Below, piece after piece: positions 1-64,000 of a stretch of 64,000 nucleotides of DNA. Source of the stretch: Antechinus flavipes (Eukaryota); contig NC_067404.1 in the NCBI RefSeq assembly GCF_016432865.1, positions 23,002,001 through 23,066,000 on the forward strand. The letters run 5' to 3'. How positions within the stretch are numbered: the first letter of the stretch is position 1; each line of letters begins with the position of its first letter. Made by a program: the position numbers and the translations under genes. The notes beneath the pieces are model-generated. The model saw only the letters and a list, made by a program, of their open reading frames with translations, was not told where the DNA came from and made no database searches.

Positions 1-60
1 ACACACCACACAATGCATACATATACACAATTACTTCCTGGCAAAGAGGGGGAAGAAATG

Positions 61-190
61 GAAGCAGTGTCAGATTTTATGCTCTTCAGCTCAGAGTTCA
101 CTGCAGAAGGTGATTGCAGCTATCAAATTAAAAGATAGTTATTCCTTGGAAGGAAAACTATGGGGAATCTGGACAACATCACAGAGCTAT
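61..190 (+). mobile_element. RTE/BovB-like LINE reverse transcriptase fragment (degenerate)
   Basis: ctgcagaaggtgattgcagctatcaaattaaaagatagttattccttggaaggaaaactatg resembles the recalled RTE/BovB motif ctgcagatggtgactgcagccatgaaattaaaagacgcttgctccttggaag. Confidence 0.6.
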
Positions 191-397
191 TAAGTGTCTG
201 AGCCTGGATTTGAACTCAGTTCTTTCTGACTTCAGGCTCCATGCTCTAACTACTGTGCTACCTAGGTGTATATAACCCTATGGCTCCTCCCCCCCCCCCA
301 TGCTGCTAAAAAGGATCTCTCTTCTCTCCGAGATTTTCTAGAATATATTGCTTCAGTCTTTCTTATACTTCTGTCTCTCTCATTCTGCCTTATATCA

Positions 398-566
398 CAG
401 GGCTTCTTAAACTTTTTCCACTTGCGACCCCTTTTTGGCCAACAAATTTTTATGTGACCCCATGCATATGGGTATATGAAATAGGTATACAAATCAAACA
501 TAAACTGATAATAAATCATAATTTTGTGAGTCCCCACATTCAGTTACCAGATCCCATATGGGGAAG
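398..566 (+). mobile_element. hAT/Charlie-type MITE (internally deleted copy)
   Basis: Starts cagggcttcttaaactttttccac; the same ~190-bp element recurs at 11720-11900, 25093-25286, 32968-33040, 54536-54729 and 59722-59890. Confidence 0.65.
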
Positions 567-706
567 CTGGGTCATAGGTGATAGATATCGGAGTCGATAT
601 TTGAAGCCATCAGATACTTACTATGTGCCAGGCACTAGAGCTCCAAAAAAAGGCAGAAACAACTGCCTCTAAATTAAATATTCTCTTCATTATGTTTATA
701 GGCAGA

Positions 707-864
707 NNNNNNNNNNNNNNNNNNNNNNNNNNNNNNNNNNNNNNNNNNNNNNNNNNNNNNNNNNNNNNNNNNNNNNNNNNNNNNNNNNNNNNNNNNNNNN
801 NNNNNNNNNNNNNNNNNNNNNNNNNNNNNNNNNNNNNNNNNNNNNNNNNNNNNNNNNNNNNNNN
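707..864. other. Assembly gap (N run)
   Basis: Run of n characters. Confidence 1.
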
Positions 865-2589
865 CACAGGGGAATAAGGGACAGAATGGAGAAGAATGAC
901 AATCTCAGTTATAAGGACCTTGTGGTGGAGAAAGGGCCTGGCTTGTGTGTGACACTGAATCTTGTTACCTCCTCCTCTGCCTCCTCATACTTCCCCCTCA
1001 CCCAAGCAAGCTCACCATAAGGTACCCAATAACCAATTTTTAATTGGTTTGAGTGAGACGTCACCACAACAGGGAGTAGATGACAGCATTTGCCTTCCTC
1101 AGTGTATACCAGCTGTCTAGAAATGCCTGTTTCAGAATAGCAAGAGGAATTACCTGTGGCCCCATTACTCCTGAAAACCCTTTGGCTGGACACCAGTTTT
1201 CTCACTCTGAACTTGGGGGGCAAAATCAAGATCTTTCAAATTCAGTGAGGACTGTCAATTCCTCTTTGCTCTTTCTGTGCCATTATAATGGTCTATGCAT
1301 TTGTAGAATATCAGGAGGCTCAAATGAGTTTTTTTTTTAATCTCTTTTAGGAGAACTGTGCTGCTCATTGAACACAGACTATGAGACCACTGTTTATATT
1401 TTTCCGTATTAGATTATTAAGAGCTTTAGGTTATTGATAATACTCTTTAAGGGGGAAAGTACTTAGGAACACAAGAAGGAGTCAATAAAATTTGGCCATT
1501 CTAGGTGTGTGTGGATGGCATGTCATTTCCTATGTGTTTAAAAATTCAAAATGGCACCTGCATGAACCAGGACATATGAAGGATTACCAGTCTAGTAAGC
1601 TCTCATCTCCAAATGGTTGTTTTGTTTTATTGGGCTTACTTTATAGTGATTGTTTTCTAAACCCTTCCTATCTTGCTGTGCAGTAAGTTTTTACAAATCT
1701 GACATACAAAATTGAAATTTTCTCCTGGAGAACACAAATGAAGGGATTGCAAGGTGTATTAAACTAGTGGCTTTTTCCTCTTGGCAGACTAGTTTCTGGA
1801 AGAGACTCAAAGAGTGGCTGGTTTACCAGGGGAGACACTTCTCAGGGCAGTGGAAACAGGGAATGTTTAAGTGTTTGCTCCAGTCCCTTGATTTTGTTCC
1901 TGGTAGACTGTCTTTTTGAAGTGGGCTACTGATTTTTCTAATTACTAGAATTGCAGCAAGAACTATTCTATATATTGACTGTCTGGTCTCTCCTCTTTTT
2001 AGCCTTTGGACCTTTGTTTTTCTTCCTTTCTGGTAAGGATGACTCCAAAATGACCCAAAGCTATCAGAAGGATGTGACAGGGAAGCAAACTATGTCAACC
2101 CAAAGTTAATATAGCCATAAGGAAAGTAGCAAATTCAGTGAACTTCCCACTTATTTATCTGATGTCCAGCAGTCTCTGTTTTGCCAATTTCATTTCCTGT
2201 CCATGTTAAATTGAACAATTTGGCCTGTGGTTTGAACACTAGGTAGAGGCGTCCTGAGTTTATTTATATTTGGAAAACATTGGAACTGGCAAGGTTCCTT
2301 TTGACAGCTTGGCAAAGTGGAAAGAATACTCTTACCTGCAGTGACAAGAGATGTGTGTTTGAATCTGCCATTTCCACTGACTGGCTCTGAGACTATGATC
2401 AGTCTTTTCGTCTCTATGACCCTTTCAGAATCCCAGAATTGGCAGGGACTTGAGTGACTATCTTTCCAACCCATGCCTAAGAAGGAATGTTGGCACAGCA
2501 CACATACCAAATGACTATCCAGCCTTTGCTTGAAGACTGATGAGGAAAAATACATTCTCTCCCAAAGTCCCTCATCCGTTTTTGGTTAC

Positions 2590-2880
2590 CTCTCTTTCTT
2601 CCTCTGTAACACTCTAATGCCTCCCATGCATTTGGGTATTCTCTCTGATAATACAGATGGTAACAAATCATGTTTGCACATCCTATGCAGCTTTGATCCA
2701 TGTCTTCCCCCAGGTTCACTAAAAGGGATCCACTTGACATGCTGGAGGTTTTCCTTGTGTTCTCTGCACGTTTCAAGAGTAACAGTCAAACTATCCATTG
2801 CTTAGCTCTTGCTATTGCTCTGTGACTGGCCCATCATCTTTTTGATCCTGCATTTCTTTGCCCTTCTTTTATACCACTTT
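2590..2880 (-). mobile_element. Old RTE LINE 3' fragment
   Basis: Reverse strand resembles the recalled marsupial RTE 3' end (ggatccc...gggggaagacatgga...gcatagga). Confidence 0.5.
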
Positions 2881-3419
2881 GGTTTGTGTAATTCTTTGTC
2901 TGTAATGGATTGCGGTACATTCACATCACTTGTATACACCTCTCCATTGCCTCTCAAATGAACCTCAGCTTTGATTTTTTGGAGACTAGTTTTTCACTGC
3001 TGTTTACCAGTGGAAAGCCTATTGTCCTGTTTCATTTCAGTTCTAGGCCCAGCTCATCATCCATTTGTATATGCATACACACATACATACATATATATGT
3101 GAACTATATGCATACACACATTGATGGATAGCCTCTTCTAACTCCTCTGTAAAATGTGAATAATAATAATGATGCATGTACTTTCTACCTTAGTGTAAAG
3201 ACAGCCATTTGTAAACTTTATGTAAGTTGTGAATGTATTACCTATGCGCCTTAAGTGCGTCAACATGGATCTATCTAGAAATACCTCATGGGGAGGTAGG
3301 ATTGTCTCTCTTTTTCTCTTGTCTCTTTCTTCTATTCCTCTCCAAGGGAGACTTTAATTCATACCAGAGGGGTATCAGGAAATGGGTGTCACAAGCCTGG
3401 CCGTTCTTGTGGCTCATAA

Positions 3420-3680
3420 CATAGCATTTTTACCTTTTTGTTATCATTTGTTTGCCTTTTGTTTTCTTTCTCATTTTTTCCCTTTTTGATCTGGTTTTTA
3501 TTGTGCATCAGGGTGGTTGTGGAGGTATGTGTAGAGGAGGTTGACATATATTAGATTGCTTGCTGCCTGGGGAGGGGGTGGGTGAAGGGAGGGAGAAAAG
3601 GTTTGGAGCAGGGGTGTTTGCAGGGGTGAGTGCTGAGGACTGTCTTTGCATATATTTTGAAAATAAAAAAGACTGGCCAT
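3420..3680 (-). mobile_element. Old L1 3'UTR fragment
   Basis: T-rich tail followed by the G-rich 3'UTR tract typical of marsupial L1 in antisense. Confidence 0.55.
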
Positions 3681-5208
3681 TCTATTATTCTATTCCCTCA
3701 GAGAGAGGACACACTTAGAATTATATCTGCTTGACTTCTAAATGTTGTAGTTTCGAGGAAAATAATTTTAGGTTCAAATCACTTTCCTGATTGCTATTCC
3801 TTAATTAGAAAGGAATACCCCAAACCATATAACAGAGATCTTGACTCCTCACCAGATGTCAGTCACACAAAGACAGAGTGAATAGCAAATAAACCCATTT
3901 ATCCAAGTCAATACCTAACAGAAATCAGAAAGATAATGCAGATTAGAATATATCAGGCAGTACAAAAGTGATTGAGGAGCACATCCACTGAAAGCACAAT
4001 AGCTCAATTATCAGAAAAAGAAAGTACCCAATCTCATCCAACGGATGTCCTCTCTCACAGCTGGAAGTCAAAGGAAAGCATTCTTCTTCTCCTAAATTTT
4101 CACCAAATCAGCTCCTCATGAAGATACTAGTGATTTTCAAGTGATTTTCCCCATACACACCAGTGAAGAAACATATATGCAAATGTCTTTGAGCCCCAAA
4201 TTATACCTAAAAGGTTGTAGAAATGAGAGTTGTAATTATTAGTCTAGCTCCTATATTTTACAACTGAAGAAACTCAGACCCAAAGACAAGAAACTTATCT
4301 AGGAGTTCACAGCTTAGGGGAAAAGCTAGTACTAGAATGTTCAAGTCACCAGATTCCCAGGATGTGACACTATCTTTCTTCAGTCTGGAAAGGAAGAGTA
4401 TGACCTGAAATTACTATCCTCTCCTTATCATCGCTATCAATTTCCTGCTCGTTATGGGAGAAATACTGTTAAATTTATGAATCTAGCTTTAGATATGCTC
4501 CTTTGAATCCATTGGAGAGGATGGGATTGGCAATTGTGCCAATTCATTTTCCCCAGGGATTTCTTGGAGAAAGAGAAAGACAAGGATTTTATAGCCTAGT
4601 TGTGTATGACTATGTGACATTGGGATTATTATTAAGGTCTTACTCAAGCCCTAGTACCATATTCATTTTGAATAGAGTCTTTTTATTTTAAATATTTTTT
4701 GGGGGGGAATGTTTTTCCCCCATTAAATCTGAACTCTAGGTTATCTTATGGGAAGAAGTTCGGTTGATAGTAATTTAAAACACTATTGGTCCATTGAGTC
4801 ATGGCCATGGCTTTGGGAAACCTCATTTTTTTAAATATGTGTTCTAGAGAAGTCAGAGAATTGAAGGATTGAAGGCCCACTATGGAGCAGCAGCAATCAC
4901 ACTAACAAAGACTGGGACAGCAAAAACAGATTTCCCTTTGACAAAGCTGGATAATTACCAAGAACAAAAAAAACTGTAGACAAATGAAACAAGTTCAGAG
5001 GGAGACTTGGGAACTCGCCAGTGTTTTGTAGCTTTATCCAAAATAAACCTATAACGTTCCCTGATTCCTCTGCCAGCTAATAAAAAGAAATCAGTGGCCC
5101 ACTTCTAATCCTAATAGGGTCTTACATCAAAGAAGCTTGAGGGAGAGAAGGGAAGGAACCCCAAAATACCTCTTTTTAGGAAAAGAAACTTTTTTGGAAG
5201 AAATATCT

Positions 5209-6625
5209 TTTTTTTTTTAAATTTTATTTTATTTAATAATAACTTCGCATTGACAGAATCCATGCCAGGATAATTTCTACACGACATTATCCCTTGCAAT
5301 CACTTATGTTTCGTTTTTTCCCCTCCCTCCCTCCCCCCCCCCCAGGATGGCAAGCAGTCCTATATATGCTAAACATGTTGCAGTATATCCTAGATACAAT
5401 ACATATTTGCAGAACCGAACAGTTCTCTTGTTGCACAGGGAGAATTGGATTCAGAAGGTAAAAATAACTCGGGAAGAAAATCAAAACTGCAAATAGTTCA
5501 CATTCATTTCCCAGTATTCCTTCTTTGGGTGTAGCTGTTTCTGCCCATCATTTCTCCAATGAAACTCAGTTAAGTCTCTTTGTCAGAGAAATCCACTTCC
5601 ATCAGAATACATCCTCATACAATATCGTTGTCAAAGTGTATAATGATCTCCTGGTTCTGCTCATCTCACTTAGCATCAGTCCATGTAGGTCTCTCCAAGC
5701 CTCTCTGTATTCATCCTGCTGGTCATTCCTTACAGAGCAATAATATTCCATAACATTCATATACCACGATTTACCTAACCATTCTCCAATTGATGGGCAT
5801 CCATTCATTTTCCAGTTTCTAGCCACTACAAACAGGGCGGCCACAAACATTTTGGCACATACAGGTCCCCTTCCCTTTTTTAGTATCTCTTTGGGGTATA
5901 AGCCCAATAGAAACACTGCTGGATCAAAGGGTATGCACAGTTTGATAACTTTTTGGGCATAATTCCAGATCGCTCTCCAGAATGGCTGGATTCGTTCACA
6001 ACTCCACCAACAATGCATCAGTGTCCCCGTTTTCCCGCATCCCCTCCAACATTCATCATTATTTTTTCCTGTCATCTTAGCCAATCTGACAGGTGTGTAG
6101 TGATATCTCAGAGTTGTCTTAATTTGCATTTCTCTGATCAATAGTGATTTGGAACACTCTTTCATGTGAGTGGTAATAGTTTCAATTTCTTCATCTGAAA
6201 ATTGTCTGTTCATATCCTTTGACCATTTATCAATTGGAGAATGGCTTGATTTTTTATAAATTTGAGTCAGTTCTCTATATATTTTGTAAATGAGGCCTTT
6301 ATCAGAACCTTTAATTGTAAAGATGTTTTCCCAGTTTGTTACTTCCCTACTAATCTTGTTTGCATTCGTTCTGTTTGTACAAAGGCTTTTTAATTTGATA
6401 TAATCAAAATTTTCTATTTTGTGATTGGTAATGGTCTCTAGTTCATCTTTGGTCACAAATTTCTTTCTCCTCCACAAGTCTGAGAGATAAACTATCCTAT
6501 GTTCCTCTAATTTATTTATAATCTCGTTCTTTATGCCTAGGTCATGGACCCATTTTGATCTTATCTTGGTATGTGGTGTTAAGTGTGGGTCCTTGCCTAA
6601 TTTCTGCCATACTAATTTCCAGTTA
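5209..6625 (-). mobile_element. Young 5'-truncated LINE-1 (ORF2 C-terminus, 3'UTR, A-rich tail) with 15-bp TSD
   Basis: ORF 5602-6705 encodes the L1 ORF2 C-terminus including CWRGCGKTGTLMHCWWSC. TSD ttggaagaaatatct at 5194-5208 and 6626-6640; T-run tail at 5209-5240. Confidence 0.96.
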
Positions 6626-6697
6626 TTGGAAGAAATATCTAAATTAAATCTGCTTTGTTTGCATTTGTTGTCAAAGAGCCTGGGTTCAAGTGCTTGC

Positions 6698-8353
6698 TCT
6701 GTCACTTTTGTGTGTCATGTACCTCCTTGTTTGTAAAGCCAACCAAGCAAGCAGTTATTTGTTGAAAAGGATTTTATTATAAACTAGAAAATCATCAACA
6801 AACATGGTTATTTCCAAGTACAAATAAGGCCAGAACAATAGAATTATATATGAAGCTTTAAAAAATGTATTTGAATGATTTGAAAAATCTCATGTGGTAA
6901 TACCAACATTGCCCTTTCTGGATTCCTTTATGCTCTCTTATGGATCAAATATGCCATAGATATGTTAATCTTCTTGTTTGGGTAATTCCAAATTGACTTC
7001 TACATTGATTGGACCAACTCACATGTCCACCAATCGTTTTTTAGTGTGCCTGGTTTTCCCCAACCCTTCCAACATTGTCCAGTCTTTTTTTGGCCAATTT
7101 GCTGGATGTGAGGTGACAGACACTTCAGAGTCGTGTTGATCTACATTTCTCTTATTATTAATAATGTAGTAATGCCAATCCTTTTGGCAGGGAAGGATGA
7201 AGCCACAGAGATGATGAATGGAGCCACAGGGCTTTCAAATGATACATTTATGCCAGGGATTCATTTGAATACTATTCCCAGAAGCAGAAGTGGAAAGAGG
7301 GAGGGGTAGAGGCAAAGAGAAAGGAGGTGTACCCTTGTGCAGCATGACAAAAAGATAGTCTATTAACATTTCTGGAAGTGACCAGCCATATTGAGTTCTT
7401 ATTTATTAGCATAACTCCAAAATAGGAGTTAAATAGGAAGTTAAATTGAGAGGATATAATAGCCAGAGTGGTGGCTCTTAAATGTAAAGAGCCTACATTT
7501 AGGTGGACCTAATAAATGTAAAATCTTTACTTATCTGAATATTGAATATATAAACACTTTACTCATAATAATTGAAATGTGATTAAAAATGTTAAGCTGT
7601 TTTACGCACATCATATAATGCAGTAATCCTTAGAGTACTTGCTCATTTATACTAATCAGAAGAGTAATGTTCCATAATATGTTCCAGACCAACCTTAGAA
7701 TGAAAGAGACATTTCTTTATTGAAAAGTGTAATTGATATACTTGCCTCTTGGGGGAAAATGACTTTTCCTACTTTATAGGTATATTTAGCCCATTTAAAG
7801 GAATTTGCTTTTATTTCCTGTGCTTTTGCCTTGACCTTACTTTGTGACTCCATCTTTGACTTTGGAGGAAACAAGGGCTTTAATTCCGGGATTCCAAATC
7901 TTTTATGTGTCCTGAACCTCTCTAAGAGACTTAGTTTATGGACTCCTTCTGAGCATGTTTTAAATTGTGTAAAAAAAAATCAATCCCACAAAAGATACCA
8001 ATTATATTGAATTACTGTTATCATCATTTTTAAAAAAGCAAAAAAAAATCCATGAACCCCAGATTAAAAATTCTTGCCTTAATGGATGCCCAATTTAAAA
8101 TTTTTATTATTAAAATTTATAAAATCCCTTCTAGTAAATAACAGGAGCAAGTCCTTTAACACAGACCGCTTTATAAGCCCAAAGTAATCCCATGTAATTC
8201 CCCTTCTTTCTCTGACCTCTTGTAGCACTTGGCTTACATACCTCTCTTTTGGCACTTAGCGAAAGTCTTGGATCACAGGTAGCTGTTGCTCTGTTTAATC
8301 CCTTTACTAGCCAGTTATCTCTTTTAGAGTTGGAACTTTGTACTTCATATCTT
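6698..8353 (+). repeat. Inverted repeat arm A (1656 bp; reverse complement of 12279-13933)
   Basis: Direct comparison, e.g. acctccttgtttgtaaagccaacc vs ggttggctttacaaacaaggaggt. About 3 substitutions and 3 homopolymer-length differences seen. Confidence 0.97.
7880..8090 (+). mobile_element. hAT-type MITE (second family; duplicated within arm A')
   Basis: gggattccaaatctttt...ccatgaaccccagattaaaaattcttg resembles a recalled marsupial Charlie-like MITE. Confidence 0.5.
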
Positions 8354-10669
8354 TTTCATCTTTTTGTCTCCTCACCTTCACAGACCCTGATTGGGCACTT
8401 GAGAGATATTTGCATGAAAAATGGCTGGCTGAAGGAGTGCAGCACTAGTAATTGCATCTTATTTAGGAGCTCTTTCAGGTTATTTCCATTTTGCTCCCAT
8501 TAGCTGTATAACCTTGGTCAAATCACTCAACCTTTCTGAGTTTCCATTTCCTCACTTGTAAAATGAGGGTAATAATAAGAATAATCTACTTCCCAGAATT
8601 GCTGAAAGATTTAGACAACAATGTAATGTTGAGAGAATTAGACAACAAATATAAAATGCTTTGCAAACATGAAGATGGTGTGTCAATATTGGTTGTTGTT
8701 CTGGAGGGCCTCAACATTAATTAGGTAGCATTGTGAAGTACAGCATTTACTTTAAGGGAATGTGAAAAGAATTAGGGATCTTGTCTGACCCATGGAAGTT
8801 GTCAGGTTCTCCCCACCAGTAAGAGGGACAGGAACAAGGTTAAGAAGAGGATAAGATAGTGAAAGTCAATTTGCTTGACTGTTGTGCTACATGTTACAGT
8901 GACAGGAGAAGAAACTCTTGTGACTTTGTGAAGAAGTCAAAGGATTCTGTGTAGGGAGTTCCATTTGATCAACAGTCACAGCTAGTTGAAGAGCAAAGAA
9001 CCAATTTATTCCCCACAGTGCAACCAGTACTATTCTTGGAAGCAATATGATATGGTGGAAAAAGTGGTGGGCTTAGAGTCAGGAAAGAAAGCTGCTCTTA
9101 AATCAGACTTTTGACATTCAGTGATTTCACAATTCTCAGTTTCAATTTCCTCATCTGTAAAGTGAGGAAAAGGATATCTCTAACATCTGCCTCACAGAGT
9201 TGTTGGAAACCCCAAATGAGATCACAATGGCAAAGTGTTATACGCATTTTTAAAAAAACACTTCACTAGTACCAGCTGTTACTCATACATTGTCCCATAG
9301 TAATCTCCATATACTATGTTCCTATGTTATACTATGTATAACAGCTCTGAGGGGTGGGCAGGGTGTGTGCCATGTGATCAACCCCATTTGACAGACGAAA
9401 CTTGAGCTCTGAGAAGTTGGCCTTGGTCGAGGTCATGCAGTTTGATGTCTCAAAATGAGATTTTGTACTATCCTCCCTTTACTCTAAGATGAGTGATCTT
9501 TCTACTCTCCCCACCCCTGTTATCCCAGCTCTTGACTCCTTACATTAGAGGGCTCAATATGAGAAAGCAAGTAAGAAATTGACCCAATTAGAATGAAGGG
9601 CAACACAAATTCATTTTGCCAGCATTTATTTAGCTCCGACTGTGTGCACAGCCCCATACTAGGACTGGGGGTGGGGGGGAGGACTTAGTGGGGAAGAAAG
9701 GATAAAGCAAGGAAATTAGGAGCATGGTCTCAGCTCTTAAGGGGTGCAGTGTAATGGAAACCTTGGTTGGTGTTTGAGCTATTCCACCAGCGCCACCACC
9801 CCTATCTCCCATGGCATGACTCATTCACTTGTTTCCCATTATTATCTTTGTTTTTCTGCTGTGACATCCTGCATTGGACATGAAGAAGACTGGGTTCTTG
9901 AAGGCTATCCTAATAGAACAAGGGAGTTCTGGAAGATTAAGCTATACAAACAGTGACAGATTGTATGACTGCTTTCTGAAGAGCAGCCTAAGTTTCAAAA
10001 CAATCATGGAAATGAGGGGTCTTAACAACTCATGAAGACCATCTCCTAAGATTGTAAAGGGATTACAGTCTGTCAGTGAATGGTTTGTTCACATTGGGGA
10101 AATAACAGAGTCCTGAAGCATTGAAATATTACTCTTGCTATTATTAATTAATTCATGAATAGCATTCAGAAAGCATTTTATAAGTGTCAAACATTTATGT
10201 GTTTGGCCCTGAGAATACAAATAGGAAAAAGCCAGTTCCTATGTTCTGATTATTTTCATTGTAAATTGATCGCACTTTTGGTGACCTTCTAGGGTTTGAG
10301 TAAGAATAGTGATATTTCTTTCTGGAATGAGTTTCATTATTAAGGCAATTCAGAAGAATCTGTCCTTTATTCTCTTTTCTAAGATGTATTTTCAATAGTA
10401 GAAATCTCATATTAAATACTTGGGGAGCTTCTGACAGCCATGTTCTCTCCACAGCTTTGTAGCAGTTCTTATAGTTTCTCAATTTAATTTAGGAGTCTTA
10501 ATTATCTAAATTGCTTTTTTGCTATTACAAGTCTGCATCCTGTAATTCTAGGAGCCGTGCACAGCATGTGTCCTTTCAGCCAGTAAAAATGTCAATACAC
10601 TCCCAAAAGGTACTGTTAGACATTGCAGAAAATTTGGCTCCATGTGGAAATTCTCTATTAAATTGAGTT

Positions 10670-10905
10670 GTTGTTGAGTCATTCCTGTCATGTCCAAGTC
10701 TCTTTGACCCCATTTGGGGTTATCTTGGCAAATATATTGGAGTGGTTTGCCATTTCTTTCTCCACCCCATTTTACACAGATGAAGAAACTGAGGCAACAT
10801 GGTGAAGTGATTTGTCTGAGTTACACAGCTAGCAAGTGTCTGGGGCAGATTGAACCTTCCTGATTCCAGGCCTGGTGCGCTATCCATTGTACTATCTAGT
10901 TTCCC
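10670..10905 (-). mobile_element. CORE-SINE (MAR1/MIR-type)
   Basis: Antisense CORE (gaagaaactgaggcaa), tRNA-like head and RTE-like tail (gaccccatttggggttatcttggcaaa). Confidence 0.8.
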
Positions 10906-11318
10906 CATTAAATCAGTAACATCCATTATTAGCATTCCATACTAGATATTTCATGAAGAAATGAACCAGTATGAAGTGTTTGGGCAATCTTGTGGTTTGC
11001 CTTATACACTTGATAACACATGTTATTTTAGAACACATCTTCCATTCTTTACCTTTAGGTCAGGACTAACCAGTAGCATTTTACATTTCTTCCTTCTCTG
11101 TCCTTTCCTCTCCCCCTCCCACTTCTGAAACTGCCTTTGTCATATCTACTTCCAAGGGGAGCACCAGGAACACCAATCTCCTCTGTACATTCTACAAGCA
11201 ACAAGATGCTGAAATGGAGCTTTCCAGCCAGAGACGGGACATTTCCTGAGCAGCCACAGCTTTGGAAGTTGTATTGTGGGTAACCTTAAGTTTGAGTTCC
11301 TATAGCTACGGAGTTCTT

Positions 11319-11662
11319 TTTTATGTTAAACATGGTAGAAACACATGTTAAATCCAATATATGCTTACATATTTATACAATTATCTAGCTGCACAAGAAA
11401 AATCAAATCAAATGGAAAGAAGATAAGGAAGAAAACAAAAACAAGCAAACAACAACAGAGAGAGTGAAAATGGTATATTGTAATCCACACTCAGTTCCCC
11501 ATGATCCTTTCTCTGGGTGCAGATGGCTCTCCCCATCACAAGATCATTGGAACTGGCCTGAATCACCTCATGGTTGAAGAGGGCCACGTCCCTCAGAATT
11601 GGCCATCATATAATCTCGTTGTTGCTGTGGACAATGATCTCCTGGTTCTGCTCATTTCACTT
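11319..11662 (-). mobile_element. L1 3' fragment with degenerate 16-bp TSD
   Basis: L1 3' sequence flanked by tagctacggagttctt (11303-11318) and tagctatggaattctt (11663-11678). Confidence 0.75.
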
Positions 11663-11719
11663 TAGCTATGGAATTCTTAAGAGAGATGATTGCCTAGTGA
11701 AGAATGTTCTTTAAAGCCT

Positions 11720-11900
11720 CACTTATTAAACTGTGGTTTGTGACATCATATATGGTCTTGGAACTGAATGCAGGGGGTCACAAAATTATGATCTATTATC
11801 AGTAAATGTTTGATGTGTATACCTGTATATCTCTATACCAGGGGTCACTTAAAATTTCTCAGGTAAAAAGTGGTCATGAGTGGAAAAAGTTTAAGAAGCT
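11720..11900 (-). mobile_element. hAT/Charlie-type MITE
   Basis: Reverse-complement copy of the 398-566 family, ending gtggaaaaagtttaagaagc. Confidence 0.6.
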
Positions 11901-12278
11901 CCACTTTAGAAGAAGAAGAGGACAGTCCATCTGCTTCCTTGGGTAGTATCCCACTTGGGGAACAACAGTCATATATCACTGTAGGTCCAATGAGAAGGGA
12001 TCTGCTTACTTAGCACATTCCAAAGCACACTAGTCTTGGGGGTTAGGAGTGGGATTCTAAACAGGTACCCTGTTTCTCAGGTACCTGGCACATAGTAGGT
12101 ACTAGATAGAGATATTTGTTGAACAGTTGAGTTTATGCAAAAGAGGAAGTTAATAAATCATACAAGGCTGTCCCAATGGTAACCCCAGTTTAATTCCCTC
12201 CAGAGGGCTGTTAATAAGGAAGTTATTTGAATGCTTTATGTTTTTATATATGTTCCTGGGTTACAGGGAGTTCTTAAT

Positions 12279-13933
12279 AAGATATGAAGTACAAAGTTCC
12301 AACTCTAAAAGAGATAACTGGCTAGTAAAGGGATTAAACAGAGCAACAGCTACCTGTGATCCAAGACTTTCGCTAAGTGCCAAAAGAGAGGTATGTAAGC
12401 CAAGTGCTACAAGAGGTCAGAGAAAGAAGGGGAATTACATGGGATTACTTTGGGCTTATAAAGCGGTCTGTGTTAAAGGACTTGCTCCTGTTATTTACTA
12501 GAAGGGATTTTATAAATTTTAATAATAAAAATTTTAAATTGGGCATCCATTAAGGCAAGAATTTTTAATCTGGGGTTCATGGATTTTTTTTTTTGCTTTT
12601 TTAAAAATGCTGATAACAGTAATTCAATATAATTGGTATCTTTTGTGGGATTGATTTTTTTACACAATTTAAAACATGCTCAGAAGGAGTCCATAAACTA
12701 AGTCTCTTAGAGAGGTTCAGGACACATAAAAGATTTGGAATCCCGGAATTAAAGCCCTTGTTTCCTCCAAAGTCAAAGATGGAGTCACAAAGTAAGGTCA
12801 AGGCAAAAGCACAGGAAATAAAAGCAAATTCCTTTAAATGGGCTAAATATACCTATAAAGTAGGAAAAGTCATTTTCCCCAAGAGGCAAGTATATCAATT
12901 ACACTTTTCAATAAAGAAATGTCTCTTTCATTCTAAGGTTGGTCTGGAACATATTATGGAACATTACTCTTCTGATTAGTATAAATGAGCAAGTACTCTA
13001 AGGATTACTGCATTATATGATGTGCGTAAAACAGCTTAACATTTTTAATCACATTTCAATTATTATGAGTAAAGTGTTTATATATTCAATATTCAGATAA
13101 GTAAAGATTTTACATTTATTAGGTCCACCTAAATGTAGGCTCTTTACATTTAAGAGCCACCACTCTGGCTATTATATCCTCTCAATTTAACTTCCTATTT
13201 AACTCCTATTTTGGAGTTATGCTAATAAATAAGAACTCAATATGGCTGGTCACTTCCAGAAATGTTAATAGACTATCTTTTTGTCATGCTGCACAAGGGT
13301 ACACCTCCTTTCTCTTTGCCTCTACCCCTCCCTCTTTCCACTTCTGCTTCTGGGAATAGTATTCAAATGAATCCCTGGCATAAATGTATCATTTGAAAGC
13401 CCTGTGGCTCCATTCATCATCTCTGTGGCTTCATCCTTCCCTGCCAAAAGGATTGGCATTACTACATTATTAATAATAAGAGAAATGTAGATCAACACGA
13501 CTCTGAAGTGTCTGTCACCTCACATCCAGCAAATTGGCCAAAAAAAGACTGGACAATGTTGGAAGGGTTGGGGAAAACCAGGCACACTAAAAAACGATTG
13601 GTGGACATGTGAGTTGGTCCAATCAATGTAGAAGTCAATTTGGAATTACCCAAACAAGAAGATTAACACATCTATGGCATATTTGATCCATAAGAGAGCA
13701 TAAAGGAATCCAGAAAGGGCAATGTTGGTATTACCACATGAGATTTTTCAAATCATTCAAATACATTTTTTAAAGCTTCATATATAATTCTATTGTTCTG
13801 GCCTTATTTGTACTTGGAAATAACCATGTTTGTTGATGATTTTCTAGTTTATAATAAAATCCTTTTCAACAAATAACTGCTTGCTTGGTTGGCTTTACAA
13901 ACAAGGAGGTATATGACACACAAAAGTGACAGA
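12279..13933 (-). repeat. Inverted repeat arm A' (derived copy of 6698-8353)
   Basis: Reverse complement of arm A. The MIR-like sequence cut at 13933 continues intact upstream of 6698, indicating A is the donor. Confidence 0.97.
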
Positions 13934-14174
13934 TAAAGAATGAATCATGGAAACAGTCAATAATTATATGAAAGATGATGATAATGCTATACCCAAATTT
14001 TTGGAATATTGTTAAGAAAGTTCTCAAAGGATAAATAATATCTCTAAAGTCATTAACAAAATAGAAGAGTAATGAAGTGAAAAAGTACACATGAAGAGAA
14101 CTGAACTTGTAGACCTCAAACTTCACTATAAATCAACAGTCATTTTGTACTGGTTAGAAAATATAAAAATAAGT
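13934..14174 (+). repeat. Inverted repeat arm B' (241 bp; reverse complement of 15148-15388; old L1 ORF2 sequence)
   Basis: ORFs 13866-14126(-) and 15196-15414(+) translate almost identically. 3 substitutions counted. Abuts arm A' with no spacer. Confidence 0.96.
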
Positions 14175-14289
14175 ACCTTGGAGGAATTAAGTAAAAGTGA
14201 CTCCATACCCAAGGGCCATGTTGTACATTGGGGGCCTATGTGGACATTGGGGACCTTGTCATCCAAGGTATGGTTCCCATCTAAGTTTT

Positions 14290-14530
14290 TTGTTGTTATT
14301 TAGTTGTTTCAATAGTGTGCATCCATTTGAGATTTTCTTGGCAAAGACACTAGTGTGGCTTGACATTTCATTATCCAGCTCATTTTATAGATGAGGAAAC
14401 TGTGACAAAAGGAATTAAGTGAGTTGCCCAAGGTCACATAGCTAGAAATCTGAGGCCAGATTGGAACTCAGGAAGTTGAGTCTTTCTGACTCCAGACTTG
14501 GAGCTCTGTCCACTGTACCACTTAACTGTA
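14290..14530 (-). mobile_element. CORE-SINE (MAR1-type)
   Basis: ttttcttggcaaagacactagtgtgg...gatgaggaaactg...gagtctttctgactccag antisense SINE pattern. Confidence 0.8.
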
Positions 14531-14959
14531 CTAAGTTTTAATCAGGAGATTTTCCCATATTACTTCTTTGTGGTAGAAAAAGAGAAAAATAGACGCTTGG
14601 AGATAAGTTACCAGTATCTGAGTCTGTGTGATGAGGAAATTGAGGGAATTTATGGATTTTGAATAGCAAGTGGTTAATTGTGGGAATTGAGTGAACCATA
14701 CTGACTCCATCTTGTAACTCAACTCTGGAGCTAGATCAGTTATCTTTCTGTTCAGTTGTGGGTCTAGTTCAATTTCTGCCTTGTGAGAAAACTTCATTCA
14801 ATTGTGAGAATTGGGAGAAAACCTTATTACATTGTTAGAACCTAGGCCTATGTGGCTGAGAAACTGGATCCACCTGCTGCTTAGAGACCCTTAAACTAAA
14901 GACCGAGGTTATGCTGAGAAGAAACTCAGATTGAAAAAAATGATGCAAGGAGTTTTCTC

Positions 14960-16400
14960 ACAATTCATTGTGAAATATGGTATAACATGTGAATTGAAAC
15001 CCTACTTTCTACAAGATGAATTCTAATTTTGTCAGTCACTCCTATTAAATGGTGAGTTCTTTCTTAGGCAATTTACATTTTTGAGTTTATTCCACACTGA
15101 GATTTTGAATCCATTTATTTGGGATACTTACTTGTCTAGTCTGTTTGACTTATTTTTATATTTTCTAACCAGTACAAAATGACTGTTGATTTATAGTGAA
15201 GTTTGAGGTCTACACGTTCACTTCTCTTCATGTGTACTTTTTCACTTCATTACTCTTCTATTTTGTTAATGACTTTAGAGATATTATTTATCCTTTGAGA
15301 ACTTTCTTAACAATATTCCAAAAATGTGGGTATAGCATTATCATCATCTTTCATATAATTATTGACTGTTTCCATGATTCATTCTTTAACTTCCATTATT
15401 ATGTCTCCATTTAGGTCTGTGTCCTTTCTGCTCCATTAATTGATTACTATTTTATTGTGTTATGGCATATAAAGCATGTCCTTAGTATTTTTTCCCTTTT
15501 TACATTTATTTGCAAGTCCTCTGTGTGCAGATCCATGATTGGTTTTTGCAAAAATGACATTAGGGTGCTGAGAAATATGCATATTTCTATTCAGAAGATA
15601 CCCTAAATCATTGGTTCTCAAAGTCTGGTCCACAGCATCCTCAGAATCTCTGAAATCCTTTCAGAGAGTCTACAAATTCATAATTGGTTTTTATTTTTAA
15701 TGTGATCAATATCTATAACTATAACCCACATAAACAAAAACTCTTTGGACAGTTCCTCAATCATTTTTAATAGGATAAAGATATTGAGAACAAAAGTTTG
15801 AGGACCACTGCTAAGTCTTTTAAACCTAATTTCTAGGACAATTTGTTTGATTCTCCAACACACACAAAGAAAGGAACATTGAAGTCACCTGTTGATGTTG
15901 TTTCACTACGTATGACCTTTTGCAATTGAGTTAATTTTTTAACATAAATTGCCATCTGAAGCATATGGTTGGTTGTCTGTGGTTCCTTAAGTACAATGTC
16001 GTTTTCTTTTTTATCTCAGTTTATATTGTGAATTTTTCCTTTACCTTGTCTGATAATATGTTGGCATTACCTGCTTTTGTGTTCCCTTGATAGGTAATAA
16101 ATTTTCTTCCTTGCTCTTTATATTTCTTATAAATCACAAACAGTGGTGTTTGTTTTTTCTATCCAAACCTATTACTGTCTTTAATAATATTGGATTTTTA
16201 AATCCATTCACATTTAATATCATGAGAATTAAATTTGTTTTCATCCATCTGTGTCTCTACTATTATTTGCTTTTTAAATTGGGATTCCCTTTCTTTTAAA
16301 ACAATAATTTGTTCATATGATTAGCATTGCTTATTCTGTTTTAATTCAATTTTATTTCCACAGATTCTTCATTTCATCTCTTCTTTCCCTCACAATTTTT
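14960..16400 (-). mobile_element. Old degenerate L1 ORF2 fragments (contains donor arm B)
   Basis: Reverse strand shows decayed ORF2 motifs (post-endonuclease region; PDLKLYYK-like cctcaaacttcactataaatc). Confidence 0.6.
15148..15388 (-). repeat. Inverted repeat arm B (donor of 13934-14174)
   Basis: L1-like sequence continues on both sides of this copy but stops abruptly at both ends of B'. Confidence 0.95.
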
Positions 16401-16559
16401 CAGTTCTTTACCTAGATTTGGAATTGTACTTCAGTTGTTATTTTTCTTTCCTTTCTTGATTATATTTGGTTATTTTAATTATTTCTTCTCCTTATTTTTG
16501 TTCTCTCAGTTAAGTGATTAATATAAAATCCCCTCATCCACCCAATAAGGTTAAACTGT

Positions 16560-18720
16560 TTACCTTTCTGTATTGGAAGATGATACTTGTAACTTCTAAG
16601 AAGATCATTATTAGGGCAATTAGAAGCATTCTGCATAGAAAGAAGAGTGTGGGAGTAAGTTGCTTATGTTGGGATGATGTAAAAAACTGGATAGAAGAGA
16701 AAGAAGGATGCCATGAAGAAGAGGGAAGGGAAAGGTAGAATGGGGAAAATTATCTAATGTAAAAGAGGTGCACAAGGAAGAGCTTTTATAATGAAAGGGA
16801 AAATTGTGGAGGGAGGAAACAGGCAATGCTTAACCTTACTCATGTATAAATGGATTCAAAGAGGGAAGTAGACACACACACACACACACATACACACACA
16901 CACACACACTCAATTGATAATAGAAATCTGTTTTACTCAACAGTGAAGGAGGAAAGGAAGGAGATAAGAGAAAGGGGTGATGATAAAATGGAGGGCAAAT
17001 AAAAGAAGGAAGTACTCAAAAGAAAAACAGATTTTAGAGGAGGAACTAGATAAAATCAGAGAGAAAAGACTAAACAGAAAAAAACCTGAGAGAGGGAAAT
17101 GCACAATTAGTAATCATAACTGTGAGTAGCAATGGGATAAACTCACTCATAAAACAGAAGCAGATAGCAGAAAAGATTAGTCTTCAAAATCCAACAATAT
17201 GTTGTTTACAAGAAACACTTGAACCACAAGCGTGCACAAACACACACACACTGTTAAAATAAGAGACAGGCTAAGAAATATCAAGTCGTAGACTAGTAGA
17301 GAATTGATTAGGTATACAATACACATTAGTTAATAATTTGACCCTAGTAATCTAGTGCTTGATAAACCCAAAGATCCAAGCTTTGGAGGTAAGAATTCAA
17401 CATCTGACAAAAATTGCTGGGAAAACTGGAAAGCAGTATGGTACAAAGTGGACATAGACTAACACCTCATGCTGAATACCAAGATGAGGTCCAAAAGAAT
17501 GCAAAAATGTACCTGTCAGATATATGAATAAAGGAAAAGTTTTTGCCCAGTCAAGAGGAAAAGAGGGTTATAGGGAGTAAAATAGATAATTTTCATTACA
17601 CAAATTTTTAAAGTCTTTACATAAACAAAATTAATGCAGCCAAAATTTGAAGGAAAACGGGAAATTGGGAGAAATTTTAAAGGCAGTTTCTTTGATAAAG
17701 GCCTCATTGCTCAATTACATAGAGAAGTAAGCCAAATTTATAAAAAAAAGTAAGAGCCATTTCCCATTTGACTTGATTTATTGAAGGATATGAACAGGCA
17801 GTTTTCAGAAGAAATCAAAGCTATCAGTAGTGATATGAAATAATGCTCTAAATCACTACTGATTAGAGAAATACAAATTAAAAGGATTCTGAGATACCGT
17901 CTTTATACCTATCATATTGGCTAAGATAATAGAACAGAAAAGTGGTAAATGCTGGAAGGGATGGAAAAATTAGAATTATTGGTGGACTTGTGAACTAGTA
18001 TAACCATTCTGGATAACAATTTGGAACTAGACCCAAAGAGCTATAAAACTCTGATTATCCCTTGACCCAGCAATACCAGAACTAGGTCTGTCTGTATCCC
18101 AAAGAAATCAAAGGAAAAGGAAAACACACACACACACACACACATACACACGCATATATACATGTACAAAAATATTTTAAGTAGCTCTTTTGGGGGTAGC
18201 AAAAAATTTGAAAGTGATGGGATTTTCATCAATTGATGTATAATTCAACAAGATGTATATAATTATGATAGAATACTCTCATGTCATAAGAAAAGATGAG
18301 CAGAATGGTTTCAGAAAAATCTAGGAAGACTTATATGAATTCATGCAAAGTAAAGTGAGCAGAACCAGGAAAACACTGTACACAATAACAGCAATATAAT
18401 AAGGATGATCAACTGAAAAATACTCAGCTACTCTGATCAAGCCAATGAGCCAAGACATTTTCAAAGGTCCCATGATTAAAAATGCTATCCACCTCCAGAG
18501 AAAGAACTAATAAACTCTTAATGCAGATTGAAGCATAATTTTTTTACTTTCTTTTTTATTTTGTTTGTGTTTTCTTTTGCAACATGGCTAATATGGAAAT
18601 ATACTTTGCATGATTTCACATGTATAATTGATATATAATTGCTTACCTTCTCTCAAGTAAGGGAGAGAGATGGGATGGAGGAAGAGAATTTAAAATGAAA
18701 TAAAAATTATATTTTTTATA
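16560..18720 (+). mobile_element. Old fragmented L1 (inter-ORF/ORF2 start, ORF2 C-terminus, 3'UTR) with embedded (CA)n tracts
   Basis: Decayed matches to the young L1 in this window, e.g. gaaaaattgctgggaaaactggaaagcagtatgg and ctaaatcactactgattagagaaatacaaattaaa. Confidence 0.75.
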
Positions 18721-19029
18721 TGTAATAGGGAAATAGTTAATGAAATAAAATAATTTAAAAAATAAATACGTGTTGAATTAATTCTTCTTACCAGACTATC
18801 AGAACAGCTTATAAATAAGTTCTGGCAATGGATAAATATTACAAGTTTTCCCATTAAATATGAAAATAAAATAAAAATGCACTCATTCTCCACTATTATT
18901 TTTTTTATAGAAATAGTTGGAGATTGGTACATGAGAAGTATTTGAGTGTGTTAAGGATTAGTGTTCCCCGGTGTTAATTATTAATATTGTAAACCTTTGT
19001 TGAAATTTCTGGCACATAAAATCTGTCTC

Positions 19030-19320
19030 CTTCTGTGTTTCTGTCTCTCTGGCCCTCCTTTCCTCCCTCCTCCTTCTTTTTCTCTCTCTTCCCCTCTCCC
19101 TCTCTTTACCCTTCTCCCTGCCCCTCCTCCTTTCTCTTCCCCTATCCCTTTCCCTTCCTCTCTTTTTTTCCTTCTACTTACCTTTTATTTCCCTATCTCT
19201 CCTTCCCCTTCTTTTTCTCTCTCTCCTTCTCCATCTTCATTTCCTCCTTCCCTCTTCCCCTATTTCAATTTTCCTTCCTCCTTCCACCCTTCCTTCCCCT
19301 CTTCCCTTTCCCCTACCTCT
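19030..19320 (+). repeat. Pyrimidine-rich (CT) low-complexity tract
   Basis: About 290 bp composed almost entirely of C/T; it generates the spurious P/S/F-rich ORFs. Confidence 0.9.
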
Positions 19321-20619
19321 AGTGGTAATTTGAAAAAAAAATTCTGCTTTTTTATCTTGTCAGCTGCATGACCCAGAAGTCCAATCATTTCTGACACTAT
19401 GATGCATGTTGCAGCTATTTTGGATCGAATTTCTCCATCATTTCCCCTTGATCTTTGTCAGTATTTTAGAATGATGGTGATAACTTGGGGGCAGGTTTAT
19501 TTTGCTCTTTCCTTCTTAACTAAAACTGTTATTTATCTTAGCTTCTTTGCTAATTTCTTGGGGCTTTCTAAGTAAGCCATCACAACTTCAGGAAATAGAT
19601 AGAATCTTGTTTTTGACCATGCTTATATTTAATTTCAATCTTGTCTAATGACAAAGTAAAGAATGAGATGACCTCATAATCAAAATAACAGAACTTAGTC
19701 TCTGCTTTGACATAAAATGGGTGTAATACTAGGCAAGTTACTTAATTTTTCAGAGTTCTAGTTGTGTGGAATAGAGAGATAGAGTGTAGAAATTACAGAA
19801 ATGTTTAAATTTTTTTCTGAAATTTTTTTTATTATTTCTATGTCTCTGTGACCTGCATAAGTACCGTATATGCAAGCCAATATTTACTTAAAACTTTAGA
19901 TATATTTACTTAACCAGAAATGATGACATTTATCCTTGTTCAATGTTATCAATATTTAGATTATTAAATGCAGTCAGCTCAGTAATCTGAAGTTTGAAGG
20001 ACTGACTGATTATTCCTTTCAGAATCAGGAAAACAAAGCATGCCATTCTAATCTGCCTTTGGCACCAATTTTTTAACATTCAATTAGGGGAGAGGGCACC
20101 TATTTCTCAATGCTCCCCAACCTATGATGTAATCCTTTGTAACCAAACCTATAAAAACAGTTTATCTTTCCTAAATCTTTAGGCATTTGTATAAGTGTAT
20201 AAAAATTATTATGAAGAGTCAGGGCATCTTTTGTACTTAATGAGAATGCTTCTTTCTGCTAGAACTGATGTACAGCTATTTGCATATTCCAGTAAGAGAA
20301 GTTAATTTATTTAACAAGCATGTATTTTGGGTTTACTTTGTGGTCAGACACTGTTAGGCTCTTGAGAGTCAGACAGAAATGAAACAGTCTCTGCCTTCAA
20401 GGAACTTAAATTCTATTGGAGGAAACTCTTAGTACACAGAGAAGTAAATATCAAATATGTCAAGTATTTGTGACTTAATAAATAAAGTAAATACAGAGTA
20501 ACTTCGGGGTAAGGAAGGAAGATACTAAGAACTAGGGAAATCAGAAGAGAACAAAATCTGTGGTTATGCATCTTAGAGCCTGCATTACATTTCTGGAATG
20601 GATCATTAAAAGCATAGCT

Positions 20620-21620
20620 AATAAACATCTGGAAAGGGAAATACTGACTGCCCAGAGCCATCACAACTTCATGAACAACAGATCATAACAGACAAACCAT
20701 ATTTCCATTTTTATAGAGTTATTAGCCTGGTAGATGAAGAGAAAGCTATAGATAGAATATGTTTAGATTTTAGCAAAGCTTTGAACGGAGAATCTTTTAC
20801 TGTTCTTGTGAATAAAGTGGAGAGATATGAACTAGAAATTAATACAATTAGGTGGATTCTTAACTGGTTCTGTAATCAGGCTCAAAGTCACTGGTTCAAT
20901 GTCACCACGGCCCAAAGTCTCCAATGCAGTTGCTTCTGGGACTTGTGTGTGACCATGTTTTATTTAACATTTTTTCAGTGACTTGGATAAAGGCATAAAT
21001 GGCATGTTCATCACATTCTCAGTGGACAAAGCTAGAAGAGTTAGTTAACGCAGTGGATAACAGAGTCAATATACAAAAAGATCTTGACAGCCTAGGGCAT
21101 TGGGCTTTGTCTAAGATGATGGACTTAAGTAAGGATAAATGTCAGTTTTGCAATTGGATTTTTTTAAAAAGTCATTTTCACAAGTATAGGGTACAGGTGA
21201 CATGGATACGTGGTAAATTTTCTGATTAAAGATCTGGGATTTTAAGTGACTGGAAACTCATCCTGAGCAGTCAGCTGTAGGAGGAGCCAAAAATGAATAT
21301 AATCCTAGGCTGCATTCCAATAGGTATACTCCTAGGAATAAGAAAGTTTGATTATGTCTATAGTATGCCCTTGTCATAACACATTTGTCATATTGTATTT
21401 CGTTCTAAGTCCTTCAGTATGAGGAAAATGATAAATTGTGATATTTCCAGAGGAGGGCAACCAAAACCTTGGGGGTCCTCAAATCCATGTCATGGAAAGA
21501 ATGTGTGAAGAAACTAGCCCAAAGAACACAAGACTCAGGGAGGTTATGATAGCGGTCTACAAATATTTGAAGAAGTATCAGATGGATTGTGACTTCATTC
21601 AATAGATAAACCTGTTCATT
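20620..21620 (+). mobile_element. CR1/L3 LINE reverse transcriptase fragment
   Basis: Translates CLDFSKAL (cf. YLDFSKAFD) and TKLEELVNAVDNRVNIQKDLDSLGHWA...KCQ (cf. the CR1 DDTKL...IQxDLDRLxxWA...KCK pattern). Confidence 0.85.
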
Positions 21621-21679
21621 TTTAACCTGTACCAAATAGTGTTTAGGAGATACTGTCTTGTCGTATAGTTTGTGATTTT

Positions 21680-22110
21680 GGACTTCTAGTCTGCCTTCTT
21701 TCCCCACTTTTCTTCATTATTTCATTTGGGATTCTTGACTTTTCTTCTTATGGTTGACTTTCCTTATTTTTTCCAACTCTATAAACTAATCCTTTGGTAG
21801 AGTAATTTGTGTGTCCTCATATTTTTCCAATTTTTTAGGTCTTTTTTATAAAGTATTTTATTGTTGTATTCATATTCTTGCCATGGTAGATAGACTCCAA
21901 AATATTTTATTTATTTTGTGTATTGTATTGTTATTTTAAATGAAATTTCTCTCTTTCTTCCTGCTGTTTGTTGATAATATATATATGTGCTACCCGTCCC
22001 TACATCTTTTACAAAATTGTTATTGTATAAATTGTTATCCTAGTTCTTACTCATTTTATGCCACATCAATTGACATGTCTTCCCATTTTTTTTTAAAGAC
22101 ATATCTCTTT
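21680..22110 (-). mobile_element. Old L1 ORF2 fragment
   Basis: T-rich antisense ORF2-like sequence (ttttattgttgtattcatattcttgccatgg). Confidence 0.55.
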
Positions 22111-22179
22111 TTTTGGACATCTGTTTTTGACATTTTGAGTTCCAAATTATCTCCCTCTCCATCCCTCTTTTCATCATTG

Positions 22180-22560
22180 CTTTATCTCTAACTTATATCC
22201 CCTTCACACCATCTCCTACTCTCTCATCCTTTATGCCAGATTCTGATGTGGAGGCAACTAATGTCCTTCCCAATACCACATACCTATTTCTACAGAGGGT
22301 ACCACCATCTTTGCGGTCACCCATCTTCCCAATTTTGAAGTCATTCATCTGTCCTAACTCTGCTTTATTACCAATAATCCAATCTTTGCCAGATCTTATC
22401 CTATTTTGCTTTTGCATTGGCCATTTCATTTCCTAAGATTGAATCACCTCTTTCCCTCCACTTCTTAGAATTCCTAGATCCCTCAAGGTTCAGCTAACTC
22501 CTAACCTTCGGCACATGAAGTTTTTTGTGAATCTCCTCAGCTAGCAATACCTTCCTTTTA
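22180..22560 (+). mobile_element. L2 LINE fragment
   Basis: Pyrimidine-rich L2-like sequence ending near a ggactatttc...tccagtgcc L2-type tail. Confidence 0.55.
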
Positions 22561-25092
22561 AAAACAGCTTAGATCTGTATTCTACATACTTATATATGTT
22601 CCTCTTGTCTCTTTCTCATTAGCCTATAAGGCTCAAGGGTAGGAGACTATTTCGCTTAAGTTTCTGTATCTCCAGTGCCTCGTCCATTGGTTGATATTAT
22701 TAATTTGCACTCAAGTTATAATATTCAGCACATGCTGTGATGCTGTACATGTCACTCAACTTCCCTCTGCCTCAGTTTCTTTATCTAAAAAATGGGGAGG
22801 ATACTAGGAGCTACCTCTTAGGATTATAGTGAGGACCAAGTAAGTTCATACCTCTAAAGTTCCTCTTAAACTTTAGAGACTGTACAAATGCTATGAAATT
22901 GGCCTCGTTATTTTCAAATTGTATTGATCCTTTATTGTCGTTGCTGGGCGCAGGAAACTTTACACTAAAACATTCTACTTAGTTTGGAGATTTAGTAATG
23001 TTTGAGTTATTTGTCTTTCTGCTAGTCATACCATTATCTGTCATGTTAGGAGAGCATAGTTTCTTTTTATTAATCACTGAGAGCATACCTTCCAATTTGG
23101 CAATCTCTAACTCAGTGTGACTTTGCTGTGTTAATTCACCAGAATCCCACTGAATGAGGTTTCTATCCATCAACGGACAGGCAAGTTCTAACAAGGGAAG
23201 AGTTCCTTGTAGTGGTTTGACATGGATTTTTCTAAAAGAAATTTGGAAGTTATTTATGTTGCGGAAAGATGTTTTCCAGTTGGCAGGGGTCGGAAAATGA
23301 TTTACAAACCACTGTGCATTTCTCCTTGTTGATTTGGTGCTCAGGACATGTTGCAAATCACATAGGCAAGTTGTAAATGGGTTTGGAAATAGGCAATTGC
23401 TTCTCTCTGGACCTCCCTGTTCAGCCCAAAGAAAATTCTGCCGGTGTTCGATTGTCACTCTATTTTTGCCTGGAAGCTTTTAAAATTCAAAGTGCATCAT
23501 GGAGGCAATGATGGGAACTACTCGTGTTTAAAAAAAACCACTGGATTGTGTCTCTGTATTCTAAGCCTAAGATTGTTCTACGACAGCATTTCATTAACTT
23601 CCTAGAGAATTGGACTATTTAGGTCATAAAGTCACTATACAAGATCTCTTTATTAAGAAAAACACTCCTATAATTTCTTATTTCAGTCATTGGGGTTTCT
23701 GTAACCAGTCTTCCAAAAGAATGGGAAATGCTATGGCCCCTGTCATGACTACAAAAGCCAGGGAGATCACTCCATTCCTTAGGGATACTTAATGATGAAA
23801 AGGGGAAGAAAAGACATAGTTGTAAGATCTAGGGAACTATTAGATGCTACTGGATGCTACTGTGCTTTCACATGTGGCCAGCCTCCTTTGGAGATAATGT
23901 TAACCAGTTATTGTTAAATATTTGTATATGAGAAATTCCTTCCATAAGGCAAAAATATACCTAGTTCTATGATTTTGGCCCAACTCCTTGACTTTCCTAG
24001 ACCTTTCCTATAAGAAAAAGGGAGAGGGAAAGGGAGAGGGAGAGGGGGAGGGGATTGAGTTAAATGATCTCTGAGGTCTTTTCTGCTTCCACAGTTTTGT
24101 CTGTCTGGTTCAATTAAGCAATGGTCTTTGAGACATAATAGTGATGTGACGCTGGCCAAGGCATTTATCTTCCCTATGCCTCAGTTTCCTATATAGAAAA
24201 TGGGGATAACAGCATCTCTCATACCAAACTATTATGAGGTTCAAATGGGATATAATGTGCTTTATTAGTCATAAATTACCATATAAATGTTAGTAATTAG
24301 TATTACTGTTATGGCCCATTTCAGAAGACACAGCTATTACCTCCTATGTGATACAAGACAGATGCTCAGAGAAAGTGTCAGATTAATCCTCTGATCGGAG
24401 AGATCCACCAAAGACCCTTTGAGACTCGAGACCTCTGATTGCCTGTCAATGAGTCCAGAGTAGACTACACCTCACCATTAATACCTCTTTGGGGTTGGTG
24501 ATTGTCTGGAAATGGGAAGGGTGTTGAGGGGGGCAATAAAAAGAACATCGGAGCGATACTGACTGGAAACTGTTAATGGGATAGTTACTTTGGGGTGAGA
24601 CATTGACTATTCTGTAAACTCCTTGATGGCAAAGGCTGGACTATCTTTATCTTCAGCTCTCCCAGTTCTCTTCACATAGACCTTGTGCAAAGTAGATTCT
24701 CTGAAGACTTGAATTGAACTCAGAAAAAAATCATGGACTGCTAATGAGTTCTCAACTTAGGAATTCAGTTCAACAACAAAGTTTTATCTTGCATGCATAA
24801 TATGTAAGACACTGTATTGGGCATTGGGAATAAGAAAGAAAAAAAAAAAAACTTGAATGTCTCTTCCCCAAAGAAGCTTAGATTATAATGCGGGATTCCG
24901 TACACACCAAGTAAATAAATGCAGAGTATGTACAAAGCCCTCCCAAGATATCAAAGAGGAAAAGAAATTGTATGCACACAGATATTTATAGCGGCTCTTT
25001 TTGTGGTGCTGAAAATTGGAAACTAAGACAAAGGAAAATACCTGAGGAAATTGTGGCATATTAATGAGATAGAGTACTATTGTGCTATAAGA

Positions 25093-25286
25093 CAGTGCTG
25101 CTTAGACTTTTTCCACTTGTGATCTCTTTTTGCGCTAGAAATTTTTTTATATAACGTTGGCTATATTGATATATAAAATAAGTAATCAAGTCTAACATTT
25201 ACTAATAATAAATCAGAATTTGGTGACCCCCCCATTCAATTATGTTACCCTATACGGGGTTACAACCCAGAGTTTAAGAAGTTTTG
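25093..25286 (+). mobile_element. hAT/Charlie-type MITE, near full length
   Basis: Termini cagtgctgcttagact...agtttaagaagttttg; degenerate 8-bp TSD ctataaga/ttgtaaaa. Confidence 0.65.
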
Positions 25287-25332
25287 TTGTAAAAAATGAT
25301 GAAGATGATAGTTTCAGAGAAACTTGGGAAGA

Positions 25333-25447
25333 GGAGGCAGAGCCAAGGTGCTGGAGTAAAGCAGCATCTGGAATTCAAAGTTTTAAAAGTAAATGGAAAA
25401 AATTGTTTTGCATGTAATTGGGAAAATAAAATATCGAATAGTAAAAA
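25333..25447 (+). mobile_element. WSINE1-like short retroposon (L1 5' end fused to L1 3' end) with 15-bp TSD
   Basis: Starts ggaggcagagccaag, ends aaaataaaatatcgaatagtaaaaa; TSD agaaacttgggaaga at 25318-25332 and 25448-25462. Confidence 0.75.
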
Positions 25448-25799
25448 AGAAACTTGGGAAGATTCCTATCAACTTGTATAGAATGAAGTGAGTAGAACCA
25501 AGAGAACAATCGATACAGTAACCATGGCATTGTAAAGAAAGAACTTTGAAAGACTTAGAATCTTATCACTCCAATGACCCAACCACAGTTCTGGGGGATC
25601 TGTGATGAAACATTCTATCTCACCTGTTAGGGAGACGATAGGCTCTAGATGAAGGAGACAAATATTTTTCGATTTGGACAATGTTAGAGTTTTTTGAATA
25701 TGCATCTTTTTTCCCTCAGTGGGAAGTGGGAGGGAAAGAAAATCGAATCGTTAATTTAAAAAAATCAAAGTATATTTAAAATATTAGAGTTATTTCAGG

Positions 25800-26660
25800 A
25801 TGTAGAGAATAGTAAGAAAGTGGGTGGGATGGTCAGGAAAAGTTTTTAATAGAACATGATTTGAAGGAATCTATATGGATTCTGTAAGGCAGAGATGAGG
25901 AGGGATATTCTACTCCACTTGGGCAAAGGTACAGAAATGAGGGGAGGAGTGTTGTGTGGGAGGAAGAGCTATCAGAGTGGTTTGTTTGGAATAATTTTGA
26001 TTGGATTTTGTTGGATTTGATTGGAATAAAGAGTGCCTGAAGGGAACTTTTCTGATATAAGCCTGGGGCAGTGGGGAAGAGAAATATGGAGAAATTTAAA
26101 TGACATATGGAGTCTTCTGTTCCAGTGGCAAAAGTAGGTTGCTGAAATTTTTTGAGTAGTTGTATGAGAGTATCCGAATATTTTTTCATAATACCAATTT
26201 GGCAGCTGTGTGAAGAATAGAATGGAAGAGAGGATGGAGGGATTAAATAGGACACTACTGTGGTGGTTCAGGTAAGAGAAAATGAAAATCATAAGAATGA
26301 AGAGAAAGAATTGAATGCAAGAGAATGAGGAAGTAGAGTAAACAATGTTTGTAAATTGATTAAATATGGAGGATGAGGAAGAGGAAAGAATCAAAGATGA
26401 TTCCATCGTAATGAACCTGGGTGATTAGAAGGATGGTGGCACCTTCAACAGAAATAGGGAAATCTAATGGAGTGGTGAGCATGGATATGGAAAGATAGCA
26501 AGTTCCATTTTGGCCATACTGAGTTTGAGATGGATATGGGATATGCAGATGGAGATGCCCAGTGGAGAGCTGGAAACAGTTTGGGAGAAAGATGGGGGTT
26601 GAATATATACAGAAGTTGTTGCTGAAGTGATAACCCTCTTTCCAATAACCCCCTTCATTT
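25800..26660 (-). mobile_element. L2 LINE fragment
   Basis: Purine-rich antisense L2 motifs (gaacctgggtgattagaaggatggtggcaccttcaacagaaataggg; gttccattttggccatactgagtttgag). Confidence 0.75.
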
Positions 26661-28521
26661 CTGCATTAGGCCACTCTATCAAAAATAACCACAGCCTACC
26701 AGTGTCAGGAAGAAAATGATTAGAGAACTAACTCTTCACTATTTCATTTTGCTAAAGAACTGAATATTATGAGGGAGGTTTTGGTGAATGATTGTATTGG
26801 AATTGGTTCTAGTTCTTTGATTTTCACCTCTTCCTCCTTGCCCCTAAAATGTCAGCGAGCTTATCGTTTCAGTGATTTGATGAGATTTCGTCAAGACTAA
26901 GACAATGGCTGATTGTATCTTCATTAAACTGACTTGGTAATGAGTTGTTTGTGTGCCTTGTTGTGTGCCTGCCTTTTCTCCTGGTGCCAGTCAGCTTATT
27001 TGACCTTTTGAGTGTTTTACTGAGCATGTGTCCTTAGGACCTCACTCTTGCTTCCTCTACTGCCACAGAAGGATGAGCAGCTACTTCTTGTAAAAGTGAG
27101 ACTGGCTTCATCATAACCCACACACTGGTGCCTAGTCTGGAGGACAATGCTGATTTCCTGTGTGTTATCCACGATTACATCATTGATCTTGTCATCCCCT
27201 TTACTTCAGTAAGGCTTTTCAATCCTCACACTTTAAAAGTATAAGGTAATGGTTGAGAGAGGAAGACCTGAATTCAAGTTCCATCTCAGACACTAACTGT
27301 ATGACTCCAGGCAAGTTACTTGGCTTCTCCACACTTCTGTTACCTGATCTGTAGAATAAGAGGATTGGCTTTGATGGACTCCAAGGTCCCTTCTGTTTCT
27401 TACTCTAGGATCCCTTTGAGATTGGTCAAGCAGGTATTAGTTCCCATTTTATAGATGGAGAAACTGAGGACTAGAGAATTTACAGCATGTTCAGTATTCT
27501 GTTTGTTCCCATTCCATGTGGAAGTTTAGTAAACCTATTTCTCCAGATACATGGTATCCGATTTCCCTAGAGTGGGTAGAGGAGAACGTATCCCCACTTC
27601 TTGGGGAGGTTTCTGTACTCTGCTCTTGGATATACTTTTTCAGTCCAGAACTAGACGAGAGATTGTACTTAAATTTGTTTGTTATGGCTGTCTTTTCCAT
27701 TAGATTGTAAGCTCCTTGAAGGCTTTTGCCTCTGTTTTCATCCCACCCACCCACCTTAATATAGTGCCTGGCAAATAGTTGGTGCTTAATAAATGTTTGT
27801 TAATTGATTGATTGATGAAACATTCCTAACCTTCCCTTATGGAAGAGTTACTTACTGGATCTGAGGATCCTTTTATCCCTATAAGAATTCTCTCCTAAGT
27901 ACATTTCTATGTGTTGTGTAACCAATAGCCGAGTTACTCCCGTGTCTGTTGGATTCACCACTGAAGGGCGTTATCAAGAAGGCTATTTCTCAGACCTGGA
28001 TCTGCTCTGAAATTAGCTTACTGCTGCCACCAGTTGTGGTTAGTTAGGGGAACACTCAAAGCTTTTCTGACCTTTTGAAGCTCACAAGTTTGTAACCTAG
28101 TTCATTCCACCTCTGATACTCATTCACTTAACACTAGGGAAGAGCAGTCTCAAAGAGACAAAGGAAATAGTGGTGCCATGTGTTCAGAGCCATATGGCAA
28201 CTGGTTGGGGAAATAAAGCAGCTTGTGGCACTATCTCTCCCAGAGTCCTCACCCAGAGACCCATAGAATTTCTTCCTCTTTATATGAAAACCACCAGGGA
28301 AGACAGAGCTCATCTGTTTGAGACTTGTAGGCTCAGAAGTCAATTAAAAGGTTTCTCTTACCACACAGTAAGCCAATAGTATGTGGTCAGAGATGTGTCC
28401 AGAAACCCTTCTATAATTCGTTTCTGGAAGTGTACTCACCTAGATGCCACAAGAATATTGTGTGGGCCCTGAAGACTTGGCACTCACTGGCTAGTCCCCA
28501 TCATGGCTAATTACACATACA

Positions 28522-28694
28522 NNNNNNNNNNNNNNNNNNNNNNNNNNNNNNNNNNNNNNNNNNNNNNNNNNNNNNNNNNNNNNNNNNNNNNNNNNNNNNN
28601 NNNNNNNNNNNNNNNNNNNNNNNNNNNNNNNNNNNNNNNNNNNNNNNNNNNNNNNNNNNNNNNNNNNNNNNNNNNNNNNNNNNNNNNNNNNNNN
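28522..28694. other. Assembly gap within a (CA/TG) simple repeat
   Basis: N run flanked by acacatac and gtgtat. Confidence 1.
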
Positions 28695-30277
28695 GTGTAT
28701 CCATGTGTATGTATGTATATATGGGCATATATATTCTGTGTTCCCAAAGTCTTAATCTTAGTGCAGTTTTGTTTTAATGATTTCAGAAATGAAAATACTA
28801 TAAGCTTTAAAAGGCATCATTTGAGAGTTGATTTAAATTTCTTTTACATCTGTTAGTTTTGGGAATTGAGGATAACAAACTACATTTTAACAGGTTGGGG
28901 CACCCTCTTGTTATGCATTATGTGTGCGACGGTGGATGACATTTTCTCAGACCGGTAGATGAGTCTAGGAAGTCCTCTTCTTTGGCCTTTGGGTTCTCCT
29001 GATACTTCTCTGTAGAATTTTTCTTGTGAAATCACATCAAAAGGGTTGTGTATACATGGAAAGCTCCTTCTTTGGCTGGCCCAAGGCTAGGATTACAAAT
29101 GCAGTATTTTCTTTCACTGAGCAGCAGCTGATGGGAGTTTGTATAAAGTTCAAAAATTGATAAGAACAATGTATAGCACAAGTTGGTGACTGGATTGAAT
29201 TTTCATAAGAATCAAATCAAAAACTTCAAAACTGAAATAGTTAGCCTTTCGAATGTTGTGTTTGGAGAATAAGTTTGAAGCACTTATACTTTTGAACTTA
29301 TAAAAACTCAAAAATGCACTAAAACTTTTGGACCCAAACAGACTGCTTTTGGATTTTCAATTTTCACACCTCTCCAGGGACAAGGATGGTTGGAGGATGG
29401 AATCAGAACTTGATGATCTCTTGAAATAGAAAAGAAGAAATCAAGGGAGGAGAGGGAGAAGGAGAAGTGACTTCCTCTCCTGGCAGGCAGAGCAACAATA
29501 CTGGAGTGAATGGAAAGCAAGTGAGAACAGTTTTGCAAAAGCCTTGAGATCGAGATGCAGTTTGCACCCCCCCCCCTTCCCTCATGCCCATTGGAAGAAA
29601 AACAAAAGTCAAAGGGACAAGAAGCAAGTGTAGGAACGCTTTTTATTATGGCTTCTTACTGGTATGGCTGGAATGCTGATAAAAACAGTTGTGTTACAGG
29701 AAATTTGGAGGAGCTCTACACTTTGCAGGAGAAGCTGCTTCTCAGCCATGATGCCATCCCTGGCTTTCAACGATTGCTTTCAGCTACTTTTCATCCCCTC
29801 TGTTCTTGCTCTTGCCACTGGCAGAGCGTTCTCCCTTCTGTCTTCTTCCCTTCTATCTCTTTCTGTCCTGCCATCTCATCCCAAAACTTTGTGATATTTC
29901 CTTGCTTCTGAAAATGAACAGAATGCAAGATCCCAGCAGGTCAGGCTGTTTCTTTCTTTCTATAGGGAGCATTATACGTTGAGAAGCTGGGTCTCAAACC
30001 CAGGTCTCCTACCTTGAATTCAAGTTCAGGCCTCTATTCTTTCCAAGAAATTCTGCTCTGAGAGTTCATCATGAGTTGAATGTGGCCCTTGGGTTCTCAC
30101 CTATAAGGTGAATATTATGTAAGGTTTTATCAAACTAGGTAAGTTTTATATGATATCGGTAACATACTGAGTCTGAATCAAGAAATCCTGTTACTGCCAC
30201 ATGCTGACTCTTTGGTCCTGGGCAAGTCGTTTCATCTTCAAGTGCCTCCGAGGATTCTTTAAGACTAAGTTTTATCT

Positions 30278-30622
30278 TGTAATGTCCAGGCTAGCTTTCT
30301 GGAGGTCCTTCAGACGGGCCTTGGACTCAGCAGGATAGATACCACAAGAATGGTCAAGAATAGTCTAGATTCTTTATTCTGGCCCATTCTTGATCTTAGT
30401 GTAGGAGGCATGAGAGCCACCAAGAGGCTGGTCAAAGATAGAATGTCTGTGGCTGAGTCTGTCCCCAGTTTAAAGACCCTATTACAATTACATCAACTGT
30501 AGAAATATTACATCACCATGCTAACTATTAAGTATATGTAAACTAGAGAACCATTGTCTCTTCGATTCTCTAAATTAACACCTTGTTTCAAGTATATTTC
30601 TCCAGAGTTCTGGCTCTCTACG
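30278..30622 (-). mobile_element. Solo ERV LTR (~345 bp)
   Basis: Plus strand runs tgtaatg...ctctacg (CA terminus apparently mutated); AATAAA on the minus strand near 30372-30377; TSD tatct at 30273-30277 and 30624-30628. Confidence 0.7.
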
Positions 30623-30623
30623 G

Positions 30624-31740
30624 TATCTGAGGTACCACTTCACATCTCTCAGATTGGCTAAGATGATACAAAAAGATAATGATAAATGTTGGAGGGGGTG
30701 TGGGAAAAGTGGGACATTAAATATATCGTTTGTGGAGTTGTGAACAGATCCAACCATTCTGGAGAGCGATTTGGAACTGTGCCCAAAGGGCTATCAAACT
30801 GTGCATATCCTTTGATCCATCAATGTCTCTACTGGGCCTCTATCCCAAAGAGATCATAGAAAAGGAAAAAGGACCCTTTGTGCAAAAATGTTTGTAGCAT
30901 TCTTTTTTGTTGTGGCAAGGAACTAGAAACTGAGTGGATGCCCATCAGTTGGGGAATGACTGAATAAGTTATGGTATATGCAAATAATGGAATATTATTG
31001 TTCTCTAAGAAATGATCAGTGGGATGATTGTGGAGAAGTCTGGAAAAACTTACATGAACTGATGCTGAGTGAAGTAACTAGAACCAAGAGAATATTGTAC
31101 ATGAGAGCAACAAGATTATGTGATGCTCAACTGTGATGGACAGGGCTCTTTTCAACAGCAACACAACAGTGAAACAGTTCCAATAGACTTGTGATGGAAA
31201 TTGCCATCTGCATGCAGAGAGAGAACCATGGAGACTGAATATGGATCAAAGCATAGTATTTTCTTTCTCTTTTTTTTAATAATAACTTTTCATTTTCAAA
31301 ATCTATGCAAAGATGATTTTCAACTTTCACCTTTGTAAATTCTTGCATTCCAGCTTTTTCTCCCTCTCTTTCCCCCATCCTCTCCCCTAGATAGCAAGTA
31401 ATCCAATATAGGTTTAACATCTGCAATTATCCTATACGGTTTGCCACATTTATCAAAAGCATAATATTTTGCCATATTTGTTGGTTGTTTGCTTGTTTTA
31501 TCTTTCTCATGTTTTCTTTTTTCCCTTTTGATCTGAGTTTTCTTGTATTGCATGGTGAATATGGAAGTATATTTAGAAGAATTTCACATTTAACCTATAT
31601 TGGATTGCTTGCTGTCTAGAGGAGGGGAGTAGAGGGAAGGGAGGAAGAAAAATTTGGAACACAAGTTTTACAAGGGGGACTGTTGGAAACTGTCTTTGTA
31701 TATGTCTGGGGAAATTAAAAACTATTATAAAAATAGCAAA
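30624..31740 (+). mobile_element. Older L1 3' portion with an antisense L1 3' end nested at ~31260-31560
   Basis: Homologous to the young L1 C-terminal region (gattggctaagatg...gatccaaccattctggagagcgatttggaac). Confidence 0.8.
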
Positions 31741-32734
31741 ATCCTAGAACTTAAAAAAAGACTGTAAATTGTGGGAAAGTTTCATTCAAATAGGGAATTG
31801 TCCTGCTCCTATACATATAAATAGATGCATACACAAACATGTGACTATATAGATACCTGTGTCAACATAACAATATCTATATGCATCATATATTTTCTTG
31901 CTACAGCCACATGGAATGGTAAAAATGAATACTGGCAATAGAAGCAGAGGTCCTGGATTCAAAGCCTGCCTTTTTCATTCACAGATAGGAAGACCTGGGT
32001 TTGAGTCTCATCCCTGAACGTAACATATTTGTTACGTGACTTTGGCTAAAGTACTTCATTTGTCACTGCCCCCAGGCAGCTGTCGCAGTTACAGAAGGGC
32101 TGCCAGTCTGCATTGGCAATGAGAATTCATCAGAAATTTGCTAAGCCAGTGAAATCAAAGGTCTGGACAAGAATGTGCACACACAGGTATTTACATGTGC
32201 ATTTGCACACACATGTAATCACACCAGCGTCTATGTCATGGAATGAAATGAGTGGCTGTAATTTGCAAGAAGAAGAAAACTATGTCTTTGGATGTTAGAG
32301 CCATAAAACCAAGGGTCTGAGGTTTTCCTGGAATTCTGTTCCTGGGAAATCAACCTTTCAGTTCAAATCATTGAGTATTTTGTAAAGATTTGGGATATAT
32401 TGAACGTTGGGCTAGGAGGTAGTACATAGACAAAAGTAAAGTGGTCCATGATCTTAAGAAGACTAGAATATAATGTAGTCGATATGAAAAGCAGCAAATA
32501 CAAAATGTGTCCGAGTTAAGTTAGAAGTGATTTCTAGGGTGTAGAGAGAGTGCTAACACCTCTTAAAGGAAACAGCATGAGTTGAGGGTGGAAGGAAGTG
32601 AAAGGTTCCAAAAGGCAAAGGCGATTAGTGTATTCATTCTTACTGCAGAGCACTTTTGCACTTAGGAGGTTTATGTATGGGAAGAAATGGGGGAAGCCAG
32701 TTTGGCTGGAATACAGAGGGCATTAAAAGGATCG

Positions 32735-32965
32735 TGGTTGTTCGGTTATTTCAGTTGTGTCTCACTCTTCGTGATCCCATTGGAGCTTTTCTTGGCAAAG
32801 ATATGAAAGTGGTTTGTCATCTTTTTTCTGTAATAATTTTACAGAAGAGAAAACTGAGGCAAACAGGGTTAAGTGACTTGCTCAGAGTCACACAGTTAGT
32901 AAGTAACTGAGGCCACATTTGGATACAAGTCTTCCTGACTTCCTGACTTCGAGCACAGTGCTGTA
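32735..32965 (-). mobile_element. CORE-SINE (MAR1-type)
   Basis: ctcttcgtgatcccattgg...gaaactgaggcaaacagggttaagtgacttg antisense SINE. Confidence 0.8.
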
Positions 32966-33824
32966 TCCCAGGGCTTCTTAAACTTTTTGCACTTGAAAAT
33001 TTTTAAACAACTCCAGGTAGATAGGTATGTATAATAGGTATGCAAGAGGTCATTGTGGAAGGGTCAGCTATCAAGAAGTCCGATCGTAGGGCCAAGCCAA
33101 GCACAGAGATAACTTCACTGCAAGGCAGACGGTAATAAGTGCTATAGGATATCAATAAGCCAAGCACTCAGTGAAAAGACAGAGAAAAGTGCATGGAAGA
33201 ATCAGAAGTGAAGCTGGAAGCTTAGAATTCTGGGCCTATCATGAGTGAGCTGTGTGTCCCTGAACAAATTTCTTATTCTTTGGGTTTAAATTTCCTAAAT
33301 GCTGGGATAAATGATTACTAAGGATTCTTTGGCTCTTTTCTTAGATAAAAGACAGTAACTGACTGAGAGAATAAGGGAAGACTTCACGGAAAGGGTTGCA
33401 TTTGAGTTGGGTCTTGAGTGACATGTAGAATTTTGACTGGCAAAAATAGGTGGGAAGTGTGCTCTGGGCAGAGGAAATATAGGGCATTGATATAAAATAT
33501 CAAAAGCATATGTGGGGGAATGATGAGTGGTCCTCTTTTGCTGGATTCTAGAGAACATGAAGCAAAGGAATAGCAAGAGGTCAAATTGAAAGAAGAAGAC
33601 TGGAACCAAATCTTGGAGGGTTTTGATGGTCAGCCTTTGCAGTTTGACTTAATTCAATAGACAATGGGGAATCATTAGAGACTTCTAAGCAGTAGAGTGA
33701 CATGATCAGTTTTGTAATTGTAGCAACATTTGCAGGATAAATTAGTGAAGAGGATAAACTTTCAGGGGGTTCACAGAGTTATTTCTCTAAATTGTGTCTA
33801 TTTCTTTAAAGAAGAATACTATTA

Positions 33825-36475
33825 GGCTGAAAACAGAGAAAGAAAATTATAGACCAATCTCCCTAATGAATATTGATGCTAAAATCTTAAATAAAATATT
33901 AGCAAAAAGATTACAGAAAATCGTCACCAGGATAATACACTATGACCAAGTAGGATTTATACCAGGAATGCAGGGCTGGTTCAATATTAGGAAAACTATT
34001 AACATAATTGACTATATCAACAACCAAACAAACAAAAACCATATGATCATCTCAATAGATGCAGAAAAAGCATTTGATAAAATCCAACAGCCATTCCTAA
34101 TAAAAACACTTGAGAGCATAGGAATAAAAGGACCTTTCCTTAAAATAGTTAGGAGCATATATTTTAAACCTTCAGTAAGCATCATATGCAATGGGGAAAA
34201 ACTGGAACCTTTTCCAGTAAGATCTGGAGTAAAACAAGGTTGCCCACTATCACCATTATTATTCAATATTGTATTAGAAACACTAGCCTCTGCAATAAGA
34301 GTCGAGAAAGAGATTAAAGGAATTAGAGTAGGCAATGAGGAAACCAAACTATCACTCTTTGCAGATGATATGATGGTATACCTAGAAAACCCCAGAGATT
34401 CTACTAAAACGCTATTAGAAATAATTCATAATTTTAGCAAAGTAGCAGGATACAAAATAAATCCCCATAAATCCTCAGCATTCTTATACACCACCAACAA
34501 AATCCAAGAGCAAGAGATACAAAGAGAAATTCCATTCAAAATAACTGTTGATAGCATAAAATATTTGGGAATCTACCTACCAAAGGAAAGTCAGGAATTA
34601 TTTGAGCAAAATTACAAAAAAGTTTTCACACAAATAAAGTCAGACTTAAATAATTGGAAAAATATTAAGTGCTCTTGGATAGGCCGAGCGAATATAATAA
34701 AGATGACAATACTCCCTAAACTAATCTATTTATTTAGTGCTATACCAATCAGACTTCCAAGAAAATATTTTAATGATTTAGAAAAAATAACAACAAAATT
34801 CATATGGAACAATAAAAAGTCAAGAATCTCAAGGGAATTAATGAAAAAAAATCAAATGAAGGTGGTCTAGCTGTACCTGATCTAAAATTATATTATAAAG
34901 CAGCAGTCACCAAAACCATTTGGTATTGGCTTAGAAATAGATTAGTTGATCAGTGGAAAAGGTTAGGTTCACAAGACAGAATAGTCAACTATAGCAATCT
35001 AGTGTTTGACAAACCCAAAGATTCTAAATTTTGGGATAAGATTTCATTATTTGATAAAAACTGCTGGGATAACTGGAAATTAGTATGGCAGAAATTAGGC
35101 AAGGACCCACACTTAACACCACATACCAAGATAAGATCAAAATGGGTCCATGATCTAGGCATAAAGAATGAGATTATAAATAAATTAGAGGAACATAGAA
35201 TAGTTTATCTCTCAGACTTGTGGAGGAGAAAGAAATTTGTGACCAAAGATGAACTAGAGACCATTACTGATCACAGAATAGAAAATTTTGATTATATCAA
35301 ATTAAAAAGCCTTTGTACAAACAGAACGAATGCAAACAAGATTAGTAGGGAAGCAACAAACTGGGAAAACATCTTTACAATTAAAGGTTCTGATAAAGGC
35401 CTCATTTCCAAAATATATAGAGAACTGACTCAAATTTATAAAAAATCAAGCCATTCTCCAATTGATAAATGGTCAAAGGATATGAACAGACAATTTTCAG
35501 ATGATGAAATTGAAACTATTACCACTCACATGAAAGAGTGTTCCAAATCACTATTGATCAGAGAAATGCAAATTAAGACAACTCTGAGATATCACTACAC
35601 ACCTGTCAGATTGGCTAAGATGACAGGAAATAATAATGATGAATGTTGGAGGGGATGCGGGAAAACTGGGACACTGATGCATTGTTGGTGGAGTTGTGAA
35701 CGAATCCAGCCATTCTGGAGAGCAATCTGGAATTATGCCCAAAAAGTTATCAAACTGTGCATACCCTTTGATCCAGCAGTGTTTCTATTGGGCTTATACC
35801 CCAAAGAGATACTAAAAAAGGGAAAGGGACCTGTATGTGCCAAAATGTTTGTGGCAGCCCTGTTTGTAGTGGCTAGAAACTGGAAAATGAATGGATGCCC
35901 ATCCATTGGAGAATGGCTGGGTAAACTGTGGTATATGAATGTTATGGAATATTATTGCTCTGTAAGGAATGACCAGCAGGATGAATACAGAGAGGCTTGG
36001 AGAGACCTACATGGACTGATGCTAAGTGAGATGAGCAGAACCAGGAGATCATTATACACTTCGACAACGATATTGTATGAGGATGTATTCTGATGGAAGT
36101 GGATTTCTCTGACAAAGAGACTTAACTGAGTTTCATTGGATAAATGATAGACAGAAACAGCTACACCCAAAGAAGGAATACTGGGAAATGAATGTGAACT
36201 ATTCGATTTTTGATTTTCTTCCCGAGTTATTTTTACCTTCTGAATCCAATTCTCCCTGTGCAGCGGGAGAACTGTTCGGTTCTGCAAATATGTATTGTAT
36301 CTAGGATATACTGCAACATATTTAACATATATAGGACTGCTTGCCATCTTGGGGGGGGGAGGAGGGAGGGAGGGGAAAAAACAAAACATAAGTGATTGCA
36401 AGGGATAATGCTGTGTAAAAATTATCCTGGCATGGATTCTGTCAATACAAAGTTATTATTAAATAAAATTAAATT
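33825..36475 (+). mobile_element. Young 5'-truncated LINE-1 (RT domain, C-terminal Cys domain, 3'UTR) with 16-bp TSD
   Basis: ORFs 33794-34870 ([10 protein letters not shown]...QGCPLSP...LFADD) and 35002-36093. TSD aagaagaatactatta at 33809-33824 and 36476-36491; canonical TTT/AAAG endonuclease site; one frameshift in the A8 run at 34844-34851. Confidence 0.98.
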
Positions 36476-36499
36476 AAGAAGAATACTATTACATTGCAT

Positions 36500-37500
36500 C
36501 CGTCTACCACAATTTGTTGTGTATTTTCCACTCGATAGGCTTCTATTTTATTTCCAATTCTTTATCATCACATGCACACAATGATGTTACAAATATTTTG
36601 GTATATATGAAGATTTTGTTTTCATTAATGGCCTCCTTGGAGTATAAGCTCAGTAGTGGAATCTTCAGGTAAAAGAATATATACATCTTAGTCACTTTAT
36701 TTGTTATAATTCTAAATTGCTTTCCAAAATGGTTGCATTGATTCATAGCTCCAACTATGCACCAGAGTACTTATCTTCTTCAATGCTTCCAACAGTGATT
36801 ATTCTCATCTTTTGCCATTGTCAGTTTTCAAGGTGTGAGGTGAAACCTCAGGGTTGATTTGATTTGTATTTTTCTTTCAATGGATGGTTTGAAGCAGGGC
36901 TGTCAAACTCACATCCCTTTACAAACCACCAGTTAATGTTATCTATGTGATATTGTGTATTTACTTATTTTGCTGAGTGTTTCCCATTTACATTTTAATC
37001 TGGTCTGGGCAGTAATTGGAAGTTTTATGGGAGCTTCTAGCCCCAGGGCCTTTCATTTGGAGCATTCTTTCATATGCTTGCCAATAGTCTGCCATTTTTC
37101 TTTTGAGAACTCACATCCCTTGGCTGCTTATCTATTGGTAAATGGCTTTTGGTCTTACATATAACTGTTTATTGTTTCTATGTCTTGGATAACAAGCCCC
37201 AATCAGAGAAATTTGATATGAAGATTTTTTTTCCCCAGTTGATTACTTCTTTCTTATCCTAGGTATATTAGTTTTTCTTGGAAGAAGCTTTTCACTCTCA
37301 TATAACTCTCATATAATATAACAAAGTTATCAGTTTTCTCTTTTGAAATTGTCTCTATCCCCTTGTGTGGTTAAGAATAAGTCTTTTACTCATAGCTGTG
37401 GGAGATAGATGATCTGTTTCTCTTCTAATTTTTTTTAATAGTATGATCTTTAATATTATGGTCCTTTATCCATTTAGAATGTATCATGAAATATGTTGTA
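36500..37500 (-). mobile_element. Old L1 ORF2 C-terminal fragment with nested hAT-like MITE (~36893-37040)
   Basis: Antisense motifs (ttgctttccaaaatggttgcattgattcatagctcc; ccttgtgtggttaagaata); cagggctgtcaaactca terminus. Confidence 0.7.
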
Positions 37501-40500
37501 AAGTTACATTTTTAAAACAAAGAAATGTTTGATAATTTCTGCTTTGATGGAGGGTAGATTTATGGTTCACATTTCTTCCTGCTCCAAACCCTATGACTTC
37601 ACCAGATACACGATCACTGTAGGTTTGTGGCAAGTTAGGGCTGGTGTTCCATATGATAGATCTAATGGAGAGCATGGTTCCCAGCAGGCCATTGCTCTAT
37701 GGACAGATTTTCAGTCCCTAGGAAATAAATGCCTGGACTATGGCCTGTCGCTGATTTCTTGATGGGTTTCCAAGTGTTACACAGCACACCATCTCAAATT
37801 CCCCTTCAGGCTGAATGCAAAAGAGATATACATAAGATTCTCTGAAAGACTCTTAGTGTCCAGTGTCTTTCTCAGGCCCCAGTGGCTCACTGGAAGTAAG
37901 CTGTGAGAATAGACAAATAGACAAGGAGCAAGGAGGCTTTGACAATTTCTTGAACATCATGATTTTTTATTAAAAGAATTCATTTTTGAAGTTGATGTTC
38001 GAGCATGCTAAACCAAGGAAGAGCTGTCACATAGTGGTTTTGGAGAAGTCCAGCTTGCCTTCTTTCCTTAGAGAAGTGGAGGATTATGGAGGAAGAATGT
38101 TGTCTATATTATATAAAAACTCATAAGCGCATATCTTGTATTATCCAAATCACATGATTAATAGTTAGGAGGGACCTGAAGCGTTATGTAGTCTACCTTT
38201 CTCATTTTATAGATGGAGGAGATTGAGGTGGAAGCCTAAAAAGGTGACCTACCTAAAGTTAGGTTTCGGGATCTAAACCCAGGTTGTCTTTCCCTATTCT
38301 TCATCGATTCCATTGACCAGTTTTATTCTTTCTTTCTTTTTCTTTCTTACAAGAGACTGTCCAATTCTGGGATAGATAGGTGGGTTAGGAAAATCATATC
38401 CAGGAGTGACTGGCATAGAAATAAAAGGGAACATTGAAATTTACTTCAAAAAATGAAGGCTTGGGGTGTGATTTTTCATTTTTGATATGGGAAGGAATTA
38501 TTTCAGCTGCTTGTTTGCAATCTCCTAATCTTGGGTCATCAAGTCAATTTGGAATTAAGGGGCTATAATTCAGGTTCTCCAAAGCGTGTTCAAGCCCTGA
38601 CGAGGGATTTCTGAAACTTCCATTCTAATCAGCTCATAGGATCGTGGCATTGTAGGATGCAGAACTAGAAGAGGCCATTAGAGATCTAATCCAACTTTAT
38701 TATTTTACAGAGGAGGAAGCAGATTCAGGGAGAAAAAGTAACTCCATTAAGATCACACTGAGAGTAGATGAGAGACCTAAGAATTAAGCCCAGGTTTTAG
38801 ACTCTAAATGTCTTACTTTTCCCATTAGGGAATTATAATTCTTCATTCCAATAAAAATGTAAGTCACCCTTCCTTCTAGAAGCAGAAAGCAAGGAAGGAT
38901 CATAAGCTCCTTTTTCTCAAGGGTAACTTCTGGTGCATTGCTGGTGACAGTAGGGACAGGGATCTCTGACACACTAGTCTCCCTTAATCCAATGGCTCAT
39001 TTGTGTTTGCTGTAAGGTTTTCGTTGTAGGCCCTTTTTCCTCTCTGAATAGCTCTGTGTTTCTGGTGGCTGGCCATTCTGCTAGGGTCTCTCACCTTCCC
39101 TAGTAACCTGTGAATCAACTTTTGCCTTGGGGTGAACAGAGCTCCTAACAAAGCAGAGTACCTCTCCATGGTCTGTGCTTGAAGAAAATCCAATATCCAG
39201 ACATCCTGATTTATAAGATAAATTAATTAAGGGCTGTTTATTTCTACTGAGAAAGGTTTCTTGTCTTGCAAATGGCAATCCCTCTAGTCATTTAAATATT
39301 TGTGGAGAAATTGGATATGGGTATGGGGAAGGGAAAGAAGTTTTAGGCTCAACGTGGAAGGAGTCACTGTCAATTGAAGATCAGTCTGAAGTGAAGATAA
39401 AGCATTTCTGAAAGTATAATGTTAGTCAATAGGAAAATGGGATTTGAACTGCAGAATTCAATTTACACAGGACTTCTCAGGAATATATCGATTGTCTAGC
39501 CAGAGGCAGGTCTAGAGTTTTATTTTGTTTCCGTTGTAATATCACCTTTGTTCAGGACATTTAGTTAACTCTCTACCTAGGGAACTAGAGATTGCTTGAG
39601 TTAGAAGGAACTTCAGAGATCAGCCCCCTCATTTTGCAGAGGGGAAAACTGAGGCTCTTGGAGGGAAAGGGACTTATCGAAGGAGTCCATTGGCGTTACT
39701 GATGGAAGTGGGAATGAGGCCACATTCAGAGGCCTAGTAATATCACATTATGGAAAGAACATTGATAAGCTGGAGCCTGTCCCAATGAAGGTGACCAGGG
39801 AATATCCTGTTCTTCCTGTTCCATTTCGGGAGACCTGGGGTTCTCCTGAGCATCTTCCTTGGTGCCTGCTGTGGCTTCCCGACTTGAGGAGCCAAGAAAG
39901 GCCTCGGCCAAAAAGTTCTCGGTCACAGAAGGGCCAGAGATATCGAGTTGCTTCTGCAGAGCCAAGGATCAATTACTGGAGACATGAAAGGCTGAGCCAA
40001 GGGGCCAGAGGCAGGAGGCAAGGAAGCAATGGGTCAGCCAAGAAGAACAAAACTGGGAAAGCACATGAAGAGATACACTTAAGGATGTCTCACGGAAGAG
40101 AACAAAAATGGGACTACAGGGCAAGTTAGAATTCCACAAAGAGTTTTAGCTCATGTTCTTTTGGCATGGGGAGGTTTTTATACTTCCATTCCCAGCCCAC
40201 CCTCTAACTTTCCTAAATTAACTGCAGTAGGACAGTTCCTTACCCCTCCTGGGAGACTTGCGTGTGGGGTAAGGGAATGGCTGTCTGTGAGAAGCAGTGG
40301 ATGGGATGACGGTGGGCCTGGAGAGATCAGTTGGAGGCAGTCGGGGTGTTTGGAGAGGAATTAGGGGGACAGCTTAGCTGTATTCAGGCATCTTCAATAT
40401 TGTTTTATGGGAAAGAGTCAGCTTTGTTCTGTCCTGTGCAAGGGAGCAGAACTAGCAATAATGTGAGGTATCGAGGAGAGCCAGAGGAGGCTTTGAGAGT

Positions 40501-40679
40501 TTCTTGAACATCATGATTTTATGTCAAAGGAATACTTTTCTAGTCAATGGGTTTCATGGCCATGGTGATTCAAGGAAGAACTCTCATGTTTGTTTTGAGG
40601 TTGTCAAGACAGAAGGATCTGGCTTGTCTTCTCTCATCAGAGAAGTGGAGGACAGAATATTCCATGTATTCTACATAGA

Positions 40680-40910
40680 TATGTGGCACTGGATAGAACA
40701 CTGGGCCTGGAGTCAGGAAGACCTGAGTTCAAATGCAGTCTTAGACACTCACTAGAAGTGTGATCCTGGGTAAGTCACTTTACTCTGCCTCAGTTTCATC
40801 ATCTGTAAAATAAGCTGTAGAAGGAAATGGCAAATCACTTCATGAAGAATGGGGTCACAAAGAATTGGCCATGAGTGAAACAACTGAACAATAACAACAA
40901 ATATAATGAT
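40680..40910 (+). mobile_element. CORE-SINE (MAR1-type)
   Basis: ggatagaacactgggcctggagtcaggaagacctgagttcaaat head, CORE and tail. Confidence 0.8.
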
Positions 40911-42258
40911 TTCCCTGTCACCAGAGGGTGTCAGTTGAGAGCGATAGAACTAGAATCAGGGACAGTGGTTAAAATTCTGTCTCGAACTCTTCCTGTGCAA
41001 CCATGAGCTGCTTCTTTTGCTTCTTTGCATCTCAGTCTCCTTACTTGTAATGAGGCTGAGGATATTGTATACCTATCAATTTTTATGAGGACCTAATGCA
41101 ATAATAGACATAAAACATTTGACGTAACTTAAAAAGGAAGTATTCATATGTCTCCCCCTTATTGTTTAAATGTCTTTCCCTATCCCTCCTCTCCTAATGT
41201 AAGGTTTCTGAGAGCAGGGACTATTTCATCTTTGTTTCTGGACTTTGTTTCTAGGCTCTGTGCCTAGCACACTGTCCTAAATTAAATGCCCATTCGATGA
41301 ATGAGTCCAGATGAGCTATCATTTTGGGCCACTACTTAGATACGGTTGTTATTAGCTAGGACTCCTGTTTTGGATGGGGTTGGGCTAAGATGGCCTTTAA
41401 AGTCTTTCCCAGCTCTGAGACTCTGTCATCCCTGGTCATCAGGGCACCTGATACAGGATCTGGTACGTGGTCTAGAGCTAACTACATGTCTATTGATTGA
41501 ATGAATGAAATTCATCTTGAATAATGTCACCCTGGCAAGGGTCAGACATCTAGTCCCTAGTCTTTGGGAAGACAATAAAGACTATGGCATTGGAGTCTTC
41601 GAGTGTGCTGGAAAGGGCCCTGGATTTGGAACGAGAGGACATCTATTCACATGTGTCCTGGCCTGTTGTGGCCTTGGGTAGATGATCTCTCTTACCAAGG
41701 AGTGCGGTTAGATCAGTGTCCCTCACTTTACCTTCACTGCATTGCCTTATGTCTGAACCAAATTCAAATGTCAAGGGGAAATATTTCACAAGATAAATGG
41801 TAAATGTGCTTTTCAAGAGTCAAGATACCAACTGCAGGAATCCTTACGTCCAGATTAGCGACTCCAATTCTATTTGAGTTTGATACCATCAGCAGACTAG
41901 ATAATCTCTAAATCTGTGATTTTCTGTACCAGCGGCCAAGAGACTGGAGTGGTCCGGAGGCCTGCTTTGTGGGAGGCAGCATATTCCCAAGCTGCCTCGG
42001 GCCCTCCAACTGCTCAGTAGAGGGGCCACAGTGCAGCTCCACATGAGTAACCTTGAAGTCTTTATATTTTGAGGCAGTTGGCTGGAAGGAATAGAGATTT
42101 CTAGGCTCTGTGCCCTAGGCTTTCATCTGGACAGAAATGAGAAACAGTCTGTACAGCCTTTCCCCTACCAGCCACTTGCCAAACCATAACCTGGAAGAGA
42201 AAGTTCTAGGGAGGGGTAGAAAGAGTAGTATATAGTATGATTAGGAAATACCTTTGAT

Positions 42259-42373
42259 GGGGTGGCTAGGTGGGACAGTGGATAGAGCCTTAACCCTGAA
42301 GTCAGGAGGACTTGAGTTCAAATGTGGCCTCAGATACTTAAAACTTTCTAGCTGTGTTACTCTGGGCAAGTCA
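42259..42373 (+). mobile_element. Young tRNA-derived CORE-SINE, running into a gap
   Basis: ggggtggctaggtgggacagtggatagag (A box) and gagttcaaatg (B box). Confidence 0.8.
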
Positions 42374-42548
42374 NNNNNNNNNNNNNNNNNNNNNNNNNNN
42401 NNNNNNNNNNNNNNNNNNNNNNNNNNNNNNNNNNNNNNNNNNNNNNNNNNNNNNNNNNNNNNNNNNNNNNNNNNNNNNNNNNNNNNNNNNNNNNNNNNNN
42501 NNNNNNNNNNNNNNNNNNNNNNNNNNNNNNNNNNNNNNNNNNNNNNNN
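42374..42548. other. Assembly gap
   Basis: N run. Confidence 1.
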
Positions 42549-43765
42549 GAGAGATAGGGAGGAAGGCATGGGGCTGTTGAGTTCTCTAAGCTTTTTTAGC
42601 CATATTGTCTAGAAAGGAACTCCGTGGTAGTAAAAGTTTAGCATGATTTCTGTTGAACTTTGGATGTCTATCAAGATTATTCATCCAACAAGTGTTTCTT
42701 AAGTGCTTCCAATGTGCTAAGCCCTGTGCTAGGTATTGAAGATTCAGAGATGAAAGCGAAATCCCCCCCTGCCTTCAGGAGATTACATTCTATTGGAGGG
42801 AACCAGTTCACAAGTTCACAGCTGGGTAACTCCAGGGCTAACGCCCAGTGGGGCACAAACAGTGAAGTCGGGGAGCCTTATCAGAGCTAATCCCAAGCGC
42901 TTTTTCCCTGCCTCAAGAGACAGCTTGCTCTTCATTGCTCTTTGGAAGGTGTTGGAAATACACCCAAATTCATAAGATCGTAACATCTAGACTTTGAAAG
43001 GATCTTTGAGGCTTTCTAGACCAACCTATTTTACAGAGAAAGCTCCAGAAGGGGAGGAAATGCTATGTCCAAGGTTGCACAGGGAATAAATGACAGAGCT
43101 GAGATGTGAACTCAGGTCCTCAAATTCCAAATCCAGGGCTTGCTGTATGTTTTAATAGTCTTCCACTGTCGTTTTCTTTTTTGATGAGGAGAAGAAAAAA
43201 AACAACCCTGCTGTTTACTTTTCCTTAAGTTGCTTTTGCTTCTTGAATGACTTCCATAAGAGCTTCCTGTGCACTTGGCAATGTGTTTGAAAGTAGGGAG
43301 TTACACTTCCCAGCTCTGAGATGGGCTCTCACAGAAGCGCTCTTTGCTGGCTCTAGTCTGTCCTCAGCTTGGTGAGGGCTCTGCCCTTAGGCTGGTACAG
43401 ATGGAAACTTCTAGCACAGATGCTTTATCTTTGGGAATCTGTGTCTCGTTAATGCACTGGGATCATCAACATGTGGAAATGTGAAGCTGAGTGCATTCCG
43501 AAGTAATCATGGAACAAACCTTCCTCCTCACCATTTTTCTTTGTTCAGCTTTCAGTCAGTATCCCCTGTGTCTGCAAGGGGTCCTAGGAATGGCATTTTG
43601 GGGAAGCATCACATCAGTAGAGCATAGTATTACTAACACCCCTTTGAAAAAATAGTTTTGTTTTTTTTAACATCGTCTCTATTTCCCCTTCTATCTCTGT
43701 CTTCACATAGAGCAATCCCTTATAATATAAAATAAAAAAAGAGAAGGAATAATCAAGAAAATTAA

Positions 43766-44148
43766 CACATCAGTCCCAATAGAGCAGTAATGAATTGAAC
43801 CAGCTACACCCAGGGAAAGAACTCTGGGAGATGACTATGAACTACTACAGAGAATTCCCAATCCCTCTTATTTTTGTCCACCTGAATTTTTGATTTCCTT
43901 CGCAGGCTAATTGTACGCTATTTCAGAGTCCGACTTTTTTTGTACAGCAAAAGAACTGTTTGGACACGTATACTTTTATTGTATTTAACATATACTTTAA
44001 CCTGTTTAACATGTACTGGTCAACCTGTCATCTGGGGGAGAGGGGGAGAAGAAGGAGGGAAAAATTGGAACAAAAGATTTGGCAATTGTCAATGCTGAAA
44101 AATTACCCATGCATATGTCTTGTAAATAAAAGGCTATAATAAAAAAAA
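43766..44148 (+). mobile_element. L1 3'UTR fragment with poly(A) and 11-bp TSD
   Basis: TSD aagaaaattaa at 43755-43765 and 44149-44159; G-rich tract and A tail. Confidence 0.8.
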
Positions 44149-44359
44149 AAGAAAATTAATTGACACACTAAAAAGTGTGATGCTTTCTGTAGTCATCTAC
44201 AATGCAGTGCCTCCTCTACCACAGAACTAGGGAAGGTGTATTCTACTCTCACTTCTTTGGAACCAGGCTCAGTCACTATAATTTCCATAGCCTTCATTTT
44301 CCATTGTTTAGTAGTCATTCATTCTTTTGCCTCATCCTGCCACTGTATGGTCATCAAGG

Positions 44360-44585
44360 TGGTGTGGCAAAGGATAGTGCTTGGCTTGGAATTAGGAAGA
44401 CTCCAGTATGGCCTCAGACACTGACTAGCTGGGTGACTCTGGGCAAGTCACATCACCCTGTTTGCCTGAGTTTCTTCACCTGTAAAATGAGCTGGAGAAG
44501 GAAATGGCAGAGCACTCCAGTATCTCAGCCAAGAAAACCGCAAATGGGTTGGATTCAACTGAGTATAACTGAACAACAGGCATAG
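44360..44585 (+). mobile_element. CORE-SINE (MAR1-type)
   Basis: ctcagacactgactagctgggtgactctgggcaagtca...ctggagaaggaaatggca. Confidence 0.8.
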
Positions 44586-45849
44586 GTGTGGATTTTTTTC
44601 TCCTTGGTTCTACTTCTCTTTGCATCAGTTTATCTTAAGTCGCCATTTCATAAATAAAAGAGGCTTCAGGACAGAACCTTGAGGGACTTGGGGTTAGAGA
44701 GTGTGATCTACACGAGGATCCAGCAAAGGAGACAGAAGGAACAACCAGAGAGGTAGGAGAGAACCATAAGAGAATGGGTTTCTGATAACCTAGGAAAAAG
44801 GAGAGTGGGCAATAGTGTCAAAAGACTGCAGAGAGGTCATGGAGAATGAGGATTACCTCCCTGAATTTCTTGAAGTTCAAACTAAAATCCCATTTTCTAA
44901 AGGAAATTTTTAATTTTTTAAAATTTCTTTTTAATTTTTTTATTCTAGCACCTTTTTTTTTTCTAGTACCCTTTTTAATTCTAGTACCTTGTTGTTGTTA
45001 ATTTTGGTTTGTTTTATAAGTAGCTTGTTCTGTACATATTTGTTTGCCTGTAGTCTCCCTCATTAGGTCGTCTATTCCTTAAGGGCAGGGGGACTGTCTT
45101 TGGGTTCTTTTTGTAAATAGTATTTTATTTTTTCCAATTACATGTAAAGATAGTTTCCAACATTGATTTTTTTAAATTTTGAATTGTATTTTGTTTTTCT
45201 TTAATTATTTGCAAAGACAATTTTAACTTTCTTTTTATTTTGTTATATATTTTCAAAACATATGCAAGGCTAATCAACATTCATTTTTTATAGGATTTGG
45301 AGTTAGTTCTCCATCGCTTCTTTTCCTCTCCTCTCCCTGTGATGGCAAGCAATCCGATATAGGTTATACATGTGCAATTGTGGAAATATATTTCCACATT
45401 AGTCATGTTGTGAAAGAAGAAACAGAACAAAAGGGCAATACTATGAGAGAGAACAAAAAATAATTAAATAGTATGCTTCGATCTGTATTTGGACTCCATA
45501 GTTCTTCTTTTGAATGCAGATAGCATTTTCCATCGAGTCTTTTGGAAATGTTTTGGATCATTGTATCGTTGAGAAAAGTTAAGTCAATCATGGTAGGTCA
45601 TCCTTTTGTCTTTTTTTTGTATTCCCAGTGCTTAGCACAATGCCTAGCACATAATAGACACTTAACAATATTGATTGATTGATTAAACTTTTACTTGTAG
45701 TTGTCAGAACATCCCCTTGGTGAGGCTGCACAGATCTGGGCTTGAAATTGGAAAGGAAACCGTGAATCACAATCTCTGTGCTGCCTAATGGTGTGATTAT
45801 GGACAAATCATCTTCTCTCAGCCTCCATTTCCTCATCAATTAAATAGGG

Positions 45850-46079
45850 ATGTGTCTGTTCAGTCATTTCTCGCCGTGTCTGGCTCTCTGTGATCCCATT
45901 TGGAGAGATCTTCTTGGCAAAGATATTGGAGTGGTTTGTCATTTGCTGCTCCAGGTCATTTTTACAGATGAGGAAACTGAGGCAAGTGGGGTCAAATGAC
46001 TTATGCCCATGGTCACATAGTATCTGAAACTGGATTTGAACTCAGGCAGAATCCAAGCCTGGTGCTCTATCCACTGTAT
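45850..46079 (-). mobile_element. CORE-SINE (MAR1-type)
   Basis: Antisense tail, CORE and head up to the gap. Confidence 0.8.
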
Positions 46080-46304
46080 NNNNNNNNNNNNNNNNNNNNN
46101 NNNNNNNNNNNNNNNNNNNNNNNNNNNNNNNNNNNNNNNNNNNNNNNNNNNNNNNNNNNNNNNNNNNNNNNNNNNNNNNNNNNNNNNNNNNNNNNNNNNN
46201 NNNNNNNNNNNNNNNNNNNNNNNNNNNNNNNNNNNNNNNNNNNNNNNNNNNNNNNNNNNNNNNNNNNNNNNNNNNNNNNNNNNNNNNNNNNNNNNNNNNN
46301 NNNN
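46080..46304. other. Assembly gap
   Basis: N run. Confidence 1.
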
Positions 46305-46873
46305 AGTTTGTTCTTCTCAGAGCGCAGCCGGTTTAGAGGCTTGGAGCCCTTCGGATGTCTCCAAATCCAAAGGTTCTGTCCTTCAGCCTCTGCCTCTGCT
46401 TTCTTCTGCCTCCAACCAAGACAGAGATGGAAGGTCTCTCTTATCTCCCTCTGGGGAGCCCAGCCACCAACTTGCCGCGGAGAGAGGGCTTCTGGCGTAG
46501 CTCCCCTGGAATCCATCAAAAGTGTTCTCTGCACCAGAGTCGTTCCTCTCGAGTCCAGTGCGATCAGCCAGCCAAGAGGAAAAAGTGTATTCTGGAATGG
46601 CTGTCTCGCCTTATATGTGAACCTTCTGAAAGAATGGGATTATGGGTTTTCTCCCATAGTGCTCTCTGGCCAAAGAGCTTTAAGGTGTGGACTCTCTTGA
46701 AGTTAGAAAGTGTACTTTGTGAAGCTAGCATACTTGTGGACTCCAATGAGTAAAGGTGGGAACACAAGCCTTGTCTTGATTAGTTCTACTTAGTACCTTG
46801 TTTCAGGTTCTGGCCAAAACAACTTCTTGTAAGATTAGATCAACTCTAATTACTTAGCAGTTAGTAAGGATTC

Positions 46874-46877
<4 letters not shown>

Positions 46878-46920
<43 letters not shown>
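46878..46920. repeat. (TA)n microsatellite
   Basis: About 21 uninterrupted TA units. Confidence 0.95.
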
Positions 46921-46923
<3 letters not shown>

Positions 46924-49204
46924 GACAGCTATAGTTACTGAGTTGCAAGTGAGACTGGGCAGGTAAAGTAACTTTGTAAAAGTACTGATAAAAACATGAT
47001 ATGAATGAATTCCAGGTGTAGTTGTTATTTTGCCTCCCTTTTTACTACACACTTTCAAACAGTGCCAGCAGTGAAACCAGTGTCTCTGCTGGCAATTCAG
47101 CCAGTTGAGTCAAAGCACAAAGTGAAAGACAAATGACCATTCTCTTCATAGTAGCTCACGTTTGCTGGAAAGAGCCCAGGAGATCGGTGGCTAGAGTATT
47201 AGGCTTGAATTCATGAAGACCTGAATTAGTCCCTTCCCCTGATATTAACTGCGTTACCGTGGTCAAGTGATTTCACCTCGGAATATGCTTCCTTCTTTCT
47301 GAAATGAAGATAAGAATAATTCTTGCGGTGTCTAGCTCCCGTGGTCCAGGTGCTGCTCCAAGGGGATGATGGAAGCAAAGTATGCTAAAAACCTTCTCAG
47401 CTAATAGCTTTCTATTCCAGTCTCTTCTAGTCTCCATTCTGACTCTAACTGCTGGATGATTTAAGGGGTACATTTGACCCTCTCTGGTCCTTCCTTTGCT
47501 ATTCTGCATAATGAAGAGGCTAGACTAGCCAATCCACCCCTGAGGTCAATCCTTTCTAACTCTAACAACATCATTCTATTCAGTGACAGGTGACCCAATG
47601 CCCCCTCAGTTTCTCTGCTTCCTATTTTTTTTTAAATAAAGATGACAATACTACCTAAACTAACTTCCTATCTTTTTTGGGCCTGTTGGGAAAAACTAGA
47701 GAAATTTACTCTGAGAACTGACTTTCCCCAGCTCCAGAGCACATCCATTTCCCAAATCAAGTGTTGGTAGCTGCCAAAAACCTGTAGTGGCGAAAGAGTC
47801 CCCTCCTGGTTGAAGCCCTGAGCAACTGGAACCTGCACGTGAACAGACAAAGGACTTAGTCTGTATTTTCTCTTTTGTGGCCTTCAGATTTATATGTCTG
47901 TTTGTTTTTTTTTTCCTGAGAAGGGGAAGCAACGTGGTATAGTTAGTGGAGAAAGCACGGAACTCTTGAGTCAGGAGATCTCAGTTCAGTTCCCAGCTCT
48001 GAGACTTACCCCCAAGTGTCCCTAGTCTAGGTCTTGAACCTTTTGGTCTTCCATTTCCTCTTCAGAACAGAGATCCAAACCCACTTCACTTGGTGGTTTG
48101 TGCTTTCCTTACTCTTGTTTGTGGATTCTGACTGTCTTGGGCTATAAAATTGGTGAGGACACAGATCTAGCTCTCAGAGGAATCTAGGTGAGGTCCAAGC
48201 CAAGGCTGTGAGTTATTTGGGGAGAAGAGATCACTTCTATCTGGGAGAAAGAAATGTCAGGGAAGGCATGGGTGGGGTAGGAAGTCAGGTGGAATTCCGG
48301 AAGCTATGAATTTTCTGACCATGGAAACCGAGCCCAAGGGGGAATGGTGTACCAGTGCATCGGGATGAGGCAGACATGATGAGAACGGAGGCCAGAGAGG
48401 TCCTTCCCCTGAGACGAAGAGGAGAGTAGCAGGGGGTGGCCAAACCTGAGAACCTGGAGATTGGAACCAAATTGTGGTGATCTTTAATCCTTCAAATATC
48501 CAGATTTAGCCGTGCTGCTCATTGGGCAACGGGGAGTCAAAGAAGTTTTTGGAGTACATGCGCGATGTGATCTGGATGTTGCATTAGGAAGAGTAGAGCA
48601 ACTGGGAAAGGAGGATTGCAAAAAGGATGAACTAGGGGCCAGGAGAGCAGCTAGTTAAGGGCTTGAGGGTGATGGTTACTGGCAAGAAGGGAACAAGCAG
48701 TCGTTCAATACTTCTCTTTGCTCTGTCACCTCACCTGTGTCCTGTCCAATTCGTGACCCCACTTGGGATTTTCTTGGCAAAGATACTGGAGAGTTTTTGC
48801 CATTTCCTAATTCGCCTCATTTTACACTTGAAGAAATGGAGGCAGACAGGATTAAGTGACTTGTTCAGGGTCACACAGTTAATGAGCAGCTGAACTTGAA
48901 TTTCAACTTTGGCCTTCCTTACTCCAGACCAGCTGCTCAACTTCTTAGTCCTTGATGTTCTCCCCAGTGAAGTGACTTTGTGAAAATTTTGTATATACAG
49001 GACGTACCAAAAAGTGTAATTTAACACTGTTCTAGGACTTTGGGGATTTGTTCTATTTTGATTATACTTAGGGGCGAAGACATTTTACTTCACCTAAGAC
49101 AGAGATGACTTTATGTTTGCATTTAGCTCCGCAGCCAAGGAGCTCCCGCTTTTCATAATCTCTTCTAAAACGTCAGAATAAGCATGAATTGTCTGTCCAT
49201 ACTG

Positions 49205-49330
49205 AGAAAGGAGGGAAGGAGAGAAAAAAGAGAGAGAGCAGAAAAGAGAGAGGGGGAAGGGAGGGAGAGAAGGAAGGAGGAAAAAGATCGGGGAAAGACA
49301 AATAGAAGAGAAAAGGAGAGCCAGACAGAT
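49205..49330 (+). repeat. GA-rich low-complexity tract
   Basis: Almost pure A/G sequence. Confidence 0.85.
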
Positions 49331-52300
49331 GGGGAGATAGAAACCTCCAGACAGGACACAGAGAATGTAGGGATGCACTTTCCGTTCCTTTCACTGACTG
49401 TCAGCTAATCTAGAGTAGGGCATGTTTGTACTGTGTCATTCACTTTATCCATCGGTGTCCGAGACCTTCCTAATTTAAATCTCGTCCTTTCCCAAATAGG
49501 GCCGGAGTCCTGTCAGATCCAAAGCTGGAGAGAAAACTTCCCATTTCCTTTTCTCTGTGGCACATTCTCTCCAGAAGATTGTTTCCAAATTAGTTTGACT
49601 GTGGGTTTTTTAATACCCTCTGCACTGTGAAGGTTTATGTAGAAGTAGTCTTCTGTTCTTTGACAGGAGAGCTCCCTTCATTTTGCCCCCAAAGCAGCTT
49701 CAGTGAGTTTTTGAAAGCAGTCTTTACTGGACAATGTTCTTTCTCCCCATCTCCTCACAGCCTGTACGGTGCTGGACAGCTCCCCCTCCCTACCCTGATT
49801 ATGGAGCTGTAATAGCTTTGCATCAGGTTGCCCTTTTCCATTAGATTGTCCCCCAGCCTTGGAGTGAACTCTGCTTTCCTGAGAGTTTCGTTTCGGTATG
49901 CAAGCTTGGGCTGGCCTTCCCACACACAGGCATGTTACAGCCTGCAGTCTTCCCACACTAAGAGGGCATTTTCAAAAAGTAGCACAGCTAGGAAGGATTT
50001 AGCTTTTTGTGGTGATGTGTTATTTGAGAAATCAATATCCCCAGAGACCTCTGGGAAAGAAGTTAGTTTTCTCTTTTGTATGGAGAGGCTAATAGTGAAT
50101 CTTCCCCTTCCCTCTCCCCTCTCCCCCCCATATAAAGTAACCTTGACTCAGGGTCCTGGGGAAAGGCAACCGGAACACCAGAATGGAAAGGTCAGAGACT
50201 TCAAGTTGCTAATCTTGCTAGAGTCTGGTGGCCTCCTGCCCAGGTCTCTCCCTACCCTGGCTTCTATTAACCAGCCGACCAACCAAGTAGTTCTTGGCAG
50301 CTAGATGGTACAATGAGTGGTTAGAACGCTGGGCCTGAGGAAACCTTATCAGGGAGTACCTACTTCATTTGAGAAATAGCCATGTGCCCATCTTAGAAGG
50401 CACTAAAAGAGTTTAAATACACTAAAATGATCCATGTGAGTGATTAGCGTCTGCCTTCCATTGTAGTTTCAAACCTTCATTGGTACCTTTTGAGTTCTAA
50501 CCTGATCTGTCATCTCAAACAAAAGGACCTGGAAATAAAAGACTTTGAATTAACCTGAGCTTAATTACATTTAATGAAGCTGGGCATGGAGATGGGCTTG
50601 GAATTTGTATCACTTGGAACCTGCGTGTGTGTCACATTTGAGGATTGTAGTTCTAACATGGAAGAGGCCTTGAAAGGGCCTGGGAAAGCGCTCCCTCAAA
50701 GGTCCACATTTTTACAGAGGAGGAAACCGTGGCCCACGGAAGTGCCCAGAGTGCCGCAGAGGGTAAGGTGTTGAGCCACGATCTAAAGCCAGCTCACTTT
50801 GTATGCTTCTGTTTGGGGCTAATGGTGGGATTGGCAAGATTTGAGAATGTACTTGGATCTCTTTGTTCTGACTTCTGGTAGGCAGGGATGATGTCTCACT
50901 TGTGTTTGTGTGTGTGTTAGCATGAGGAGAGATGCTCAATAGGCATGAAAGATGCAGACTACAATTGGGCATCATCAAGGAGTACATGTATCACCCTACC
51001 CCCATCCCCTCTGCATCCTGGCTCACTTGGCAAAGCCACGACTTGTCCTGGGGTATAGTGGAATGGGTACTGATTAAGGAGGCAGGGAACCTGGCTTCCT
51101 GCTCCACCTTGGCCACTTAATGTCTGGGTGACGTGGAGCTTGCCGCTTTGCGTCCTCAGGCCTTGCTTTCCCCCTCTGTAAAGTGACGAAGTTGGACTAG
51201 CCCAGATGCTGGTGAGGAGATTGGACTGCCATGGCCCTGCTGAGTGCTGCTGAGTTTCTCTGGGTAGGCCTTTCCAGCCCTGTTTCTGTTTCACTTTTTC
51301 CTTCTGCTGGAGAGGCAAAGGCACACCTGATCAGAGGGAATCAGTTAAAGCCAAGTCATTTCCCCTGTTTCCAGAGTTTCTACCCAAGCGCAAAGAAAAT
51401 GATTTTGTCTGACAGCAAACCTATCTGCTAATATAAGTTTCCTGGGCTGTCAAAACAGCAACACATGAATCCTGCCAGCCAAGCCAAAAGAAGCACTGAC
51501 CAAAATGTCGGGGGAGGAGAGGGGGTCAGAAAAGCCAGGTCTCGTGCTGCGTCTGACTTGCAAAATCTTAGTGTTAACCTGGGAATTGATCAGGATTTTC
51601 CGGTCCCTCCCCTCATCCCAAACCAGAATGACCACTGGAACAGTGTAAATACAAAGATCTCGAGCAGCGCAGTGTCCCAAACGGTGCTCATTGGGCCTTC
51701 CTATTACCAAGCCACTCGCAGCTGGAAGCTGATGATTCTGTTCACACTGTAAATAACCTCCCAGCCCACTCCTAATTAAACTGAAGCTGCACTTTCTCCT
51801 GGGCATGGAATATATGAACCAATTAAGGAAATATCATTTCTTTCCTGAAAGGGCTGTGTGGTCCCTCCCCCCTCCCTTTTTTCTTAAACCAGAATTCCCA
51901 GCCAAGTGTTCTCATGTAGCCATAACGAGACGTTTCTGCTTTAAGCAAATTGTGCACCTGTAACCTGCAGAAATATAGCCGTAGCCCTTGAAAAATTACT
52001 TCAGCGTTGCACAGTGCCAGGAAAATTTATCTTTGAGATGATTTTATTGCATGGTTACCCTAGGCAATTAAATCAATAAATCTTAACTGTCAGAAAGGTT
52101 GGCCTCATGCCAGAAATAAATGAAATGCACAGAATCAGTAAATAAAAGGATCCTGACAACTCATTCCAGAAATTATTTAGCAGTTGGGGTTGTGAGGTTT
52201 CCTTTCCCCCTTGTGTCTGGCCTGTTCAGGGGCATTTATTGACAACCTTTCTGAGGAATGATTATACTAACAAACACAATAGATCTAATAAAAAAGAAAA

Positions 52301-52443
52301 AGAGTTTTCAGGGCAGTAAGTAAATCACCATCCTTGAAAAGGGCCTTCTCTTATTAGAGCAACTCATCTGCAGAAGTGAGTGGTGTGTGTATTTGTATGT
52401 TGGGGTATGAGGGGATCAATTCAGTCAGGACTGCTTCAGTTTT

Positions 52444-52570
52444 GTTCCATTGGTGGAATCCTTCTTGCAGTCCATTGGTTCCACTCTTCTCAAGGTCCAT
52501 TGGTTCAACTGTTCTTGGGGGTTCATTGGTTCAACTTTTCTCAAGGTCCATTGATTCAGCTCTTTTTAGG
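52444..52570. repeat. Degenerate 25-bp minisatellite (5 units) carrying CCAAT motifs
   Basis: attg(g/a) recurs at 52449, 52474, 52499, 52525, 52550; consensus about gtccattggttcaactyttctyrrg. Confidence 0.85.
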
Positions 52571-54535
52571 GGAGAGGCTGCGACTCTGAGGGTGTATACC
52601 TTGGTGATAATGGGGACTATCGAGGGATTCTGGCTAAGGTTTTAGGGGACCATAGATTTAAAACTGAAGGAGACTTTTGGGACTTTCCAGAGGAAGGAGT
52701 TGAAGCCCCAACAGGCAAAGAACTGAACTCCAATTATATAGTTTAGGAGTGACAGACTTGGGATTTGAATCCAGATGTTCTGATTCTAAATGGTTTTTTC
52801 CATCCCACGGCTTGAGTCCCCCACTGAAATTTTGGAGAAGAAACCCTTGACGCTAAGCCTTGTGAAGTTTTTCTGATGATTCAGCCAGTCAGAGTCACTC
52901 GGTTAATAAACATTTATCAAATACCTACTATGTGTCGGGAACTGTGCTAAGTGTAAAAAAAATGGCAGAATATAGTTCCTGCTTCAGTCTGACAGATTTA
53001 GGCAAACCATTGTTTGCTTGGTTCAGGCCAAAAGGAAATATCTTGAAATCTCAAAAGGCTGAAGTTTGTCCAATGCCCTGAGCCGAGCTCTGCCCTCAGT
53101 TCCTGAGATCCAAGTTGCAGGAATTCCTTGGGAAAACAAAGTTTTTCCTCTGTTCAAGGAGCTAATTAGGCATCCTCTTTAGATCTTGTTTTGTTCGTTG
53201 GTATTCAACAATTCCCTCTGGTCTGTTTTAAACAATAGAGAAACTATGGATTGGGAAATGAAAAGACAAGGTGAAAGGATACTTCTAGCCAGTAGATGCT
53301 TATTATATAATCTGTACGGCACCACCCAAGGAGTGCATGTGGAATTGAGGTAGTTGGAGGATCCAGGTTATTATCTGAGAAATTATAGGTAGAAAGGACC
53401 CTGGCCTGAGTCAAAAGGGCACTCCAATCATCAGAAAGATTGGAATCATGGCCTCAGGACCGTGTACCCTGAGAGGGCAGTTCAGACCATGTTCTTCCAG
53501 TTGCTTGCAGTTTAAATGTGAGTCTTTAACAAGACAACAATCACTTAGCTATTTAAAGTATATCTGGAGGGTGAAGATGTATAGCTTTACACACACACAC
53601 ACACACCCTTCTCCCCCCAACCAGTAATCTTGGATTTAGGGTTTATCTGGCTCTAGCAGATGCGGCCATGATCATGGGCTAAGTCCTGAGAGAATTCATC
53701 AGAGCTTTCTTAACTGGGTCATGATCAGGACCACACATAGCTAATAGGAACTGACCATTGATGGTTTCAGATGTATGGCTCCCAGTGTCTTGCCTGTGTG
53801 GAGATGGGCTAAGGAAGCCCAGCCACAAAGTACTGTCCCTGGCACCTAAGAGCCACATCGTGAAGGGCTCATGCTGTATCTAGATCAGGCACTAAGGATG
53901 CTGACGGAGCTCAGAAATTCTGGTGTTCTAGCCCAAGCTTTAACCTCTGGTCAGGTGGTACACTGGAGCCAGCTCTTCCCAGCTCACAAGAGCTGATTTT
54001 CAAATTCAGTGTGAGCTTTCTACCTTAGAAGTCAGCAAAAGCTTTTATTCTTTGGTCGATTGCCTACACCACGGGTATCAAACACGTGCCCTGGCAGACA
54101 CATTCCCTGGCCTTCCCGAACAGGGCCTGAACTGTATTAAAATGTAACCGGGAAATATTTAACAAAATGAGTAAAAGTACAATAAAGCAAAGATGATATG
54201 AATATGTCATTTGCTAAATCACTATCTAGCCTTCAGGGATAGCCTTGAGTCCCATTTCTATTTGAGTCTGATGCTCCTGCTCTAGACTTAAAGGAAGTAA
54301 TGGGACAGGATGCTAACAATGTGGACTAAAATACAAAGTGTATGCCACTTGTCTTTATTCCCTTCCCCCCCCCAAGCCAGTTGTTAAACATTTCCCAACA
54401 CTCTCCTGCCTAGAAGCTCCTTTTTCAGCTGCTGTCATTCTTTCCTGAACAGGGTTGGGTTCGGCAATAATCATGGGATTGGGAGTAGAGAGTGATTGAT
54501 GTAGAACTGGAAGGGACCTCAGCAATTATCTAGAC

Positions 54536-54729
54536 CAAAGCTTCTTAAGCTGTGGGTCGCAATCCCATATGGGGTCACGAATCTGAATGTGGGGCTCACC
54601 AGATTGTGATTTATTACCAGTAAATGTTTGATTTGTATAGCTATTTTATATAACCTATGTACCTGGGCTCAAGTAAAGAGTTCTGGGGGAAAGGGGGTCT
54701 TGAGTGAATAAAAAGTTGAAAATGTCCTG
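54536..54729 (-). mobile_element. hAT/Charlie-type MITE inserted in a MIR
   Basis: Termini caaagcttcttaagct...gtcctg; left flank atctagac fits the Charlie nTCTAGAn target preference (right flank acctagga). Confidence 0.7.
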
Positions 54730-57229
54730 ACCTAGGAGTGGCTCTTTCCTTTTACAGAAGAGGGAACTGTGGCTCAGAGAGGTTCTACAACCTGACCAGA
54801 GTCACACCTAGCTGCCGTTTGCTCCCAGGTCCCTGTTGCCATCCTCGGCCCAAAGACCCTGCATCCATAGCCTTATGAACAGCACTCTGAAGTCGCTTCT
54901 GGAGAAGGGAAACAAGTTTGTGAAGGTGGAAGAGGGAAACACTGAAGGCAGTGGTGAGGCAGGAGAAGCTCAGATGAGGGAGTGAAACTAAAAAGAAAGG
55001 GGCTCCCTGGAGGCAAGTCACTTGTTGTCCAAGAATGCTCTAATGGTTGCTCAGATCTAGAGAAAAAATACTCTTCTGTTTGTTTCTGCAATTGTTTTCC
55101 TCTTGGTGGACTCCATTTGGGATTTTCTTGGCAGAGGTCCTTAGAATACTTTGCTTTTTTTTTTCTTCAGTTCATTTTACAGATAAGGAAACTGAGATCA
55201 TCTGGGTGAAGTGACTTGTTCACGGTCACTTGGTGAGTAAGTGATTTGGATTCAAGTCTTCCTTACTCTAGGAAACACTTCGCTGCTTCTTGATGGCTGG
55301 ACCAAAAATCCCAGGGATCAAGAAATATGTGTCTTCTCAGTCAATCGTAGACATTTATTAGACATTATTAGACAAGGTAGACATTTATTAAGCACTGCTG
55401 TATGTGAGGCACTGTGTTAAGTACTGGGAATACAAAAAGGCAAAAGGCAGCCCTTGCCCTCAAATTGCTCACAGTCGGGTAGGGGAGACACTGTGCAAAT
55501 AAGTCAGTGCGATTCAACTCTAAAAAGAATTATTTATTAACAGAGGGAAGGCACTAATGATGAGAGGGATTGAGGAAGGCCTCCAAAAGAAGGTGAAAGT
55601 TTAGAAGCGCTTGAAGGAAGCCAGGAGCGGGAGAAAGGGAAGGAAAACATTGCAGGCAAGGGAGACAGGCAGTGTGCATGCCGGGAGTTTCTCTCCATCT
55701 TGGCAGCCTTTTGACAGCCACCTTGGCCTGTGCTGCCTGCTATGGCCTATGCCCAACCCGGTCTCCAGTGCTCACTCCTGGGGCCTCTCTTCTCACTATA
55801 TTCTTGTCTAAGTGTAGATGCCCCTTCCGAAGAGGCTTTCATTGCCCCTCTCTGTTGTTAATGCTCTCTCGGTCCCCGACAAGTAGTTGTATTTTACATC
55901 CCTGTTATTTTCTTCTGGAGCGTCCAAGTTCTTTGGGGGAAAGGACAATCGTTTCTGCTGTTGCCTTCTTGGGACTGGCCTAGCATACTATAATACCTGG
56001 CACGTGGCAGGTGCAGAATAACTCTTTGTAGAACTGAATGGAATGGCAGAAAACACGGGAAGACTCCAAGCAGGGAAAAGGGCCTTACTGCATCGGCCCA
56101 GTATCCTTCCCATCTCTGGGGGCCGCTTTGCCAGAATCCCGTCAAGAATAGAATGTGGCTTTTTCTGCGAGGACTTTGCAGCTCCATCCCTCTTGCCAGC
56201 TGCTTGACCTTTCCGGAAACTTGGTGTGGAAAGGACACGGTGTATTCATTATCCACAAATGCAAAGTAGAGGAGATGGCCTTGGGAGAGGCTCTGAGTTC
56301 AGCCACAAATGTCAGATGAAGATACAGCTAATTCAGAGACTGCATTGATTTTCCTGGCACAGAGATCCGCTTCTCTCCCCCACCCCCACCCCCACTATCA
56401 TTAAGCCTTCCACGGTTCTGTGTGCCTCCAGTGTCCATTAACTACCCCACTGCATAAAATAGAGTGGTGAGGGGAAAGGAGCCTCTATCATTCCTTTCTT
56501 GCCAGACCACAATAAGCCTTGAAGCAAGAGGGAGGAGGAACCATTTCTTGGGGTTTTCGGATAGAGCCCTGTGTCTGAGCTTCAGTGAACGCACATCTCT
56601 TTGGCTAATTCTTGCTGGCAAGTTCCCAGGGCAGTAATTCCCCATCCATGCATTGTGAGTACCAAGGTGGTTATTTTCCAATTAGTGGCTTTGAAGCATT
56701 GTTATTGAATTTTGGCTTGATCGATGGCAGGCACACAGTTTCTAATAACTGAGTGCAAATTTTCCAGTGACAGCAGCAAGATTTCAAAATAATAATCTGC
56801 ATTTCTTTAGTAACTTTCATCTGACTCATAGGTTTAACACATTTATTATGCTCCACTAAGCTAACCTGGATGAATAACCTGAGGAAGTAAATGGTGAATC
56901 TTCCCAGAAAGGCTTTGTTACCAGATTTCATTTGGATTCAATTCAATCTGATAGTGGTGAATTCAATACATACTGATTGTCTATTGTTTTATCAGGCATT
57001 GTATCCATTGTATCCTAAACCATGGCCTGGAGAAAGTACGAGGTTTAGATAAGACATAATTCCCACCCTAATGACTAGGGAGATAGAACACACACAAATA
57101 TGCAACAAATGCGGGATTCTATTGGCTAAGGACAGCAGAAAAGTCCAGAGTTCTTTGGGAAGCCCAATGAGGGAAAAGCATTTCAATCAGACAGGAAAAC
57201 TTCATAGAGAAGGTGACATGTATGCTATG

Positions 57230-58380
57230 TTGTAAGAGTTTGTAGGAATGGAATGGTTTCGGTCAAGTTTGTTTCCTCGTGTCTTTTTCAGGGCTAGGCT
57301 GGCTCACGAGTTATTCAGAATTCGGTACTTTCCCGCTTAGATTGTAATAGTCCTTTTTGGTTCCGCCTTCTTCACTCTGCATCCATTCACTCACATCTTC
57401 CCATGTTTCTCCCGGTTCCTTGTTACTTATTCCTTAGCTATGCAGTAACGTTCCGTTACTCTTGTGAACCCCAACTTGTACAGCTCTGGGACACCCACTC
57501 TTTCTGATTTTCTGCTACCACAGAATGCTCATGTGAACATTTTGATAATTAGTGAGACCTTTCTATCTTTGATCCCCCTTTGGGTATATATCCAGAAGTG
57601 TAATCTCTGTGGCAAAGGTCTTAATTACTTAATTACATAATGCTTAATGGTTTCCCAGAATGATTGTATGAATTCATAGTTCCATTAGTGTTATGCCACA
57701 GTTCTCTTTAACTGTCCTGACTCAGTTTCCCTGTACGAGTTTCCCTTGTCTCAGTTTCCTTAACTGTTCTGTCTCAATCTCTTTAGTTGTAAATCCCCCT
57801 CTGACCCAGTAAGACTGGGGACTATTTGTTCTAAGGTTATAAATTAGCAAGATAAACAAGAGAATAGACCTCCTGATTTACAACATCCCTCTAAAATATT
57901 CCAAGATATCTCATTGATATCTTTATTTCTTTGTAGTCAGACATCCTGTCTCTGGGTTCTTAGAATTTGTGGCCTCCCCCATCTGATACAAATTTTCCCT
58001 CACTTCTTACCCCTTCCTTTGTTTAGAGAAAAGATGTTTAAGAAGTTGGGGTTCCTCCATTCATGGATGGAGGCTGGCGGTTGGATGCTGGATGCTGGAT
58101 TCTTTGGGATGATAGTCTCCTCCAGCCCTGGGACCAACATGGATTCCTTGGTCCCAGTATATCCTTATCTCTGTCTGACTGGATAATTTGAGACGAGAGT
58201 CCTGTCCGGTCAATCTTACTCTCCCATTAATAAAATATTAAAAACTCTCTAATCTCTCTCCTGCCTCAGTTTCTCTGGCATTACATTAGCAGTATATTAG
58301 GGTACATCTCCTCCCACACTTGCTTCCATGTTGACTATTTTCTTTTTTTATTGACAACTTTGCCAGTCTTGGTGGCTGTC
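57230..58380 (-). mobile_element. Old L1 3' fragment interrupted by a solo LTR
   Basis: L1 antisense sequence aattcatagttccattag|cagtatattag is contiguous across the LTR. Confidence 0.7.
57689..58285 (+). mobile_element. Solo ERV LTR (597 bp, 4-bp TSD, likely ERV1 class)
   Basis: TG...CA termini (tgttatgcc...ggcattaca); TSD ttag at 57685-57688 and 58286-58289; aataaa near 58229. Confidence 0.9.
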
Positions 58381-58389
58381 ATCCAGGAC

Positions 58390-58620
58390 ATTTTGGGCAG
58401 TTAGGTGGTGCTGCAGTGGATAAAGTAAATTCTGAGTTCAGATCTGACTCCAGACACTTACTATGTGACCTTGGAAAAGTCACTTAACCCTGTTTGCCTC
58501 AGTTTCCTCATCTGTGAAATGAGGCTAGAGAAGAAGGAAATGGCAAACCACGCCAATATCTTTGCCAAGAAAACCCCAAATGGAGTCACAGAGAGTTAGA
58601 TGCGACTAAAAAACAAAAAT
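58390..58620 (+). mobile_element. CORE-SINE (MAR1-type)
   Basis: gggcagttaggtggtgctgcagtgga head, CORE, gaaggaaatggcaaaccac tail. Confidence 0.85.
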
Positions 58621-59721
58621 AAAAATCTTCAAGGCTTAGCTCAGCTGTCTCTTCTCTGTGCCACTCCCTCCGATACCCATCTTCAGCTGAATGTCCTCTC
58701 TCTTGCTGTTTCTCCCATAAGATTTTCCCAGAGGACTCTTATCTGAATCTCTCCTTTGTCCCGCATACATTTATGTTTTGTATCTTTGCTTCTCTCCTCC
58801 CCCCATTGGTATGGAATAAATTCCTCGACGACAGGAATGGGCTGAGTTTTTATGTTTGCATCTCTGACCACAGGGCCTTCTGTATACACAGGTTATGGAT
58901 TCTCGGACTTGGGAGGCAGGCTGACTTGCAGTGTAATTTCATCATAGACACTATCTGGGTACCCCTTAGCAAGTCACTCTCAATTAGCCTTAGTTTCCTC
59001 ATCCATAAAATGGGGTAATAATAACTAATACTTGACAGGGGTTTTCTCTCAAATGAAATAATGAATGTGCTTTTCAGACCTTCAAGTGCTATATAAATGC
59101 CAGCTTTTATTATTATCCTACAGGTTAATAGACCAGATTTGGAGGATAAATACAAGATCAAATTTACTGCCTTGTATTAATGTCTTTCATTCAATCTGCT
59201 TACCAACCTTCCCCTGTGCATTTGGGTGTGGCCATTTCAGTCCAGTAATTTTACTGCTCTCTCTTTTATATCTTCATCTCTGTTGATATTCGTCTTTAGT
59301 CATAATTGGGCTGGTAGGTTTTTGTGAGCAGTTTTTCCCTCTTCCGCCCTCTTTGCAGTTTGGCATATTCTCAATCAGATTTACAAGCCTTTGGGCAAAT
59401 ATATTTCTTACTAGCTCTCATTCATTTGATGCATTTCATCTCTGGCCAAGAGCCCATCATTCTTTTAACTGTTCCCGGTCCACTAAATCCCAATCCCATT
59501 TGTAAACACTCTTGTTAGTCAGCTATTTGTTCACTCCCTAAATATACCTTTCTGCTCAGAACTTCCTTCCTTCAGCTATCGCTATCAAGCGATGTTGAAA
59601 ACTAGCTGTTTCTTGTCTAGAACTTCATAATTGCCTTTTTGGAGATCAAGATACATTTCATGTACACTTACCTGTTACTTCAGGTAGGAACTCAAACTTA
59701 GCCCAGTCTTGTAGTTTGGGG

Positions 59722-59890
59722 CTTCTGAAACTTTTTCTACTCATGACCCCTTTTCACCGGAGAAATTTTCACATGACTCTGGCTACATAGGTATATGAAA
59801 TAGAGAACTGGCTGATAATCATAATTTCGCAACCCAAACAATGAGTTATGTGACCCCATCTGTGGTTGTGACCCACAGTTTGAGTTGAGT
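59722..59890 (+). mobile_element. hAT/Charlie-type MITE within L2-like sequence
   Basis: ggggcttctgaaactttttctactcatgacccc...gacccacagtttgag; same family as 398-566. Confidence 0.6.
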
Positions 59891-60887
59891 TGTGGCCCTC
59901 CTTAAAGTTCCCTTTAGCTCAGCTTTATTGTTCTTGTTGCTGACTCTTGTGATTGACCATGGGGCCAAATTGGTAAAGTTTGTTTGACAGCGGAAATGAA
60001 GATCACTCATTGGGAGTTCCTGAATGACATTTTTCTCAGTAGGAGGTTTTTTGGTCTTCCATGTAGGGAGGAGAATTGAAGACACAAGAAACAATTGAGA
60101 TTGTTGAAGAAAAGAGTGAGAGAAAAGGCCATGAAAGAAACCTTACCCCAAACTCGGGGCCCACTTTGTATGCCAAAGGCTAGGAAAAGGGGGCTTGCTC
60201 ATCCCTTGAAGGTGATTTTCCCTTTGCTACTGCTTCAGTTCTGGTTGAGGGACATCCTTGTCTTACCATCTTTGTCTTCTCAAAGTTTGCTACCTGAATG
60301 TCATGTAAGCATCTCAAACTCAACATGTCTTCGAGAGAACTTGGCATTCCCACCAAATCCTCTTCTTAACTTTTTACTTCCTGCTGAAGGAGTCACTAGC
60401 TTTTCAGTCACCCAGAGTCACCATTGTATTTTTAAAAGTTTTTTTAATGTTTTATTGTTGGTTTTCTTAAAAACAAAAAACAAAAAAAATTGTCATACCT
60501 TCCCAACAACTCTTTCAGTCTCACCCGATAGAATTCTCGTCATAAAATGCAGTTATGACAAAACGAGCACAAAGCATTTGTCCTGCCCAACAACAAATGA
60601 TGTATTGTATACCTATAATCATTTCACTTTTCTGCTTAATGTTAATTTCTCAGAATTGGTCACTACTTTGATGAGAGTTCTCAGAATGATAGATGGAGTT
60701 GTTTTGCGTTTGGGATCTCTAAGAGAAGACGGAGACCTTAGGATAATATTCTGAGAACACTAATGAGAAAGATTCTCACTCTTGCCTTCTCCCCTCCAGT
60801 TTAAAGCTTATTCTAGTCTGCTGACCCATTTCAGAGATGTAAGAGACCTCAATATGTGAAGTGTGGAACAAAATGCCCTGAGTGAAT

Positions 60888-61035
60888 ATATTTTTTTAAT
60901 TGTGGCATTTGGGGTTGTGACTTGCCCAGGGTCACGGAACTAGTAAGCATCTAGTGTCTGAGACCAAATTTGAACTCAGGGTCCTCCCTACATCAGGGCT
61001 GGTGCTCTATGCACTACGCCAACTAGCTGCTCCCT
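60888..61035 (-). mobile_element. Young tRNA-derived SINE with TSD
   Basis: TSD tgagtgaat at 60879-60887 and 61036-61044; T tail on the left. Confidence 0.85.
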
Positions 61036-62224
61036 TGAGTGAATGTTTACCTGTTATTGCATGTGTGTGTATGTGTGTGCCTGTGTACCATTGTGTCCCC
61101 AAAGTCTTAGTATAGTTTTAAGCTATCGAGGCTATAATAATTTATGGAGTAATGCTTTTCAGAGCCTCAATAACAAACCCACATATCTATGAGCATAACC
61201 CTAGTAAATTTGTAAAGGGCCATTCCCTTCTTTTCCCTAATTTCATCAATCCAATTCAGTGCTCAAAGATCCCAAGGCACAAGATTCAAAAGAGAGAAAA
61301 CAGATAATATCATGACTTTCTGCAACAGTTATTGTTCTGGAACTGCTGGAAAGTGAGGAATACTGATGGAATGTAACTGATCTACATCATGAGAAAGATT
61401 CTTTCTTTCAGAATGATCTTTACTTTCCAGAAAATGATAGCTGTGGAATGTTTTCTTTCCTGCCAAACTTTGCCTACTTCTCACATTAATTCTCCAGCTC
61501 TCTATGACATATAAAGAATATTTTTCAGTGAATCTCATTTGGATCTATAAGTGTTGTGTCGTGACTCCCCTTTCCCTTTATTGAGTATGAACATTTGTTG
61601 GCCACAAAATCATCACTCATTTAGAATTTAGAGAGGCATTTGCTATTAAAGGTAGGAAATAAAACGAGTAGTACGCGTAGAAAAATATTATCAATTTAAG
61701 AAAAAGTATATGCACCAGGAAAACAGCACCAATTTACTCCTTCCTTTGAGTTGCCCTAACTTAAAGAAATTCTACCCACTTTAAGGCTGGCTGGGGAGGA
61801 GGTCCTTCCCCAGCTCTGTGCTGGTCACTGGGCTGCTTCCTCTCTCTCAACAAGACATGTTGTGAAGCTGCCTCTTAAGGGCTACCTTTTGTTTACACTG
61901 AGAAGACTGGATTGCTGGATCAAGGTCAGGTTTCCCATGCTGCATCTCTTCCAGCTTAGAGTTTAGAATCAGAAAGCCTTGACCCAAAGAGCATTCTGCA
62001 ATGAGCAAAAATATTCATTAAAGATAGTGGTCTATAATTTTCTATTTCTGCTTTTTCTCTTTCTGGTATTGGTATCAGAGCCATATTTGTTTCAGAAGGA
62101 GTTTTTTTTTTTAATCCCTTTTATCTCTGTTTTTGCAAATAATGTATATACTATAAGAGGTTAGTTGATTTTTGAATATTGACTAGAATTTTCCTGTAAG
62201 TTTATCTGATCCCTGCAATTCCTC

Positions 62225-62386
62225 CCTCCTTCCCTTCCCCCCCTCCCACTTGCTGAGGCAATTGGGGTTTAGTGACTTGCTCAGGGCCACACAGCTAGGA
62301 ATTGTTAAATTTCTGAGGTCAGAGTTGAACTCAGGTCCTTCTGACTTCAGGGCTGGTGCTCTATCTACTGTGTTACCTAGCTGCCC
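62225..62386 (-). mobile_element. Young tRNA-derived SINE with TSD
   Basis: TSD caattcctc at 62216-62224 and 62387-62395; head rc ggggcagctaggtaacacagtagatagag. Confidence 0.85.
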
Positions 62387-63196
62387 CAATTCCTCTCTTT
62401 TAAGACTTAAAACTTTATCATTCATTCCATTTCTTTTTCTAAACTTTGAGAGGCTTAGATTTGCTACTTCTGATTTGTCAATTTTTTAAAAAAATTATCT
62501 ACTTCATTTTTAGTGTTGTAGGCATGTAATTAATAAGGTTTTTTTTTTTTTACCATTTTTTAATAGTTTCTCAGTTTTATTTTTTTATTTGGGTCATTTG
62601 ATTTTCCTCTTTTTCTTTCGGGGATGGGATGAACTGATTTATTAGTCTTTTTTGAAAGATGAGTTTTATCATTTTATTTTTAGTTTTGCTCTTTGCTTTT
62701 CAGAATTCCTATTGTGTTCCCTTGCAAGTCTATTTATTTCCTAATTATCCTCTTAACTTATCTTTTATTCCTCTTTTTTTTTTATCAATAAACATCTTTA
62801 GAGATTGCAGATTTTCCCATAGGGATTACTTTGACCACAGACTTGACGTTTTTGGTATATTGTCTCATTATTTTGAGATAGTTATCTCATGGGTTGAAGT
62901 AAAACTATGAATGAATGAAAATACTCATTTATAAAGATCATTCAAGATTTTTTGGAAGATACTGCAGCAGAAGTAATTCAAGTCTCTTAACTTTTTTGAA
63001 TTACATTGTCAAAGGCAAATATCAGGCTTTTCAAAGAATGAATTTTAACTGACTTCAAAATGCCACTTGAGACTCCTGTTAGAGAGGAGACTTGAATCAA
63101 GAGAAAACAGAATAAAAGGCAATATTATCAAGGCATTAATCTGAGATAGTGATTAAATGCAGAACAAAGATCAGGGAGAAGAAGGTTATTGGAGCA

Positions 63197-64000
63197 CTGC
63201 TTGCACAAATGGATGTTAAATATGGGAGGAAGAGTTGCAGAGGAACTTATATTTGGAATTGACCATATTACAACAGGTGCTTCTAGTGACTTTGATAATG
63301 CTACTAAAATAGCAAAGTGAATGGTTACTCGATTTGGAATGAGTGAGAAGCTTGGAGTCATGACATATTCTGATACAGGGAAATTGAGTTCAGAAACTCA
63401 ATCTGCTGTTGAACAAGAAATAAGAATACTTTTGAGGTACCCATATGAACGAGCAAAAAACATTCTGAAGACACATGCAAAAGAACACAGGAATTTAGCT
63501 GAAGCTTTATTGATTTCTGAGACTTTGGATGTCAAAGAAATTCAAATTGTTCTTGAAGGAAAGAAACTGGAAGTGAGATGATAAAGCTCTTCTTATGGAT
63601 TCTTACCAGGTTTTATTTGCAAGAATGTAAATCTAGCAGTGCAGTAGTCTCCTTTTACAACAGCTTTTGTAGTCTGACTCAGTGCCCTATTGACTTTCTT
63701 ATAAAATTTTTGATGACTCTACATTGCACTGGCAATAGGGGGAGTGGTTATTGATTTTTGCCAAAGGTTTTGTTCATTTTTTAGAGAAATGAAGTTCATT
63801 TTATTATCCAAGTTTCCTGGGAGCCACAGCCCAGTAGAATGTATGTTTCCTGAACTCAGGAACTGGTTAACTTTTATCTCTACCCCTGATACCTCCCAGA
63901 GTGTGTTTGCAGAACAGAAACTTAGTGATACTTTTTCTTTATGAGTGAGGAGACTGGGGACATTGGTGATTCTGCCCATTTCTATAGCCCGAAACCAGGC
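63197..64000 (+). pseudogene. YME1L1: 5'-truncated processed pseudogene of YME1L1 (mitochondrial i-AAA protease; peptidase M41 C-terminus plus 3'UTR)
   Basis: Translates [67 protein letters not shown]...VLEGKKLEVR*, matching the recalled YME1L1 C-terminus. No introns; +1 frameshift at ~63218; TGA at 63318-63320; native stop at 63579-63581; 3'UTR-like sequence follows (right end not defined). Confidence 0.93.

What the first reader, a model, noticed from the sequence alone, without database searches (positions are those of the whole stretch)
6698..13933. 1.65-kb near-perfect inverted duplication with a 3.9-kb spacer
Seen: 6698-8353 and 12279-13933 are reverse complements, with about 3 substitutions and 3 homopolymer indels counted by eye (~99.6%). 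The arms are a mosaic of unique DNA, old L1 and a MITE, so this is a local segmental duplication and not two TE insertions. Inference: it is very recent relative to the repeats it contains. A young L1 lies only ~70 bp from the outer breakpoint, possibly by coincidence.
Basis: partly seen in the sequence, partly recalled or inferred. Interest (0 to 1): 0.7.

Follow-up and report, generated by a model that had tools for sequence, protein, structure and literature searches.

The report
Two-piece backwards-copied insertion in marsupial DNA
A 1.9-kb stretch of non-coding marsupial DNA is stitched from backwards copies of the DNA on its left and on its right, a young and unusually large but ordinary scar of DNA copying that doubled back at a break, with no sign of function and not yet checked against raw reads.

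Summary
The inverted duplication is in the sequence. 6698-8356 and 12276-13933 are reverse complements at 99.46%, with 4 substitutions and 3 homopolymer length differences, and they are 3919 nt apart. Chance gives inverted matches of about 15-22 nt.

It is only half of the structure. The right arm is joined directly at 13933|13934, with no shared bases, to a second inverted copy. That copy, 13934-14174, is the reverse complement of 15148-15388 (241 nt, 3 differences).

The layout is a-X-a'|b'-Y-b. A 1899-nt block (12276-14174) lies between X and Y, and each half mirrors its own side. There is no target-site duplication, poly-A tail, terminal repeat or splice signal. The arms have no other copies in the window.

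Best reading: one break or stalled fork at 12275|14175. Each 3' end folded back and copied its own flank, 1.66 kb on the left and 0.24 kb on the right. The two ends were then joined. This is a kb-scale case of known fold-back or template-switch insertion.

I saw no function. Earlier notes of this scan list many smaller template-switch scars in this genome, and another note describes this same block.

The parts
6698..8356 (+). Arm a: the template (source copy) of the long inverted copy, 1659 nt. Mostly unique DNA with an old LINE ORF2 trace at 6949-7161.
   Evidence: 99.46% to 12276-13933 in reverse complement; tblastx to LINE ORF2 at 35551-35769; no other nucleotide-level copy in the window
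8357..12275 (.). Spacer X, 3919 nt, single copy. It is the loop of the left fold-back and holds a SINE-like copy (10654-10889) and old LINE pieces (11390-11903).
12276..13933 (-). a': the inverted copy of arm a, 1658 nt, and the left part of the inserted block. The inner joint J1 is at 12275|12276, with at most 2 nt (AA) of possible microhomology.
13934..14174 (-). b': the inverted copy of 15148-15388, 241 nt, and the right part of the inserted block. It is joined to a' at 13933|13934 (J2) with no shared base, and to Y at 14174|14175 (J3).
   Evidence: I3; 98.76% over 241 nt
14175..15147 (.). Spacer Y, 973 nt, single copy. It is the loop of the right fold-back and holds a SINE-like copy at 14316-14524.
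15148..15388 (+). Arm b: the template (source copy) of b', 241 nt. It differs from b' by 3 transversions (15215 C/A, 15221 C/G, 15326 G/T).

Best explanation
A single local copying accident inserted 1899 nt (12276-14174) between what were neighbouring bases, 12275 and 14175. The chromosome broke there and both ends were resected to long 3' single strands. The left 3' end folded back on its own strand 3.9 kb behind it and copied 8356 down to 6698, making a'. The right 3' end folded back 1 kb behind it and copied 15148 up to 15388, making b'. The two extended ends were then joined bluntly at 13933|13934 and the gaps filled. What the sequence shows directly: the layout a-X-a'|b'-Y-b, the exact ends of each copy, the blunt middle joint, and the lack of transposon or retrocopy marks. 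What is inferred: the break, the resection, the self-priming, that a and b are the originals, and that X and Y were once adjacent. The result is a pair of back-to-back inverted repeats with no demonstrated function. The long one (1.66-kb arms, 3.9-kb spacer) could allow the spacer to flip by recombination, or form a long RNA duplex if transcribed.
For: Each half of the block mirrors the flank on its own side. 12276 pairs with 8356 and 13933 with 6698. 13934 pairs with 15388 and 14174 with 15148. This is what two self-primed 3' ends of one break would write. It needs only 3 new joints, all within 8.7 kb. The middle joint has 0 shared bases and the outer joints have at most 1-2, as expected if extended ends are captured by end joining. 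The spacers (3919 and 973 nt) lie within the 766-70,466 nt range (median 3428) reported for human fold-back inverted duplications (PMC3907307). In yeast, fold-back priming at a break, Pol delta synthesis, unwinding and capture by the other end through NHEJ has been shown genetically (PMC11724301). The block has no target-site duplication or poly-A tail; its A-rich end is itself copied from b. The arms are unique in the window. Five of the 7 substitutions between copies are transversions, and two lie 6 nt apart in b. That is weakly suggestive of error-prone repair synthesis (P about 0.045).
Against: No reads, depth or related species could be examined, so neither the reality of the block nor the former adjacency of 12275 and 14175 is shown. 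The copied tracts (1.66 kb and 241 nt) are far longer than the fold-back insertions measured at yeast breaks, which are mostly under 14 bp and reach about 150 bp. Inverted microhomology at the priming sites is at most 2 nt at J1 and cannot be determined at J3 without the ancestral sequence, whereas human fold-back junctions showed 2-8 nt. I know of no report of kb-scale fold-back at both ends of a single break. b/b' differ by 1.2% and a/a' by 0.18% (Fisher P 0.03). For a single event this needs chance, error-prone synthesis, or later gene conversion between the long arms.
Confidence: 0.45

Rival explanations
1. The product is the same but made at a replication fork without a two-ended break (serial template switching of the FoSTeS/MMBIR kind). 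The nascent strand stalls at 12275 and switches to the opposite-strand template at 8356. It copies back to 6698, switches again to 15388, copies back to 15148, and returns to 14175.
For: The layout and joints are the same. All templates lie within 8.7 kb, as is usual for fork-based switching. The clustered transversions in b fit error-prone replicative repair. Short and kb-to-Mb template switching are well documented (PMC5453318, PMC7954356, PMC11293582). Earlier notes of this scan report many small template-switch scars in this genome (unchecked).
Against: This needs three switches, one of them onto DNA ahead of the fork. The middle joint has no microhomology and the others have at most 1-2 nt, whereas MMBIR junctions typically show 2-5 nt (established knowledge). 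The sequence alone cannot separate this from the two-ended fold-back.
Confidence: 0.3
2. Assembly artefact. The block, or its placement, was created by the long-read assembler or by chimeric reads, and the animal has only a, X, Y and b.
For: If the genome is the published yellow-footed antechinus assembly, as earlier notes say (unchecked), it was built from noisy PacBio reads with wtdbg2 and polished with 100-bp reads (PMC9290055). The homopolymer differences between the arms look like unpolished consensus errors.
Against: The block leaves and re-enters the flanking path cleanly at one point inside an uninterrupted stretch with no N runs. An artefact would need three false joints, each supported by several reads. 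Missed-adapter palindromic reads give arms with no spacer, not a-X-a'. Haplotype mixing of an inversion or of a tandem duplication does not produce joints J1 and J3 (my reasoning). The copies differ at 7 substitutions, so they are not one sequence written twice.
Confidence: 0.12
3. Circle or tandem-duplication intermediate. The 6.8-kb segment 6698-15388 (without the block) was circularised or tandemly duplicated, joining 15388 to 6698. A 1.9-kb fragment across that joint was then re-inserted, inverted, into its own source locus.
For: The block is exactly the reverse complement of b followed by a, which is a head-to-tail joint of the segment. The joint is blunt, as many circle joints are. Another first-stage note reads it this way. 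Circularly permuted inserts are the accepted signature of circular intermediates, as in cattle colour-sidedness (Durkin et al. 2012; from my own knowledge).
Against: This needs about five breaks: two to make the circle, two to cut out the fragment and one at the target. It also needs the fragment to land inside its own 6.8-kb source out of a genome of about 3 Gb. Only 28% of the supposed circle is present. The fold-back reading explains the same permuted order with one break.
Confidence: 0.07
4. Reversed polarity or two events. The contiguous block a'b' is the original, and a and b are later inverted copies placed 3.9 kb to its left and 1 kb to its right. Alternatively, a' and b' arose at different times.
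For: The divergence is unequal: 0.18% for a/a' against 1.2% for b/b' (Fisher P 0.03). No repeat element spans any boundary in the window, so the direction of copying could not be fixed.
Against: This needs four new joints at two separate target sites. It also needs the two copied pieces to share exactly one boundary (13933|13934) by coincidence.
Confidence: 0.04
5. Transposon or retrocopy. The arms are copies of a mobile element, or the block is a reverse-transcribed (back-spliced) RNA inserted by the LINE machinery.
For: A 97%-identical, 5'-truncated LINE copy ends 71 nt from arm a. The b-then-a order resembles a back-splice.
Against: There is no target-site duplication, no added poly-A tail and no terminal inverted repeats. 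The bases flanking the b|a joint are not splice signals on either strand. The arms have no other copies in the window.
Confidence: 0.02

Closest known systems
Fold-back inverted duplications with a single-copy spacer (human inv-dup-del chromosomes, Hermetz et al. 2014, PMC3907307; yeast and tumour fold-back inversions)
   Same: An inverted copy is separated from its original by a single-copy spacer of a few kb (here 3919 and 973 nt; human median 3428). The proposed steps are the same: break, resection, and a 3' end that pairs with its own strand and primes synthesis.
   Different: The human cases duplicate up to megabases, lose the chromosome end and pass through a dicentric chromosome. Here synthesis stopped after 1.66 kb and 0.24 kb, both flanks are kept, both ends appear to have folded back, and the result is a small interstitial insertion. 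Inverted microhomology of 2-8 nt could not be shown here.
Fold-back (snap-back) templated insertions at double-strand breaks (yeast, Pol delta plus NHEJ, PMC11724301; SD-MMEJ and Pol theta end joining, PMC2943611, PMC5728401)
   Same: An inverted copy of DNA next to the break is inserted at the repair joint. The extended end is captured by the other end with 0-5 nt of microhomology.
   Different: Those inserts are mostly 2-34 nt and reach about 150 nt, with loops of tens of nt and usually one end only. Here the tracts are 241 and 1658 nt, the loops are 1-4 kb, and both sides took part.
Template-switch mutations and FoSTeS/MMBIR complex rearrangements (Loytynoja and Goldman 2017, PMC5453318; PMC7954356; DUP-TRP/INV-DUP, PMC11293582)
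   Same: Nearby sequence is re-copied in reverse complement in one event. Several templated pieces are joined, and there may be extra point changes near the joints.
   Different: The four-point model has one switch-and-return of tens of nt. This case needs two templated pieces of kb scale. One joint has no microhomology. There is no pre-existing inverted repeat as in DUP-TRP/INV-DUP, and no triplication.
Translocation through circular intermediates (cattle colour-sidedness, Durkin et al. 2012; from my own knowledge)
   Same: The order of the insert is circularly permuted relative to its source (b before a).
   Different: There the whole circle is re-inserted at a distant locus. Here only 1.9 of 6.8 kb is present, it is inverted, and it sits inside its own source interval.

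Membership tests
Fold-back inverted duplication (inv-dup with disomic spacer) | An inverted copy separated from its original by a non-duplicated spacer | tested here: met
   a/a' with a 3919-nt spacer and b'/b with a 973-nt spacer
Fold-back inverted duplication (inv-dup with disomic spacer) | Short inverted microhomology (2-8 nt) at the joint between spacer and inverted copy | tested here: inconclusive
   at most 2 nt (AA) at J1. J3 cannot be scored without the ancestral sequence.
Fold-back inverted duplication (inv-dup with disomic spacer) | Loss of the distal chromosome segment, or healing by a telomere, translocation or ring | tested here: not met
   both flanks continue normally, so the event is interstitial. 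It works like a fold-back but is not a member of the inv-dup-del class.
Short template-switch mutation (four-point model) | The new sequence is the reverse complement of nearby sequence | tested here: met
Short template-switch mutation (four-point model) | One switch and one return, with tracts of tens of nt | tested here: not met
   two templated pieces of 1658 and 241 nt
MMBIR/FoSTeS complex rearrangement | Microhomology of about 2-5 nt at every template-switch joint | tested here: not met
   J2 has 0 nt, J1 at most 2, J3 at most 1 on the testable side
MMBIR/FoSTeS complex rearrangement | Excess point mutations near the joints | tested here: inconclusive
   5 of 7 differences are transversions and two lie 6 nt apart in b. 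The numbers are small.
Transposable element insertion (MITE or LINE) or retrocopy | Target-site duplication, terminal repeats or a poly-A tail, and other copies in the genome | tested here: not met
   none of these was found. Other copies could be sought only within the 64-kb window.
Insertion from a circular DNA intermediate | The order of the insert is circularly permuted relative to its source | tested here: met
   the block is the reverse complement of b followed by a
Insertion from a circular DNA intermediate | The insert represents the whole circle | tested here: not met
   1899 of 6792 nt
Assembly artefact | No reads cross the joints, and the combined depth over the arms equals one copy | not testable with these tools

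The most novel reading that the evidence does not exclude
The block is a fragment of an extrachromosomal circle (or of a transient tandem duplication) of the 6.8-kb segment 6698-15388, cut across its closing joint and re-inserted, inverted, into the very locus it came from. That would be a germline record of circular DNA re-integrating at its source.
Probability: 0.07. Interest if true: 0.55.

Novelty: new member of a known kind. Interest (0 to 1): 0.3.

Why it matters
If real, this is a clean natural footprint in which both sides of one break point seem to have copied their own flanks backwards over kb distances. That bridges the short fold-back insertions measured in yeast and the megabase fold-back duplications seen in patients. 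It also creates a young 1.66-kb inverted repeat. That repeat could drive inversion of its 3.9-kb spacer, or give a long double-stranded RNA if transcribed. Neither consequence has been shown. For genome annotation the lesson is practical: this is a local rearrangement scar, not a mobile element or a gene feature.

Tried and rejected
I sent no letters of that stretch, or of the identical left arm, to outside sequence searches; they were used only in calculations on the window itself (ORF and repeat listing, local BLAST, scripts). Read laying was therefore impossible.

2. Direction of copying from repeat continuity. I looked for transposon copies running across each boundary (6697|6698, 8356|8357, 15147|15148, 15388|15389, and a joined 12275+14175) by sensitive blastn and tblastx against the rest of the window. 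No element spans any boundary, so polarity rests on parsimony alone.

3. Extra small templated patches beside the joints. An 11-mer scan gave nothing relevant.

4. Retrocopy or back-splice reading. Rejected because there is no poly-A tail, target-site duplication or splice dinucleotides.

5. Inversion with staggered breaks (a-b'-M'-a'-b). Rejected because the observed order is a-X-a'-b'-Y-b.

6. Missed-adapter palindromic reads, haplotype mixing of an inversion, and collapse of a tandem duplication. Each fails to produce joints J1 and J3 (my reasoning only).

7. MITE in the arm. Not confirmed.

8. Pfam scan of the neighbouring LINE ORFs. The ORF at 5602-6705 has no family hit. The related longer copy has RVT_1.

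9. A literature search for inverted false duplications in long-read assemblies gave nothing specific.
Full report
**Observation**

The repeat finder and a self-BLAST of the window both recover the reported pair. 6698-8356 aligns with 13933-12276 in reverse complement over 1661 columns at 99.46%.

A global alignment that included 60 nt of flank on each side lists every difference.
- Homopolymer length differences: G5/G4 at 7751, A9/A7 at 7971 and A9/A11 at 8039.

Outside these limits the similarity collapses at once: 34 of 58 and 45 of 64 flanking columns differ. The longest exact inverted match is 792 nt, against 15-22 nt in shuffled copies of the window. There are no N runs between 865 and 28521. 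The four N runs elsewhere were left untouched.

**What the finding leaves out**

The same BLAST and the repeat finder (pair I3) show a second inverted pair. 13934-14174 is the reverse complement of 15148-15388 (241 nt, 98.76%). It starts at the very base after the right arm ends.

Printing the three joints against their templates gives these pairings:
- 12276 pairs with 8356, and 13933 with 6698.
- 13934 pairs with 15388, and 14174 with 15148.

The layout is L - a(6698-8356) - X(3919 nt) - a'(12276-13933) | b'(13934-14174) - Y(973 nt) - b(15148-15388) - R. The unit of change is a 1899-nt block (12276-14174) made of two backwards copies, and each half mirrors the flank on its own side (sizes). 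Put another way, the block is the reverse complement of b followed by a. Another first-stage note on this same stretch described it as the inverted junction of a circle spanning the locus. I reached the same geometry independently.

**Joints**

- J2 (13933|13934) has no shared base.
- J1 (12275|12276) has at most two (AA).
- J3 (14174|14175) has at most one on the side that can be scored.

True microhomology at J1 and J3 cannot be known without the pre-insertion sequence.

**What it is not**

The block has no target-site duplication. Its A-rich right end is itself copied from b, so it is not an added poly-A tail. The bases next to the b|a joint are not splice signals on either strand, so a reverse-transcribed back-spliced RNA is not supported.

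Arms a and b have no nucleotide-level relatives in the rest of the window. Only an old LINE ORF2 trace at 6949-7161 appears, at the protein level.

The neighbouring element at 5220-6626 is a 5'-truncated copy of a LINE. It is 97.2% identical to 35069-36475, whose upstream ORF carries a reverse-transcriptase domain. It ends 71 nt from arm a, and nothing ties it to the event.

**Mechanism (inference)**

The simplest history has three new joints and one target site: the block was inserted between 12275 and 14175.

The strand logic works out exactly for two self-primed ends of one break.
- After resection, the left end is a + strand 3' tail ending at 12275. If it folds back and primes at 8356, it writes the complement of 8356 down to 6698, which is a'.
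- The right end is a - strand 3' tail ending at 14175. If it primes at 15148, it writes what appears on the + strand as the complement of 15388 down to 15148 at positions 13934-14174, which is b'.
- Joining the two extended ends gives the blunt J2.

Two papers support the steps. Human fold-back inverted duplications always carry a single-copy spacer of 766-70,466 nt (median 3428), explained as the fold-back loop (PMC3907307). The two spacers here (3919 and 973 nt) fall in that range. In yeast, fold-back priming beside a break, Pol delta synthesis, unwinding, and capture by the other end through NHEJ with 0-5 nt of microhomology has been shown genetically (PMC11724301).

What is unusual here is the scale and the symmetry. 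The copied tracts are 1658 and 241 nt, against mostly under 14 bp and up to about 150 bp in yeast. Both sides appear to have done it.

A fork-based series of three template switches (FoSTeS/MMBIR; PMC5453318, PMC7954356 and PMC11293582) writes the same sequence and cannot be separated from the break model by sequence alone. I rate it somewhat lower, because one joint has no microhomology and one switch would have to reach ahead of the fork.

A circle or tandem-duplication intermediate also fits the permuted order. It needs about five breaks and a landing inside its own 6.8-kb source.

**Age**

- The a/a' pair differs by 3-4 substitutions in about 1657 nt (0.18-0.24%).
- The b/b' pair differs by 3 in 241 nt (1.2%; Fisher P 0.03-0.05).
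- Pooled, this is 0.37%. That corresponds to roughly 0.8-1.8 million years at assumed rates of 2.2e-9 to 1e-9 per site per year (the rates are assumptions).

This is an upper bound for two reasons.
- Earlier notes of this scan say the genome is the yellow-footed antechinus (I did not check this). That assembly was built from noisy PacBio reads with wtdbg2 and polished with 100-bp reads (PMC9290055). Such reads cannot be placed uniquely in a 1.66-kb near-identical repeat, so some differences, above all the three homopolymer ones, may be leftover consensus errors.
- Five of the seven substitutions are transversions (P about 0.045 against an expected one third), and two lie 6 nt apart in b. That looks more like error-prone synthesis or sequencing error than ordinary drift.

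The neighbouring LINE pair differs by 2.7%, so the event is younger than that insertion and much younger than the old LINE trace inside arm a.

**Is it real?**

This could not be tested. I kept the letters of 11000-16000, and of the identical left arm, out of outside sequence searches. Without run ids, read laying could not be used either.

The arguments against an artefact are indirect.
- The block leaves and re-enters the flanking path at one point inside uninterrupted sequence.
- An artefact would need three false joints, each with multi-read support.
- The common long-read artefact, a palindromic read from a missed adapter, gives arms with no spacer.
- Mixing the haplotypes of an inversion or of a tandem duplication does not create J1 or J3.
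- The copies differ at seven substitutions.

I put the artefact at about 0.12.

**Comparison and novelty**

The structure works like a fold-back or template-switch insertion. It is not a member of the clinical inv-dup-del class, because nothing distal is lost. It does not fit the short four-point template-switch class, because there are two pieces of kb scale. It does not fit strict MMBIR, because one joint is blunt.

It is a new and rather large, tidy instance of a known kind of mutation, in non-coding DNA, with no evidence of function. Possible consequences are inferred only: recombination between the 1.66-kb arms could flip spacer X, and a transcript through the region could form a long duplex.

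Earlier notes of this scan list about 50 template-switch observations in this genome, nearly all far smaller. They are unchecked by me and are used only as context.

**Verdict**

The best reading is a one-step, two-piece, backwards-copied insertion. Interest is modest (0.3). The decisive read-level and cross-species tests remain to be done.

Noticed in passing
window 5220-6626 and 35069-36475 (with 33794-34870): Two copies of a young LINE lie in opposite orientation 28 kb apart and are 97.2% identical over 1408 nt. The longer copy has an ORF with a reverse-transcriptase domain (RVT_1, E 6e-47). The 5220-6626 copy is 5'-truncated at 6626. The pair is a possible substrate for inversion by recombination.
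   Followed up: partly
window 10654-10889, 14316-14524, 32722-32954, 40687-40842, 44368-44548, 45836-46049, 48738-48884, 55109-55229, 58432-58600: A SINE-like repeat family of about 150-190 nt has at least nine copies at 70-80% identity. One copy lies in each spacer (X and Y), in the same orientation.
   Followed up: no
window 19020-19320: A tract of about 300 nt on the + strand is made almost only of C and T (GC skew -0.59, AT skew -0.52). It could form triplex or H-DNA. The mechanical ORF at 18997-19371 lies over it.
   Followed up: no
window 15215 and 15221 (with 14107 and 14101): Two of the three differences between b and b' are transversions 6 nt apart. Overall 5 of the 7 substitutions between the copies are transversions. 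This spectrum is unusual for ordinary drift.
   Followed up: partly
window 12211-12218 and 12274-12281: The 8-mer TTAATAAG at joint J1 also occurs 63 nt upstream, within an 18-nt direct repeat at 78% identity. This is probably chance in AT-rich DNA.
   Followed up: no
window 707-864, 28522-28694, 42374-42548, 46080-46304: Four N runs of 158-225 nt were left as they are. ORFs listed across 46080-46304 are artefacts of the Ns.
   Followed up: no
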